Source of the DNA: an uncultured Bacteroidales bacterium
GTDB taxonomy: Bacteria > Bacteroidota > Bacteroidia > Bacteroidales > JBBRXJ01
Length of the DNA stretch: 58,871 bases
Direction of reading: 5' to 3'
NCBI GenBank assembly: GCA_964549265.1
Contig: CAZJWE010000003.1
Location: 1 to 58,871, forward strand
The notes beneath the pieces are model-generated. The model saw nothing but the letters and a program-made list of their open reading frames with translations, was not told the origin of the DNA and did no database searches. Below, piece after piece: positions 1 to 58,871 of this stretch. The first letter of the stretch is position 1. Each line of letters opens with the position of its first letter. A program made the position numbers and the translations under genes.

Positions 1-70
1 TGTACAACATAACCAAATACTTTATAATCATGCTCATGTGTGTCAAAATTTTGTCATGGCTCGGTTCATA
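1..70 (+). repeat. Intergenic repeat family A, copy 1
   Basis: 'tgtacaacataaccaaatactttataatcatgctcatgtgtgtcaaaattttgtcatggctcggttcata' aligns with 20221-20290 with few mismatches. Confidence 0.8.
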
Positions 71-383
71 TGTTTATATTTTAATATTTTCTTAAATTTC
101 AGTATTTATAGCATTCACCGCATCGTTTTAAAAATGAAGCAATATATAAATTCTTCTTCATGTTGATTCCAAACTTCATTTTCTTTTTTAATTTCAGAAG
201 TTCAAGCCTCATTAATATTATTGATTGGCGTCTTCGATCATTTATGCCGGCAGTAGTATTTAAGAATCTTTATTATTACAACTATCAGGCAATTTATTAT
301 TGAAGTCTGATAGTGAAAATATTATGTAATAACAAAATAAAACGATCTGGCGAAATTTAATAGCTGAAAAAGAGCTAAGTAAA

Positions 384-405
384 GCGGGATTTAACCCGCT
401 TTTTT
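384..405 (+). terminator. GC hairpin (GCGGG-N6-CCCGC) followed by T6; possible bidirectional terminator overlapping the corrinoid gene stop
   Basis: The sequence 'aaagcgggatttaacccgctttttt' was read directly. The T-tract is on the + strand. On the minus strand the hairpin contains the stop codon of the 391..1038 gene. Confidence 0.35.
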
Positions 406-1038
406 GTTAAGATATTCTTTGGTTATTTCAACTGCTCTACCAGCATTGGGAGCATAAAGATCGGCACCGATTTCTTGAGCAAATTCTTCGGTTACAGGTG
501 CGCCACCCAGAATAACAGTTACCTGGTCACGTATGCCTGCTTCTTTAAGTGAGTTAATGATTTCACCCATTCTTGGCATGGTGGTTGTTAACAATGCAGA
601 AATCCCAAGCACATTGGGTTTATGCTCTTTTACTGCATTTACAAATTGTTCATTTGGTTGGTCTATTCCAATATTTACAACTTCGTATCCGGCACCTTCA
701 AACATCATGGCTGCCAAGTCTTTTCCAATGTCATGTAAGTCACCTGCCACGGTTCCAATGACCATTTTACCAGCACTTCCAAGTTCACCTGCCGAAAGTT
801 TTGGCCTTAATATTTCCATAGCAGCACCCATTCCTTTAGCACAACGAAGCACTTCAGGCATAAACATTTCGCCTTCACGCCATTTTTGGCCTACAATGTC
901 CATTCCTGTTAATAAACCCTGGTTTAGGATGTCACCCGGATTGGCACCATCATCAATTGCCTGTTGGGTTAACGTTTTTAACTCTTCGATTTTACCTTCA
1001 ATTAGAGATTCTGATAATTTTCCTAAGTCTACACTCAT
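391..1038 (-). CDS. Corrinoid (cobalamin-binding) protein, MtaC/MtbC/MttC-like methyltransferase partner
   Basis: 215-aa ORF. It has an N-terminal helical B12 cap followed by a Rossmann-type B12-binding domain. The DxHxxG signature is present ('AGDLHDIGK'), as are 'GISALLTTT' and 'ILGGAP' motifs. Confidence 0.85.
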   Translation of the reverse strand: MSVDLGKLSESLIEGKIEELKTLTQQAIDDGANPGDILNQGLLTGMDIVGQKWREGEMFMPEVLRCAKGMGAAMEILRPKLSAGELGSAGKMVIGTVAGDLHDIGKDLAAMMFEGAGYEVVNIGIDQPNEQFVNAVKEHKPNVLGISALLTTTMPRMGEIINSLKEAGIRDQVTVILGGAPVTEEFAQEIGADLYAPNAGRAVEITKEYLNKKAG

Positions 1039-1368
1039 AAAATCTATTTTTTAATTAATATATTAAAATTTATTTTTTTAATAATCGAGTGCAAAGGTAG
1101 AAGAATCTATTGGTTAATCAAAAATAAATCGTAAAATATTGCCTTTTAAGTAGTTTCAAATCGGGCTAACTCCTTTATAATGATAAAGAGACCGGAAATA
1201 TTAATTTTTTGTTATTTCAATATTTATTTAATGTTGGTTCATTTTAATATTCCGTTACATTTTATGATAAAGTATTTGCAGGAGTATTTTGTAGAATTTT
1301 TTTGCTTATATTTATTCTTTACACAAAAAAAATGATTAATTTTCTCCAAAATTTTAAAACATGTTAGA

Positions 1369-2013
1369 ATGAATTTATTGCCTTTATATATTGGAACGGC
1401 TATTTTTGGAATAGGAATCTTGGCCATTGATATATTTGGTGTTTTCAGTTCCATTGGAGAAGATAACGGAGATGCTGACAGTGGTGATTTTAATGGAGAT
1501 ATGGGTGCAGATGATGGTGCAGATGCAGATTTTGGCAGTGAAGGCGGTCAGGCAGATCATTCGGGGCATGAAGGGCATGGTGCTGTTACCATGCATTCTC
1601 AGTCATCATCTAAATTTGTTATTGTAAAAATCATCACCATATTACGAAGCCTGGTTTACTTTTCATTAGGTTTCGGAGCCATAGGATTGTTTGCTTTGTA
1701 TAAAGGAAAAAGCCAGTTAGAGAGTTTGTTATGGAGTATTCCTTTCGGATTATTTATCATGTTTATTGCGAGATTGGTAAAACGCATCCAACGCCATGAA
1801 CTGGATTCACAATTCAAGAAACACGAATTATTAATGGAAGAAGCTGAGGTGATCGTCCCAATTCCCAAAAGCGGGATAGGTAAAATAAGAATTGATTATG
1901 AAGGCATTCATATTGAACGGTATGCCAAAACTAAAAATCCGGATAACAGCTTTAAAAAAGGAGACAAAGTCAATATAGTTGAAATTACAGATGAATATTT
2001 TTTTGTTGAATGA
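1369..2013 (+). CDS. NfeD-like membrane protein with an acidic Asp/Gly/His-rich loop
   Basis: 214 aa. It has an N-terminal TM helix, a D/G/H-rich low-complexity loop ('GEDNGDADSGDFNGDMGADDGADADFGSEGGQADHSGHEGHG') and two more TM helices. The C-terminal tail is beta-rich and OB-like ('GIGKIRIDYEGIHIERYAK...GDKVNIVEI'). The gene lies directly upstream of SPFH genes, as in nfeD-SPFH operons. Confidence 0.6.
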   Translation: MNLLPLYIGTAIFGIGILAIDIFGVFSSIGEDNGDADSGDFNGDMGADDGADADFGSEGGQADHSGHEGHGAVTMHSQSSSKFVIVKIITILRSLVYFSLGFGAIGLFALYKGKSQLESLLWSIPFGLFIMFIARLVKRIQRHELDSQFKKHELLMEEAEVIVPIPKSGIGKIRIDYEGIHIERYAKTKNPDNSFKKGDKVNIVEITDEYFFVE

Positions 2014-2055
2014 CTATTTTAAAACCTTAATGTTTAATTTTAAAATCCAAAACCT

Positions 2056-3390
2056 ATGATTTTACAAGCCAGCCCGGTTCCCCTGACTGGGGGAATCACA
2101 GGAGGCATTTTAGGAATCGTGGTCTTTATCCTGATCATTGTATTCCTGAAATCTCTCCTCAAAGTAACGTATCCTGACAAATTACTTGTAGTAACAGGCC
2201 GAAAAAAGCGTCACGGTACAAAAAAATTCGGCTTTAGTGTTGAACGTGGCAGCACCATGATCGTTCCTTATTTCCAATCGGTCAATAGCCTGGATTTGAG
2301 GATTTTGCCAATTAATGTAAAAGTAGAAGGTGTGAACTCTGCCAATGGTATTACTCTCGGTTCGGATGCAACAGCCTGTGTTTGTATTGATGATGACGAT
2401 GAAGGGATGCTTTATTCTGCTGTAGAGCGCCTGATGGGAAAAGACCCGGGTGAATTGAAAGAACAGGTAAGTCAAACGTTAATTGGTAACTTCCGGGGCG
2501 CCTTAAACAAAGCCACGCCCCTTGAAGCCATCGGGATGGTTGAAAACCTCGACATTGAAGAAAAACTTGATGCAGAAAAAGAATCTTCTGCCGGTGAACG
2601 GGCACAATTCAGAAATTCATTATTAGAGGACATCAACAGCGACATATCCAGCTTTGGAATGCGTGTAGTATCGGTATCGTTGCAAAAAATATGGGATACC
2701 TCAAATTATATTGCCAACCTGGCACAAAAAACAATATCGGATAAACGACAACAGGTTGAAGTAGAGGAAGCCTCTCTCAGGTCACAGGCAGAACAAGCCG
2801 AATCAGATGCCAGGAAACGCCAGGAGGTTGCAAAAAGTAGAGCCGATGAAAAAATTGTAAGTGCAAGGGAAAAGCTTGAAGTATTCCGCAGGGAGAGCGA
2901 AGGAAAGATCAGTCAGGCCGCTTATGAGGCAGAACAACGTATCGCTCAGGCAAATAATGAACAACAGACCAAGATTGAAGAATTGAATAATGAATTGCGC
3001 ATCTTAAAAAATAAATCCGATATTTTATTAAAAGAAGAGGCTAATCAAAAAGCATCGGAGATCATCAATTCAGGAGAAGAGGAAAAAGCTAAAATCGTTG
3101 AAGGAGCTCATAATAATATTTTGAAGCAAAAGACTGAAATGCTTTCAAAAGCAGGAGACATTGGAAATATTGTGCTATTCATTAAGCAACAATTACCCAA
3201 TTTATACAATGCATACAAGGAATATGCATCTGATTTTAAAGTTGATTCTTACCTGGTCATGGATAAAGAGCGGGGATTCAATGGAGCTGTAAACAGAGGC
3301 CCGGCTGCGTTTGTTGATTTCTTAAAGCATTTTGAAAATGCTACCAATGTAAAAATCAAAGATTTTATCAACCTAAAACAAGAAAATTAA
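2056..3390 (+). CDS. Flotillin/SPFH (band 7) family protein, paralogue 1
   Basis: 444 aa. An N-terminal TM anchor is followed by an SPFH-like core ('LLVVTGRKK...MIVPYFQSVNSLDLRILPINVKVEGVNSANGITL'). A long Ala/Glu/Gln/Lys/Arg-rich coiled-coil flotillin region follows. Confidence 0.8.
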   Translation: MILQASPVPLTGGITGGILGIVVFILIIVFLKSLLKVTYPDKLLVVTGRKKRHGTKKFGFSVERGSTMIVPYFQSVNSLDLRILPINVKVEGVNSANGITLGSDATACVCIDDDDEGMLYSAVERLMGKDPGELKEQVSQTLIGNFRGALNKATPLEAIGMVENLDIEEKLDAEKESSAGERAQFRNSLLEDINSDISSFGMRVVSVSLQKIWDTSNYIANLAQKTISDKRQQVEVEEASLRSQAEQAESDARKRQEVAKSRADEKIVSAREKLEVFRRESEGKISQAAYEAEQRIAQANNEQQTKIEELNNELRILKNKSDILLKEEANQKASEIINSGEEEKAKIVEGAHNNILKQKTEMLSKAGDIGNIVLFIKQQLPNLYNAYKEYASDFKVDSYLVMDKERGFNGAVNRGPAAFVDFLKHFENATNVKIKDFINLKQEN

Positions 3391-3391
3391 C

Positions 3392-4681
3392 ATGGGAACT
3401 TTTATATTTGCTTTTGTAGGACTCGTTGTAGTTACCTTTATTATACAACTTATCACCAACATGAAAATCGTTGGTGGAAATGAACTTGGTATTGTATCAG
3501 GAGTTAGTGGAAAAAAAGGATTCCGCCTGTTATCAGGAGGAAGGGTATTTTTGATCCCATTGATACAAAAATTTGCCAAAATGGACTTAACTCCCAGCAC
3601 CATTGAGGTTGTGGTAGATTCTGCCATTGCTGAGGGAATTGTACCATTGAATGTTAAAGCCACAGTAAGTTTCGCTATTGCTTCAAATGAGGGTGGAAGA
3701 AAACGGGCTGCCACCCGTATTTTGCATCTAACAGATAATTGGGATTCATTATGCAAAGTAGCCAGTGACATTATTGAAGGCCATTTAAGAGATTCCATTG
3801 CTACTATGACCCCCGAACAAGTGATGCAAGACAAAGACACTCTGGTGTCCAAAATGATCAATGTATGTAAAAGCGACTTAGAAAACATAGGGTTGGAAAT
3901 CACTACCATGAACATTGCAGACGTAGACGACCACAGACTTGCAGGAGTGGATGAACCTGACCTATATATCGCTTTGTTAAAACGAGTTCAATCAACCAAT
4001 GCAGAAACACGGGCACGCAAAGCCAAAGCCGAAGCACTGGCAAAATCAAAAGAGGCAGAAGAAGCCCGCAGAGCTGATATTGAAGTACGAAAGCTCGAAA
4101 ATGAATATGAAGAATTAATGGCTTCTACAAATTACAGGGTAAAAGAAGAAAAACAAAAAGAAAAAGTTGGGATTGAGCAGGTTGTCAGAAATTCTCAAGC
4201 CAAAATAGCCGGTCTGAAAGCAGAAATTGAAGCCGAGAAACAACGCACTGAGATGAACCGGAAGAAATATGAAGCAGAGATTATAACCCCTGCTAAAACA
4301 GAACAGGAAAGAATGGCCATGGAAGCCCGACAAAAAGCTTTTCAGATTGAAGGAAAGGCACAGGGAGAAATTGATGAGTTTATACAAACCATTGAAATAC
4401 TAAAAAAAGGCGGCAAAGATAGCATCAAGACCTATATTATTGAAAACTTTAAACAATTGATTGAACCTTTTGCTGAAACATTGGGCTACTTCCCTGTAGA
4501 AAAATTAAGTGTAATCACAGGTACCGAAGGCTCGCATGCTCCAATCTCAGCTATTCACCCGAATGCTATTGAAGAACAAAAAAACAATATGATATCCGGT
4601 GCTATTGCAGAGATATTAGAAAATAAAATAAAGGAACAAGATGGTTCTGATAGCAACGGTGGAAAAGTTGAAAAGGAATAA
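3392..4681 (+). CDS. Flotillin/SPFH (band 7) family protein, paralogue 2
   Basis: 429 aa. The start lies 1 nt after the stop of the previous gene. It has a TM anchor, an SPFH core ('GIVSGVSGKKGFRLLSGGRVFLIPLIQKFAKMDLTPSTIEVVV...PLNVKATVSF') and an EA-rich coiled coil. Confidence 0.85.
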   Translation: MGTFIFAFVGLVVVTFIIQLITNMKIVGGNELGIVSGVSGKKGFRLLSGGRVFLIPLIQKFAKMDLTPSTIEVVVDSAIAEGIVPLNVKATVSFAIASNEGGRKRAATRILHLTDNWDSLCKVASDIIEGHLRDSIATMTPEQVMQDKDTLVSKMINVCKSDLENIGLEITTMNIADVDDHRLAGVDEPDLYIALLKRVQSTNAETRARKAKAEALAKSKEAEEARRADIEVRKLENEYEELMASTNYRVKEEKQKEKVGIEQVVRNSQAKIAGLKAEIEAEKQRTEMNRKKYEAEIITPAKTEQERMAMEARQKAFQIEGKAQGEIDEFIQTIEILKKGGKDSIKTYIIENFKQLIEPFAETLGYFPVEKLSVITGTEGSHAPISAIHPNAIEEQKNNMISGAIAEILENKIKEQDGSDSNGGKVEKE

Positions 4682-4747
4682 AAAACATGCGCTACTGCAA
4701 ATTTATGAAGAGAATTAAGGATGTTAATGCCTGAATAAAGTTGTCAA

Positions 4748-5812
4748 CTATTTATGCATTAACATTCTCCCTTCCTTAACATAAAAACTTTTTTCCAGTT
4801 CTTTTTTACGGTTTCCGTCTGAGACAACAATTAAATAATCGCCCGGCTCAATTTTAAAATGATCATCCGGATTTTTTATCAATTCATAATGTCCGTTTTG
4901 TTTTTTACTGATGCCCATTAAAATGGTATTGAACTCTTCTTTTATTTTCACAAACACCTCTTTGCAAGAAAGGCCTGCATACGGATTCTTTTCCGACACA
5001 TAAAACTCCATAAAATCAAAGGATTTATCATGTGTTGCAGTGGTGATAAGGTCTTCTGTAAACTTTGCCACATCGGGTTCAAAAATAAAACTGGCAATGA
5101 GTTTTGAGCTGATCTCTTTTTCAGGAATGACGTATGTTGCCCCTGCACTGTAAAATGTATCTTTTAATTCTGTATTCGACAAATATGCCACAACATTGAT
5201 ATCTTTAAACGCTTTTCTCAAATTAATGAGATAAACCAATGCTTTGGAATCATCTTCCATGTTGATAAAAATCGAAGATGATTGATGGATATTAGCCTTT
5301 TTCAACAGGTCAAGCCCTTGAATTTCGCCAAAAATAACAAACACATTGTCAGGATAAATTTCATAAATTAAATCCACATCATTTTTATTGTTTGTAATGG
5401 CCACTACCTGCTGATTCGCATTGATGATTTGATCGGTAATGGATTTCCCAAACTCATTCCATCCCACAATGATGACATGATGCGAAAAATCTGTGCCGAA
5501 ATGGCCTAATTTTTTCTTTTCCATATAGTTTTGAATTTTATGTGTGATTTGACCAATCAAATAGCTCAAGACACCCAGGCTGAATAGTATCAGTATCAAT
5601 CCGACAATTTTTCCCGGCACTGTCACTGGATAAAGATCGCCATACCCTACGGTGGTTAAGGTGACAATGGAGTACCAAAAGGCATCGAACAAGGTTTTTA
5701 TTGAACTGCTATCATTGTTGAATTCAAAATAACGGATGGTAGCCAATAAAAACAGAAAGATAAGAAGGGCAATAAAAATTTTAAGAACCTGATATAATGG
5801 TTTTTTTTTCAT
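4748..5812 (-). CDS. Potassium channel with a cytoplasmic RCK/TrkA-N domain
   Basis: The selectivity filter 'TTVGYGD' sits between two TM helices. A Rossmann-like RCK domain follows ('HVIIVGWNEFGKSI'). The ORF is open to an ATG at 5836. I prefer the ATG at 5812 ('MKKKPLYQ'), which overlaps the upstream stop as ATGA. Confidence 0.85.
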   Translation of the reverse strand: MKKKPLYQVLKIFIALLIFLFLLATIRYFEFNNDSSSIKTLFDAFWYSIVTLTTVGYGDLYPVTVPGKIVGLILILFSLGVLSYLIGQITHKIQNYMEKKKLGHFGTDFSHHVIIVGWNEFGKSITDQIINANQQVVAITNNKNDVDLIYEIYPDNVFVIFGEIQGLDLLKKANIHQSSSIFINMEDDSKALVYLINLRKAFKDINVVAYLSNTELKDTFYSAGATYVIPEKEISSKLIASFIFEPDVAKFTEDLITTATHDKSFDFMEFYVSEKNPYAGLSCKEVFVKIKEEFNTILMGISKKQNGHYELIKNPDDHFKIEPGDYLIVVSDGNRKKELEKSFYVKEGRMLMHK

Positions 5813-6105
5813 TCTATTACTTCCGGGATTAAACATTGTAGTTGATTAATAAACAACTGATTTTTGCGTGCATTGCAACTACTGATCTCAACGTAAGTCT
5901 TTCCTGCTTCCGGAAAGGTATGAATGGCCAAATGGCTTTCTGCAAGTATCCATATAGCAGTGAATCCCTCATTTTCAAATATTTGATGTACTTTTTGCAG
6001 CACATTAAACCCTGCGATGGATAAATATTGATCCATAGTATCTATTAACTTATCAACAGACGTTTCATTGATCCAGCATTGATGATTGAATATTTCAGCC
6101 TTCAT
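5809..6105 (-). CDS. Small S-adenosylmethionine decarboxylase-like (pyruvoyl, SpeH/class 1 type) protein
   Basis: 98 aa. The autoprocessing/active-site block 'LAESHLAIHTFPE' is present (Glu-Ser cleavage site). A downstream 'EISSCN' cysteine aligns with 'DLFTCG' of class 1 AdoMetDC. The protein is shorter than typical SpeH. Confidence 0.7.
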   Translation of the reverse strand: MKAEIFNHQCWINETSVDKLIDTMDQYLSIAGFNVLQKVHQIFENEGFTAIWILAESHLAIHTFPEAGKTYVEISSCNARKNQLFINQLQCLIPEVIE

Positions 6106-6207
6106 GTATTCATGTTTTACATCTCAAAAATAAAGAAAAAAATAACACTTAATCAGGATGCTTTTTATTATTTTCGTCTCTGGATTTATTTATAAAAATT
6201 TTAATCA

Positions 6208-8271
6208 ATGCATTCAATAGTTAAAAGACATAATATATTTATCTGGATACCTATCATTTTATTTCCGTTGATCACATTAAACATCACTGTTGACCCGGTT
6301 TTACCAGTTCGATTCACAATTTTGGCGATATTTCTTACAGGTTTTTCATTGTATTTTTTAATAAACAAGGACACGTTAAAAATAAAAAGCTCATACAATG
6401 TTAACATATTAATATTAACCATCAGTGCATTTGTTTTATATAATGTATTCAGCATTATCATAAGTCCACATCCGGGTGATGCACTTTTTGAATTTTTAAA
6501 ACTTTATTTAATTCTGTTAACTGGCATCCTTTTTTATATTTACTATTATGATAACTCCTATGAATTCCTGAATAATTTTGTTATATCAATTAATATTCTA
6601 ACCATTATTATAAGCATATGGGGAATATATAACTATATTTATTTTTATTCTTCTACAGAACTCACTCATGCTATACTTTATGAAATCCGTACATCTTTTG
6701 CTCATAAAAACTTATTTACAGAAGTCCTCTTTTTATGCATCCCGTTTACTGTTTATGCTGCATTTTTTAAAAACAAATGGCAACAGGTTTTGGGAGTGTC
6801 CAACACTATTTTTGTTATATTTTTAATTGTCGCATTGCTAACCAGAGCCGTTTGGGTTGCTTTTTTTGCAGGAATTGTATTTTTTTGTATCTGTTATATC
6901 ATCGTGTTTATTAAAGAAAAAAACAAACAGATGTTATGGAGGATATCTCCTGTAGTCATCAGTTTGCTGGTGGTTATTTCTATTTCTGCCAATTGGTACC
7001 TGACAGCAGATGTATCAAATCCCATAAAAAAACAAGTCATTAAAACGTTTAATACTGAATATGGATCTGTTAAAGATAGAATTGTATTATGGAAAAAAAC
7101 ATACAAACTCATCAAAGAAAAACCATTTTTTGGCCATGGAACAGCTTCCTGGAGAACGAAAATTTTAAAATATGGGAATAAAGATTTGCGTTCACAGGAT
7201 CATGTTACGTTCTATCAACGCCCTCATAATGATTATCTTTGGATAGCCAGTGAAAACGGTTTCATAGGCCTTGCATTATATCTTTTACTATTTTTAATGG
7301 TTGGTATGATGGGATTAAAATTAATTTTCAATAAAGAGAATCCTGTTTCACTAAAAATTAATGTGCTTCTTTTATTATCCGCAATGGTTGGATATTTAAC
7401 CTATTCTGTTTTCAGTTTCCCCAAAGAACGAATTATACAACCATTACTTATATGTTTGATGGCTGCAACCTTTTTTTCATTAACTAAAAACAATAAAACC
7501 CTAAAATTAAGAAGAATACACCTGCTAACATTATTTATTCCGGTATATTTTTCACTATTTTTTGGATTTGTAAGAATAAATTCAGAAATTTGTACACGTA
7601 AGATATACAAAGCAAGAGAAAATCAACAATGGAAAGAAGTTATGAATTTAACGCCCAAAACTGTTAATATCTTTTATAATATGGATGCATTTTCAACACC
7701 CATAAAATGGTATAGTGGCAATGCCTGGTATAACCTTGGCAATATAGAATATGCTGTGAATGATTATGAAGAAGCGTATCAAATAAATCCATATCATATT
7801 CATATCCTCAATAATCTTGGGACTTGTTACTCAAAATTGAATCGAAATGCTGAAGCCATTAAATATTATGAACAGGCATTAACCATAGCCCCGAATTTTA
7901 GAGATGCTATTCTTAATTTAAGCGCCATTTATTATAATAAAAACAAATATACAGAAGCATACAAGGTACTGCGAAAAGACCCGGAACCGCCTTCTACCAA
8001 AAGATTCATCCACACATTACGATACATTCTAAAGCCTTTTTTTGAAGACATTGTATCTTCAACTTCTGAAAAGCCATTAAAAAAACAATTTATTGCCATT
8101 TTTAATACACCTGCATGGACATATGGTGTACATAAGAAGTCCATTCAAAATCAACGTTCATTCAGAGATCAACTTTATATAGATGCTATATATACTTTAA
8201 CTGAAATAGACAGTATCTATTCTTCTTCTTTTGCCGATTCGTTAACCTTAAAATATCATATTAAGCCATGA
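6208..8271 (+). CDS. O-antigen ligase-like (Wzy_C/WaaL/PglL superfamily) polytopic membrane protein with a C-terminal TPR domain
   Basis: 687 aa with about 10-12 TM helices. The Wzy_C signature loop is present ('FGHGTASW...RPHNDYLWIASENGFIGLALYLLLF'). The C-terminal ~200 aa carry TPR-like repeats ('AWYNLGNIEYAVNDYEEAYQINP...LNNLGTCYSKLNRNAEAIKYYEQALTIAPN'). Confidence 0.75.
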   Translation: MHSIVKRHNIFIWIPIILFPLITLNITVDPVLPVRFTILAIFLTGFSLYFLINKDTLKIKSSYNVNILILTISAFVLYNVFSIIISPHPGDALFEFLKLYLILLTGILFYIYYYDNSYEFLNNFVISINILTIIISIWGIYNYIYFYSSTELTHAILYEIRTSFAHKNLFTEVLFLCIPFTVYAAFFKNKWQQVLGVSNTIFVIFLIVALLTRAVWVAFFAGIVFFCICYIIVFIKEKNKQMLWRISPVVISLLVVISISANWYLTADVSNPIKKQVIKTFNTEYGSVKDRIVLWKKTYKLIKEKPFFGHGTASWRTKILKYGNKDLRSQDHVTFYQRPHNDYLWIASENGFIGLALYLLLFLMVGMMGLKLIFNKENPVSLKINVLLLLSAMVGYLTYSVFSFPKERIIQPLLICLMAATFFSLTKNNKTLKLRRIHLLTLFIPVYFSLFFGFVRINSEICTRKIYKARENQQWKEVMNLTPKTVNIFYNMDAFSTPIKWYSGNAWYNLGNIEYAVNDYEEAYQINPYHIHILNNLGTCYSKLNRNAEAIKYYEQALTIAPNFRDAILNLSAIYYNKNKYTEAYKVLRKDPEPPSTKRFIHTLRYILKPFFEDIVSSTSEKPLKKQFIAIFNTPAWTYGVHKKSIQNQRSFRDQLYIDAIYTLTEIDSIYSSSFADSLTLKYHIKP

Positions 8272-10667
8272 AGAATCTGTTTTATTTATTATTCGCCGTA
8301 TCATTATTCATTCATCAACCTGTTATACAATCCCAAACACTTCAATCCATACTTCCCGATTCAGCTTACCAGGGGGATGGTTTAAGTGTGACAATCAGCG
8401 GGGAAGGCACTCATTTTAGCCAGGCCACATATACCATCGTATATCTAAATCAGGCCAGCAGTACGATTTTCCCGACACAGACAATAATTCAAAACAATAC
8501 CCGGATTGATGTTGAATTTGAATTCACCAATAACTATAAAGCGGGGATATATGACTTATATTTATATAATGATGTAGATGAAAGTATGGAACTTCCATCT
8601 GCATTTGAATTGCTTAAAGACACAATCCCTCCTGAAATAAGCGCAGTTGAACCGGATTCGGCATACCTTGAAGATAAATTAATGATCAACATTTCCGGTT
8701 CCCATACCCATTTCAAACAAGCTTCTAATGTTATTCGCCTGCGGCAAGGGACTTACACCATATCTCCCGATTATCAAAACGCAACAAATTATGACCAGAT
8801 TGAAGCTGAATATAATTTTGATGCAATGGATCCAACAGGATTTTACGACCTTGAAATTGAAAATGAGGCTGACGGGGTATTAACTTTTGAAAATGCCATT
8901 GAACACCTTAGTATAGAAAGGCCAATGCCCGTATTAAAAAACATTTCACCCGACATCGGCTATGTTGACAGTACTTTAATGACGACAATAACCGGCGAAA
9001 ATACACGATTCAACCAGGGAACAAACGTGACTGTGATCCTTATAAATGAAAACAATAAAAGAATTTATGCATCAGAGAATGTAATCAATGATACCAAAAT
9101 GCAGGTATATTTTAATTTTCGGCCATATCACGATACAGGACTGTACAATGTTCATGTTGATGATTACTATGATGATAACTTAATGATAGAAGATGGTTTT
9201 TATTTAAAACCAGACCAGACACCTCCCTTACTTCATACAATAAATCCAAATCAGGCAAAACAAGGAGAAACGATTGAATTACAAATAAGTGGAAAAAATA
9301 CACATTTTCAACAGGGCACCTCTTCTGTTGTATGGTTGAAAAAAGACGGAAACCCAATACATCCGGTTAGTAGAAATGTTATAAACGACACATTAATTTA
9401 TGCAACATTTGACTTTAATTGGACAGATAGTATCGGATATTATGATGTTCATCAATATAATGTTGAAGACAGGGAAATTTTATGCCAAAACTGCTTTTTG
9501 CTGAAAGAAAACCCCAATGCCCCGGCATTGGCCGGCCTCTCCCCTTCTGAAGGAAACAAAGGACAGCAATTAACACTTACAGTAACAGGCAGCAACACAC
9601 ATTTTCAACAGGCTACATCTGTAAGTTATTACCTCTCTAAATCTCAGACATCCATTTATCCTGATAATATTCATGTCATCAATGATTCCATTGCAGAACT
9701 GGATTTTTCATTTACACACCAACTTACACCGCAACAATATGACTTACATGCTTCTAATCCTATAGATGGGGGATTAAAACTTACTAAAGCATTTACATTG
9801 AATGATTATAATGTCTTGCCGGAAATCACTTCATTGAGCACAGATACTATTTTTTACAATGAAAACAACACCATCCATCTCGGATTTGATCATTCACACT
9901 TTATTGATGCTTCCGAACATTCATTATTCCTTAAACGGACAAATCCTTTTTATGAGATTCAGGTAAATAACATCACCATCCATCAAAATGATAGCTTAAC
10001 ATTCACAGTTAACCCCGAAGATGCAGTACCCGGAAGATATTCTATTGTTGCGTACAATAATTTTGACGGAGAAATCACATTAAATGATACCATAAAAATA
10101 CAACATCGTCCTGAAGTGCCATCTATCATTAACCTGATTAATGATACACTTCAATTACCAGGACAATACAATGTGAATGTTTATTGCCAAAACACGCATT
10201 TAGGCCAGGGAAACGACTCTGTATATCTTTTAAAGAATGGCATTGAAGCAATAATAGAAGCCGATAGTGTAATTGTTTATAATGAAGTTCATTTAAAAGC
10301 ATTCTTCACCATACATTCCAATGATATTGGAACGTATGACCTGTATATTACCAATCCTGCTGATGGTACCTTAACCGCTCCAAATGCTTTAATTTATAAT
10401 GTAGTAACCAATATTCAAAAGCAGGATAGAAAAAATACATTTAAAATATATCCCAATCCTACAAGTGGTTTGATTTACATCGAATCCCGTCCAAATGCTA
10501 TAAACCATTTATTGTTGCATTCAATTCAGGGTACAACATTAGTAAACAAACCGGTATTACAGGATGGAACCATTCAGTTGGATTTACAAAGGTTTGGAAG
10601 AGGAACGTACATCTTGACTATCATAAATGAAAACCAAAAAATTCTCAGAAAAGTTATTGTTAAATAA
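8268..10667 (+). CDS. Secreted T9SS cargo protein with seven IPT/TIG-like repeats
   Basis: 799 aa with a signal peptide. Seven ~95-100-aa repeats each carry 'I(S/T)G.NTHF.Q(A/G)' and 'G.YDL...N' blocks. The C-terminus is a T9SS sorting domain ('FKIYPNPTSGLIYIE...GTYILTIINENQKILRKVIVK'). The ATG overlaps the stop of the upstream gene (ATGA at 8268-8271). Confidence 0.8.
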   Translation: MKNLFYLLFAVSLFIHQPVIQSQTLQSILPDSAYQGDGLSVTISGEGTHFSQATYTIVYLNQASSTIFPTQTIIQNNTRIDVEFEFTNNYKAGIYDLYLYNDVDESMELPSAFELLKDTIPPEISAVEPDSAYLEDKLMINISGSHTHFKQASNVIRLRQGTYTISPDYQNATNYDQIEAEYNFDAMDPTGFYDLEIENEADGVLTFENAIEHLSIERPMPVLKNISPDIGYVDSTLMTTITGENTRFNQGTNVTVILINENNKRIYASENVINDTKMQVYFNFRPYHDTGLYNVHVDDYYDDNLMIEDGFYLKPDQTPPLLHTINPNQAKQGETIELQISGKNTHFQQGTSSVVWLKKDGNPIHPVSRNVINDTLIYATFDFNWTDSIGYYDVHQYNVEDREILCQNCFLLKENPNAPALAGLSPSEGNKGQQLTLTVTGSNTHFQQATSVSYYLSKSQTSIYPDNIHVINDSIAELDFSFTHQLTPQQYDLHASNPIDGGLKLTKAFTLNDYNVLPEITSLSTDTIFYNENNTIHLGFDHSHFIDASEHSLFLKRTNPFYEIQVNNITIHQNDSLTFTVNPEDAVPGRYSIVAYNNFDGEITLNDTIKIQHRPEVPSIINLINDTLQLPGQYNVNVYCQNTHLGQGNDSVYLLKNGIEAIIEADSVIVYNEVHLKAFFTIHSNDIGTYDLYITNPADGTLTAPNALIYNVVTNIQKQDRKNTFKIYPNPTSGLIYIESRPNAINHLLLHSIQGTTLVNKPVLQDGTIQLDLQRFGRGTYILTIINENQKILRKVIVK
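8340..10413 (+). repeat. Seven tandem ~290-300-nt coding repeats (IPT/TIG-like domains) inside the 8268..10667 CDS
   Basis: The protein-level periodicity is read from the translation. Repeats are diverged, with low nucleotide identity. Boundaries are approximate. Confidence 0.7.
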
Positions 10668-10721
10668 ACCGTTGCATACATAATACGATACTGCTGCAAT
10701 TTTTGTGGAAAAAGTTTTTAA

Positions 10722-10985
10722 TTTATCAACCATATATTAGAATTAATAACATCAATTTCTGAGCAAATTGGAGAGATTAAAGCAGCCAGATTAACTAAAC
10801 CGCCAACAGAACTAAGAAAACGAAACAGGATTAAATCAATCCAGTCAACTTTGGAGATTGAAGGCAACACTCTTACAATAGAGCAAATAACAGACCTGAT
10901 TAACAATAAAAGGGTTTTGGCCCCTCAGAAAGATATACTGGAAGTTAAAAATGCAGTAAATGAACAATTTTTGGAACAAGTATAA
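10722..10985 (+). pseudogene. Remnant of a Fic/DOC family gene: N-terminal fragment with the inhibitory helix, no Fic core
   Basis: An open frame with no ATG/GTG/TTG start near its 5' end translates to 'FINHILELITSISEQIGEIKAARLTKPPTELRKRNRIKSIQSTLEIEGNTLTIEQITDLINNKRVLAPQKDILEVKNAVNEQFLEQV*'. It contains the (S/T)xxxE(G/N) inhibitory motif ('TLEIEGN'). It stops before any HxFx(D/E)GNGRxxR motif. Confidence 0.6.
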
Positions 10986-11025
10986 TGATGCAAACAGACA
11001 TTACAGCCAAAGATGAATTTGCAGC

Positions 11026-12579
11026 TTAATACAAATCCCACGAACCATTCAAGAAATACCGATACACCACAGGATTGTGAATGGTATTGATTTCGATGGA
11101 GCCTGTATCCTGAAAAAAATAATTTTTGCCGAATGAAGTGATCAATGACATGGCCTCATGATTGATCCAGTGTGTTTGGATGTCATTCAAGCGGATGTTA
11201 TGCAAGGCTTTTTTAATTTGCTCATCTGATATATTATTGTTAACACCCAACACCCATCCCCATTCGCCCATCGTGATGATCTGATTATGCAATGGAATAG
11301 CTGACAGGCCTGCTTGTTCCATGGTATTTAATATACATTTGAAACTTTTTGAAGCAAAATACGGGCTTCCTGCCTGGGTAACGATGATCCCGTTAGGGCG
11401 CAAATGTCGTTTTAACATGGAATAAAACTCCAATGAATAGAATCTTGCCAGCTCCACATTTCTCGGATCAGGAAGGTCTATGATAATGATATCATAAAAC
11501 CATTGATCATGCACAACATATTGATAAGCATCCTGGTTAATAATTTTCACTTTGCTGTCTTTAAGCGCATGGTTATTTATTTCAGTCAGTGCCGGATGTG
11601 TTTGAGCAAGCTCCGTCATTACCGGGTCAATATCTACCAGCCGAACAGACCGGACAGAAGTATGTTTAAGCACTTCACGGACAGCACACCCGTCTCCCCC
11701 ACCCAGCACCAAAATGTCTTTGGGTAAAGGGTGCTGTTTCATGGCCGGGTGCACCAATACTTCATGATACAATGGTTCATCATAGGATGCAAACTGAAGG
11801 TTGCCGTTTAAATACAACCAATAATCGTCTTTCCACTGGGTAATGACGATCTTTTGATATCGGGTTTGCTTTTCAAACACAATTTTATCTTTATACTTTT
11901 TCTGTTCACCATAAAAAATAATCCTTTGTGCATTGAACGCACCCATAACTATGAACAGCACCAATCCAATGGCTGCAATATTCAGCGAGAATCTTTTAGA
12001 GGATTTAATGACAGAGGGAAAAAAATTGAGCATGGCAATGGCAACCAATAAATTGATAGCACCAAGCACAAATGGTGTATAGGTTAATCCCAGGTGTGGC
12101 AACCCGATAAAAGCAAAAAACAAACCACCCACAAGGCTTCCATAATAATCTTTTTCGAGGATGTTGGAAATATTGAATTTTAATGCTTCAAATTTATTAT
12201 TCAAGCGGACAGCCAGAGGCAATTCCATCCCTATGAGTGTTCCGGTGATAATGGCCAGTATATAAATCAATAAGCCGGCATATATGGTATGAGCAGCAAC
12301 GGAATAGGATAATAATGCTGCAAATGAAACAATGATAGACAGTGCAAACTCCGTCAGAATAAAAAGGATGAATTCGTTTTTGGATATAAATTTTGTGATC
12401 CGCGCCCCTACGCCCATGAAAAATAACATTAAAGAGATGATCAATGCCCATTGAACAATGGAGTCTCCTAATAAATAGCTGGCCAGTGTGGCCAATATAT
12501 ACTCAGATACAATACCGGACAATCCGGTTGCAAACAGTGCAACCTTAAGTATGTAGGATTTATTTCTCAATATTGACAC
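11026..12579 (-). CDS. Membrane-anchored spermidine/spermine-synthase-like aminopropyltransferase
   Basis: 517 aa with a GTG start. The N-terminal ~210 aa are polytopic (about 7 TM). The C-terminal domain has intact aminopropyltransferase motifs: 'VLGGGDGCAVREV', 'LVDIDP' and 'IIIDLPDP'. Confidence 0.8.
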   Translation of the reverse strand: MSILRNKSYILKVALFATGLSGIVSEYILATLASYLLGDSIVQWALIISLMLFFMGVGARITKFISKNEFILFILTEFALSIIVSFAALLSYSVAAHTIYAGLLIYILAIITGTLIGMELPLAVRLNNKFEALKFNISNILEKDYYGSLVGGLFFAFIGLPHLGLTYTPFVLGAINLLVAIAMLNFFPSVIKSSKRFSLNIAAIGLVLFIVMGAFNAQRIIFYGEQKKYKDKIVFEKQTRYQKIVITQWKDDYWLYLNGNLQFASYDEPLYHEVLVHPAMKQHPLPKDILVLGGGDGCAVREVLKHTSVRSVRLVDIDPVMTELAQTHPALTEINNHALKDSKVKIINQDAYQYVVHDQWFYDIIIIDLPDPRNVELARFYSLEFYSMLKRHLRPNGIIVTQAGSPYFASKSFKCILNTMEQAGLSAIPLHNQIITMGEWGWVLGVNNNISDEQIKKALHNIRLNDIQTHWINHEAMSLITSFGKNYFFQDTGSIEINTIHNPVVYRYFLNGSWDLY

Positions 12580-12582
12580 TAA

Positions 12583-13488
12583 CTATAGGCACCAGGTTAT
12601 CAATATAGCCCCACCAATATAAGCAAATGCTTCAATAACAGAAGCACCTGTATTAGGTTTTTCCTGATTGATGAGTTCGTCTGTCAGATTTTCGCCGGGC
12701 AGGAGAATTTTATCGGTAGCCAAACGGACAACAGGCAATAATATAAATCCAATAAGCATTTCTATGGCCATTTCCATAAAATGTTCTCCCCACGAATGAA
12801 AATCACCGCTTATGCTATGTCCGATAAGAATACCAAGTGCTACTATTGCGCCGGCAAATCCAATTCCCACAGCTATATTATCTTTTTCAATATGTTCGTG
12901 CACATTGAACGGTGTGATCAGGTTGTAAAACAAACCGCCGAGTATCAATACGATTTGTCCGGCAAGCCAAAAGACAACCGAGGTGATGATGCCCGAATAC
13001 AATAAACCATACGGGAGGTCGGGAAAAAATGACTTTCCCGTGCCGGTGACTGCTCCCATGATAATAACCCCTGAGGCTACCATGTTGGCTGCTTCTATGA
13101 CCCCTGTCCCGGCATTTTGGTCTTCCACGATTTCCTTTTTGGTACTGAAGGTGTGCAAAATAACTTTATCATTAATGAATGACGAGATGTTTAAAAGTAT
13201 AATTGCCAATACCCCATATACTCCAATATCAAGAACGTCTATCCATATTCCTGCTGATGGGCCGATGATAGCGCTTCCAATAGCAAGCAAGAGGCCAATA
13301 TAATAACCTGTATTGGCCAATGCAAAGGCAAAGTTGTCTTTTTTTACCAGTTCATGTTTCACATCAATTTTTCTTCTGATCTGATCATATACCAATTTTC
13401 CGATAAAAAATAAGATGAAAGCACTTAAAAGATAAATAAGTGTTTCAATGATCAAAACCAGGTTTGGATTGTTAATGTATTCTTCCAT
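12583..13488 (-). CDS. Integral membrane protein built from four DUF350 (YjfL-like) units
   Basis: 301 aa with four repeats of TM - acidic loop - 'N.A/G...' - TM. The repeat cores are 'DNFAFALANTGYYIG', 'QNAGTGVIEAANMVA', 'DNIAVGIGFAGAIVA' and 'PNTGASVIEAFAYIG'. Confidence 0.7.
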   Translation of the reverse strand: MEEYINNPNLVLIIETLIYLLSAFILFFIGKLVYDQIRRKIDVKHELVKKDNFAFALANTGYYIGLLLAIGSAIIGPSAGIWIDVLDIGVYGVLAIILLNISSFINDKVILHTFSTKKEIVEDQNAGTGVIEAANMVASGVIIMGAVTGTGKSFFPDLPYGLLYSGIITSVVFWLAGQIVLILGGLFYNLITPFNVHEHIEKDNIAVGIGFAGAIVALGILIGHSISGDFHSWGEHFMEMAIEMLIGFILLPVVRLATDKILLPGENLTDELINQEKPNTGASVIEAFAYIGGAILITWCL

Positions 13489-13509
13489 GCTTTATTGTTT
13501 TTTTAATGA

Positions 13510-14265
13510 TTATTTTCCAAAGCCTCCGCTTCTTGATCTATAGTTGGATCCTCCGGAGTATCTTGATCCGCTGCGCCGAATCCGGGATGATGAACTCTTA
13601 TTAACCCTGCTTCGGACACGTTCTCTGAATGACTGAGGTTTAGCCCCCCATGAGGTATTTCTTCCCGAAGAGGTTTTATTGACATAATTTTTAGTACCAT
13701 AATATCCACTCGGGCCATAATAATCGCGTCCCGAATTCCGGTAGCTCGAATAATAATTATTCCAATAGCTTTGCCTGGCAGGAAATGTAGCCATGTTAAA
13801 TATGCTTGACAGCATGGCGTATTTGCCATAAAACTCCCAAAACGAACTGCCATTACGTTGCCTCCAGGTACCATATTTTTCATTGCCAACGTAATTGGAA
13901 TATCCGGCTGGAGCTACATTTTTTGTGAGTTTCCCATCTTTTTTGGAGGCGATCTCCATACCAAGGTTATTTAAATTTTGTTTAAAAAACCGGTCTGAAA
14001 CCTCATACCATTGTGTTGTTTTGGTGTCAAAAGTAGTATCTGATTTTGGATATACAACCTGATATTGATGCTTATACTTATCCTGGTAATCCATGTCTTT
14101 GAGGATTACTGTAAAATCGGATAAATGACTGTTTTTTTCAATCACTTTATCCAGTCCTTCTTTTTGGTATTTATATTGATCTTTCTGCTTGCATCTGCCT
14201 GAACTAATAATAATTAACATAAAAACACCTAATATAACGACTAAATATGTACTTCCTCTTTCCAT
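13510..14265 (-). CDS. Signal-anchored or lipoprotein-like protein with a Tyr/Ser/Arg/Gly-rich disordered tail (positional analogue of YjfM/DUF1190)
   Basis: 251 aa. It has an N-terminal hydrophobic anchor ('YLVVILGVFMLIIISSGRC') and a small globular middle part. The C-terminal ~90 aa are low complexity ('YWNNYYSSYRNSGRDYYGPSGYYGT...SGSRYSGGSNYRSRSGGFGK'). Confidence 0.55.
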   Translation of the reverse strand: MERGSTYLVVILGVFMLIIISSGRCKQKDQYKYQKEGLDKVIEKNSHLSDFTVILKDMDYQDKYKHQYQVVYPKSDTTFDTKTTQWYEVSDRFFKQNLNNLGMEIASKKDGKLTKNVAPAGYSNYVGNEKYGTWRQRNGSSFWEFYGKYAMLSSIFNMATFPARQSYWNNYYSSYRNSGRDYYGPSGYYGTKNYVNKTSSGRNTSWGAKPQSFRERVRSRVNKSSSSRIRRSGSRYSGGSNYRSRSGGFGK

Positions 14266-14292
14266 GTTTATAAATATTTATGGATTTAAAAA

Positions 14293-14835
14293 TTATTGTT
14301 CTGCCGGGATGATGTTTGAGATTTCAAATGGTTTGAGCAATTTCCCGACAGATGCTTCAAATTCACGTTCCCCCCATTGTTCTATTGTGATCACTGTATC
14401 TCCGGGATCATTATAATAATCCCAACTAATGAGCTCCAACCATTCTTTTTGAGTGCCTTCTTCTTTAAAATATCCGGGAGATTCACTTTCAAAAAAATAT
14501 TTTTGTTGTTGGTATGTGATCTCATCCGGTGGTTTATGGTTCCTTGCAATTTCATCCAGAATATTTTCTTCAATCTTATTGAGCCTGATTTTTTCAAATA
14601 GTATCACTTCTACTTCATCATCTTCTTCTACACTTAAAAATTTCATGTCATCACCCGACGATATTTTAAATTCTTTGCTGAATTCATTATTGCCCCAGTC
14701 ATAGGTATATTCGGCAACAACATGCCATTCTTTCAAATCATATTCAAAAACAAATCCTTTTTTAATATCCGTTACTTGTATGTTTAACGGATCATAATTT
14801 GCTTTCTTTTTGTTTTTGAAAATGTTAAAACCCAT
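14293..14835 (-). CDS. DUF4178 domain protein
   Basis: 180 aa, soluble and beta-rich ('GFVFEYDLKEWHVVAEYTYDWGNNEFSKEFKISSGDDMKFLSVEEDDEVEV'). The pattern is typical of DUF4178 proteins found next to PspA/DUF350 genes. Confidence 0.65.
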   Translation of the reverse strand: MGFNIFKNKKKANYDPLNIQVTDIKKGFVFEYDLKEWHVVAEYTYDWGNNEFSKEFKISSGDDMKFLSVEEDDEVEVILFEKIRLNKIEENILDEIARNHKPPDEITYQQQKYFFESESPGYFKEEGTQKEWLELISWDYYNDPGDTVITIEQWGEREFEASVGKLLKPFEISNIIPAEQ

Positions 14836-14840
14836 AGCGC

Positions 14841-15545
14841 TTATTTATTGTTCATTTTTGCTTTCAGGTCTTCCAATGCATTGCTTGCAGCCACATCAGA
14901 TGAGCCACTCAAGGCTTCATTAATCTCATTGTCAATACTTTGTCCTTCATTAGATATTTCACCATATGCCTGAGCTAATGATTCCTGCTGGTCAACCTTA
15001 TCTTTCATTTTTTCGAGCATGGAAATGGTTCCACTGCTATCTACATTGGCCATTGATTTATTGAGTTTTGAAGTAGCCTGGCTCACTCTGTACCGTGCTT
15101 TAAGCATTTTAAGCTCGTTTTCATATTTCGCAATGTTGGATTTTAATTTCTCTACATTGTTATTGAGTTGGCTAATTTGTCCCTGAAGCTGATTGTACTG
15201 ATGAGTGGATTGTTGAACCTGCCGTTGAGCTTCTTCTTTGCGTTTAAGGGCTTCTGTTGCCAGGCGGTTTGATTCTTCTTCGGACATCTCGCCTGATTGT
15301 GCTTTTTGAACAAGCTGTACAGCTTTATGTTCATAATTTTTGGCTTTGGCTGCATTGTCTGATATTTCTTTTTTGGTGCGGATAGCAACAGATTTGACTT
15401 CTGCCAAAGATTGCAAGCTTTTATCCAGTTGTTTTTTTAAATCCCTGATGCCTTGTTCGGTCATTTTAATAGGATTTTCGAGCTTGTCAACTGCAGCGTG
15501 AGCTTCAGCTTCGCCCACTTTAAAAATTCGTTTAAATAATCCCAT
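14841..15545 (-). CDS. pspA: PspA/IM30 (ESCRT-III-like) family membrane-stress protein
   Basis: 234 aa. The N-terminus 'MGLFKRIFKVGEAEAHAAVDKLENPIKMTEQGIRDLKKQL' and the long heptad coiled coil match the PspA/IM30/LiaH family. Confidence 0.85.
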   Translation of the reverse strand: MGLFKRIFKVGEAEAHAAVDKLENPIKMTEQGIRDLKKQLDKSLQSLAEVKSVAIRTKKEISDNAAKAKNYEHKAVQLVQKAQSGEMSEEESNRLATEALKRKEEAQRQVQQSTHQYNQLQGQISQLNNNVEKLKSNIAKYENELKMLKARYRVSQATSKLNKSMANVDSSGTISMLEKMKDKVDQQESLAQAYGEISNEGQSIDNEINEALSGSSDVAASNALEDLKAKMNNK

Positions 15546-15547
15546 AA

Positions 15548-15940
15548 TTAATTCTTTTTAGATATTTCAATAAGTCGGTTACCATATTCAGCCAATAATA
15601 ATTCCAACGATTCCAATGTGGCTTCTATTTCATTGTAATCAAGATTTTCCAATTGAAGCGTGTCTCTGAAAATCACAGTATCATCCTCTGTTAAAGCAAA
15701 TGCCCCGTGGATGATATCCCTGTTTTTTGCTAATAATTCTTTTACTATTTCCAGACTATTGGTATTCAATTTGAATAGCGGATATTCAAAAATCAGTATA
15801 GGGTCTTCACAGTCAATGATTAATTTATGAATTCCGGCATCTTCGTTTTCAACGACAAATAATTCTTCCGCCTGGTCTTCTTCCAAAATATTGTACTCCA
15901 TTTGAAGTAAATATTCTTTAACTTTTGAGAATGCATTCAT
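15548..15940 (-). CDS. YbjN-like (T3SS-chaperone-fold) small acidic protein
   Basis: 130 aa, acidic. The pattern 'LFVVENEDAGIHKLIIDCEDPILIFEYPLFKL...HGAFALTEDDTVIFRDTLQLENLDYNEIE' is typical of YbjN/DUF2170-type proteins. It is the first gene of the operon. Confidence 0.55.
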   Translation of the reverse strand: MNAFSKVKEYLLQMEYNILEEDQAEELFVVENEDAGIHKLIIDCEDPILIFEYPLFKLNTNSLEIVKELLAKNRDIIHGAFALTEDDTVIFRDTLQLENLDYNEIEATLESLELLLAEYGNRLIEISKKN

Positions 15941-16109
15941 GATAATAATTGTTTTTTATTTTATGCAATATTATAAATTTTTTAAGAATATAAATCTATA
16001 ATTAATCAATTTTTAAAATATTAATTTTATGTTAATATTTTTAAATGATTTTTGAATTCTATTCATACAAACGCTTTAACAAAAAAAATATTCTTTGGAA
16101 TGTCTTTAT

Positions 16110-17399
16110 TTAAAAATTGGAGCTATTGGTCAAATTTTTAAAGTCATCGCCACTGGGATGTTGGAATAATGTAAGATCAAACTGGGGTATAACAGCCATT
16201 AGATGATCAAAAACATCAGCTTGAATCCCTTCATAAACAGCCCAGTTTTGTTCTTTACTGAATGCATAAATTTCGAGGGGAAGCCCTTTTTCTGTTTGTT
16301 GTAATTGTCTTACCATTGCAATAAACGAGCTGCCTTCTCCATGTATTTTCGGATGGTTTCTGATGTATGATTCAATGTATTTTCTAAAAACACCTATATT
16401 GGTCAGCCGCCGCCCATTAAGCATATCACCCTTTTGAAGGTTTTTGGCTTTATTGTCTTCTTCAATTTCAACTCTTTTTTGTCTGATATAATCTGCTATC
16501 AGCTTGATTTTTTCATATTTTTCGAGCATTTCTTCAGTACAAAAACAAATGCTTTTTACATTGATATGTAGCGCCCTTTTAATTCGCCTTCCACCAGATT
16601 CCTTCATCCCCCTCCAATTACTGAACGACTCAGACACCAAAGCATATGTAGGGATTGTGCTGATGGTTTTGTCAAAGTTTCTCACTTTTACTGTGTTCAG
16701 GGTAATCTCAATCACGTCTCCATCTGCACCGTGGCTGGGCATGGTGATCCAATCTCCTAATTTTACCATATTATTGGCTGTTAACTGAATACTGGCTACA
16801 AACCCCAGTATTGTATCTTTGAAAACGAGTAATAATACAGCAGCCATTGCACTCAAGCCGGTCAAAAAGTACAATGGATTTTTATTGAAAATGACAGAAA
16901 GGATTAATATACCGCCAATAAAATACAATCCCAGTTTAAGAATTTGAATAAATCCTTGAATAGAACGGTCTTTTGAAACATCAAGATTCAAATATATTTC
17001 ATGAGCCCCATTAATCAGTGCATCAAACACGGATATTCCAAGCACGATCATATAGATTCCAATGATGGTTTTGATCAGGTGTATTATTTCAGGGTGTCCT
17101 GAAATTAAATCAGATGAAAAAAAAATGACCAAAGCAGGGGCAAAATGTGCCAAGCGGTTAAATAGTTTCCGTTTTAAGAAAATATCATCCCACCATATTT
17201 TACTTTTCTTAACATAATGCGATATAGCAGCTAATAAAAACCTTTTTGCAATAAAATTAGCAAGCAGACTTAAAACGGCAACAATAAATACAACGATAAA
17301 TACAAGCAAATAATCAGAAATACCGGAAGCAACTCCCAGTTGCTGAATCCAATGATTTAAAGCTTTGATCTGATCGTGAAATATATTTATAATTATCAT
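16110..17399 (-). CDS. Mechanosensitive ion channel, MscS family
   Basis: 429 aa with N-terminal TM helices. The MscS core is present ('VFKDTILGFVASIQLTANNMVKLGDWITMPSHGADGDVIEITLNTVKVRNFDKTISTIPTYALVSESFSNW'). Confidence 0.85.
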   Translation of the reverse strand: MIIINIFHDQIKALNHWIQQLGVASGISDYLLVFIVVFIVAVLSLLANFIAKRFLLAAISHYVKKSKIWWDDIFLKRKLFNRLAHFAPALVIFFSSDLISGHPEIIHLIKTIIGIYMIVLGISVFDALINGAHEIYLNLDVSKDRSIQGFIQILKLGLYFIGGILILSVIFNKNPLYFLTGLSAMAAVLLLVFKDTILGFVASIQLTANNMVKLGDWITMPSHGADGDVIEITLNTVKVRNFDKTISTIPTYALVSESFSNWRGMKESGGRRIKRALHINVKSICFCTEEMLEKYEKIKLIADYIRQKRVEIEEDNKAKNLQKGDMLNGRRLTNIGVFRKYIESYIRNHPKIHGEGSSFIAMVRQLQQTEKGLPLEIYAFSKEQNWAVYEGIQADVFDHLMAVIPQFDLTLFQHPSGDDFKNLTNSSNF

Positions 17400-17417
17400 T
17401 TTATAAAAAGACTCTAT

Positions 17418-18791
17418 TTATAGTTCCGGGAAAAAACCCTTATGAATAACATTCAACGCCTTATTCAAATCGCCTTTTGTTATAATGACTGATATGTTTA
17501 ATTCGGAAGACCCTTGGGCTATTCCCACGACATTGATTTGATGGGTTCCCAAAGAATGGAACAAAGATGCCGATATTCCGGGAGTATGCTTCATTCCTTC
17601 ACCAACAACGGCAATAATAGATAAATGCGGTTCGATATCAAGTTGAATATCTTTGTCCAGTTCCATTTCTTTGTAAAATTCTTTTGCAATGCCTTTTTGT
17701 GCTTTATCTGTATCTGTCGGATCAATGGCAAAACTGATTGAATGCTCAGATGAAGCCTGGGTGATCATAATAATATTAATCTCACGGTCAGCCAACACAC
17801 CAAACAAACGACTTGCAATACCAGGTACTCCAGCCATCCCGGAACCCTGTAATGTCAACATAGCCACATCATCTATAGATGATATTCCTTTTATCAAGGC
17901 TTCTTTGCCGGTGTCTCCTTTTCTGCTGATGACAGTGCCTTTTGAATTGGGGTTGAATGTGTTTTTAATGACCACAGGTATATTTTTCAGATATACCGGA
18001 CGTATTGTGGGAGTGTAAATCACTTTTGCACCAAAATGAGAAAGTTCCATTGCCTCGGCATAACTAAGCTGCTCAACAGCAAAAGCACCTTCTACTATTT
18101 TAGGATTGGCTGTTAATACTCCGTCTACATCTGTCCATATCTCAAGGACATCGGCATTTAAACAGGAAGCAATAATGGCCGCTGTATAATCAGACCCTCC
18201 TCTTCCGAGTGTCGTGGTTTCCCCCTCTTCATCAGAAGCGATAAATCCGGGTAAAATAAATGTCTTGCTACCTCCTTCCAGTTTTTTCTGAATAATGTTG
18301 TTTGTTATTTCAAAATTCACATTGGCTTTACCAAAATGATTATCTGTGATGATCACTTTTCTTGAGTCAATGAAAAACCCTTCGTCAATGATTTCTCCTA
18401 TGATATATGCAGAAAGTAATTCGCCAAAGCTTAACACATGGTCAGATATTTTATTTGTGACCTCTTTAAGAAAATAAATGCCATTCAACATATTGGCCAG
18501 TTCTTCAAAAGACTTATCAATATTTCGTTTCATAGAATCCTGGTGGCCCTTGTTGGGCATAAGTGCTTCAATGGCTTCATGATGGCGATTAATCATTGAC
18601 TGCAACTCTTCTTTATAACTATCATTCCGCTGCTTTGCCAACGACAACATCCGCATAAGCTGATCTGTAACACCTTTAAAAGCAGATACCACTACAATTG
18701 AATTTTGTGGCTGACTTTCAACTATTTCTTTAACTTTCTCTATCATTTCAGGACTTCCAACAGAAGTTCCTCCAAATTTTAATACCTTCAT
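17418..18791 (-). CDS. lysC: Aspartate kinase
   Basis: 457 aa. 'MKVLKFGGTSVG' marks the amino-acid kinase fold. 'GRGGSDYTAAI' is present, and there are two C-terminal ACT domains. Confidence 0.9.
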   Translation of the reverse strand: MKVLKFGGTSVGSPEMIEKVKEIVESQPQNSIVVVSAFKGVTDQLMRMLSLAKQRNDSYKEELQSMINRHHEAIEALMPNKGHQDSMKRNIDKSFEELANMLNGIYFLKEVTNKISDHVLSFGELLSAYIIGEIIDEGFFIDSRKVIITDNHFGKANVNFEITNNIIQKKLEGGSKTFILPGFIASDEEGETTTLGRGGSDYTAAIIASCLNADVLEIWTDVDGVLTANPKIVEGAFAVEQLSYAEAMELSHFGAKVIYTPTIRPVYLKNIPVVIKNTFNPNSKGTVISRKGDTGKEALIKGISSIDDVAMLTLQGSGMAGVPGIASRLFGVLADREINIIMITQASSEHSISFAIDPTDTDKAQKGIAKEFYKEMELDKDIQLDIEPHLSIIAVVGEGMKHTPGISASLFHSLGTHQINVVGIAQGSSELNISVIITKGDLNKALNVIHKGFFPEL

Positions 18792-18927
18792 CCGTTTATT
18801 TTAGTTTATAATTTTTTATTGTTTTACAATATAAATTTGCGTTTATTGGATGTGCGTTGTTAGAATTATAAGAATGTTCCTTACTCATCTCTCATCTCAA
18901 TACTCACACCCCATTAACAATTAACAA

Positions 18928-19803
18928 TTATTCTTGAATTCCTTCAGCTTGTGCTTGTCTGTTTATTTTTTTAATTAATCCCTGCAATACATTTCCCGGC
19001 CCGACCTCTGTAAACGATTCAGCTCCATCGTTAATCATATTTTGTATGGTTTGTGTCCATAATACAGGATGGTCAAGTTGGGTGATCAGATTATGTTTGA
19101 TGGTTTCAGGGGCTGTTGAAGGTTTTGCATTTACATTTTGATATACAGGGCAAACAGGTTTGTTGAATGATGTCTGGTGAATGACTTCCTCCAGTTCTTT
19201 CCTGGCAGGTTCCATTAATGATGAATGAAATCCTCCTCCTACTTTGAGTTTCAATGCACGCTTAGCTCCTTTTTCTTTCAATATTTCTATAGCCTGGTCT
19301 ACCCCTTCGTGTGTACCGGAAATAACAATCTGGCCCGGACTATTATAATTTGCCGGAATCACGACAGCATCTATAGTTTGACATACTTCTTCTACAATAT
19401 TGTCATCCATTCCCAGTATAGCAGCCATTCCGGAGGGGTTTTCCTCACATGCTTTTTGCATGGCTTGTGCACGTTTAGCAACCAACATGACCCCGTCTTC
19501 AAATGATAAGACTCCACTGGAAGCCAGTGCCGAAAATTCTCCAAGAGAATGGCCGGCAACCATTCCGGGTTGAATGGCCTTTACTTTAGCTAATGTTACA
19601 GAATGTATAAAAATGGCCGGCTGTGTTACATTGGTTTGTTTCAAATCATCATCTGTTCCGTCAAACATGATGTCTGTAATAGAAAAACCTAATAGCTGAT
19701 TGGCCTTTGCAAAGTAGTCTTTTGCCAAATCAGAATTGTCAAATAATGACTTTCCCATTCCCGGGTGTTGAGCACCCTGCCCTGGAAATACATATGCATT
19801 CAT
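18928..19803 (-). CDS. fabD: Malonyl-CoA:ACP transacylase
   Basis: 291 aa. 'FPGQGAQ', the active-site 'GHSLGEFSAL' and 'VGPGNVL' motifs are present. Confidence 0.93.
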   Translation of the reverse strand: MNAYVFPGQGAQHPGMGKSLFDNSDLAKDYFAKANQLLGFSITDIMFDGTDDDLKQTNVTQPAIFIHSVTLAKVKAIQPGMVAGHSLGEFSALASSGVLSFEDGVMLVAKRAQAMQKACEENPSGMAAILGMDDNIVEEVCQTIDAVVIPANYNSPGQIVISGTHEGVDQAIEILKEKGAKRALKLKVGGGFHSSLMEPARKELEEVIHQTSFNKPVCPVYQNVNAKPSTAPETIKHNLITQLDHPVLWTQTIQNMINDGAESFTEVGPGNVLQGLIKKINRQAQAEGIQE

Positions 19804-20220
19804 AAAATGTATATTTTAAAATTTGACTTGCAAAAATAGGAAATCTAAGATAATATTCTATGCTTTTTGGATTTATATTTTTTAGGTGCTACTGCAAAAT
19901 TAAATTAAGTTGAGCGAGTGATTGAGTTGATTCGGTAAGTTGATAATCTGTCCTTTTTTTTTAGAAGTTGAGAAGATAGAATTGTAGAATTTAGAAGGGG
20001 AATTCGTTGATTTAGTTTAGTTATTGAGTCGTTGAGTGTGTTAACATTAACCATTCATAATTAATTGTTAATTATGTTTGAGTGTGAATGTTGTGGGGCA
20101 TGGTGCCCCCCCCGAGACTGAATTCTTTAAAAACCTGCTCGCATAAAACCATGGACGGTTCATCTGTTTATTTTTTAATGGTCAGATGGAGCTCGCCATG
20201 AGTTTAATCTATTGACTTTA

Positions 20221-20290
20221 TGCAACATAATCAAATCCTTAATAATCATGCTCGTGTTAGTCAAAATTTTTTGTCATGGCTCGGTTCATA
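20221..20290 (+). repeat. Intergenic repeat family A, copy 2
   Basis: The sequence is 'tgcaacataatcaaatccttaataatcatgctcgtgttagtcaaaattttttgtcatggctcggttcata'. A related half-unit ('ccatggacggttcatctgttt') lies about 120 nt upstream at ~20150-20175. Confidence 0.8.
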
Positions 20291-20314
20291 TTTGTTTTGT
20301 TACATCAAACTTAT

Positions 20315-20322
20315 TATGTTTG
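20315..20322 (+). promoter_or_regulatory. Bacteroidota -7 box candidate (TAtgTTTG) upstream of the HAD hydrolase gene
   Basis: The motif was read at 20315-20322, 23 nt before the ATG at 20346 and just downstream of repeat copy A2. Confidence 0.35.
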
Positions 20323-20345
20323 CAGTCTAAACATGGTTTCTCAAT

Positions 20346-21044
20346 ATGAATAAAACAAAAACATACAAACACCTTTTCTTTGATTTGGATAAAACGATAT
20401 GGGATTTTAATACCAATGTATATAATACCTTTCATATTCTTTTTGAACAATTTAAAATCCACGAGTATTGTCAACTATCTGATTTCGTAAAAGTTTACAA
20501 CAAGCATAATGAAAGGCTCTGGCGGGAATTCAGAAAAGGAAACATCCGGAAGGAACGGCTCAGAACCAAGCGTTTTATGTTAGTATTTAAAGAGATTGGG
20601 ATTAATAACATGCAACTGGCACAGGAAATAGGGGATATTTATATTGAAATGGTTGTCCGGCAAAAAGCCCTGTTGCCTGGGGCGCAAACTATTTTGGAGT
20701 ACCTTTCCCGGCATTATACCTTGCATATCATTACCAATGGGTTTGAACAGGTGCAGATGAAAAAGATCAACAATAGTGGGCTTACCGGGTATTTTACATC
20801 CATTACGACATCTGATTCAACAAAACATAAAAAACCTGCCCCGGGAATTTTTCATCATGCCTTAACCCTGGCCAATGCAGGCACACACGAATCATTGATG
20901 ATTGGTGATGATCTGGAAGCAGACATCATTGGTGCACGAAAATGTAAAATTGACCAGGTGTATTTTAATCCAGATAAAATTCCACATAAAAAGAATATCA
21001 CGTATGAGATTGCGTGTTTGGATGAGTTAAAGGAGTTGCTCTGA
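20346..21044 (+). CDS. HAD-superfamily hydrolase, YjjG-like nucleotidase subgroup
   Basis: 232 aa. HAD motif I is 'FFDLDKTIWDF', motif II is 'IITNG' and motif IV is 'MIGDDLEADIIGA'. A helical cap domain is present. Confidence 0.75.
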   Translation: MNKTKTYKHLFFDLDKTIWDFNTNVYNTFHILFEQFKIHEYCQLSDFVKVYNKHNERLWREFRKGNIRKERLRTKRFMLVFKEIGINNMQLAQEIGDIYIEMVVRQKALLPGAQTILEYLSRHYTLHIITNGFEQVQMKKINNSGLTGYFTSITTSDSTKHKKPAPGIFHHALTLANAGTHESLMIGDDLEADIIGARKCKIDQVYFNPDKIPHKKNITYEIACLDELKELL

Positions 21045-21050
21045 CTCAAA

Positions 21051-22601
21051 TTAAAAAGGAGCTTCATCTTCATTATTGAAATCAAAACCTTTGCCCATTT
21101 CAAAAGCCTCATTGGCATCATCAACTCCGGGATCAGCTTCATCATTCATTTTTGAACCATAAGTAACCCCTCCTGTCCCATTGCTTTCGTCGTTTGGCAT
21201 TGAGAAATCCTGTGTATCCAGTTCCGTGAATTTAGCAAATTGATCCCTGAATTTAAGCTGAACATCACCTAATGGGCCGTTCCGGTGTTTTGCAATAATG
21301 ATTTCAGCAATGTCTTTTAACGAATTGCCTTCCTCATCTTCTATGAATCCATATTTTTCCGGCCTGTGTATAAATAATACCAAATCAGCATCCTGTTCAA
21401 TGGCTCCGGATTCGCGAAGGTCTGATAATTGTGGACGTTTGTTGCCAGATCGCATTTCTACAGAACGGTTTAACTGAGATAGTGCAATGATTGGGACATC
21501 CAGCTCTTTTGCAATGGCTTTGAGTGATCTGGATATCACACTGACTTCCTGCTCCCTGTTGCCTCTGGCATCACCGGGGCCTGTCATAAGCTGAAGATAA
21601 TCAACAAATATGGCCTGGATATCATGATTGGCTTTGAGCCTTCTGCATTTGGCCCTGAATTCAAATATTGATAATGCGGGTGTATCATCAATATAAAGAG
21701 GAACATTGTCTAAATTTTTAATTTTGTATGTTAATTGTTCCCACTCATATTTTTTTAGGTTTCCATTTCTAATTCGATCAGAAGCAAGTTCTGTTTCAGA
21801 GACGATTAAACGATTTACTAACTGAATTGAAGACATCTCCAATGAGAATATAGCGACTGATTGTTTGTGTTCAACAGTCATATTCCTCGCCATCGAAAGA
21901 ATGAAAGCTGTTTTCCCCATAGACGGCCTGGCTGCTAAAATCACAAGGTCAGATTTTTGCCAACCTGAGGTAATTCTGTCGAGGCTTGTAAAACCAGAGG
22001 GCACACCACTCAAATGCCCCTCTTTCTGACTTGCTTCCTCGATTTGCTTTATAGCTTCCTGTATGAGTACATTCAGTTTTGATGTTTCTTTATTGATATT
22101 GCCCTCTGCTATAGCAAAAAGCTGTTGTTCCGAAAAATCCAACAGATCATCTACATCAATACTCTCATCATAAGCCCTGGTCTGGATTTCTGTGGAAGCC
22201 CTAATAAGTTCGCGTTGAATATGTTTCTGTGCTACAATGTGAGCATGGTATTCGAGATTGGCAGCAGATGCAACCCTGCTTGTTAATTGAGTAATATAAA
22301 ATGGCCCTCCAACTTCATCCAATTCCTTTGACTTACGCATCTCTTCTGTAACAGTAAGAATATCAACGGGTTTATGTTCTGAGGCAAGGTTAAGTATGGT
22401 CGCATAAATCTTTTGATGTGCTTCTGTGTAAAAACTTTCGGGCTTAAGAATATCCATTACCGTGATAATGGCATCTTTTTCAAGCATGACTGCACCCAAT
22501 ATTGCTTCTTCAAGATCAGTAGCCTGTGGAGGCATTTTTCCATAATCAATATCCACAGAAGTAATTCGTCTTGCGTTTTGAGAGTTGTTTTTTCCTGCCA
22601 T
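21051..22601 (-). CDS. dnaB: Replicative DNA helicase
   Basis: 516 aa. The DnaB N-terminal domain is present ('PPQATDLEEAILGAVML'). Walker A is 'ARPSMGKTAF', and 'DYLQLM' is present. There is an acidic C-terminal extension. Confidence 0.95.
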   Translation of the reverse strand: MAGKNNSQNARRITSVDIDYGKMPPQATDLEEAILGAVMLEKDAIITVMDILKPESFYTEAHQKIYATILNLASEHKPVDILTVTEEMRKSKELDEVGGPFYITQLTSRVASAANLEYHAHIVAQKHIQRELIRASTEIQTRAYDESIDVDDLLDFSEQQLFAIAEGNINKETSKLNVLIQEAIKQIEEASQKEGHLSGVPSGFTSLDRITSGWQKSDLVILAARPSMGKTAFILSMARNMTVEHKQSVAIFSLEMSSIQLVNRLIVSETELASDRIRNGNLKKYEWEQLTYKIKNLDNVPLYIDDTPALSIFEFRAKCRRLKANHDIQAIFVDYLQLMTGPGDARGNREQEVSVISRSLKAIAKELDVPIIALSQLNRSVEMRSGNKRPQLSDLRESGAIEQDADLVLFIHRPEKYGFIEDEEGNSLKDIAEIIIAKHRNGPLGDVQLKFRDQFAKFTELDTQDFSMPNDESNGTGGVTYGSKMNDEADPGVDDANEAFEMGKGFDFNNEDEAPF

Positions 22602-22894
22602 AAATCAATGCTATTTTTTTAAATATCAATCTAATTTACAAATCTATATATATTGTTAAAGATGGGTAGTACAATTTATTTTTGGGTTTTCAAATTTAGC
22701 CATTACAACAACATATTTTAAAGCTATTCTGTTTTTTATTTCTACACCGGATGGTGTTGATAAATTGTTGATAAATTTCTTTCTACAAACAGAGAAGTAA
22801 TAAATAATACTTTTTTAGGTTCTTTGTATATGATAGTACCTTAACCTTAATTTGTGTTTGACCATTCATGTACAATTTATCATGAAATTAATAT

Positions 22895-22902
22895 TATATT
22901 TG
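22895..22902 (+). promoter_or_regulatory. Bacteroidota -7 box candidate (TAtaTTTG) upstream of ispE
   Basis: The motif was read at 22895-22902, 16 nt before the ATG. This would give a very short leader. Confidence 0.35.
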
Positions 22903-22918
22903 CACAAAATGCATTGAT

Positions 22919-23737
22919 ATGATCTATTTCCCAAATGCCAAGATCAACATTGGGTTGAATATTATTGAAAAAAGAAATGATGGTTTTCATACCATTGAGA
23001 CTGTTTTATATCCTGTAAAATGGTCTGATATTGCTGAAATCACAATCAACAAACAATCCACTCCCTCATTTAATCAGACAGGCATTCCTCTGGATATAAA
23101 TGACAACAAAGATAATTTATGTTACAAAGCATATTTATTGCTAAAAAAAGATTATCCGCTACCTTCTGTACAATTTCATTTACATAAAATTATTCCTGTT
23201 GGTGCCGGATTGGGAGGAGGGTCATCAGATGCTGCATATACATTGTATTATCTGAATGATTACTTTAATCTTAATCTCTCCCCTCAACAGTTAGTAAATT
23301 ATGCAGAAATACTCGGGAGTGACTGTCCATTTTTCATTCATAATAAACCAATGTTTGCAACTGAAAAAGGGAACCGGTTACGGAATATTGAACTGGATTT
23401 ACAAAATTATTACATTGTGATTGTCTATCCTGATCTCTATATTTCTACAAATGAAGCATATTCGGGCATTATACCCCAAAAAAACAAAGATTCATTAGAA
23501 GAATTAATCCTTTCTCCCGTATGTGAATGGCGAAATAGTATTAAAAATGATTTTGAGACGTTGATTTTTAAGAAATATCCTGATATAGAGCGCATAAAAA
23601 ATGAATTATACCTGCATGGAGCACTTTATGCGTCTATGACCGGGAGTGGTTCGTCTGTATATGGCATTTTTAATTCGTTAAAAAAACCGGGATTAAATTT
23701 CCCAGAACATTACCATGTATGGCAAGGGCCGTTATAA
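22919..23737 (+). CDS. ispE: 4-diphosphocytidyl-2-C-methyl-D-erythritol kinase
   Basis: 272 aa. The GHMP kinase motif 'PVGAGLGGGSSDAA' is present. The N-terminus 'AKINIGLNI' is typical of IspE. Confidence 0.9.
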   Translation: MIYFPNAKINIGLNIIEKRNDGFHTIETVLYPVKWSDIAEITINKQSTPSFNQTGIPLDINDNKDNLCYKAYLLLKKDYPLPSVQFHLHKIIPVGAGLGGGSSDAAYTLYYLNDYFNLNLSPQQLVNYAEILGSDCPFFIHNKPMFATEKGNRLRNIELDLQNYYIVIVYPDLYISTNEAYSGIIPQKNKDSLEELILSPVCEWRNSIKNDFETLIFKKYPDIERIKNELYLHGALYASMTGSGSSVYGIFNSLKKPGLNFPEHYHVWQGPL

Positions 23738-23747
23738 TGAATGATAG

Positions 23748-24845
23748 TTATTTAGGTGCCACACGATAAAGATAAAAAGCAATAAATGTATATAAAATAT
23801 TAGGGATCCAAACAGCAATAACAGGGTTGAGGTTTCCTCCAATGGCAAATTGTGCAGAAAACTGCATAAACAAAATATAAGAGAATGAAGCCAACAACCC
23901 AATACCCAGTTGCGACCCCATTCCTCCTCTAATTTTCCGGGATGACACGGACACTCCAATCACAGTAAGGATGATTGTTGAGAAGGAATAAGCAAATCGC
24001 TTGTTTTTTTCAATGATAGTGGCTTTAACATTCCCCACCCCCTGGAGTCTTTGTTCATCTATATAGTCATTCAATTCATTCAATGTCATTGTTTGGATAA
24101 TATTTGACCTGCGTTTAAAATCTGAAGGATTCATATTCAGTATCGTGTCCATCTTTTTACCTTTTTTAATCACTTCTTCTCCATTTTCCCGGATGTATCG
24201 TATATAATAATTCCGGATAATCCACTTTTCCTTTTCTTCATCCCATTTTATATAATCTGATAGCAATTTACTTTTGAGTGTTCCGTCTTTAAATTCCTCC
24301 ATAGAAAAATTTTGTCCGATGTCTGTACGGTTATTATAGCTGTACATATATATATACAATCCCGGTTCTATTTGTTTATGCACGTTCCGCTGGTTAAATG
24401 ACGGTGGACGTCCGTGATAATAGGTGTCTTCAAACCGCATTCGGATTTCTGTTGCTTCCGGGACGACATATTGATTCATATAAACTGTTAAAGATGTAAT
24501 GATAAGCGCTGAAATCATATAAGGACGTAATAATCTGTTAAAACTGATTCCATTACTCAAAATAGCAATAATTTCAGTATTGTATGCCATTTTAGAGGTA
24601 AAAAAGACTACAGAAATAAAAACAAAAAATGAGCTGAATAAAACGGCGAGATATGGGATGTAATTAGGATAATATACAGTGAATATTTTATACAAAGGAG
24701 TATCATTTTGCATAAAATTATCAATTTTCTCGGAAAAGTCGAATACTACAGCAATGGCAACGATCAGTGTAAGAGCCAGAAAGAATGTTCCAAGAAACTT
24801 TTTGATTATATAAATATCAAGTTTTTTTAATTTGTTTTGAATCAT
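23748..24845 (-). CDS. LptF/LptG family LPS export permease
   Basis: 365 aa. The N-terminus 'LDIYIIKKFLGTFFLALTLIVAIAVVFD' matches the YjgP/YjgQ family. The topology is 6 TM with a periplasmic beta-jellyroll insert. Confidence 0.85.
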   Translation of the reverse strand: MIQNKLKKLDIYIIKKFLGTFFLALTLIVAIAVVFDFSEKIDNFMQNDTPLYKIFTVYYPNYIPYLAVLFSSFFVFISVVFFTSKMAYNTEIIAILSNGISFNRLLRPYMISALIITSLTVYMNQYVVPEATEIRMRFEDTYYHGRPPSFNQRNVHKQIEPGLYIYMYSYNNRTDIGQNFSMEEFKDGTLKSKLLSDYIKWDEEKEKWIIRNYYIRYIRENGEEVIKKGKKMDTILNMNPSDFKRRSNIIQTMTLNELNDYIDEQRLQGVGNVKATIIEKNKRFAYSFSTIILTVIGVSVSSRKIRGGMGSQLGIGLLASFSYILFMQFSAQFAIGGNLNPVIAVWIPNILYTFIAFYLYRVAPK

Positions 24846-25972
24846 AATTTTCGATCGAGCTGATAAATAATTTTTTCTTTCCAGATTTTAAATACTCCCT
24901 CATTAATCTTGTTGCGAGCTTCCTGCATTAACCACATATAAAAGCCAAGATTGTGCAGTGAAGCAATTTGGGCTCCCAAAATTTCTTTACTAACGATTAA
25001 ATGACGTAAATATGATTTGGAGTATGCTGTATCCACAAATACATTCCCTTCCGGATCAACAGGGGAATAATCATGCATCCATTTTTGATTTTTAATATTG
25101 ATTATTCCATTTTTCGTAAAAAGCATTCCATTGCGTCCGTTTCGTGTAGGCATAACACAATCAAACATATCCACTCCCCGATCAATGGCTTCAAGAATAT
25201 TTACAGGGGTTCCTACGCCCATTAAATAGCGTGGCTTAGCTTTTGGGAGTATTTCATTCACAACTTCAATCATCCTGTACATGTCTTCAGCAGATTCTCC
25301 AACCGACAACCCGCCTATTGCATTTCCTTCGAGGTCATGTGATGCGATTGCTTCAGCAGATTTTTTTCTCAGGTCTTCAAAAACACTGCCCTGCACAATA
25401 GGAAAAAACGTTTGATACCCATCATACAGATGATGTGTTGTTTTAAATTGTTGCACCCCTCTTTCCAACCAATGATGGGTGAGTTCCATGGAGGTTTCGG
25501 CTTCTTTTTTACTACATGGGTATGAAGTACACTCATCCAAAGCCATAATGATATCCGCTCCAATTTCGCGCTGGGTATCCACCACATTTTCAGGAGTAAA
25601 TACATGCTTTGAACCATCTATATGTGATTGAAAGGTAACCCCTTCCATGTTAAGCTTTCTTTTTTCTGAAAGTGAAAAAACCTGGTAACCCCCGCTATCT
25701 GTTAATATATTCCCATTCCATCCTATGAATTTATGCAAACCTCCTGCTTGTTTAATCACTTCTGTACCCGGCCTCAAAAAAAGATGATATGTATTTCCGA
25801 GGATGATGGAAGCACTGATGTCGTCTTTTAATTCACGCTGATGAACAGCTTTTACTGACCCCAGTGTACCAACCGGCATGAATACAGGTGTTAAAATCGT
25901 TCCGTGAGAGGTTGTGATTTTTCCTGTCCTGGCATCTGAATTGTTATTATGTTGTATGATCTCGAATATCAT
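24842..25972 (-). CDS. tgt: tRNA-guanine(34) transglycosylase (queuine tRNA-ribosyltransferase)
   Basis: 376 aa. 'ARTGKITTSHGTILTPVFMPVGT', 'LTDSGGYQV' and zinc-site region motifs are present. The stop overlaps the lptF/G-like start as ATGA. Confidence 0.95.
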   Translation of the reverse strand: MIFEIIQHNNNSDARTGKITTSHGTILTPVFMPVGTLGSVKAVHQRELKDDISASIILGNTYHLFLRPGTEVIKQAGGLHKFIGWNGNILTDSGGYQVFSLSEKRKLNMEGVTFQSHIDGSKHVFTPENVVDTQREIGADIIMALDECTSYPCSKKEAETSMELTHHWLERGVQQFKTTHHLYDGYQTFFPIVQGSVFEDLRKKSAEAIASHDLEGNAIGGLSVGESAEDMYRMIEVVNEILPKAKPRYLMGVGTPVNILEAIDRGVDMFDCVMPTRNGRNGMLFTKNGIINIKNQKWMHDYSPVDPEGNVFVDTAYSKSYLRHLIVSKEILGAQIASLHNLGFYMWLMQEARNKINEGVFKIWKEKIIYQLDRKL

Positions 25973-26035
25973 AATTGGGTTCTTACTACAATTTCAAGTG
26001 TTTAAATTATAATGTCCGGTCACGATGCTTACAAA

Positions 26036-26120
26036 GCCCCAAAAATGAGCAGCTTACTATTGTAAATAAACAATTTAAGGTAAGCGAAACAAAGTGAGTA
26101 GACATGATGGAACAATCATT
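26036..26120 (+). repeat. Intergenic repeat family E, copy 1
   Basis: 'ccccaaaaatgagcagcttactattgtaaataaacaatttaaggtaagcgaaacaaagtgagtagacatgatggaacaatca' aligns over its length with 54614-54695. Confidence 0.7.
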
Positions 26121-26202
26121 AATTAAAGAAAAGGGCAAATATATAATTTTTCCAAACACTTTTTCATGTTATAAGAAACATATAAGGTAATAAATTTAAT
26201 AA

Positions 26203-26280
26203 GCTCTATTCTAATAAATGGTTGATAAATTAAACAAATTGTGTTTTAGGAGTCACTATAGAAAATCCAAAGATCAAAAT
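26203..26280 (+). repeat. Intergenic repeat family B, copy 1 (core GCTCTATTCTAA-N-ATGGTTGATAAAT...CTATAGAAAATCCAAAG)
   Basis: Read directly. It shares its core with 52825-52890, 54722-54832 (inverted) and 58678-58871. Confidence 0.75.
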
Positions 26281-26339
26281 ATATTCCAAATTTGTATTAG
26301 GATTAAGAATTATAAAGTGTAAACTTTTTTTAGGACGAG

Positions 26340-27638
26340 TCACCATCCTCCCCCGGCACCGCCGCCTCCAAAGCCACCGCCTCCAAAGCTTCCCATTCCA
26401 GAACTGCTGGCAAAACCACCATGCGATGTATGACCAAATCCACCTAAAAAAGCTCCTCCCACAACAGGATAATAATACCAACGTCCGTTGTAGTCGCTGT
26501 AAATCCGTTCAACATTCTGTTTTAACAATGCTTCCAAAGCAAATGCAGTAATACTTATACCTGCTACACGCTTTCCTTTCATTTGTCTAACATCCAGTAT
26601 AATCAAAGCTACTGCTGATAAAAAGCTTAAGAATACCCTGCAAAAAAAGAAATAAACGATTCCAATTATTACAGCCAAAATTACTGGCATTGACATAACA
26701 GATATTATGAATAAAATAATACCGATTAAAATCATAAAAATGAATATTATTTTCAAAAAGATGTCTGAAAACTCCCAAAACACTTTATGCCTGTTTCTTC
26801 CATCCATTTTTATACAAAAAAAACGGTCTTCAATCTTTGGCAGATATTTCTTTAAAAATCTTTTATTTCTAATGTATTTCGAGATAAATCTTTTGAGTTT
26901 TGGATACTTCTTATTAAATGCTCTTTCCAACTCTTCAACATAATTAAGCAAATTTTCTTTATTTGGTTTTCCTTCATAATAATATACATTATACTTTGAA
27001 GGGACTTTTCTGTGGCAGACATATATAAAATAAATGATAATGAGAGCAATTGCCAGTCCCATGAGTCCCAAAAAAGACAATAATATAATCTTTCCATCAC
27101 TCATATCTGATCTTACAGGATCAGAATACTCCCCTTTTGCCATGCTCATAAGTTTATCAAGAGCCAGGTCACATCCCTCATAAAATTGATTCTTTTTAAA
27201 ATTCGGAATCATGATATTTTCAATAATGCGTTTAGCTCTTTTATCTGTTATAACCCCTTCTAAGCCATAACCAACAGCAATAAACACTTCACCTCTTTCG
27301 TCCCGGTATTTTGGTTTTATAAGAATCACAATGCCGTTATCAAATTCTTCTTGCCCTACACCCCAAACATTTCCTATTTCTGTAGCATAAGAATAAGGAC
27401 TGTCTCCTTCTAGAGAAGGGACGGTAACAATTACAATTTGGTTAGATGTGTTTTGATCAAATACCCGGATACGATTTTCTAATAATATGACTTCACGATC
27501 ATCAAACATATTTGCCAAATCGCTCACATAACGAAATGGATTAGGTTTCTCCGGTATTCCACTACAAATCAATAATCCAGAACACAACAATAAAATTAAA
27601 ATAATTGATCGTTTAATTATCATACCATGAAATTTCAT
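26340..27638 (-). CDS. TPM-domain (YgcG-like) membrane protein with an expanded multi-TM insert and a Gly-rich tail
   Basis: 432 aa. A signal peptide is followed by a TPM/phosphatase-like domain ('NQIVIVTVPSLEGDSPYSYATEIGNVWGVGQEEFDNGIVILI...'). A TM helix, a basic cytoplasmic segment and further TM helices follow. The C-terminal tail is 'GGFASSSGMGSFGGGGFGGGGAGGGW'. Confidence 0.7.
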   Translation of the reverse strand: MKFHGMIIKRSIILILLLCSGLLICSGIPEKPNPFRYVSDLANMFDDREVILLENRIRVFDQNTSNQIVIVTVPSLEGDSPYSYATEIGNVWGVGQEEFDNGIVILIKPKYRDERGEVFIAVGYGLEGVITDKRAKRIIENIMIPNFKKNQFYEGCDLALDKLMSMAKGEYSDPVRSDMSDGKIILLSFLGLMGLAIALIIIYFIYVCHRKVPSKYNVYYYEGKPNKENLLNYVEELERAFNKKYPKLKRFISKYIRNKRFLKKYLPKIEDRFFCIKMDGRNRHKVFWEFSDIFLKIIFIFMILIGIILFIISVMSMPVILAVIIGIVYFFFCRVFLSFLSAVALIILDVRQMKGKRVAGISITAFALEALLKQNVERIYSDYNGRWYYYPVVGGAFLGGFGHTSHGGFASSSGMGSFGGGGFGGGGAGGGW

Positions 27639-28053
27639 TACTTAATTCATTAATATCATCACTTTCATAAGGGAAATAAGCTGATAATTGTTTGCCTATC
27701 TCATGGACAGCCAGCTCAATACCTTTTGTAAATTCATTATTTTTAAAATGGGTTTCCATAATCTCTTTTATATGATCCCAAAAATTATTGGGAACAACAT
27801 TATTAATTCCTTCATCACCAACAATAGCAAATTGTTTATCCCGAACCGCTAAATATATTAATACGCCATTCCTTGCATCTGTCTCTTCCATTTTTAAATA
27901 CTTGAATACTTCTAATGCCCTTTTAAACGGAGAACCATTGCAATGGTTTTCCAAATGCACTCTTATCTCTCCCGATGACTTTAACTCAGCTTTTTTAATA
28001 CTAACAGCTATTTTTCGTTTATTTTTTTTAGATAAAAACGTTGACGCTTTCAT
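27613..28053 (-). CDS. TPM-domain protein (TLP18.3/Psb32/MOLO-1 family)
   Basis: 146 aa. 'SGEIRVHLENH...ETDARNGVLIYLAVRDKQFAIVGDEGINNVVPNNFW' is typical of the short cytoplasmic TPM paralogue that precedes YgcG-like genes. Confidence 0.7.
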   Translation of the reverse strand: MKASTFLSKKNKRKIAVSIKKAELKSSGEIRVHLENHCNGSPFKRALEVFKYLKMEETDARNGVLIYLAVRDKQFAIVGDEGINNVVPNNFWDHIKEIMETHFKNNEFTKGIELAVHEIGKQLSAYFPYESDDINELSNEISWYDN

Positions 28054-28213
28054 ACATATTCACCCCGTTTATATTTTAAAATTTACTGTTCTCTTAGAAC
28101 TCTCTATTAAAAAACAATTATTGACCTATAAAAAACTATAGTATATTAAAATTTCATTGATTCAAATTTATAAAAAAAATCTCATATAGTAGAAATTTAT
28201 ATCTGGATATTAA

Positions 28214-28243
28214 TAAAAAAAGGCTGCCCAAACAGACAGCCTT
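28214..28243 (-). terminator. Rho-independent terminator of the GH5/T9SS gene
   Basis: The minus-strand sequence is 'aaaggctgtctgtttgggcagccttttttt': stem AGGCTG/CAGCCT followed by T7. It lies about 30 nt after the stop at 28271. Confidence 0.65.
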
Positions 28244-28270
28244 TAAAACATATATTTCAGAAATTAAAAA

Positions 28271-31200
28271 TTATTTGACAATAATTTTCTCTGACACATT
28301 GTAGTCATTTCCTGTTGCTTTAATCAAATACATACCTGCATTAAAAATGCCTGCATCAACTTTCAGCGTTGCATCCGAATCATTGATAACGACTGATTCA
28401 GCATATACTGTTTTACCGTTGATGTCATAAATTATAACATCTACAGCTTTTTCACCTGCAAAACCTGTTAAATCAATAGTTAATGCATCTCCCACCAGTG
28501 GGTTCGGGTACAATTCAATAGAAGCATTGGCATCAGCAGTAGTTATATCCTCAATGTCACTCACTGCTTTGCCGGATTTAATATTACTTCCATCAATAAT
28601 CAGTTCAGGCATATAATCTGTGTCTTCTGATGAACTGTATTTGGTAAAGCTGGTAATCCCTTCGGTTAATACTGTTGAAATATTAATGGAAAATTCGCCA
28701 CCCAACGCATTTTCAAGTGCAGTAATACCATTTTCATTGAGTTCGATCTCATTCCACGATCTACTATCAACAATATGTTCGGCAATGGTATTGCCCATGT
28801 CTGTGGGACGGTTATTCCATGTAATATTATCCTCACTCCAATTATTATCATTTACCACTTTCAGGAAATGTTCAGGCCCGGTATTCCATGAATCCACAAA
28901 TAATCTGAGTTTTGCAGAACTCACGGTGCCTGAAGATGACAAGTGGCTTAAATCAAATTTAAGATAAGCCTGTTCATCATGGCCGTCATCATATCTCACA
29001 ACTTTAAAATCTGACTTATTGCCATAATTTCTGTCCGGTGAATCATTATACACTGTGGCATCATCAATTGGGTTTACAGTATCCATTGAAGGCCCGGGGG
29101 AAGATGAATTCACGGTAACATCCACATCGTCGGTATTCTCACAACCATTGGCATCGGTAACAGTCACTGTATAAATACCGTCTGCCGAGGTGGTTGCAGA
29201 AGAAATGGTTGGATTCTGATCTGTTGAGCTAAAACTATTCGGTCCACTCCATGACCAGCTGGTGGCATCGCCGCCACTTTCGGTTAAATTGATGTCATCG
29301 CCTTCTTCAACCGGAGAGTTGCTGCCGGCTGTGGCTGTAGGCGATGCATTAACTGTGACATCTACATTGTCTGTGCTTTCGCATCCGTTGGCATCGGTCA
29401 CGGTCACTGTATACGTGCCATCTGCCGATGTAGATGCAGAAGAAACCGTTGGATTTTGATCTGTTGAGCTAAAGCTATTCGGGCCGCTCCATGACCAACT
29501 GGTGGCATCATCGCCGCTTTCGGTTAAATTGATGTCGTCGCCTTCACATACAGGCGAATTACTGCCGGCTGTAGCGGTTGGCAATGAATTTACTATTACA
29601 GAAACCTCGTCGGTTGCTGTATTGCTGTTAGCATCTGTAACGGTTACTGTATAGGTACCGGCTGCTGAAGTGGATGCTGAAGAAATAGTAGGATTCTGAT
29701 CTGTTGAGCTAAAGCTGTTCGGGCCGCTCCATGACCAGCTGGTCGCATCGCCACCGCTTTCGGTTAAATGAATGTCTTCTCCTACACATACTGGTGAATT
29801 ACTGCCAGCTGAGGCTGTAGGTGTAGCTTCACCTTCGTCTCCAACAATAATCAATTCAGGCATATAATCGGTGTCTTCTGATGAACTGTACTTTGTAAAG
29901 CTGGTGACACCCTCGGTTAATACACTTGATATATTAATTGAAAATTCATCGCCAAGGGCATTCTCAAGTGCAGCAACACCATCTGAATTCAGTTCAATCT
30001 CATTCCATGACCTACTGGCCACAACATGTTCTGCAATGGCATTACCCATGTCTGTCGGCCTGTTATTCCAGGTAATGTTGTTTTCGCTCCAATTATTATC
30101 ATTCACCACTTTTAGCGTATGTTCGGGCCCGCTATTCCACGAACCTACAAACAATCTGAGCTTTGCTGAACTTATACTTCCCGAAGCTGAAAAACCACTC
30201 AGGTCAAATTTAATATAAGCCTGTTCATCATGGCCATCATCATATCGTACAACTTTAAAATCTGTTTTATTCCCGTAATTTCTGTCTGGAGAGTCATTGT
30301 ATACAGTAGCATCATCAATTGGGTTCAACGTATCTGATGATGGATCCACAACAGATGTATTCACAGTAACATCTACATTATCTGTGCTTTCGCAACCATT
30401 CGAACCAGACACTGTCACCGTATAGGTGCCGTCTGCCGAAGATGTGGCTGAGCTAATGGTGGGGTTCTGGACTGTTGAACTAAAACTATTCGGTCCACTC
30501 CATGACCAGCTGGTGGCATCGCCGCCACTTTCGGTTAAATTGATGTCATCGCCTTCTTCAACCGGAGAGTTGCTGCCGGCTGTGGCTGTAGGCGATGCAT
30601 TAACTGTGACATCTACATTGTCTGTGCTTTCGCATCCGTTGGCATCGGTCACGGTCACTGTATACGTGCCATCTGCCGATGTAGATGCAGAAGAAATCGT
30701 TGGATTTTGATCTGTAGAGCTAAAGCTGTTGGGTCCGCTCCATGACCAACCGGTGGCATCATCGCCGCTTTCGGTTAAATTGATATTTTCGCCTTCACAC
30801 ACAGGTGAATTGCTGCCGGCGGTGGCTGAAGGAATTGAATTAACCGATACTGTTACTTCGTCTGTTGCTGTTTCACTGTCTGCATCAGTAATGGTGACTT
30901 TATAAGTACCGCCATCTGAAGTAGTCGCATTTGCAATGGTAGGATTTTGGTCTGTTGAGCTAAAGCTATTCGGGCCGCTCCATGACCAGCTTACGGCATC
31001 GCCACCGCTTTCGGTTAAGTTAATATCATCGCCCACACAAACAGGAGAATTGCTGCTGGCTGTAGCTGAGGGAGCGCCGCCTTCACAATCTTGTGGCCAT
31101 GTACCATGATCTGGACACCAGGTTACATCATGTTCTCCACTCAATGCATCGATTTCATTTTTAAAATCGGTACTTGAACTGAACAGATAGGCTTCGTGTC

Positions 31201-32101
31201 CGGCTTTAATCTCGGGGAACGAATAAAAACACAACCATGACATTTCCATGTCATTTTCATAGAATTCAATTAGCTCACCGCTATATTCCAAATTACCATG
31301 TAATGTACTGTCGCGTGTAAACTCTGTATTGATAAATGCATATCCCTGATCTTGCAACTGCGGAATGATATTTAACTCAGTTGAAGAAGCATATTTTGAA
31401 TTTGTATGTTTCCGTGCATGCGAACACCAATAATATCCATGATAACCCATAGAGGCATTGCTAAAATCCACACCACCATCTTCCATTCCCTGTATATCCT
31501 GGAGCAGGTAATCTGCTGTAGCCACTACGCTTCCATAGCTTCGCATGATAATATGCGTGTTGGGGGCATATTTCCTGATTGTATCATATGCTTCAACTTC
31601 CATACTTATGGTTTCATCAGAAGAAGGATTGTTGCATACAAACTCTGGTTCATTATACACTTCATAAATCACATGGGTTTCATCAGCATAGCGGGGAGCA
31701 TAAAAAGGCCAGAATTCCCTCATCTTATCCAATGAAAATTCGCCATTCTTGTCCCATCCTCCAATGGTTATGATAAGATATACACCGGCTTCACGTGTCC
31801 ACTTCACCAGACTGTCTGCTAAAGGTTGATATCTTCCGGTTGGAACGGAATACCATTCACAATAAAAGTGAAATGCATTCATTCCATACTCAGTAGCTGC
31901 TTTTGTGATTCCTTCTTTAGTGCCGTCACGAATCTCAGAAGGATCATTATTATAATAATCTGTGTAAATGTAACAACCACGCAAGCGCGAGCCATTATCG
32001 GCTACAAGCGTACCGTTTGAAATATAAGGCCTGCCGCGTTGTTGTGCCAACAATGAAACCATCATCAGCATCAAACCAATCGTAAAACTAAGTTTTTTCA
32101 T
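28271..32101 (-). CDS. Secreted GH5-type glycoside hydrolase with 2x[3 Ig-like repeats + DNRLRE-like domain] and a T9SS C-terminal domain
   Basis: 1276 aa with a signal peptide. The (beta/alpha)8 GH5 core carries acid/base 'EVYNEPE' and nucleophile 'FINTEF'. Six ~78-aa Ig-like repeats are present ('[38 protein letters not shown]...[13 protein letters not shown]'). Two ~190-aa domains follow the repeats ('[33 protein letters not shown].KFDLS...AKLRLFV'). The C-terminal sorting domain is '[17 protein letters not shown]...[20 protein letters not shown]'. Confidence 0.85.
   Translation of the reverse strand: [1276 protein letters not shown]
28595..31096 (-). repeat. Internal tandem duplication, 2 x 1251 bp (417 codons), inside the GH5 gene
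   Basis: Landmarks repeat at an exact 1251-nt offset: the 'cat' of MPELII at 28610 and 29861, and 'cacata/cacaaa' at 29785 and 31036. The shadow ORFs 29262..29459 and 30426..30710 (over its 30513..30710 portion) translate to the same peptide except one residue, implying a near-identical DNA patch. Confidence 0.9.
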
Positions 32102-32200
32102 AGGTTAGTTAGTTTTGGGGTTAATAAATAAGATGGCGGGGCCTTTTCGCCCCACCTTTTTTACAAAGAAGTTAGTTTATTAGTTTAATTTGTGTTTGTT

Positions 32201-32318
32201 CTATAAAATCCAAATTCAAGGCATGTGAGGAATCTAAACCAAAAAATACCGGAGTATTTGAGGACTTAGATTTCGAGCAACAACGAAGGAGCTCGACGAA
32301 GTCAACCTGGACTTTATA
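32201..32318 (+). repeat. Intergenic repeat family C, copy 1 (MITE-like, imperfect terminal inverted repeats)
   Basis: The sequence is 'ctataaaatccaaattcaaggcatgtgaggaatctaaacc...gaggacttagatttcgagcaacaacgaaggagctcgacgaagtcaacctggactttat'. The ends ('ataaaatccaaattcaagg' and 'cctggactttat') are roughly complementary. There is an internal aatctaa/ttagatt hairpin. Confidence 0.75.
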
Positions 32319-32488
32319 ATCAATATGCTAATATAGGGATAGATGGGGATTATCAAAAACAACCTTGAAACATATAAGCAATGATGAAACATTATGTTAC
32401 ATGGTTACAGAAAATGTATCAAGAGTATATATTTCTATTTGCAATGTATGCATTCATGAGGCTTCATCAACCAAGCTTAACCGGAAAA

Positions 32489-33787
32489 TCATTCAACGTT
32501 ATCATATCTTTTATCAAGATGCTGATTTTTGAATGACCTGTAGAATTTATGAATAATAAAACGGGCATCTTCTTTTGAAGGGATCAAGGCATAGAGAGAA
32601 GTGCCTGTAATTTTCATAAAAACAGTTATATGAAAAACAAACGAAAAAATATAAGCCAGTGAAGAAGCTATGGCCGCACCTTTTAATGCCATGGACGGAA
32701 CGATTAATATACCAACACCGGCCACTACAGCCAGGCCAATAGCTGAACCTATTGTATTTAAATAATGTCTGCCAGTGCCTGAAAAATAATGGGCTATGAT
32801 AGAATGACCCACAACACTAATAATTCCAGGACTCAAGTAAATAATCACCAGGCGTACATATCCGAATTCTTGTCCGAATATGGCTTGATACAGTTGTACG
32901 GGAATTAAAAACAACACCAACACACAACAAACACCAATGATAAGACTTACCTTTAAAACCCGTATAGTCAACAAAGGTGCTTCGGATTCATTGGAAAGAT
33001 TGGCAATTTTAGTATACAATACCAATGAAATGCTTTTACTGATTAACCAGATACCTTCTGCCAGCCTTACACTCAGTGCCAGTATCCCCAATATGGATTT
33101 ATCATAATAATAATCAATATAATAATAAGTCAACCTGTATACAAATAATTGCAGCAAATTGGCCAACTGTGCAAATCCGCTATACATAAACATCTTGCGA
33201 ATAATACGCCCAACCCCTGCAAGTTCGTGTATCCGCATGTATTTTTTTGTCAAAACAAAGGACGAAAGCAATGTAAATCCATAAGCTGCATACAATGAAC
33301 AAATGTATGATGAAATATCTTTTCGCCTGAGTATCCAAAGGAAGAATACCAATACAATGCCTTGTACTATTATTTGCAAAAAAGTGATCATATTGAATGC
33401 ACCAATGCGTTCTTTGCCAAGTAACAGGCGGTTATTTACCTGGCCGGCGGTATGAATCAAAGACAAAAAGAAAATATGCTCTGAATACTCAACAGGTATG
33501 AGTTTAAAATAATGAAGGATATATGTTACAATGCCGGTGCTGGCTAGAGCCCAGATATAAGCAGGAATTATGAGTTGTATGGGATGATGGCGTGGTACCA
33601 TGTAAATCATCCCGCCTCCGCTTATGAAGCTATTGACAGACAACACAATGGTAATGCCAAGCAATATCAGGCTTATTGTACCAAGGCCTTCGGCACCGAG
33701 TATATTCGACACCAATGTTACGATCAGCAAACCAATGATTGCAGACCCCAGCTTATTGCCAAAAGTAAATATGATATGCTTAAACAT
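32489..33787 (-). CDS. Polysaccharide/oligosaccharide flippase (Wzx/MOP superfamily)
   Basis: 432 aa with about 12 TM helices. The composition and length are typical of Wzx-like 'polysaccharide biosynthesis protein' family members. It overlaps the upstream gene by 8 nt. Confidence 0.7.
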   Translation of the reverse strand: MFKHIIFTFGNKLGSAIIGLLIVTLVSNILGAEGLGTISLILLGITIVLSVNSFISGGGMIYMVPRHHPIQLIIPAYIWALASTGIVTYILHYFKLIPVEYSEHIFFLSLIHTAGQVNNRLLLGKERIGAFNMITFLQIIVQGIVLVFFLWILRRKDISSYICSLYAAYGFTLLSSFVLTKKYMRIHELAGVGRIIRKMFMYSGFAQLANLLQLFVYRLTYYYIDYYYDKSILGILALSVRLAEGIWLISKSISLVLYTKIANLSNESEAPLLTIRVLKVSLIIGVCCVLVLFLIPVQLYQAIFGQEFGYVRLVIIYLSPGIISVVGHSIIAHYFSGTGRHYLNTIGSAIGLAVVAGVGILIVPSMALKGAAIASSLAYIFSFVFHITVFMKITGTSLYALIPSKEDARFIIHKFYRSFKNQHLDKRYDNVE

Positions 33788-35474
33788 GCTGTGCTTTCTC
33801 CCGGTGTATTTTTTTCTTTAATTTATGTTTGAATGATGAAAATATGAATTGATATCTTTTAGAGTCAAATAATGTAAAATCTCCAACCTTTGAGATAGTA
33901 TGCAGCCCGGCATTGTATTTACTATATTTAAACGGATAAATCGTTTTTACATATTCCTCATGAAATGATGTCTGGTCAAGTTTTTCAATTTTCATAATAT
34001 GTGTGCATTTACCATAATGTACAGAGCTGTCTTGTACCGGACGATACAAACATCCATTGTACATAAAAGGTGTTCCTGCGGGCCTGGACGACCGGATGTC
34101 GGTTTTGACCGGATTACAGGCATGCGGTTTATATGGGCCGGTTAATTGTTCCGAATAATAAACAAAAAGTTTTTCATTTGTCCCATGCTGTTTGCGGGTA
34201 CAAAACATCCACCACATCCCTTTAAACTCAATCAACGTAGCATCTACTGCATCAATCCCTTTTATTAAAGTAGTAACGAGTTCCATGGATTGTTTTTCTG
34301 TATTGAACTTATACAATTTAACCGTATGATTATCAGCGGTTTCAGGGATACAATACACGTTTTCTTTATATGTAAACACATATGGATAAGCCATGTGAAA
34401 GGGTTGCTCAAACATAGTGGTTAATGCTGAGAACCGGCCGGTATCCGGATTAAATTCCCTGTAAGCTATGATCCCTTTTCCCCTGGCATAATCATAATAT
34501 TCTATAAGATGCATGTGTTCGTTTTGAGCTGTAAATCCAAATACATCCGCCTGATAGCAACGTGGGTTGCATTCAGGAGCCCAAATAATGTCTTTTTCTT
34601 TTAAATCTTCATTTAATAATTCATGAATAGGTTGCTTTATAATGCCATAACTCCATTTTTCAGCCCAAAAAATATCCCTGAGATGAAAGGAAAGCTTATT
34701 CATAAATAATTTATAAATAAAGTGAAGCATGTTCCCATTGCCGGGTTTTTTATAAATTTCAGCCTGCGTAGAAGAGGGTTTGTTTTCAATATATCCGGTT
34801 TGTTGATTTAAAATATCTGTACAAACCTGCACAGGAAAATCAATTCCACCATAAAACAAATGGTCTGTATTTTCCTGGTAAGAATGTTTTATAGTTTTCA
34901 AATATCCTTTTCTCAAAACTATACCGGCATCCAGTTTGTCTGTAAGACGCTGTAATATTAAACCCGATACCGGGTCATCGTTAAAAATCTCCCAAAAACC
35001 GGGAGGGCCTCCGCGATATTTTTGCTCATCTCCATGATGAAAAGACCACACTCCAAAGTGCGCTACATTTAAAATTTCGCCCCGTAAAATATTGAATCCA
35101 AAACGAATGATAAAATCCAAGCCGTATTTCTTGATATCATGCACATCATTCTCTTCAAAATATTGTGAATACCTGCCTTTGAGTATGGGCTTGCATCGAA
35201 TGACAGGAATTCCTTTCAATTTTTGTTGCAGATCAACATTAATAATTGAAACTGGTTTCCAAAAAAAACGGGTAAATAACTTATAACATAACGACCGGAA
35301 CGAGTTATGAGGCTTATATTCTGCTTCATTCATAATGAGAAGGCATAATTGAATGTTTGGATGATCCCTTAGCCTGTCAAGGCATTGCTCCTGCCAGGCT
35401 TTAAAAGTATATCCATTGCACATGATTCCGTATCGCAATACAGTGTTATTATTATATTGATATTCTGTATTCAA
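33780..35474 (-). CDS. Two-domain protein: N-terminal formyltransferase-like domain fused to a beta-rich C-terminal domain of unknown function
   Basis: 564 aa with a TTG start overlapping the upstream stop (TTGA). The N-terminal half has a formyltransferase-fold signature ('FIIRFGFNILRGEILNVAHFGVWSFHHGDEQKYRGGPPGFWEI'). The C-terminal ~270 aa are Trp/Tyr-rich and propeller-like ('AYPYVFTYKENVYCIPE...GMWWMFCT...PFMYNGCLYRPVQD'). Confidence 0.6.
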   Translation of the reverse strand: MNTEYQYNNNTVLRYGIMCNGYTFKAWQEQCLDRLRDHPNIQLCLLIMNEAEYKPHNSFRSLCYKLFTRFFWKPVSIINVDLQQKLKGIPVIRCKPILKGRYSQYFEENDVHDIKKYGLDFIIRFGFNILRGEILNVAHFGVWSFHHGDEQKYRGGPPGFWEIFNDDPVSGLILQRLTDKLDAGIVLRKGYLKTIKHSYQENTDHLFYGGIDFPVQVCTDILNQQTGYIENKPSSTQAEIYKKPGNGNMLHFIYKLFMNKLSFHLRDIFWAEKWSYGIIKQPIHELLNEDLKEKDIIWAPECNPRCYQADVFGFTAQNEHMHLIEYYDYARGKGIIAYREFNPDTGRFSALTTMFEQPFHMAYPYVFTYKENVYCIPETADNHTVKLYKFNTEKQSMELVTTLIKGIDAVDATLIEFKGMWWMFCTRKQHGTNEKLFVYYSEQLTGPYKPHACNPVKTDIRSSRPAGTPFMYNGCLYRPVQDSSVHYGKCTHIMKIEKLDQTSFHEEYVKTIYPFKYSKYNAGLHTISKVGDFTLFDSKRYQFIFSSFKHKLKKKIHREKAQHV

Positions 35475-36655
35475 GGTGCTATGTTAGAATATATATTGCA
35501 CAATTGTTTACCTATTGCTTCGAAACTCAAATGCTCCTCTGCATAATGACGGATAGCCGGCGGATCAAATTCTTGTTTGCGGTCTAATAATACATTGATC
35601 TGTTCTTCGAGTTCCCGTTCGTCTCCCGGTTTCACCAGCAGGCCATTAGTATCATTTACATACTCCGGGATGCCGCCTGTTCTTGTGGCAATTACAGGTA
35701 TGCCGCAAGCAAAACTCTCATTGATCACCACCGGGATATTTTCATAATGGCTGAATAAAACAAAAAAATCGGCATTTTGATAATACTTTGCCAGTTCTTT
35801 TCCTTCTTTCACTCCTTCAAAAAAAACAAATGAACCGGTCAGCCCAAGATTACCTGCATGTTGTTCGATACTCTTTTTATCTCTGCCACCCCCTACTAAT
35901 TGTAATTGAAAATCATTTCTGTACCGGCTGATTCGATAGATTGTATTAATGATGCCCCGTATATTCTTTGCCTTTTCGTCAAAACAAGATACATGGAGTA
36001 TGGTCTTTTTTGGGGAGGGCTTATCTTTAATCCCCGGTGTAAACAGATGGCAGTCTACCACATTAGGCACTAAAATATAATTATCATGAACTAACCCCTG
36101 TCCTTTCATTGCATTGCCGAGACTTTTTGTAACCACCAACACTGCTTTAGAACATTTTACGATCCATTTAGAAACGAGTTTATTCAGCCATCCTCTAAAT
36201 TCATTCCGTACAGGCAAATATCCAGACCAATGCTCTGAAAGTAAATACGGGTATTTAAATATTTTATAAAATATCCATGAAATCAATCCTGCTTTTTGAA
36301 GTATATGCCCATGGATTAATTTCGGATCGCCATACATTTCTTTTATTCTCTTGAACCCATTTGAGTAAGCCCTATAAAAACGATAAAATTTAACAATGCT
36401 GCTGATCAATGGAAATTGAGACATTGTTTTTTTAAAATACACAACCATGGTAGGAACATGATTGATTTTTTCAAAGGTTATTTCTTGTTCTTTTCCATTT
36501 AAATATTGATCGGTATGTGCATATAATACAACAACCGGACAATATTTTGATGCGGCTTCTGCATGGAATCTCACGAATAATCCTGGCATGGGATCATAGC
36601 GATTGGGATACCAGGAAGAAATAAACAAAATATATTTTTGATGAAGCTCTTTCAT
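35471..36655 (-). CDS. Glycosyltransferase, GT4 (GT-B fold) family
   Basis: 394 aa. The C-terminal 'FFVLFSHYENIPVVINESFACGIPVIATRTGGIPEYV' is the GT4 E-x7-E region. Confidence 0.85.
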   Translation of the reverse strand: MKELHQKYILFISSWYPNRYDPMPGLFVRFHAEAASKYCPVVVLYAHTDQYLNGKEQEITFEKINHVPTMVVYFKKTMSQFPLISSIVKFYRFYRAYSNGFKRIKEMYGDPKLIHGHILQKAGLISWIFYKIFKYPYLLSEHWSGYLPVRNEFRGWLNKLVSKWIVKCSKAVLVVTKSLGNAMKGQGLVHDNYILVPNVVDCHLFTPGIKDKPSPKKTILHVSCFDEKAKNIRGIINTIYRISRYRNDFQLQLVGGGRDKKSIEQHAGNLGLTGSFVFFEGVKEGKELAKYYQNADFFVLFSHYENIPVVINESFACGIPVIATRTGGIPEYVNDTNGLLVKPGDERELEEQINVLLDRKQEFDPPAIRHYAEEHLSFEAIGKQLCNIYSNIAP

Positions 36656-36701
36656 ATTTTATATAAACAAAGGAATGAGCACAAAGCCATTAAGATGCTG
36701 T

Positions 36702-37433
36702 TTATTGTACATCTTCACGCAATTGAATAAAGTCAATCTCAGAGGGTTTATCGTTTTTAACAAGCTTGCCATTTTCGCATTTCAGCACAGCTTCAGGAAA
36801 TTCTTTTAAAAGATTGTAATTATGTGTAGCCACAATCACTGTTTTTCCATTATTTTTAATATCAAATAATATATTCATAATAGTTAAAGATGTCTCGGGG
36901 TCGAGGTTTCCTGTAGGCTCATCAGCAAGTATAAGATCGGGGTCATTCAATAAAGCCCGTGCAATAACCACACGCTGCTGCTCTCCTCCTGAAAGTTCAT
37001 GTGGCATTTTATATCCTTTACGGTTCATCCCTACTTTTGTCAGTACAAATTCTATCCGCTCGTTGATCTCTGTTTTATTCTTCCATCCCGTTGCATGTAG
37101 TACAAAGGACAGGTTGTTATAAATAGTCCTGTCGGTGAGTAATTGAAAATCCTGGAATACAATACCTAACTTTCTTCTTAAATATGGGATCTCTTTTTTC
37201 TTTAAACGATGCAAATAATAACCGGCAACATATCCCTCGCCTTTTCGTAATGGAATTTCGGCATTGATGGTTTTAATGAGGCTGGTTTTCCCGGTACCAA
37301 CCTTGCCTATTATATAATAAAAATCGCCCTGATAGATGGTTAAATTAACATCTGAAAGGACCAAATTATATTTTTGATAAATATCTGCATCTGTTAATTC
37401 AACAATCTTTTCGTTCGTGCTTTGATTTATCAT
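36702..37433 (-). CDS. ftsE: Cell-division ABC transporter ATP-binding protein FtsE-like
   Basis: Walker A is '[10 protein letters not shown]', the signature is '[15 protein letters not shown]' and Walker B is '[12 protein letters not shown]'. The ORF is open to 37472. The ATG at 37433 ('MINQSTNEK') is preferred, but the start is uncertain. Confidence 0.8.
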
Positions 37434-37674
37434 GGTGTTTTGTTTATCTTTGTAAATATAATACTGCACCATTTCATTCTAATGCAGTATAGTCAGCAAA
37501 AATATACTGTTTTTTTATATAAAGACAATATTAATCAATTGCCAAAGAATTTCAAAAATAACATATTATTAATAATTAACATACGTTTGTTAATTATTAA
37601 TCATAATAAAATAAACTTTTCATTCCAATAATATCTATTTTTATCATTTTATTTTCTGTATAAATTATTGATAT

Positions 37675-40600
37675 ATGGCCAAATACTTAAAATCTTCATT
37701 ATTATTGCTGCCATTACTGCTTTTTTCGGTTACAGGAACCGCACAAAAAACACCTGTTCATTTTTCTATTGTAAATAAATACCAGGATGCCGTGGATTTA
37801 TTCGACAAAGAAAAATACGGGGCCGCCAGGGAAATTTTTCATGACATCATAAATAACAGCAACGCAGATCATGCATTAATGAAAAGCAACGCAGCGTATT
37901 ACCATGCATTATGTGCTGCCAGGCTCTTCAATGATGATGCTGAATACCTGATAAAAAAATTCATTCAGGAACACCCCGAAAACCAAAAGATCACTCATGC
38001 ACAATTTGAAATGGCTAAATACCATTATCGAAATGACAGTTTTAACCTGGCCATTAAGTGGTTTGATACCATAGATGTGCCCTCGCTTTATAAAAACGAA
38101 CAATTTGAGTATTATTTTAAACTTGGGTATGCATATTTTAAAACAAAAAATTATGACGAGGCCAGGGTCACTTTTTTTGAAATACTGGATGAAGACACCA
38201 AATATGCTTCTCCGGCTACTTATTATTATGCCCATATTGCATACGAGCAAAAAAATTATCAAACCGCATTAAATGGCTTCAAAGAGCTCACCAATGACCC
38301 TACCTTCTCTCCTATTGCCCCGTATTATATTATTCAAATTCTATATCTTCAAAATAAATACAATCAGATCATAGACTTCACCGTTCCACTCATAGATTCT
38401 GTGGAACTCCGGAGAAAAGACGAAATATTCAGAATATTAGGAGAAGCATATTACAATAAAGAAGTCTATGACACCGCCATTATTTACCTTCATAAATACA
38501 TTGAAGAAACCGATGAGATCACTTACGATGACAAATATCATCTTGCTTATGCATTTTACCGTGTTGGCCGGTATGAAGAAGCAGCCAGCCTGTTTAAAGA
38601 AGTCGCAAACCAGGAAAACAAAATGAGCCAGAATGCACTGTATCATTTGGGTGATTGCTACATTAAACTCGGGCAAAAAAAGGAAGCCAGGCTAGCCTTT
38701 TCATCTGCATCATCTATGGATTACGACTCTGTTATTAAACGCGAAGCCATGTTCAATTATGCGCAGGTAACCTTTGACATATCCTACTCTCCATTTAATG
38801 ACGCCATCAAAGCGTTGAATAAATACATTGCGTTGTATCCCGAATCCGGCAATACCAATAAAGCATATAAATACCTGGTAATGGCCTACCTCAACACCAA
38901 AAATTATAAAGATGCATTTGCTTCACTCCAACAAATAGATGCAATCAAAGACGATGAACTCAAAAAAGCATATCAACGAATCGCTTATTTCAGAGGGCTT
39001 GAATTATATAATAACCTGGAATTCAACAATGCTATTGACTTGTTTGATAAATCATTAAAATATGCATCATTCAACAGGGATATCCAGGTAAAAACCTATT
39101 ATTGGAAAGCAGAAGCATTATACAGGATAAAGAACTACACCGCTGCCATTGATCATTACAAGACCTACATCAATTCCCTGGGGGCGTTTCGTATGAAATA
39201 TTATAATGAAGCTCATTACGGAACCGGTTATGCTTATTTTAAGCTTGAACAATATGAATCTGCTTCTACGTTTTTCAGAAAGTTTGTCAACCTGATGGAA
39301 CAGGAAACAAAAAAGACGGCAGATGCTTATAATCGAGTTGGCGACTGCTTTTTCATGAAAAGAGAATACTGGAGAGCTGTAGATTTTTACAACAAAGCCA
39401 TAGACATTAATTTGATTGACCAGGATTATGCATTGTTCCAAAAAGGGTTTTCATACGGCTTGATGAATAAATATGCAGAAAAAGTAGCAGCACTGGAAAA
39501 AGTATTCCAACACCATCCGAATTCAGCATATTATGACGATGCACTCTATGAAGCCGGAAAAGCCTATGTGGAGTTGAACAACCTTGATTCAGCAATCAGC
39601 AAGTACACCAAATTGGTAAATAACTACCCCCGGAGCAACTATACATCAGAAACATTGGTGAAGCTCGGATTGATTTTCTACAATAATGATGAAAATAATA
39701 AAGCACTGGCATATTATAAAAAGGTGATCGAAAATTATCCGAAAACCAAAGAAACAGAAAATGCCCTGACAGGTATTAAAAACATTTACCTCGACATGTC
39801 GAATGCTGATGCTTATTTTGAATATGTAGAAAACCTCGAAGGTTTTGAACCGGTTAGTGATGAACGGAAAGATTCCCTTAAATACAGTGCCGCAGAAAAT
39901 GTGTACATGAAAGGAGAGTGCAACCGTGCCATACCATTGTTCAATGATTACCTGAATGAATTTGAACACGGCAATTTCTTACTCAATGCACATTATTACA
40001 AGGGCAGTTGCCATTACCGCAACAAAGAATATATGAAAGCCCTGGAATCATTTGAATACATCATCTCCCAAAAACAAAACTTTTTCACCGAAGAAGCACT
40101 CTTGAAGGCTGCACGCATTCATTATCAAAACAACAATTACAACCAGGCTCTCACCAATTACCAGAAATTGGAAGACATTGCTGATGAAAAAAGTGTGGTA
40201 CTTGAATCCAGGATTTACATCATGCGGTGCTATGCACAACTGAACAATTATGAAAAAACGATTGAAGCGGTTGAAACATTACTGAATACTGATAAAGTTA
40301 CACAAAGCATTGTGAGGGAAGCCCGCTTTAAAAAAGCCATGGCATATTATTATGAAGAAAAATGGGATGAAGCCATTGACGCTTTTAATCTGATTGTTCA
40401 TGACATAAAAAGCAGCGAAGGTTCGGAAGCAAAATACAGGATTGCAGAAGCATACTACAAAAAAGGAGAACTAAAAGAAGCCAAAAAAGAAATACTTGAT
40501 TTCTCTGATAAAAACACCCCTCATCAATACTGGCTTGCCAAAAGTTTCATCCTGCTCGCTGATATTTATGCTGAAGAAGGAAATGAGTTTCAGGCTATTC

Positions 40601-40716
40601 ATACCCTAAAAAGCATCATAAAAAATTATGATACTCAGGATGATGGAATCATTACCACGGCTCAACGCAAAAAAGAACAACTGGTTGAACAACAAGAAAA
40701 TAATGAGGCACTATGA
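37675..40716 (+). CDS. Large secreted tetratricopeptide-repeat (TPR) protein
   Basis: 1013 aa with a signal peptide ('LLLLPLLLFSVTGTAQ'). Many 34-aa TPR-like units occur throughout, following an 'A.Y..G.CY...' pattern. Confidence 0.8.
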   Translation: MAKYLKSSLLLLPLLLFSVTGTAQKTPVHFSIVNKYQDAVDLFDKEKYGAAREIFHDIINNSNADHALMKSNAAYYHALCAARLFNDDAEYLIKKFIQEHPENQKITHAQFEMAKYHYRNDSFNLAIKWFDTIDVPSLYKNEQFEYYFKLGYAYFKTKNYDEARVTFFEILDEDTKYASPATYYYAHIAYEQKNYQTALNGFKELTNDPTFSPIAPYYIIQILYLQNKYNQIIDFTVPLIDSVELRRKDEIFRILGEAYYNKEVYDTAIIYLHKYIEETDEITYDDKYHLAYAFYRVGRYEEAASLFKEVANQENKMSQNALYHLGDCYIKLGQKKEARLAFSSASSMDYDSVIKREAMFNYAQVTFDISYSPFNDAIKALNKYIALYPESGNTNKAYKYLVMAYLNTKNYKDAFASLQQIDAIKDDELKKAYQRIAYFRGLELYNNLEFNNAIDLFDKSLKYASFNRDIQVKTYYWKAEALYRIKNYTAAIDHYKTYINSLGAFRMKYYNEAHYGTGYAYFKLEQYESASTFFRKFVNLMEQETKKTADAYNRVGDCFFMKREYWRAVDFYNKAIDINLIDQDYALFQKGFSYGLMNKYAEKVAALEKVFQHHPNSAYYDDALYEAGKAYVELNNLDSAISKYTKLVNNYPRSNYTSETLVKLGLIFYNNDENNKALAYYKKVIENYPKTKETENALTGIKNIYLDMSNADAYFEYVENLEGFEPVSDERKDSLKYSAAENVYMKGECNRAIPLFNDYLNEFEHGNFLLNAHYYKGSCHYRNKEYMKALESFEYIISQKQNFFTEEALLKAARIHYQNNNYNQALTNYQKLEDIADEKSVVLESRIYIMRCYAQLNNYEKTIEAVETLLNTDKVTQSIVREARFKKAMAYYYEEKWDEAIDAFNLIVHDIKSSEGSEAKYRIAEAYYKKGELKEAKKEILDFSDKNTPHQYWLAKSFILLADIYAEEGNEFQAIHTLKSIIKNYDTQDDGIITTAQRKKEQLVEQQENNEAL

Positions 40717-42413
40717 TAAACTATTTTTCACCATATATCATATCCAAAATGCATAAAAAAGGGACATTCATAATAACTTTTTGCATGCTGTTAGTTCATT
40801 GTGGCAATAGTATGGCACAAGAAAAGATTGAAAAAGAGGTCAAGGTTGTTAAATCATACCGCCCTGCTATATCAGATGCTTTTAAGATTAACGAACTTCC
40901 TGATTTAACAGACACTGCAACCATAAAGACCGATGTGAATTATTCTGTTGCTCCCCGGGAGATTTCAATGCCATACGAAATAGGACAAATCAACGCAGCC
41001 CGGATGCTGGGCGAACCATTATCCGAGCTATACAAAAACTACGTGCGCGTGGGCATGGGAAATTATATTAAACCCATGATCAGCTTCAGACATAATACAT
41101 TGAGATCAAGAGAACAGATGTGGGGTGCCCATCTCAAACATGAATCATCAATGGGAAAAGTAAAATTAAATGATGATGTAAAATCCTATGCCGGGTATCA
41201 CGACAGCCGGGTAAACATTTATGGAAAAAAAATATGGAACAATGTGGCAGGTACAGCAGATATTGATTTTAATAACAACACCAGTCATTTTTATGGTTTT
41301 GACCCGCAAGACACCATCCTCTCAAAAGATAACATCCGGGATGATCACAGGCAAAACTTCCTGGATTTTTCAACCACGCTTCATCTGCATTCGTTGAACC
41401 TTGATACAAACAAATTCAATTATTCCTTAGACGGAGGATTTCTCTATCTTCAGGATGCTTACAAGCACTCCGAAAGCAAGTTGGCATTCAACGGGGCCCT
41501 TGACAAAAAAATTGGTGCCAATAAATTTAACATGCATGCTGAATACAGTAAATATTTCAGAAACGACACATCAGATTATTCCCATTTTTCTGCCCGTCCG
41601 TATATTGAGAGAAAAAATGAAGAATGGCACGTAACAGCTGGAGTTAATATCACGGCTTTTACAACCGGCAATAAGACGAAAACATATTTTTATCCGTCCG
41701 GACAAATCTCGTTTAATATCCTCGATCATTTTATAGACCCTTATTTTGGAGTTGACGGAGGGATTGTCACCAATGATTATTATCGTATCACCAGAGAAAA
41801 TCCTTTTGTAATGCCGGGTATTCTGGTAAGGCCAACCGAGCACCAGTTGCATTTGTATGGAGGAATCAAAGGGAATTTCAGTTCAAAGATTCGTTACAAC
41901 CTCAGCATGCATTATTCTGTAATCAATAACATGTATTTTTATGTAAATGATTACAGTGACTCACTCGGCAACAGGTTTAATGTAATATATGACAAAGCAG
42001 ACGTGGAAATAACACGGTATCATGGCGAAATCACCTACCAGGCTGCAGATGACCTGTCGTTTTATGTCCGGGGAGACATCTATAATTACAATCTTGTGGA
42101 ACTTAAAAAGCCCTGGCATAAACCCGCGCACAAGATCACCTTGGCCGGAAGATACAATATACAAGACAAAATACTGCTCAACGCAGAGATCATAGGCATT
42201 GGCAAAACATTTGCCAAACCAGCACAAGCCGACCAGTCTCCCATTAAACTGGATGGCACCACTGATGTTAATCTCGACATTGAATACAGGTATTCAAAAG
42301 TATTGTCCGGTTTCATTGAAATAAACAACATGTTTGCCAAACGGTATTTCCCCTATCACCTCTACCCCACTCAGCAGTTTAATATGATGCTGGGAGTTTA
42401 TTATGCGTTGTAA
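40713..42413 (+). CDS. Predicted outer-membrane beta-barrel protein
   Basis: 566 aa. The signal peptide ends '...CGNSMAQE'. Alternating amphipathic beta-strand patterns rich in Y/G/N are present. The terminal strand is aromatic ('MMLGVYYAL'). The ATG overlaps the TPR gene stop (ATGA). Confidence 0.6.
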   Translation: MINYFSPYIISKMHKKGTFIITFCMLLVHCGNSMAQEKIEKEVKVVKSYRPAISDAFKINELPDLTDTATIKTDVNYSVAPREISMPYEIGQINAARMLGEPLSELYKNYVRVGMGNYIKPMISFRHNTLRSREQMWGAHLKHESSMGKVKLNDDVKSYAGYHDSRVNIYGKKIWNNVAGTADIDFNNNTSHFYGFDPQDTILSKDNIRDDHRQNFLDFSTTLHLHSLNLDTNKFNYSLDGGFLYLQDAYKHSESKLAFNGALDKKIGANKFNMHAEYSKYFRNDTSDYSHFSARPYIERKNEEWHVTAGVNITAFTTGNKTKTYFYPSGQISFNILDHFIDPYFGVDGGIVTNDYYRITRENPFVMPGILVRPTEHQLHLYGGIKGNFSSKIRYNLSMHYSVINNMYFYVNDYSDSLGNRFNVIYDKADVEITRYHGEITYQAADDLSFYVRGDIYNYNLVELKKPWHKPAHKITLAGRYNIQDKILLNAEIIGIGKTFAKPAQADQSPIKLDGTTDVNLDIEYRYSKVLSGFIEINNMFAKRYFPYHLYPTQQFNMMLGVYYAL

Positions 42414-42485
42414 AATAATTGTTAATGGTGATTCTATTCACTCATTTTTCTGTATTTTTAAACTTAATTTTAATTAAACAAATCT

Positions 42486-43148
42486 ATGGAAGAAAAAAGA
42501 GATCATTTAGTTGCACCTTCCCTATTATCCTGTAATTTCGGACAATTGCAACAAGAAATAGAAACACTGAATGAAAGTGATGCAGACTGGATTCATTGCG
42601 ATATCATGGATGGTGTATTTGTACCCAACATTTCATTTGGCTTTCCTTTACTTAAATACATAAAAAAATACGCTCAAAAACCCCTTGATGCTCACTTGAT
42701 GATTGTGAACCCCGATCAATACCTTGAAGCATTCAAAGAACATGGGATTTACAATTTAACGGTACATTATGAAACATGCCAACATTTAAACCGCACCGTA
42801 CAAAAAATGAAATCTATAGGCTTGAGCGCGGGTGTTAGCATTAACCCACATAACCCTGTTCATTTATTAGAAGACATTGTGGCTTATGCTGACTTAGTAT
42901 TGATAATGTCAGTAAATCCGGGGTATGGAGGGCAGTCTTTTATTGAAAACACATATGAACGGGTTAGCAAACTAAAAGAAATCATTCTTAAAAAAAACTC
43001 AAATGCTCGTATTGAAGTTGACGGAGGAGTTGACCTAAGCAATGCACGACAACTGATTAATGCCGGAGCTGATGTCTTAGTAGCCGGAAGCTTTGTTTTC
43101 AATGCGGATAATGTATTCGACATTATTAAAAAACTGAAAAAAGCCTGA
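42486..43148 (+). CDS. rpe: Ribulose-phosphate 3-epimerase
   Basis: 220 aa. 'PSLLSCNF', 'HCDIMDGVFVPNISFG', 'MSVNPGYGGQSF' and 'VDGG' motifs are present. Confidence 0.93.
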   Translation: MEEKRDHLVAPSLLSCNFGQLQQEIETLNESDADWIHCDIMDGVFVPNISFGFPLLKYIKKYAQKPLDAHLMIVNPDQYLEAFKEHGIYNLTVHYETCQHLNRTVQKMKSIGLSAGVSINPHNPVHLLEDIVAYADLVLIMSVNPGYGGQSFIENTYERVSKLKEIILKKNSNARIEVDGGVDLSNARQLINAGADVLVAGSFVFNADNVFDIIKKLKKA

Positions 43149-43302
43149 GGAATATAACGTTCCATTAAGGGGACTTATAATACATGGGTGATTAATTAAA
43201 AAATTTATGCTTAAAGAAATCACTGAAAAATCCAAAGTATTCCAACCTTTTATAAAAATATTCGTAACTTTATAATGAAAAATATAATATAAACATTTCT
43301 AC

Positions 43303-44022
43303 ATGAAAAAAATATTTTACTTTATAATATTTTTATTTGTGTTTTCTACATGCGAGAAAGATCCATTTACAATCCCTGTAAATGTTAAATTTGAATTTTT
43401 GTACGATGCTGAAAACATTAACCTGAAAGGAGAAAGCAATACTAAAATTGAATTCACCGAAGGAAGAATTGTAGTGAAATCTATTGAATTTCACGGCAAA
43501 AGAGAAGAAGGTGGTCCTGTAGATTTTAGTTCAGATTTTAATCAGGTTGAAGGAAATTTAATAACAGGCAATACAAATCCAAATGTAAATTTTGATATTC
43601 CGCAAGGTGTGTATACCAATATTGAATTATTTATTGAAATTGATACCATAACATCACAACCTGCATTACTGATTGCAGGGAACTTAACCGACTCCAATTT
43701 ACTGACCTACATCAATACATCAACAGTAAAATTCAATTATCAATTGCAACGTAATGAAATATTTGAATTATATGCAAAGCCATCAGATACGTCTGGAAAT
43801 ATAGTCATAAAAGAAAACAATCCACCCAAAGTGCAAATAATAATTGACCCGGTAAATATCTTTCAGGATATCATCAATGAATTTAATGAAGCTGAAATTT
43901 CTGCCAACTCATACTATGATGACCCAAGAATAAACATCAATAAAGAAGAAAATACTTATATTTATAATGAACTAAATTTTAAAGTATTAAATAAAAATTC
44001 CGTAAAAGCTGTTTTTAAATAA
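43303..44022 (+). CDS. Hypothetical lipoprotein
   Basis: 239 aa. A signal peptide with a lipobox-like 'VFSTC' is followed by acidic residues ('CEKD'). I recognise no family. Confidence 0.5.
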   Translation: MKKIFYFIIFLFVFSTCEKDPFTIPVNVKFEFLYDAENINLKGESNTKIEFTEGRIVVKSIEFHGKREEGGPVDFSSDFNQVEGNLITGNTNPNVNFDIPQGVYTNIELFIEIDTITSQPALLIAGNLTDSNLLTYINTSTVKFNYQLQRNEIFELYAKPSDTSGNIVIKENNPPKVQIIIDPVNIFQDIINEFNEAEISANSYYDDPRININKEENTYIYNELNFKVLNKNSVKAVFK

Positions 44023-44041
44023 CTCATAATTCTTTTACCTG

Positions 44042-44590
44042 ATGGGTAAACAAGAAGAAAATAACATAAATGAGATCATTAAGGGGTGCCTGAAAAACGA
44101 GCGCAAGTATCAAAAACTCTTGTATGACAAGTATGCTAAGCATATGTATAGAGTATGCCTGGGGTATGTGAATGATCAGGATACTGCACAGGATATTTTA
44201 CAGGATGGATTCATTAAAATTTTTAAAAACATTAAAAATTATAATGAAAATGGGTCTTTAAGCGGATGGATACGCAAGATAATCGTGAATACAGCAATAG
44301 ATTACTTAAGATCTAAAAAACGATTGGATAATTTATTGGAATACGATGATGCCATTAAATGCATGGATAATAATAACGATGGAGTCAAAAACATTAATAT
44401 TGAAGCCATCTTATTGAGAGTAAACAATCTTCCGGATGGAGCAAGAACTGTTTTCAACTTATATGCACTGGAAGGCTATTCACATAAAGAAATAGCACAA
44501 CAACTTGAAATTACCGAAGGAACTTCAAAGTCGCAATTAAGCAGAGCAAAAAGCATATTAAAAGGATGGCTTAAAGAATTTGTAAATTAA
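44042..44590 (+). CDS. ECF-type RNA polymerase sigma-70 family factor
   Basis: 182 aa. Region 2 is 'DTAQDILQDGFIKIF...GWIRKIIVNTAIDYLR'. The region 4 helix-turn-helix is 'YALEGYSHKEIAQQLEITEGTSKSQLSRAK'. Confidence 0.9.
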   Translation: MGKQEENNINEIIKGCLKNERKYQKLLYDKYAKHMYRVCLGYVNDQDTAQDILQDGFIKIFKNIKNYNENGSLSGWIRKIIVNTAIDYLRSKKRLDNLLEYDDAIKCMDNNNDGVKNINIEAILLRVNNLPDGARTVFNLYALEGYSHKEIAQQLEITEGTSKSQLSRAKSILKGWLKEFVN

Positions 44591-44609
44591 TCATAACAGA
44601 TACTATATC

Positions 44610-45929
44610 ATGGACCTATTTAAATGGTATAAAGAACAAGTCGAAAAAAACCAAAAAGATCTTCCTGGAGAAATATGGGATAGAATCGAGGAAGAATTAA
44701 ATGTGGAAGACGTATGGCAACGCATTGACAAAAGGTTAAACAAAGACCGGTTTTTACAGCGTAGCAAGCGAATGGTGTATTTAGCTGCAGCAAGCATTGC
44801 CATGCTTTTGATGGTCAGGGTATACCAATCTGTTTCATATACCGAAAATCCACAACATATAGCACTGAACGAATCAACAGGTGAACAAGATAAAAATAAC
44901 ATTTACTTAGAACCTGACAACTCTCAACCAACCAATAATAACAACAAGACTAATAACTCAAAAGAAAGCGTTCCCGGAAAGCAATCCCAAAACACATCCG
45001 AAAAACAACAAAAACAGGAACAAAACATACATAACAATGAACAGGGGCTTCAAACAATTGCAAGTAAAACGATTACTATAAAAGAAACATACCATAGAAA
45101 ACCGATAGAAAACATTCCAAATACAAACGAAACAATACAAAACGGAAGAAACAATACAGATATAACCAAAGAAAAGCCAGCTCTGCCAAAAGAACTTAAG
45201 AAAAAAAATTATCTGGCATCTAATGAAATCAATAACAAAATTGAAAATAGCGACATAAACCTTCACAGTCAATTAAATAACCCCGAAGATATTACCACAT
45301 CACGAAAAACAAAAAACCGGAATTACTATATTGGTTTTTTCAGCAAACTTCAAAACACATGGCTGCTTAATAACACAACAATAAAGGGGCTTAGAAGTGA
45401 CGAAATGACCAAGACAATACCTAATTTTTCAAACGATTTTGCATTTTATGCCGGAATAGACATTTCTAACACAATGTCTATCATGATAGAGGCTGATTTC
45501 AGACTACAAAACCAGCAAAAATATTATGAATATGTCAATGGTGATTATGTATCCAAAGAAATCCGTTTAAACTATAATGTATTAAGCGCACAGATGAAAT
45601 ATAATTTTTACCGTTTTTTCAATAGTAGTCAATTAAGGGCTAATCTTGTATTAGGCGGTTATGGCGGACTTCTTAAATACGGTCAATTAAAAGTAAAAGA
45701 CACTAAAAGAAATGTTGAAAACCAATACAACAAATACGATGTTGGTTTTATTATTGGATATGAGTTTGACATCCGTTTTTTTAACCGTATTGCCCTCATC
45801 CCTGGTGTCAGATATAAACAAGGACTCATCAACCTCTACCGGGGAGACGGAGTTATACCTGCATCGTTTAATAAAACCTATGCGACAACAATTGATTTTT
45901 ACTTAGGCATTAATTATATCATTCATTAA
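44610..45929 (+). CDS. Anti-sigma-like N-terminus + TM + Asn/Gln/Lys-rich linker + C-terminal outer-membrane beta-barrel (porin-family) domain
   Basis: 439 aa. The short cytoplasmic N-terminus is 'MDLFKWYKEQVEKNQKDLPGEIWDRIEEEL'. The TM helix is 'MVYLAAASIAMLLMV'. A low-complexity linker of about 200 aa follows. The last ~190 aa show a beta-barrel pattern ('YYIGFFSKLQNTWL...FAFYAGIDIS...VLGGYGGLLKY...YDVGFIIGYEFDIRF...TIDFYLGINYIIH'). Confidence 0.65.
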   Translation: MDLFKWYKEQVEKNQKDLPGEIWDRIEEELNVEDVWQRIDKRLNKDRFLQRSKRMVYLAAASIAMLLMVRVYQSVSYTENPQHIALNESTGEQDKNNIYLEPDNSQPTNNNNKTNNSKESVPGKQSQNTSEKQQKQEQNIHNNEQGLQTIASKTITIKETYHRKPIENIPNTNETIQNGRNNTDITKEKPALPKELKKKNYLASNEINNKIENSDINLHSQLNNPEDITTSRKTKNRNYYIGFFSKLQNTWLLNNTTIKGLRSDEMTKTIPNFSNDFAFYAGIDISNTMSIMIEADFRLQNQQKYYEYVNGDYVSKEIRLNYNVLSAQMKYNFYRFFNSSQLRANLVLGGYGGLLKYGQLKVKDTKRNVENQYNKYDVGFIIGYEFDIRFFNRIALIPGVRYKQGLINLYRGDGVIPASFNKTYATTIDFYLGINYIIH

Positions 45930-46147
45930 ATCAATTGCAAACACTTGCGTTTATAAAGCTCTATTTTTGAGTCCGTTGAAAATCTATTACAATAAGACAA
46001 GATTGAACACGGAAATTCAGTTCACCCCTAAATAGCTCAAAATCCAAAATAAATTCCACTTTTTTTGTTTTATTAACAACAAAATGTAATTCTGCATCCC
46101 ACTGTTATAAAGAAATTACTATTTTCGCAGTTTAAAATTAAGAAAAC

Positions 46148-48913
46148 ATGGAATACCACTTTAAAGAGATAGAACCAAAATGGCAGAAATATTGGGAAGA
46201 ACATCAAATATATAAAGTAGACATTGACCCGCAAAGGCCCAAATACTATGTATTGGATATGTTCCCTTACCCGTCCGGAGCAGGTTTACATGTAGGACAT
46301 CCATTAGGATATATAGCTTCTGATATATATGCCAGGTATAAAAAGATGAAGGGGTTTAATGTACTACACCCTATGGGATTTGATGCATATGGTCTCCCGG
46401 CAGAACAATATGCTATTAAAACAGGTCAACATCCGAGGGTTACAACAGAAAACAATATCAAGCGATACAAAGAACAGCTCAACAAACTCGGTTTTTCATT
46501 TGATTGGGACAGAGAAGTAAAAACCTGTGATCCGGACTATTATAAATGGACTCAATGGGTATTCATTCAACTGTTCAATCATTGGTACAATAAAAATACT
46601 GATAAAGCAGAACCTATTGAGACATTAACACGTCATTTTGAACAAAACGGAAATCACACTATTGAAGCTGTTGCAAGTGAAAATGTGCCTTCATTTACGG
46701 CAACAGAATGGAATGCAATGCAGGAAGAAGAACAACAAGCAATCCTTTTATATTACCGACTGGCTTACCTTTCTGACAGCACGGTAAATTGGTGTCCTGA
46801 ACTGGGAACCGTTCTTGCAAATGACGAAGTAAAAGACGGAACTTCTGTAAGAGGAGGACACCCTGTAGAACAAAAAACAATGAAACAATGGTCACTGAGA
46901 GTTACTGCTTATGCTGAAAGATTGTTAAAAGGATTGGAAAAGGTAGAATGGAGCGAATCTCTTAAAGAAATACAACGAAACTGGATTGGGCGGTCTGAAG
47001 GTGCTGAAATGATATTTAACATAAAAGGACATTCAGAGCAAATAACCATTTTCACAACCCGCCCGGACACCATTTTCGGTGCAACATTCATGGTATTAGC
47101 ACCTGAAAATGAAATGATAGAGCAAATTACAACACCCGAAAATCAAACATTTGTAAAAGAATATATAAATAAAACCCTGAGTCGTTCAGAACGCGAAAGA
47201 ATATCAGAAACACGCAAAGTAACCGGTGTATTTACAGGTGCATATGCAGAACACCCTTTCACCCAAGACCCCATCCCAATATGGGTCAGTGAATATGTAT
47301 TGACGGGCTACGGAACAGGTGCGATTATGGCTGTTCCAGCACATGATCAACGGGATTATGATTTTGCTAAACATTTTGACCTGCCAATTGTGCAAGTGAT
47401 TGAAGGAGGTGACATCTCCGAAAAAGCATTTGACAGTAAAGGAGGAACAGTAATCAATTCGGACATGATAAGTGGCCTTAAAGTACCCGATGCTATTGAT
47501 AAAATAATCAATGAAATTGAAAAAAGAAAAATCGGCAAAAAAACAGTCAATTATAAACTGCGTGATGCTATATTTAGCAGACAGCGATACTGGGGGGAAC
47601 CATTTCCGATTTATTTTAAACACGAGATGCCCTATCCTTTAGAAGATAATGACTTACCGTTAACATTGCCGGAAGTTGATTCATATCTTCCAACAGAAAC
47701 CGGTAAGCCACCCCTTGCAAGGGCAAAAAACTGGAAAACATCCGAAGGATATCCACTGGAAATACATACGATGCCCGGCTTTGCAGGTTCCTCTGCATAT
47801 TATATAAGATACATGGACCCGCACAATGATCAGGCCATTGTATCAAAAAAAGCCAATGAATACTGGAGGAATGTAGACCTTTACGTGGGTGGGACAGAAC
47901 ACGCTACCGGCCATCTCATCTACTCGAGATTCTGGAATAAATTTCTGTATGACATGGGAATAGTTTGTGAACCTGAGCCATTCAAAAAACTAATTAACCA
48001 GGGAATGATTCAGGGGCGATCTAATTTTGTTTACAGAATCAAAAACACAAATACATTTGTTTCACTCAATTTAAAAAGTCAATATGATGTTACTCCAATT
48101 CATGTGGATGTGAATATTGTAAACAATGATATACTCGACATTAACGCATTCAAACAAAGCAGCCCGGAATACCTGGGTGCCGAATTTATTTTAGAAGACG
48201 GATTGTACATATGCGGACATGGAGTGGAAAAAATGTCAAAATCATTATTCAATGTTGTCAATCCCGATGATATTGTATCTACTTATGGTGCTGATACGCT
48301 TCGATTATATGAAATGTTTCTCGGTCCGGTTGAACAATCAAAACCCTGGTCAACTAAAGGAATTGATGGAGTTTACAGATTTCTGAAAAAATACTGGAGA
48401 CTGTTTTTCAACGAAAAAGGAACATTTGATATATCAGAAGAGGAACCAGACAAAGAAGAAATGAAAATTTTGCATCAAACCATCAAAAAGGTAAAAGAAG
48501 AAATTGAAAAATTCTCATTCAACACTGCCATTAGTTCATTTATGATATGTGTAAATCAATTAACAGACTTAAAATGCAAAAAAAGAAAAATATTAAATGA
48601 TTTAACCCTTTGCCTGGCACCTTTTGCACCGCATATTACCGAAGAAATTTGGCATAAGATGAGAAATCAAGAAAGCATCACAAAACAATATTTTCCGGAA
48701 TTTGAAGAAACCATTGTAAAAGAAAAAACCTTTACATGCCCGGTATCATTCAATGGAAAGGTCCGATTTCAAAAGGAATTTACGGTTGACGCTTCAAAAG
48801 AAGAAATTGAGACGGCTGTATTAGAAGATCCCGCATCAGAAAAGTGGTTGCAAAATAAAAAACCCAAAAAAGTAATCGTAGTGCCCAATAAAATTGTTAA
48901 TATTGTTGTTTAA
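46148..48913 (+). CDS. leuS: Leucine--tRNA ligase
   Basis: 921 aa. The HIGH motif is '[14 protein letters not shown]' and the 'KMSKS' motif is present. The LeuRS CP1 editing insert and a C-terminal domain are present. Confidence 0.97.
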
Positions 48914-49104
48914 TAGATATATAAAGGGATGCAGATAACTTATTCTTTTTTATTCAATATTTTTTTAAAAAAATATTGTAAATCAGTTGTTTATTTAAAT
49001 AAAATTTTTATAAATTTGATTTTGAACAATATAGAGAAATGACTTTAATAACATTTTTATAGTCAATAATTTATTCTGTATTCAGAATTTAAAAGCAGGG
49101 AATA

Positions 49105-50415
49105 ATGAAAAAAGAGATTATATTTATAGCCTTTCTAAGCACTATATTATTGGGTAGCATTACCTTGATTCATCGGCAAATTGTCAACAATTTAAGTCAA
49201 ACTGAATGCATTGACAGCCAAAACAAAGATCAGCAGGACAAAACAGAACAAACTGTATATAAAGAATATGGCATTGTTGTTGATTCATTCGATGTGGTTT
49301 GTTGTAAATTCAAACGGAATGAAAATTTAGCTTCTATTTTAACAGAAAAAGGTGTATCTGTCGACCAGATCAGGCATATCGCCTCAACTCCCAAAGAAGT
49401 ATTTAACATACGAAAAATCAGGGCAGGTAACACGTATAAATTATTTATGGATAAAGATAGTTGCAATACATTAAGATATTTTGTATATGAGCACAATCCG
49501 GCAGATTATGTATTAATCCATTTTCAAGATTCTGTTCATATTGAAAAAAAGAGAAAAGATATTGATACTGTCAAAAAATCCACCTACGGCATTATTGAGA
49601 GTTCTTTATGGGAGACTTTGGTATCAAATAAAATAAATCCCCAACTTGCTATTGAATTATCTGAAATATATGCCTGGACCATTGATTTTTTCCGGATCAC
49701 AGAAGGCGACAACTTCAAAGTGATTTATGAAGAAGAATTTGTAGATACTATTTCACTGGGAATATCAAAAATTGAAGCAGCAAGTTTCCAACATGCAGGG
49801 GAAACATATTATGCCATCCCATTTATCCAGGACAGTGCATTAAGTTATTATGACTCTGCCGGAAATAGCTTAAAACGTGAATTTTTAAAATCACCTTTAC
49901 ATTATAAATATATTAGTTCCGGTTATTCGAACAGCAGATTTCATCCTGTTTTAAAAATATGGAGGCCACACCGTGGCATTGATTATGCAGCAGCTTATGG
50001 CACACCGGTTCGTTCGGTTGGAGATGGTACAGTGATCCTGGCAGCATATAGCAGAGGAGCAGGAAGATATATCAAAATTAGGCACAACAGTGTGTATACT
50101 ACAGCCTATTTACATCTTAGTCGTTTTAACAAAGGAATCTATAAAGGCGCCAGGGTAAAACAGGGTACAATAATAGGATACGTGGGAAGTACAGGATTAT
50201 CTACAGGCCCGCATCTCGATTTCAGATTTTGGAAAAACGGTTACCCTGTAAACCCATTACATGTAAAAGCTCCTCCTGTTGAACCAATCAAGCCTGAAAA
50301 CAAATATGCATACGATTCTGTCAGGCATAAAATAATTGATAAATTAGCTCAAATTAAAGCACCACAAGAGGATGACTCTCCTCAACAACAATATCAGGCA
50401 TTTAAATATGAATGA
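49105..50415 (+). CDS. M23 (LytM) family peptidoglycan metallopeptidase-like protein
   Basis: 436 aa with an N-terminal anchor. The C-terminal M23 domain has 'HRGIDYAAAYGTPV' (HxxxD). The second metal motif reads 'GPHLDFRF', not the canonical HxH. Confidence 0.8.
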   Translation: MKKEIIFIAFLSTILLGSITLIHRQIVNNLSQTECIDSQNKDQQDKTEQTVYKEYGIVVDSFDVVCCKFKRNENLASILTEKGVSVDQIRHIASTPKEVFNIRKIRAGNTYKLFMDKDSCNTLRYFVYEHNPADYVLIHFQDSVHIEKKRKDIDTVKKSTYGIIESSLWETLVSNKINPQLAIELSEIYAWTIDFFRITEGDNFKVIYEEEFVDTISLGISKIEAASFQHAGETYYAIPFIQDSALSYYDSAGNSLKREFLKSPLHYKYISSGYSNSRFHPVLKIWRPHRGIDYAAAYGTPVRSVGDGTVILAAYSRGAGRYIKIRHNSVYTTAYLHLSRFNKGIYKGARVKQGTIIGYVGSTGLSTGPHLDFRFWKNGYPVNPLHVKAPPVEPIKPENKYAYDSVRHKIIDKLAQIKAPQEDDSPQQQYQAFKYE

Positions 50416-50449
50416 TCGTGAGCACTTGTTTTTCATATGTTTTTTTATT

Positions 50450-50457
50450 TAATTTTG
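50450..50457 (+). promoter_or_regulatory. Bacteroidota -7 box candidate (TAatTTTG) upstream of the 50509 lipoprotein gene
   Basis: The motif was read at 50450-50457, 51 nt before the ATG. Confidence 0.3.
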
Positions 50458-50508
50458 TATCAGATTTGAATAACAATTAATGATTTTAAAACATTATAAC
50501 AATAAAAA

Positions 50509-51507
50509 ATGAAAAACATTATTTCATATTTTTTTATCATCGGTTTACTGTTTACACATTGCAAAAACCAACTAGATACCGAATCTTATCTGCCAGACAT
50601 TACGGGTAATTTAGGCGAGGTATTGGTCATTACACCCAAAAGCAAATGGGATGCTGAAATAGGTGATTCATTAAGGGCTTTGCTTAAACAACCTGTCAGA
50701 GCACTTCCCCAAACAGAAGAAATGTTTGATGTAATCAGAATGCCGCCTACTGATTTCAATAAAGCATTAAAGCACCACAGAAGCATCATCATTGTCAGAT
50801 CTTCATCTACCTATGAAAAACCTGCATTCAACATTGAAAAAAATTTATGGGCAGACCCCCAAATAGTCATAAAAATATTTGCCCCCAATGATGCACAAAT
50901 AAAAAACATCATTAAAGAACAAGGAAATAAAATTGTTGAAGCCATCAAAATGAAAGAGATGCAACGGTTAAAACAGGCGCATAAAGCAAGGGCGAATCAA
51001 GAAGGCATGAGAAAATTAAAGAACAAACATCATGTGCAATTAATGTTGCCCTCAGGATATAATATAGCTAAAGACACCAACAATTTTGTTTGGATTGCCC
51101 ATGAAACCGGCCTTACCAGCAGGGGTGTTTTTGTATATTACTACCCTTACAAAGACTCCAATACATTCACTAAAGAATTTTTAATCAATAAAAGAAATCA
51201 ATATTTAAAGAAATATGTTCCCGGCCCTTCCAAAGGTTCTTATATGTCTACCGATACAAACTACCCTGCAATCTTTGAAGAATTTGGAATGGATAGACGT
51301 TATTCAGTAGAATTAAAAGGGTTATGGAATTTAAGAGGTGGTGGATTTATGGGCGGTCCGTTTGTCAGCTTTACCACATTAGATAAAAAAAGAAACCGGG
51401 TAGTAACAGTAGAAGGTTTTGTGTATGCACCGGCTGATGACAAAAGGAATTTGGTATGGGAAATTGAATCCATCCTCTATACCTTTAAACTACCGAAAAA
51501 CAAATAA
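50509..51507 (+). CDS. Hypothetical lipoprotein (resembles the Bacteroidota DUF4837-type family)
   Basis: 332 aa. The signal peptide ends 'LLFTHC'. The family assignment is from memory of length and pattern only. Confidence 0.45.
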   Translation: MKNIISYFFIIGLLFTHCKNQLDTESYLPDITGNLGEVLVITPKSKWDAEIGDSLRALLKQPVRALPQTEEMFDVIRMPPTDFNKALKHHRSIIIVRSSSTYEKPAFNIEKNLWADPQIVIKIFAPNDAQIKNIIKEQGNKIVEAIKMKEMQRLKQAHKARANQEGMRKLKNKHHVQLMLPSGYNIAKDTNNFVWIAHETGLTSRGVFVYYYPYKDSNTFTKEFLINKRNQYLKKYVPGPSKGSYMSTDTNYPAIFEEFGMDRRYSVELKGLWNLRGGGFMGGPFVSFTTLDKKRNRVVTVEGFVYAPADDKRNLVWEIESILYTFKLPKNK

Positions 51508-51533
51508 AATTCGATCGTTAAAAAGTAAAGCAA

Positions 51534-52766
51534 CTATAAATCATGAATGATCTGATTTTTAATTAAATCATCAAAAGATTCCCTTTTGGTTATCAGGTAG
51601 TCTTTGCCTTCATGGATCATGACTTCTGCAGGACGATACCGTGAATTATAATTTGATGACATGACAAAACAATAAGCTCCTGCATTTTTAAAGGCCAGAT
51701 AATCCCCTTCAAAAATTTCCGGAATTTTCCGGTTATAACCAAATGTATCCGTTTCACATATATATCCTACAATAGTGTATATCCTTGGCCTGTTAAAAGG
51801 ATGCGAAATATTTATTATTTCATGATAAGCATCATAAAACATAGGCCGGATCAAATGATTTAACCCGGTATCCAAACCCGCAAAAACAGTAGAGGTGGTT
51901 TGTTTGACAACATTTACTTTTGCAATAAAATATCCGGAATCCGAAACCAAAAATTTTCCGGGTTCAAATAATAATGTAAGATCTTTGCCATATTCTTTGC
52001 AAAATTGCTTGAAACGCTTTGAAATTTTTTTTCCAAAATCTTCAATATTTGTTTCAATATCACCTGATTTATAACTTACTTTAAAACCACTGCCGAAATC
52101 AATATAATCCAAATCCTGAAATTCCTTTGCTGTGTTGAGTAATATTTCCGCACCTTTCAAAAAAACTTCAGAATCAAGGATGTCTGATCCTGTATGCATA
52201 TGAATGCCTTCTAATCGTATATTATTTGCAGAGATGACTCTCTGTAAATGAGGCATTTGATGAATTGAAATACCAAATTTTGAATCAATATGCCCAACTG
52301 AAATCTTTGTATGCCCCCCAGCCATAATATGAGGATTGACACGGATACCAACAGGAACCTTGTTTCCGTATTTATGGCCAAACTGCTCTAAAATAGAGAT
52401 ATTATCAAAATTTATTTTAACACCCGCTTCAATAGCCTGGTCATACTCATCCATTGAAACACAATTCGGGGTATAAATAATATCGTGTGGTTTAAAACCT
52501 GCTTTTAATGCAAGATACACTTCCTGGATAGAAACAGTATCAATACCTGCTCCAAGACGATTGAAAAATTTTAAGATATTGATATTTGTCAATGCTTTAC
52601 ATGCATAATGCAAACGTAAATTTACATGATGAAATGCATTGTGAATCCTGTCATACTGGGATTTCATTTTTTCCGTATCATAAATATATAACGGACTGCC
52701 ATACTTTTTACACAAGTCTGTTACTTTTTGGTCTCCAATAAAATAGTGTCTATTAATTAATTCCAT
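51534..52766 (-). CDS. lysA: Diaminopimelate decarboxylase
   Basis: The PLP-lysine block 'HYACKALTN' is present, as are 'EPGKFLVSDSG', 'GYICETDTF' and 'YNSRYRPAEVMI'. The ORF is open to 52859, but those 31 extra codons run into an intergenic repeat. I therefore take the start at 52766 ('MELINRH'). Confidence 0.9.
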   Translation of the reverse strand: MELINRHYFIGDQKVTDLCKKYGSPLYIYDTEKMKSQYDRIHNAFHHVNLRLHYACKALTNINILKFFNRLGAGIDTVSIQEVYLALKAGFKPHDIIYTPNCVSMDEYDQAIEAGVKINFDNISILEQFGHKYGNKVPVGIRVNPHIMAGGHTKISVGHIDSKFGISIHQMPHLQRVISANNIRLEGIHMHTGSDILDSEVFLKGAEILLNTAKEFQDLDYIDFGSGFKVSYKSGDIETNIEDFGKKISKRFKQFCKEYGKDLTLLFEPGKFLVSDSGYFIAKVNVVKQTTSTVFAGLDTGLNHLIRPMFYDAYHEIINISHPFNRPRIYTIVGYICETDTFGYNRKIPEIFEGDYLAFKNAGAYCFVMSSNYNSRYRPAEVMIHEGKDYLITKRESFDDLIKNQIIHDL

Positions 52767-52824
52767 AATTTTAAATTTTGGATGCAAATATAATAACATA
52801 CATATTACAATCATAATAAAAAAT

Positions 52825-52890
52825 GGCTCTATTCTATAAATGGTTGATAAATTTAACAAATTTGAATTTAGATTTTGAACTTAAACCAAG
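52825..52890 (+). repeat. Intergenic repeat family B, copy 2
   Basis: The sequence is 'ggctctattctataaatggttgataaatttaacaaatttgaatttagattttgaac'. It lies just upstream of lysA. Confidence 0.75.
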
Positions 52891-52972
52891 GATAACTTAA
52901 AAACATAGAATAATTTAAGCAACTATTGCGATAAAGCAAGCATTTATTTTCGGATTTTATTATTAAAAATAT

Positions 52973-53002
52973 TTTGTTTTTTGGGGTATTTATTTATCTT
53001 TG
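52973..53002 (+). promoter_or_regulatory. Bacteroidota-type promoter candidate for gap (-33 TTTG, -7 TAtcTTTG)
   Basis: TTTG lies at 52973-52976 and TATCTTTG at 52995-53002, an 18-nt spacer. The -7 box ends 64 nt upstream of the ATG. Confidence 0.45.
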
Positions 53003-53065
53003 CATTCCTCTTGTACCTAATTTGTAAACATTTATAATTCAATAACAAATAAAAAAAAGGAAATT

Positions 53066-54073
53066 ATGGCAAACGTAAAAGTAGCTATCAATGGTTTTGG
53101 AAGAATTGGCCGCAATGTATTTAAAATTGCATTAGAAAGGTCAAATATTGATGTTGTCGGCATTAACGACATCACTAGTAATAATGTACTGGCGCATTTA
53201 TTAAAATATGATTCAGCGCAAGGTAAATTCCCTGGTGAAGTAGGCTATGACGACAACGGATTGATCGTTAATGGCAAAAAAATCAAAGTAAGTGCAGAAC
53301 GCAACCCGGCTAATATTCCCTGGGCCGAGACACCAGACGTAGTCATCGAATCAACCGGTGTATTCAGATCTAAAGAAAGTGAAAAAGGCGGTTATGGCGA
53401 CCACTTAAAAAATGGTGCCAAAAAAGTAATTCTTACTGTACCTGCAAAAGATCAAATAGACAACATGATCGTTTTAGGTGTAAACGATGATGCTTTAAAA
53501 CCAGAAGATCAGTGTGTTTCAAACGCTTCATGCACAACAAACTGTTTAGCTCCTGTAGCTAAAGTATTGCACGAAGAGTTTGGTATTGTTGACGGGTTGA
53601 TGACAACAATCCACTCATATACAGCTGATCAGGTGATACAAGATGCTCCTCACAGCGACTTAAGAAGAGCCCGTGCTGGTGCTTTCTCACAAGTACCCAC
53701 TACCACAGGTGCTGCCAAAGCTGTTGGCAAAGTAATCCCTGCTTTGAATGGTAAATTGAATGGCCTGGCTGTTCGCGTACCTACTATCACAGGTTCTTTG
53801 GTTGACTTAACAGTGAATCTTGAAAAAGATGTTACTGCTGACGAAATCAATGCAGCAGTAAAAAAATATGCTGATGGCCCTATGAAAGGTATTTTAGCAT
53901 ATACTGAAGACCCAATCGTTTCTGTAGACATTATCCATGATGAACATTCATCTATTTTTGATGCCCTAAGTACCATGGTTATCAATGGAAAAACTGTAAA
54001 AGTTCTTTCATGGTATGACAATGAATGGGGTTATTCTGCAAGAGTTGTTGACTTGGCCGGAAAGATCGTATAA
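53066..54073 (+). CDS. gap: Glyceraldehyde-3-phosphate dehydrogenase (type I)
   Basis: 335 aa. 'INGFGRIGR', the active site 'SNASCTTNCLAP' and 'WYDNEWGYS' are present. Confidence 0.97.
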   Translation: MANVKVAINGFGRIGRNVFKIALERSNIDVVGINDITSNNVLAHLLKYDSAQGKFPGEVGYDDNGLIVNGKKIKVSAERNPANIPWAETPDVVIESTGVFRSKESEKGGYGDHLKNGAKKVILTVPAKDQIDNMIVLGVNDDALKPEDQCVSNASCTTNCLAPVAKVLHEEFGIVDGLMTTIHSYTADQVIQDAPHSDLRRARAGAFSQVPTTTGAAKAVGKVIPALNGKLNGLAVRVPTITGSLVDLTVNLEKDVTADEINAAVKKYADGPMKGILAYTEDPIVSVDIIHDEHSSIFDALSTMVINGKTVKVLSWYDNEWGYSARVVDLAGKIV

Positions 54074-54092
54074 ATATTATATAAATTGAAAT

Positions 54093-54131
54093 AAAAAAAA
54101 GCCTGCTATCAAAATTTAGCGGGCTTTTTTT
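54093..54131 (+). terminator. Rho-independent terminator of gap
   Basis: The sequence is 'aaaaaaaagcctgctatcaaaatttagcgggcttttttt'. It forms a 7-bp stem with one G-U pair, flanked by an A-tract and a T-tract. Confidence 0.75.
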
Positions 54132-54184
54132 ATTATTGTGGCAACCGTTCTGCTTTATAAAACCCTTAGAGGAAGCACACCTGT

Positions 54185-54597
54185 TCAAACATTTTTATGA
54201 TTACAGCCATTAAAAAACTGAAATATTTGATAATCAGACTTAATTGTAAGTTTTATTTTTTTATCCAACAATATATGGTCATCTTTAGTATCAGGAAGAT
54301 CAAGTTCTTCGAGAACTTCATAAATGGTATTATCCTTTATTCTGGTAACAATCCATTTTTTTATCGTCTATACGGTCACTAAACAGTTTAAAATCGCCCC
54401 CCTGTTATCAACACCAATAGTATCTTCTTTATATGTAGAATCATTAAAACGTGCAATGTAAGAAAATATAAAAAACCATATACTCCTGCCGAAATATTAA
54501 GGGATATACGAGAATCAGAAGAGATAATAAATATGATAAGCAGTATGTCTAATAAGTGTCTGTCCATAAACTCAAGTGTTTGGATCATAATGTTCAA
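54185..54597 (-). pseudogene. Possible frameshifted small membrane-protein gene (three frame segments joined at G6 and A7 homopolymers)
   Basis: The 69-aa ORF 54388..54597 ends right after 'ITGG' at a GGGGGG run. The reading continues as 'DFKLFSDRIDDKK' in a second frame. After an AAAAAAA run it continues as 'WIVTRIKDNTIYEVLEELDLPDTKDDHILLDKKIKLTIKSDYQIFQFFNGCNHKNV*' in a third frame. I recognise no family. Confidence 0.3.
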
Positions 54598-54613
54598 TAA
54601 CGAGGCTTGCGCA

Positions 54614-54695
54614 GCTCCAAAAAGCGCAGTTTACTGAAGTAAATGAGCAATTTTGGGTCAAGCGTAACGAAGTTAGCAGACATGATGGATAAACA
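54614..54695 (+). repeat. Intergenic repeat family E, copy 2
   Basis: The sequence is 'ctccaaaaagcgcagtttactgaagtaaatgagcaattttgggtcaagcgtaacgaagttagcagacatgatggataaacac'. Confidence 0.7.
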
Positions 54696-54721
54696 CTAAT
54701 AAGTCAACAGGTAAAAATAAA

Positions 54722-54832
54722 AGTTAATCATGCAGCACCAACAGTTATGAGCTTTGAACTTTGGATTTTCTATAGTGATTCTGAAAAACACATTTTTTTT
54801 TAAATTCATCAACCATGTATTAGAATAGAGCC
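54722..54832 (-). repeat. Intergenic repeat family B, copy 3 (inverted orientation)
   Basis: The + strand reads 'gttaatcatgcagcaccaacagtt...ctatagtgattc...catcaaccatgtattagaatagagcc'. This is the reverse complement of the copy 4 layout. Confidence 0.8.
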
Positions 54833-54846
54833 TTCACCATTAATAA

Positions 54847-55770
54847 TTAACAATTTTTCACTTGCTCAATTTCTTTGATTTCAAATTCCACGGCATTTTT
54901 CTTGGGCACAATGGTTTCCGAAAAATTCTCTGCATATTGTTCAGTGATTTCTGCTCCATAATAAAAAATAAGTGACGAATAAAAAACCCATAATAAAAAC
55001 ACCACAACAGATCCTGCGGTGCCATACATGGATTCAATGTATACATGACTGAGTCCGAATCCAATCAAATATTTACCCAATGTAAATAAAATGGCTGTTA
55101 TGATGGCCCCCATCCATGTTACACGCCATTTGATTCTCACATCCGGTAAAAACTTAAAAAACACTGCAAACGTAATGGTGAATGCTGTGAATGAAAATAG
55201 CAATTTGACAGTTTTCAAGACGATGTATGTAAAATCAGGAAGTACCACATTCAGATAGTCTTTTAGCACTGCCATAGCAATATCCATGAAGAGAGAGGCA
55301 AAAAATAACAACCCCAGGCTGAAAATCATCACAAATGAAAGAGCCCTGTCTCGTAAGTTTTTCAAAAAATTGTATTTGGGTTTTGGACGGACACGCCAGA
55401 TGTAATTAAGGCTGTTTTGTATAATGGCAAAAAACGTTGTAGAGGCAATGATGAACACAAAGACAGTAAAGACCATCCGCCCGGTGCTAGCACCTGCATC
55501 ACGGTAATTTTTAATAACATTTTCAATCAATGCGGCAGATTTATATCCTACAAGCTCTGTCAGGTCTTTATATATCTTTCCAGTGGCAAAATCCTCTCCA
55601 ATGATTAAACCTATGGCAGTAATGACCATAATTAATATTGGAGGAATCGCAAAAAGTGTTATGAATGATAATGTTGCAGCTAATTTAATAGGGTTATCTT
55701 CCCTGTATTTAATAATTGACTTTTTAAGCACAACACCTGTTTTTTGTATTAATTCTTTATTAAAAGCCAT
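54847..55770 (-). CDS. YihY/BrkB (ribonuclease BN-like) family membrane protein
   Basis: 307 aa with 6 TM helices. 'LAATLSFITLFAIPPILIM' and the C-terminal 'GSVVVFLLWVFYSSLIFYYGAEIT' are typical of the family. Confidence 0.8.
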   Translation of the reverse strand: MAFNKELIQKTGVVLKKSIIKYREDNPIKLAATLSFITLFAIPPILIMVITAIGLIIGEDFATGKIYKDLTELVGYKSAALIENVIKNYRDAGASTGRMVFTVFVFIIASTTFFAIIQNSLNYIWRVRPKPKYNFLKNLRDRALSFVMIFSLGLLFFASLFMDIAMAVLKDYLNVVLPDFTYIVLKTVKLLFSFTAFTITFAVFFKFLPDVRIKWRVTWMGAIITAILFTLGKYLIGFGLSHVYIESMYGTAGSVVVFLLWVFYSSLIFYYGAEITEQYAENFSETIVPKKNAVEFEIKEIEQVKNC

Positions 55771-55824
55771 AAATATTTGAACTTGATATAATAATGATCA
55801 TCTATAATTAATTAGCGTTTGTCT

Positions 55825-55955
55825 CTAAAGTCCAAGTCGGCTCCGCCGAGCTCCTCCTTCGTCGTCGGTTCTTCGTTGTTGCTCAAAATCTAAATTACTC
55901 AAATACTTCTTCTCAGGTTTAGATTCCTCACACGCCTCGAATTTGAACTTTATAG
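55825..55955 (-). repeat. Intergenic repeat family C, copy 2 (inverted relative to copy 1)
   Basis: The reverse complement reads 'ctataaagttcaaattcgaggcgtgtgaggaatctaaacc...agtaatttagattttgagcaacaacgaag...ggagctcggcggagccgacttggactttag'. It is collinear with copy 1. Confidence 0.75.
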
Positions 55956-56203
55956 ATCAAACACTTGCGTTTATAGACAGACTCTAAAATTAAAAAAACA
56001 AAGATAATATTTTGTTCATATTTTTATTTTATTTTTTTTGTCCAATGTTGAATCTTTCTCAAAAATTGCCCTATTTTTGTTTTGGTACGATTTTAGTTTA
56101 GTGTATTATTAATTTGTTGCAAATAAAAGAATAGTGAATTAAGAATTAAGAAGATAAATAGAAAAAAATCAAACATTTTAATAACCTTTAAATAATCAAT
56201 CAA

Positions 56204-57310
56204 GTGAATCACCTTAAAGTTAAACCGCCATATCGTTTCCCTTTTTTTATCATTACTACAATCTTTGTCATATTTGGACTCATCCAGGCAAAAAATTTTC
56301 TTTTCCCGATTGCATTGGGATCATTATTTGCATACTTGCTTTTTCCTGTAACTAATTTCTTAGAAAAACACCGTTTCCCCAGGATTGCGGCAATTTTAAT
56401 AAGCATCATACTGGCTATTGTCGTAATTTTTGGCGTTTCCCTGTTTATTTCAAGCCAAATTCAGACAATGGTCAAGGGGTTTCCTGATTTAAAAGAAAAA
56501 GCATTAACAAACCTCGAGATCATACAAGCCTCTATTGAAAACTTATTAATGGGAGCCAATATTCAAATAGACCAATATTTCAAACAGCCTGTCTCATTAT
56601 TTTTTGAGAGTGGAGGACGAGGCATTAACAAAGTATTTACTACTACAACAGGTACAATAGTAAAAATCGGACTAATGCCTGTATTTATTTTTCTTTTTTT
56701 GTATTACCGGACTAAGTTTGCATATTTTATCTTAAAACTTGTTCCTGATGACAAAGAATTTTTAACACTTAACATTTTAAGGGATATAGCAAAGGTTACT
56801 CCGCGTTACATGGGGGGAGTATTAATGGTAGTAAGTATTTTATGTTTTTTGAACTCGTTTGGACTCTTTATCATCGGGATAGAATACCCTGTTATTTTAG
56901 GTGTGATTTCTGCATTGTTTAATTTGATCCCATATTTTGGCACATTATTGGGCGGAATGGTTCCTTTGCTTTTCACATTACTTACTGGTGAACTCCCCCA
57001 GGATCCTATGGGTGTAATTATTCTGTTTACCATCATCCAATTTACAGAAAACAATATTTTAACCCCCAATATTGTAGGTGGAAACGTTAAAATCAGCCCG
57101 TTTTTTATCATCATCGGATTGGTTGCAAGCAGTATGATATGGGGAGTTCCCGGGATGATTGTCATTGTGCCGTTTCTTGCTATTTTACGGATCATCTTTT
57201 CCCATATCCCGTCAATGCATGCCTGGTCATTTCTTTTAGGTACCGGAGGCACACGAAAATATGCATTGACATTCCAGAGCATCAAAAACAAGATGCATAT
57301 AGACCATTAA
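56204..57310 (+). CDS. AI-2E family transporter (PerM/UPF0118)
   Basis: 368 aa with a GTG start and about 8 TM helices. The conserved C-terminal block is 'NLIPYFGTLLGGMVPLLF...FTENNILTPNIVGGNVKISPFFIIIGLVASSMIWGVPGMIVIVP'. Confidence 0.85.
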   Translation: MNHLKVKPPYRFPFFIITTIFVIFGLIQAKNFLFPIALGSLFAYLLFPVTNFLEKHRFPRIAAILISIILAIVVIFGVSLFISSQIQTMVKGFPDLKEKALTNLEIIQASIENLLMGANIQIDQYFKQPVSLFFESGGRGINKVFTTTTGTIVKIGLMPVFIFLFLYYRTKFAYFILKLVPDDKEFLTLNILRDIAKVTPRYMGGVLMVVSILCFLNSFGLFIIGIEYPVILGVISALFNLIPYFGTLLGGMVPLLFTLLTGELPQDPMGVIILFTIIQFTENNILTPNIVGGNVKISPFFIIIGLVASSMIWGVPGMIVIVPFLAILRIIFSHIPSMHAWSFLLGTGGTRKYALTFQSIKNKMHIDH

Positions 57311-57523
57311 TATACAAAGACTTTAAAAGCCGTTTGCGTGTCATTTAAAAAATTTGTATATTTGTATAAGCTTATCATGGATACTCAGCATATGATTCCA
57401 CTGAATGAGCAACAGTATATTTTTCAAATGCATTACAACCATTCCCTGAAGGATAACGTAATGTAAATAAACATGAATGGAGCTTGCAATAAAACCTTTA
57501 AACGAATTATAAAATACAAAGAA

Positions 57524-58339
57524 ATGATAACAAGATGTATATTTTTACTGGCTTTTGTGTTCACCATTACAGCGAATGCACAAAATTATTTTATTAATGA
57601 AGATTTCAGCGGAGGTATTCCCGGCACATGGACAATAGATCAGACAGGAGCAGTAGATCCCTGGGACACAACTTCCGGTTTTGAAGTTACTGGCTATGGA
57701 ACATTAACAATGGACGGTACTTTTGCTTTCGCACACGATAATACAAGTGCAACAAATGTAAACGAAGTGATGACCACAGTTGAATTTGATGCATCAGCTG
57801 AAAGTAATTTACATATTGAATACAATTACATCATGGCAAATCTTATGGCAGGTGCCACAGGGTATGTTGAGATTTATGATGGTTCAAGCTGGGTTGAATT
57901 AAAAAGTTATACTGCTATTGAAAACAATGTACATGACAGTATAGATATTTCATCTTATATTGCATCTAACAACAAGATACGTTTCCGGCTTGTCAATAAC
58001 ATAGGCAGTGCTAATGACTTTGGCTTTGCCATTGACAATTTAGAAGTCTATGCCAATACGAATTCCAAAATATGTACTCCAACACCAGAAAACAAGGTCC
58101 AAACAATCCAACCGAATCCTTTTCAGTCTGTTTTATACATAAACCTGAGTACCACCCAACAAGTAAATATAAAGTTATATGATGCACTGGGCAAATTGGT
58201 ACGCGAAGAAACACCACAACAAGAAGGCTCTTTGATTACGCTGAAACGAAACGGATTGCTTTCAGGCGTGTATATTTTAGAGGTTGTAGAACGAGGCACC
58301 GGAACAATGCTGGGACGAGCGAAGGTTATTGCCGATTAG
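57524..58339 (+). CDS. Secreted T9SS cargo protein with a MAM/jelly-roll-like domain
   Basis: The ORF is open from 57473. The ATG at 57524 gives a clean signal peptide ('MITRCIFLLAFVFTITANAQ'). The beta-sandwich domain ends in 'FGFAIDNLEVYA'. The T9SS C-terminal domain is 'IQPNPFQSVLYINL...GVYILEVVERG...AKVIAD'. Confidence 0.75.
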   Translation: MITRCIFLLAFVFTITANAQNYFINEDFSGGIPGTWTIDQTGAVDPWDTTSGFEVTGYGTLTMDGTFAFAHDNTSATNVNEVMTTVEFDASAESNLHIEYNYIMANLMAGATGYVEIYDGSSWVELKSYTAIENNVHDSIDISSYIASNNKIRFRLVNNIGSANDFGFAIDNLEVYANTNSKICTPTPENKVQTIQPNPFQSVLYINLSTTQQVNIKLYDALGKLVREETPQQEGSLITLKRNGLLSGVYILEVVERGTGTMLGRAKVIAD

Positions 58340-58646
58340 CGCCAGTGAGCATTGGCGTCTTAGCAGACTCCTGAACAAGTTTTGGGCAATAAAGGATGTA
58401 TCAAGTGCTATTTATTCACAATGCCAATGGCCGTCATATTCACTGTTTGAATCATAAAGGCACATAATCAATGTGTTGGTTTCTACAAATAAGAAAATGA
58501 ACAAACTACACTATTCCAATAGTTTTTTCCGACTGTCAATCATCTGTGTTTATATTTATCGTATAATTATAACTATTTGAATTTTTTTAGCATATAACTC
58601 TATTCCTTTCGGCAGTTTGTAACTGCTGTTTATATCTCAATTATTT

Positions 58647-58674
58647 CATTAACCATTAACCATTAACCATTAAT
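58647..58674 (+). repeat. Heptanucleotide microsatellite (CATTAAC)x3 + CATTAAT
   Basis: Read directly: 'cattaaccattaaccattaaccattaat'. It abuts family B copy 4. Confidence 0.9.
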
Positions 58675-58677
58675 CAT

Positions 58678-58871
58678 GGCTCTATTCTAAACCATGGTTG
58701 ACAAACTAAAATACATTATGTTTTGAAGAATCACCAGAGAAAATATAAAGTTCATAAAAACAAAGTTCAAAGAATAGGAACACAGATGACGCAGATTAAG
58801 CAGATGATCACAGAAGCCCAAATAAATCTCAAATTTAAAATTCAAAACTGTTGGTGCTGCATGATTAACCC
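58678..58871 (+). repeat. Intergenic repeat family B, copy 4 (longest; runs to the window edge)
   Basis: The sequence is 'ggctctattctaaaccatggttgacaaac...gaatcaccagagaaaat...aaagttcaaag...aactgttggtgctgcatgattaac'. Both ends match copy 3 in inverted orientation. Confidence 0.8.

Follow-up and report, generated by a model that had tools for sequence, protein, structure and literature searches.

In the window (the whole stretch of DNA that we analysed, 58,871 nucleotides from an uncultured Bacteroidales bacterium), we found six open reading frames packed together on the minus strand between positions 11026 and 15940. The span, shared strand and short gaps given for these genes in a preliminary description of the sequence were reproduced, and profile HMM searches bore out all of its family assignments, including those to DUF4178, DUF350 and the aminopropyltransferases. 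In operon order the intergenic gaps are 2, 5, 27, 21 and 3 nt; because the gaps are only 2–27 nt, they indicate that the six genes form a single transcription unit. Directly upstream of the first gene there is a conserved 48-nt block (15941..15988, minus strand), probably the operon's promoter and 5' leader; this block is nearly identical in the closest relative (locus L001), and the remaining spacer has diverged or carries insertions and deletions. About 100 nt past the stop codon of the last gene, which encodes a synthase, lies a terminator-like hairpin (10909..10926, minus strand; weak evidence, from a consensus scan alone) with a stem of 6 pairs, 3 of them G-C, and a T-rich tail. No Rfam family matched between positions 4000 and 18000, no regulator gene is present in the operon, and none of the window genes scanned matched PspF, PspB, PspC or LiaI/LiaF. 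The PADLOC anti-phage models found no component in a system context, and the locus does not group with those defence systems; what they left was a fold-level resemblance between mad2 and the enzyme's Rossmann part, plus coiled-coil noise from PspA.

The first gene (15548-15940, minus strand) encodes a small, acidic (pI 4.24) CesT/Tir-like protein, also YbjN-like, that is predicted to be a cytoplasmic partner of PspA; it matches PF22550 (CesT_Tir_1) at 4e-47 and YbjN at 1.5e-7. After a 2-nt gap follows the gene for a PspA/IM30 family protein (14841-15545, minus strand), which matches PspA_IM30 (PF04012) over residues 2-230 at 3.2e-41, with 141.8 bits against a gathering cut-off of 33.9. The N-terminus of this protein, MGLFKRIFKVGEAEAH, is amphipathic, and the protein is predicted to be an ESCRT-III-like membrane-binding polymer; it scores far below the NCBIfam equivalog cut-offs for PspA (49.8 versus 243) and LiaH (49.5 versus 380). 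The CesT-like gene is directly upstream of the PspA gene in 47 of 56 related loci. The preliminary description had taken PspA as the organising idea and called the locus a PspA operon, which we could not uphold: variants in Flavobacteriaceae and Tenacibaculum have no PspA or CesT-like gene, and many variants without the pair still have the enzyme and DUF4178 together with the lipoprotein, DUF350 or both. Judged by this distribution, the CesT-like/PspA pair is an accessory of the module, and since so many variants do without it, its role there may be loosely coupled.

The third gene (14293-14835, minus strand) encodes a soluble, acidic, presumably cytoplasmic protein that matches DUF4178 (PF13785) at 5.8e-23. 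The fourth (13510-14265, minus strand) encodes a protein with one N-terminal TM segment, predicted to be anchored there and otherwise extracytoplasmic, for which there was no match in Pfam or NCBIfam. This protein 4 combines a small alpha/beta domain with an aromatic-rich segment that is conserved and a basic tail rich in Ser, Arg, Gly and Tyr (23% Ser, 15% Arg, 14% Gly, 13% Tyr), which ends in RSRSGGFGK. When it was modelled with AF2, the domain (residues 35-118) reached pLDDT values of 79-91 and the remainder was low; a Foldseek search of the PDB gave no match with E < 1. Cys25 is invariant, and the relatives have canonical lipoboxes and are mostly lipoproteins; the lipobox of the window protein, SGRC, is non-canonical. 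A C-terminal Gly-Lys is found in 126 of 150 representatives of the lipoprotein family. In P0267, P0272, P0278 and P0302, DUF4178 and the lipoprotein are fused through one TM helix with a positively charged flank on the DUF4178 side, and in Tenacibaculum the fusion joins DUF4178 and a TM helix to the tail alone. Taken together, these comparisons show DUF4178 as the predicted cytoplasmic half of a two-part unit, the other half being extracytoplasmic and anchored, with a basic tail that ends in Lys. A partial parallel is Braun's lipoprotein (Lpp), a short coiled coil whose invariant C-terminal lysine is cross-linked to peptidoglycan. Lpp and protein 4 share an N-terminal lipid anchor in the envelope and an invariant C-terminal lysine but no sequence similarity, and that protein 4 might be joined to peptidoglycan as Lpp is can be offered only as a speculation.

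The fifth gene (12583-13488, minus strand) encodes an integral membrane protein of the YjfL family with ~8 TM segments, in which the 133-position DUF350 model (PF03994) matches in two copies at 2.6e-54. The sixth (11026-12579, minus strand, GTG start) encodes a polyamine aminopropyltransferase to which an N-terminal domain of 6-7 TM segments is fused. It matches Spermine_synth at 3.5e-37 and NCBIfam NF002956 with 551.5 bits (cut-off 472), and its 517-aa frame agrees with homologues of 513-516 aa at a coverage of 99-100%. The GGGDG, DIDP and DLPDP motifs, described earlier as intact, are present and are invariant across 43 homologues; G293-G297, D316/D318/P319 and D368/D371/P372 align to the thermospermine synthases 6bq2 and 7xif, which are the best PDB sequence matches (2e-36). 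The AF2 model has a pLDDT of 86.3, and Foldseek placed it with aminopropyltransferases at E ~1e-17 and target TM-scores of 0.74-0.81. The catalytic domain is preceded by ~225 residues of TM helices, all before residue 230, and in the AF2 model a linker of 4 residues joins the two. We describe the protein as a predicted dcAdoMet-type aminopropyltransferase embedded in the membrane. The six long helices of the AF2 model would place the catalytic domain in the cytoplasm; Lys+Arg counts in the 43 homologues favour seven TM segments, which would place it outside. Soluble aminopropyltransferases (ACL5 and the SpeE enzymes of Thermus and Pyrobaculum) share the catalytic fold and the motifs, but the TM domain in front and the envelope-stress operon context set the present enzyme apart from them.

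In related loci, the operon usually comprises eight genes and closes with a homologue of S-adenosylmethionine decarboxylase (AdoMetDC) and a K+ channel. In most relatives the AdoMetDC gene adjoins the synthase gene, directly downstream in the colinear type and usually within a few hundred nt. In the window, the pair (4748-6105) lies 4.9 kb downstream of the operon, outside its transcription unit, with a Fic gene remnant and two genes on the opposite strand in between. Comparison with the relatives shows that the decarboxylase and channel genes have been displaced here. The opposite-strand genes (6208..10667, plus strand) encode, by Pfam, a Wzy_C/TPR membrane protein and a T9SS-sorted TIG-repeat protein; neither was found in related loci except for a weak Wzy/TPR match upstream of the operon in L009, and by this comparison both are outside the system. 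The decarboxylase homologue (5809..6105, minus strand; 98 aa, pyruvoyl type) matches PF02675 at 1.3e-14 with 54.8 bits (cut-off 25), and in its sequence LAESHLAIHTFPE...SC the Glu-Ser, His and Cys (ES/H/C) positions for processing and catalysis align with 2iii and 1tlu. Because its score falls below the equivalog cut-off of TIGR03330 (47.8 versus 75.65 bits), it is uncertain that its substrate would be AdoMet rather than ornithine or arginine; homologues of SpeD can be ornithine or arginine decarboxylases (PMC10407285). The channel (4748..5836, minus strand) matches Ion_trans_2 at 4.7e-17, TrkA_N at 1e-16 and TrkA_C at 7e-6, the last two making up a cytoplasmic RCK ligand-sensing domain, and its orthologues (42-57% identity) come after the AdoMetDC gene in L002, L004, L009, L012 and L013.

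The enzyme might instead aminopropylate something other than a free polyamine, such as a lipid head-group amine (e.g. that of phosphatidylethanolamine) or the C-terminal lysine of the lipoprotein, and so yield a cationic lipid or protein, comparable to the lysyl-PG of MprF. A catalytic domain welded so closely to a TM domain would suit a target of this kind, as would the Gly-Lys end of the lipoprotein family and the charge-based topology, which puts the catalytic domain and the lipoprotein tail on one side of the membrane; Ravi et al. (PMC11237479) raise aminopropylation of other substrates as possible. We nevertheless consider such a target unlikely, as the acidic pair of D-L-P-D-P, typical of diamine/polyamine acceptors, is invariant, the closest solved enzymes all use free polyamines or agmatine, and dcAdoMet would come from a leaderless cytoplasmic decarboxylase when the tail is extracytoplasmic. 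It also counts against this target that we know of no aminopropyl-lipid or aminopropyl-lysine reported in bacteria.

We compared 150 related loci, including 71 enzyme-anchored loci and 56 lipoprotein-anchored loci, the latter being those with enough flank. Co-conservation of the six genes, on which the earlier reading depended, proved to be strong and to span several phyla: DUF4178 is present in all 56 lipoprotein-anchored loci, of which 55 have DUF350, 53 the synthase, 49 PspA and 47 CesT; of the further genes, AdoMetDC occurs in 39 and the channel in 36. The order CesT-PspA-DUF4178-lipoprotein-DUF350-synthase is colinear in 12 of the 71 enzyme-anchored loci, and Nitrospinota, Pseudobacteriovorax and Shewanella carry these families rearranged, with the genes in a different order and on different strands. 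By this comparison the arrangement is far beyond chance: dozens of genomes, drawn from several phyla, have the colinear block. These loci show a conserved core of the predicted synthase, the 8-TM DUF350 protein and the DUF4178/anchored-protein unit, with the CesT-like/PspA pair starting the operon in this lineage. The proposed recurrent association of a PspA paralogue with polyamine enzymes is upheld, and the AdoMet decarboxylase homologue, which the preliminary description had missed, makes it stronger. The same loci bear on whether the fused enzyme is a housekeeping spermidine synthase with unrelated envelope genes next to it by chance. Its NCBIfam name is that of an ordinary polyamine aminopropyltransferase, and partner genes are missing at 5 of the 71 enzyme-anchored loci (L008, L018, L021, L028 and L069); L021 is a contig of 2.9 kb, and in L069 the enzyme gene is accompanied by one for a K+ channel. 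Adjacency is kept, however, in Bacteroidota, Nitrospinota, Bdellovibrionota and Gammaproteobacteria even though gene order and strand have been reshuffled, partner genes are fused to one another in some genomes, and the short gaps indicate one transcription unit; we regard a chance neighbourhood as highly improbable.

The system had been thought undescribed, but comparative genomics has already described this type of gene cluster: Ravi et al. (bioRxiv 2020; mSystems 2024, PMC11237479) list exactly this gene set as the second class of CesT/Tir-PspA operons, with the Shewanella oneidensis SO_3765 neighbourhood as an example, and the E. coli yjf type as the third. The families of group 2 found here are an 8-TM YjfL/DUF350 protein, a TM-fused Spermine_synth enzyme, a CesT/Tir-like protein directly followed by PspA, and DUF4178, with tailed protein 4 as the likely counterpart of the group's lipoprotein; the genes are co-conserved across genomes. 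The group 2 lipoprotein has a 'Ctha_1186' domain and a low-complexity tail (PMC11237479), and the architecture of protein 4, with its N-terminal anchor, invariant Cys, canonical lipoboxes in relatives and low-complexity tail, would fit it. The CesT-like gene comes first here, whereas in Shewanella the lipoprotein, DUF350 and enzyme genes come first and the operon ends with a ribbon-helix-helix regulator that is absent here. The AdoMetDC homologue and the RCK K+ channel are usual in the Bacteroidota copies but not part of the published group 2; Ravi et al. (PMC11237479) give a K+ channel under the third group and AdoMet decarboxylase under third-group variants. The parallel with yjfIJKLMC drawn in the preliminary description stands for the architecture: a CesT-superfamily protein and a PspA paralogue as genes 1-2, a DUF350 membrane protein, a lipoprotein whose tail is rich in Ser, Arg and Gly (in YjfM it ends ...RGGYGRSSSARGHWGG) and a polyamine-handling enzyme as the last gene. 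It fails as a position-by-position equivalence, as hhalign detected homology for PspA/YjfJ (95.8%) and DUF350/YjfL (83.9%) and not for CesT/YjfI (11.6%), DUF4178/YjfK (9.8%) or protein 4/YjfM (0.8%). At the places of DUF4178 and protein 4 the yjf locus has DUF2491 and DUF1190, respectively, two families to which Pfam gave no match among the six proteins; DUF350 is single there (4 TM) and double here. The yjf enzyme is an ATP-grasp peptide-spermidine ligase, in contrast to the aminopropyltransferase here, and the operon has no glutathionylspermidine-synthase-like ATP-grasp gene. The classical Psp (PspF-PspABC) and Lia systems share the PspA/IM30 effector with its N-terminal amphipathic helix, but the PspA partner here is the CesT-like protein. 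In the literature we found no experiments on any member of the cluster.

We tentatively read the locus as a Bacteroidota version of a conserved stress module of the inner membrane, and give this reading, together with the mechanism that follows, slightly less than an even chance. The decarboxylase would supply decarboxylated AdoMet, from which the fused enzyme would produce a tri- or tetra-amine at the cytoplasmic membrane. The TM domain of the enzyme and/or DUF350 would pass the polyamine on into the bilayer or across it (export is something we purely infer), where it would neutralise and stiffen anionic lipid surfaces. The DUF4178/lipoprotein pair would link the condition of the envelope on the outer side to the machinery within, the CesT-like protein would hold PspA until it polymerises on damaged membrane, and the K+ channel would rebalance cation charge. 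PspA-polyamine coupling is the same general reading that Ravi et al. (PMC11237479) gave. These authors also put forward a role for the PspA system in monitoring polyamine concentration, and the enzyme, DUF350 and the DUF4178/lipoprotein pair could instead form a sensor or regulator that tracks polyamine/cation status or envelope strain and controls PspA assembly and K+ flux, with polyamine output incidental. The RCK domain of the channel and the signalling-unit-like way in which the DUF4178/lipoprotein pair crosses the membrane fit such a role. We think it improbable, as the catalytic residues of the enzyme are strictly conserved and a dedicated decarboxylase gene accompanies it in ~70% of loci, PspA-less variants included, and a decarboxylase gene that travels with the enzyme suggests real enzyme flux.

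An MscS-type gene (16110-17399, PF00924) is located upstream of the operon, as had been noted before. As context for the operon it did not hold up: of the related loci, L001, from the closest relative, is the only one with such a gene adjacent, so that by this comparison the adjacency is not conserved, and in L010 (= L098, one genome) an MscS gene lies 2.3 kb off on the opposite strand.

We found that the six ORFs of the operon (11026-15940) share the minus strand and are separated by 2, 5, 27, 21 and 3 nt, as the preliminary description had it, and profile searches bore out five of its six family assignments (CesT_Tir_1/YbjN, PspA_IM30, DUF4178, DUF350 and Spermine_synth). The first gene encodes an acidic 130-aa protein (pI 4.24) that matches CesT_Tir_1 (4e-47) and YbjN (1.5e-7), the second product matches PspA_IM30 (3e-41), the third (14293-14835) DUF4178 (6e-23) and the sixth Spermine_synth (3.5e-37); the fifth contains the 4-TM DUF350 model twice (2.6e-54). 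The fourth product, protein 4 (251 aa, encoded at 13510-14265), has no match in Pfam or NCBIfam. An MscS-type channel gene, also recognized by profile search, lies upstream of the operon. The 48-nt block at 15941-15988, just 5' of the first ATG, is almost identical in the closest relative (L001) while the remaining spacer has diverged, which suggests that the operon has its own promoter and leader, apart from the MscS gene. There is a weak terminator-like hairpin 3' of the enzyme gene. Rfam matched no riboswitch and no other RNA family over positions 4000-18000, and we set aside the sigma-70 promoter predictions because their number (32 sites) showed no excess over shuffled sequence (30.4).

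We compared gene neighbourhoods around two independent anchors. The enzyme-anchored set comprises 71 genome loci, mostly from Bacteroidota, with Nitrospinota, a Pseudobacteriovorax and a Ca. Anammoxibacter in addition, and their ORFs were classed by iterated profiles. In 12 of the 71 loci the order CesT-PspA-DUF4178-lipoprotein-DUF350-enzyme is colinear with the window, and most of these continue with an AdoMet decarboxylase (AdoMetDC) homologue and often a K+ channel. About 23 loci, from Flavobacteriaceae (Dokdonia, Algibacter and others), have the order (GNAT)-AdoMetDC-K+ channel-DUF4178-lipoprotein-enzyme, without PspA, CesT or DUF350, and nine Tenacibaculum-type loci have DUF4178-DUF350-enzyme-AdoMetDC. 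In Nitrospinota, lipoprotein-DUF350-enzyme is followed just downstream by a convergent CesT-PspA-DUF4178 group. Five of the 71 loci carry the enzyme without any of these partner genes; one of these is a 2.9-kb contig and another has a K+ channel gene alongside. The GNAT acetyltransferase gene precedes AdoMetDC in several of the PspA-less Dokdonia-type loci (e.g. 6669-7205 in L039) and could encode a polyamine acetyltransferase.

For the second set we took the best 80 of the 542 genome loci with a protein-4 relative and counted the 56 with enough flanking sequence. DUF4178 is present in all 56, DUF350 in 55, the enzyme in 53, PspA in 49, CesT in 47, the AdoMetDC homologue in 39 and the K+ channel in 36. 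On these counts, the claim that the six genes are co-conserved in related genomes holds; the operon is real and well conserved, and a coincidental adjacency of its genes is very unlikely. The usual Bacteroidota operon is one of eight genes, and PspA/CesT is a frequent but dispensable addition to it. The upstream MscS gene, which we considered as part of the module, is incidental: it is found in 1 of the 56 loci, and across both sets it is adjacent to the operon solely in the closest relative, so we dropped it.

The window keeps the seventh and eighth operon genes, displaced and overlooked in the preliminary description. A 98-aa AdoMet_dc protein is encoded on the operon strand at 5809-6105 (PF02675, 54.8 bits vs 25); in alignments with solved AdoMet decarboxylases, the Glu-Ser processing site, the His and the Cys all match. 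It is abutted by a K+ channel gene with TrkA-N and TrkA-C (RCK) domains on the same strand (4748-5836). This pair lies 4.9 kb downstream of the operon and is orthologous to the pair found directly 3' of the enzyme gene in five related loci (L002, L004, L009, L012 and L013). Between pair and operon, on the opposite strand, are genes for a Wzy_C/TPR membrane protein and a T9SS-sorted protein, and between the latter and the end of the synthase gene is a Fic-family remnant (10722-10985, plus strand). The remnant covers only the first ~75 residues (PDB 4rgl residues 18-92 of 343, E 4e-12) and lacks both a canonical start codon and the Fic catalytic domain. An ancestral operon of eight genes was, we infer, broken up by a rearrangement, and the Fic remnant is probably the scar of the event that displaced the pair. 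The decarboxylase homologue scores below the NCBIfam AdoMetDC equivalog cut-off (47.8 vs 75.65), and SpeD homologues can have become ornithine or arginine decarboxylases (PMC10407285). Since it is positioned beside an aminopropyltransferase, AdoMet decarboxylation would be the simplest reading. A PLP decarboxylase gene at 51534-52859 was considered as a source of putrescine and rejected because it is LysA.

The preliminary description held the system as a whole to be undescribed, yet the cluster type is already in Ravi et al. (bioRxiv 2020; mSystems 2024; PMC11237479), who distinguish three operon classes built on a CesT/Tir-PspA pair. In the class that matches the window, a spermine/spermidine-synthase domain is fused to an N-terminal 7-TM domain and is accompanied by a YjfL-family 8-TM DUF350 protein, DUF4178, a new lipoprotein with a 'Ctha_1186' domain and a low-complexity region, and sometimes a ribbon-helix-helix regulator; Shewanella oneidensis SO_3765 is an example (PMC11237479). 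Their third class, with an ATP-grasp ligase, is that of the E. coli yjf locus, and the authors propose that polyamine concentration, or else the aminopropylation of other substrates, is coupled to PspA-based membrane dynamics (PMC11237479). We are highly confident of the identity of the cluster. The type has been catalogued by comparative genomics, and the window copy is a new Bacteroidota member with a predicted function. In our literature search DUF4178 appeared in no work other than Ravi et al. and in no functional study, and the search returned no functional study of the Shewanella SO_3763-3765 or mycobacterial Rv2597-2601 relatives.

The proposed parallel with E. coli yjfIJKLMC is correct as one of architecture. 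The loci are analogous and two families are common to both, as YjfJ is homologous to the window PspA (hhalign 95.8%) and YjfL to the window DUF350 (83.9%), but a change of enzyme would not turn one operon into the other. Run with single E. coli sequences, hhalign detected no homology for CesT-like/YjfI (11.6%), DUF4178/YjfK (9.8%) or protein 4/YjfM (0.8%), although remote homology is possible, and Ravi et al. assign DUF2170 to the CesT/Tir superfamily (PMC11237479). Protein 4 and YjfM have style alone in common, YjfM having an anchor that ends in LKGC and a Ser/Arg/Gly-rich tail.

The sixth protein scores above the NCBIfam equivalog for long, membrane-anchored polyamine aminopropyltransferases (NF002956, 551.5 bits vs a cut-off of 472), and among proteins of solved structure it is nearest to thermospermine synthase and to aminopropyltransferases of archaea and Thermus (2e-36). 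In the public gene call (P0121, 463 aa) translation begins at an internal Met, which cuts off the first two TM helices. A GTG start at 12579 gives a 517-aa frame; since homologues of 513-516 aa align over 99-100% of it, this longer frame is the correct one. From 43 homologues, AlphaFold2 gave a confident model (mean pLDDT 86.3) whose C-terminal half superposes on aminopropyltransferases (Foldseek E ~1e-17, target TM-score 0.74-0.81). Foldseek returned matches to the catalytic domain only and was uninformative on the TM domain. Q238, Y241, Q242, D267, E268, Y271, H272 and E273 are invariant in the 43 homologues, as are GGGDG 293-297, D316, D318, D350 and D368-x-P-D371-P. Because these are the established dcAdoMet-binding and catalytic positions of the family, the protein is very probably an active aminopropyltransferase. 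The acceptor amine is not readable from sequence, and we consider an acceptor other than a polyamine unlikely. In five loci from Cyclobacteriaceae and Roseivirgaceae (L111, L139, L143, L144 and L146), a second, convergent TM-fused synthase paralogue, paired with a K+ channel gene, lies closely downstream of the main operon. PADLOC found no defence system at the locus. Its mad2 model (MADS system) matches synthase residues 284-424, the Rossmann part (8e-19). No other MADS component is present, and the match reflects the fold that class I AdoMet-binding enzymes have in common.

Protein 4 has one hydrophobic segment, at its N-terminus. Its tail is basic (pI 10.9), with abundant Ser, Arg, Gly and Tyr, and finishes in RSRSGGFGK. 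In an alignment of 36 homologues, the Cys that closes the hydrophobic segment is invariant, an aromatic-rich central segment is strongly conserved (APAGYSxYVGNEKYGxWxxRNGxSFWEFYGKYAFMSSMFNM) and the RSRSGGFGK terminus is nearly invariant. Most relatives have canonical lipoboxes (e.g. LSISC-G, LFQGC-G). The window protein has SGRC, and because this is atypical it may be an uncleaved signal-anchor protein. The AlphaFold2 model is confident solely at residues 35-118, a small alpha/beta domain, for which Foldseek found nothing in the PDB with E <1. Searching 1.84 billion representative proteins with the protein-4 profile gave 826 clusters (50% identity). Among the best 150 cluster representatives, 126 end in Gly-Lys; seven of the other 24 end in an arginine run (mostly GGRRR), and about half of the remaining 17 look truncated because they break off inside the conserved central segment. 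Among P0344, P0360, P0384, P0265 and P0330, one has an N-terminal anchor and ~250 residues of coiled coil preceding the conserved domain, another carries this domain duplicated in tandem and some have GGRRR in place of GK. In the Dokdonia ponticola gene (L063 8999-9802) the conserved tail is lost in the called frame, through a frameshift or a sequencing error.

In four fusion proteins (P0267, P0272, P0278 and P0302) an N-terminal DUF4178 is followed by one TM helix, whose flank towards DUF4178 is rich in Lys/Arg, and then by the ectodomain and tail of protein 4. The Tenacibaculum fusion joins DUF4178 to the TM helix, Cys and tail alone (...YYRGRSSRGFGK). Because DUF4178 is without a signal peptide, these architectures put it on the cytoplasmic side, with the domain and tail of protein 4 outside, and they argue that the two adjacent window genes work as one trans-membrane unit. 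A mainly sensory role for the whole module is, in our estimate, improbable.

On which side of the membrane the enzyme acts depends on the number of its TM segments. In the AlphaFold2 model there are six long helices ahead of the catalytic domain, and one of them, continuous over residues 137-186, includes the invariant GLPxLGLTYTP motif. If the N-terminus is inside, this model gives a cytoplasmic catalytic domain, on the side where dcAdoMet is made. Hydropathy has two peaks within 137-186. Averaged over the 43 homologues, loop 185-199 carries 3.9 Lys+Arg; the N-terminus and loops 58-70 and 122-146 carry 2.2-3.1, and loops 36-42, 95-103 and 158-170 carry ~0, so that the positive-inside rule favours seven TM segments and a catalytic domain predicted to lie outside. 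We give the cytoplasmic placement, based on cofactor logic and the AlphaFold2 model, slightly more weight than the charge rule.

The same question bears on the tail of protein 4. In Braun's lipoprotein the terminal lysine is cross-linked to peptidoglycan, and the invariant C-terminal lysine of protein 4 recalls this, which we offer as a lead, not a result. The DUF4178/lipoprotein unit could be a trans-envelope tether or strain sensor whose Gly-Lys is used covalently, either cross-linked to peptidoglycan or aminopropylated by the fused enzyme, a scenario we regard as decidedly unlikely. In the charge-based 7-TM topology, the catalytic domain of this enzyme would be on the outer side of the cytoplasmic membrane. 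If true, either use of the terminus would be new envelope chemistry, in which aminopropyl groups are transferred outside the cytoplasm or onto a protein and this transfer is coupled to repair by PspA.

The mechanism that we propose is plausible but tentative, somewhat short of an even chance as a whole. The decarboxylase would make dcAdoMet, from which the fused enzyme would make a polyamine at the membrane, and its TM domain and/or DUF350 would move this product into the bilayer or through it. Envelope state would be reported or transmitted by the DUF4178/lipoprotein unit, the CesT-like protein would chaperone PspA, and the K+ channel would adjust K+, the main cation of the cell besides polyamines. 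Taken by itself, membrane repair by PspA/ESCRT-III has been studied in depth, and the repeated neighbourhood of PspA paralogues and polyamine enzymes has been noted in silico only. Added here are a decarboxylase homologue, an RCK K+ channel, a trans-membrane unit of DUF4178 and lipoprotein, a Gly-Lys terminus and the question of enzyme sidedness, and this fuller parts list makes a vague PspA-polyamine association specifically testable. The cluster is widespread (the lipoprotein is encoded in 542 species genomes) and is found in culturable bacteria (Shewanella, Dokdonia, Tenacibaculum and Fulvivirga). If local polyamine synthesis belongs to membrane repair or cation homeostasis, it would bear on tolerance of cationic peptides and osmotic stress.

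Elsewhere in the window, a flotillin-like SPFH/Band_7 gene pair with weak FloT matches (2056-3390 and 3392-4681, plus strand) is convergent with the K+ channel gene and comes after a 214-aa ORF of no assigned family (1369-2013). Band-7 proteins are another PspA-associated class (Ravi et al., PMC11237479). We ruled the pair out as part of the module since it is absent from related loci, and for the same reason its closeness to the operon may be chance. A pair of TPM-domain (TPM_phosphatase) proteins is encoded on the minus strand 10 kb from the PspA gene (26340-27638 and 27613-28053); the TPM domain is a PspA partner in ydjFGHL-type operons of Firmicutes. The surrounding genes (17418-18791, 21051-22601, 23748-25972, 46148-48913 and 51534-52859) are housekeeping genes for aspartate kinase, DnaB, LptF/G, Tgt, LeuRS and LysA, and the several T9SS-sorted proteins indicate that the chromosome is of Bacteroidota origin. 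The closest relative, L001, is an uncultured Bacteroidales MAG with 83-95% protein identity over shared genes.
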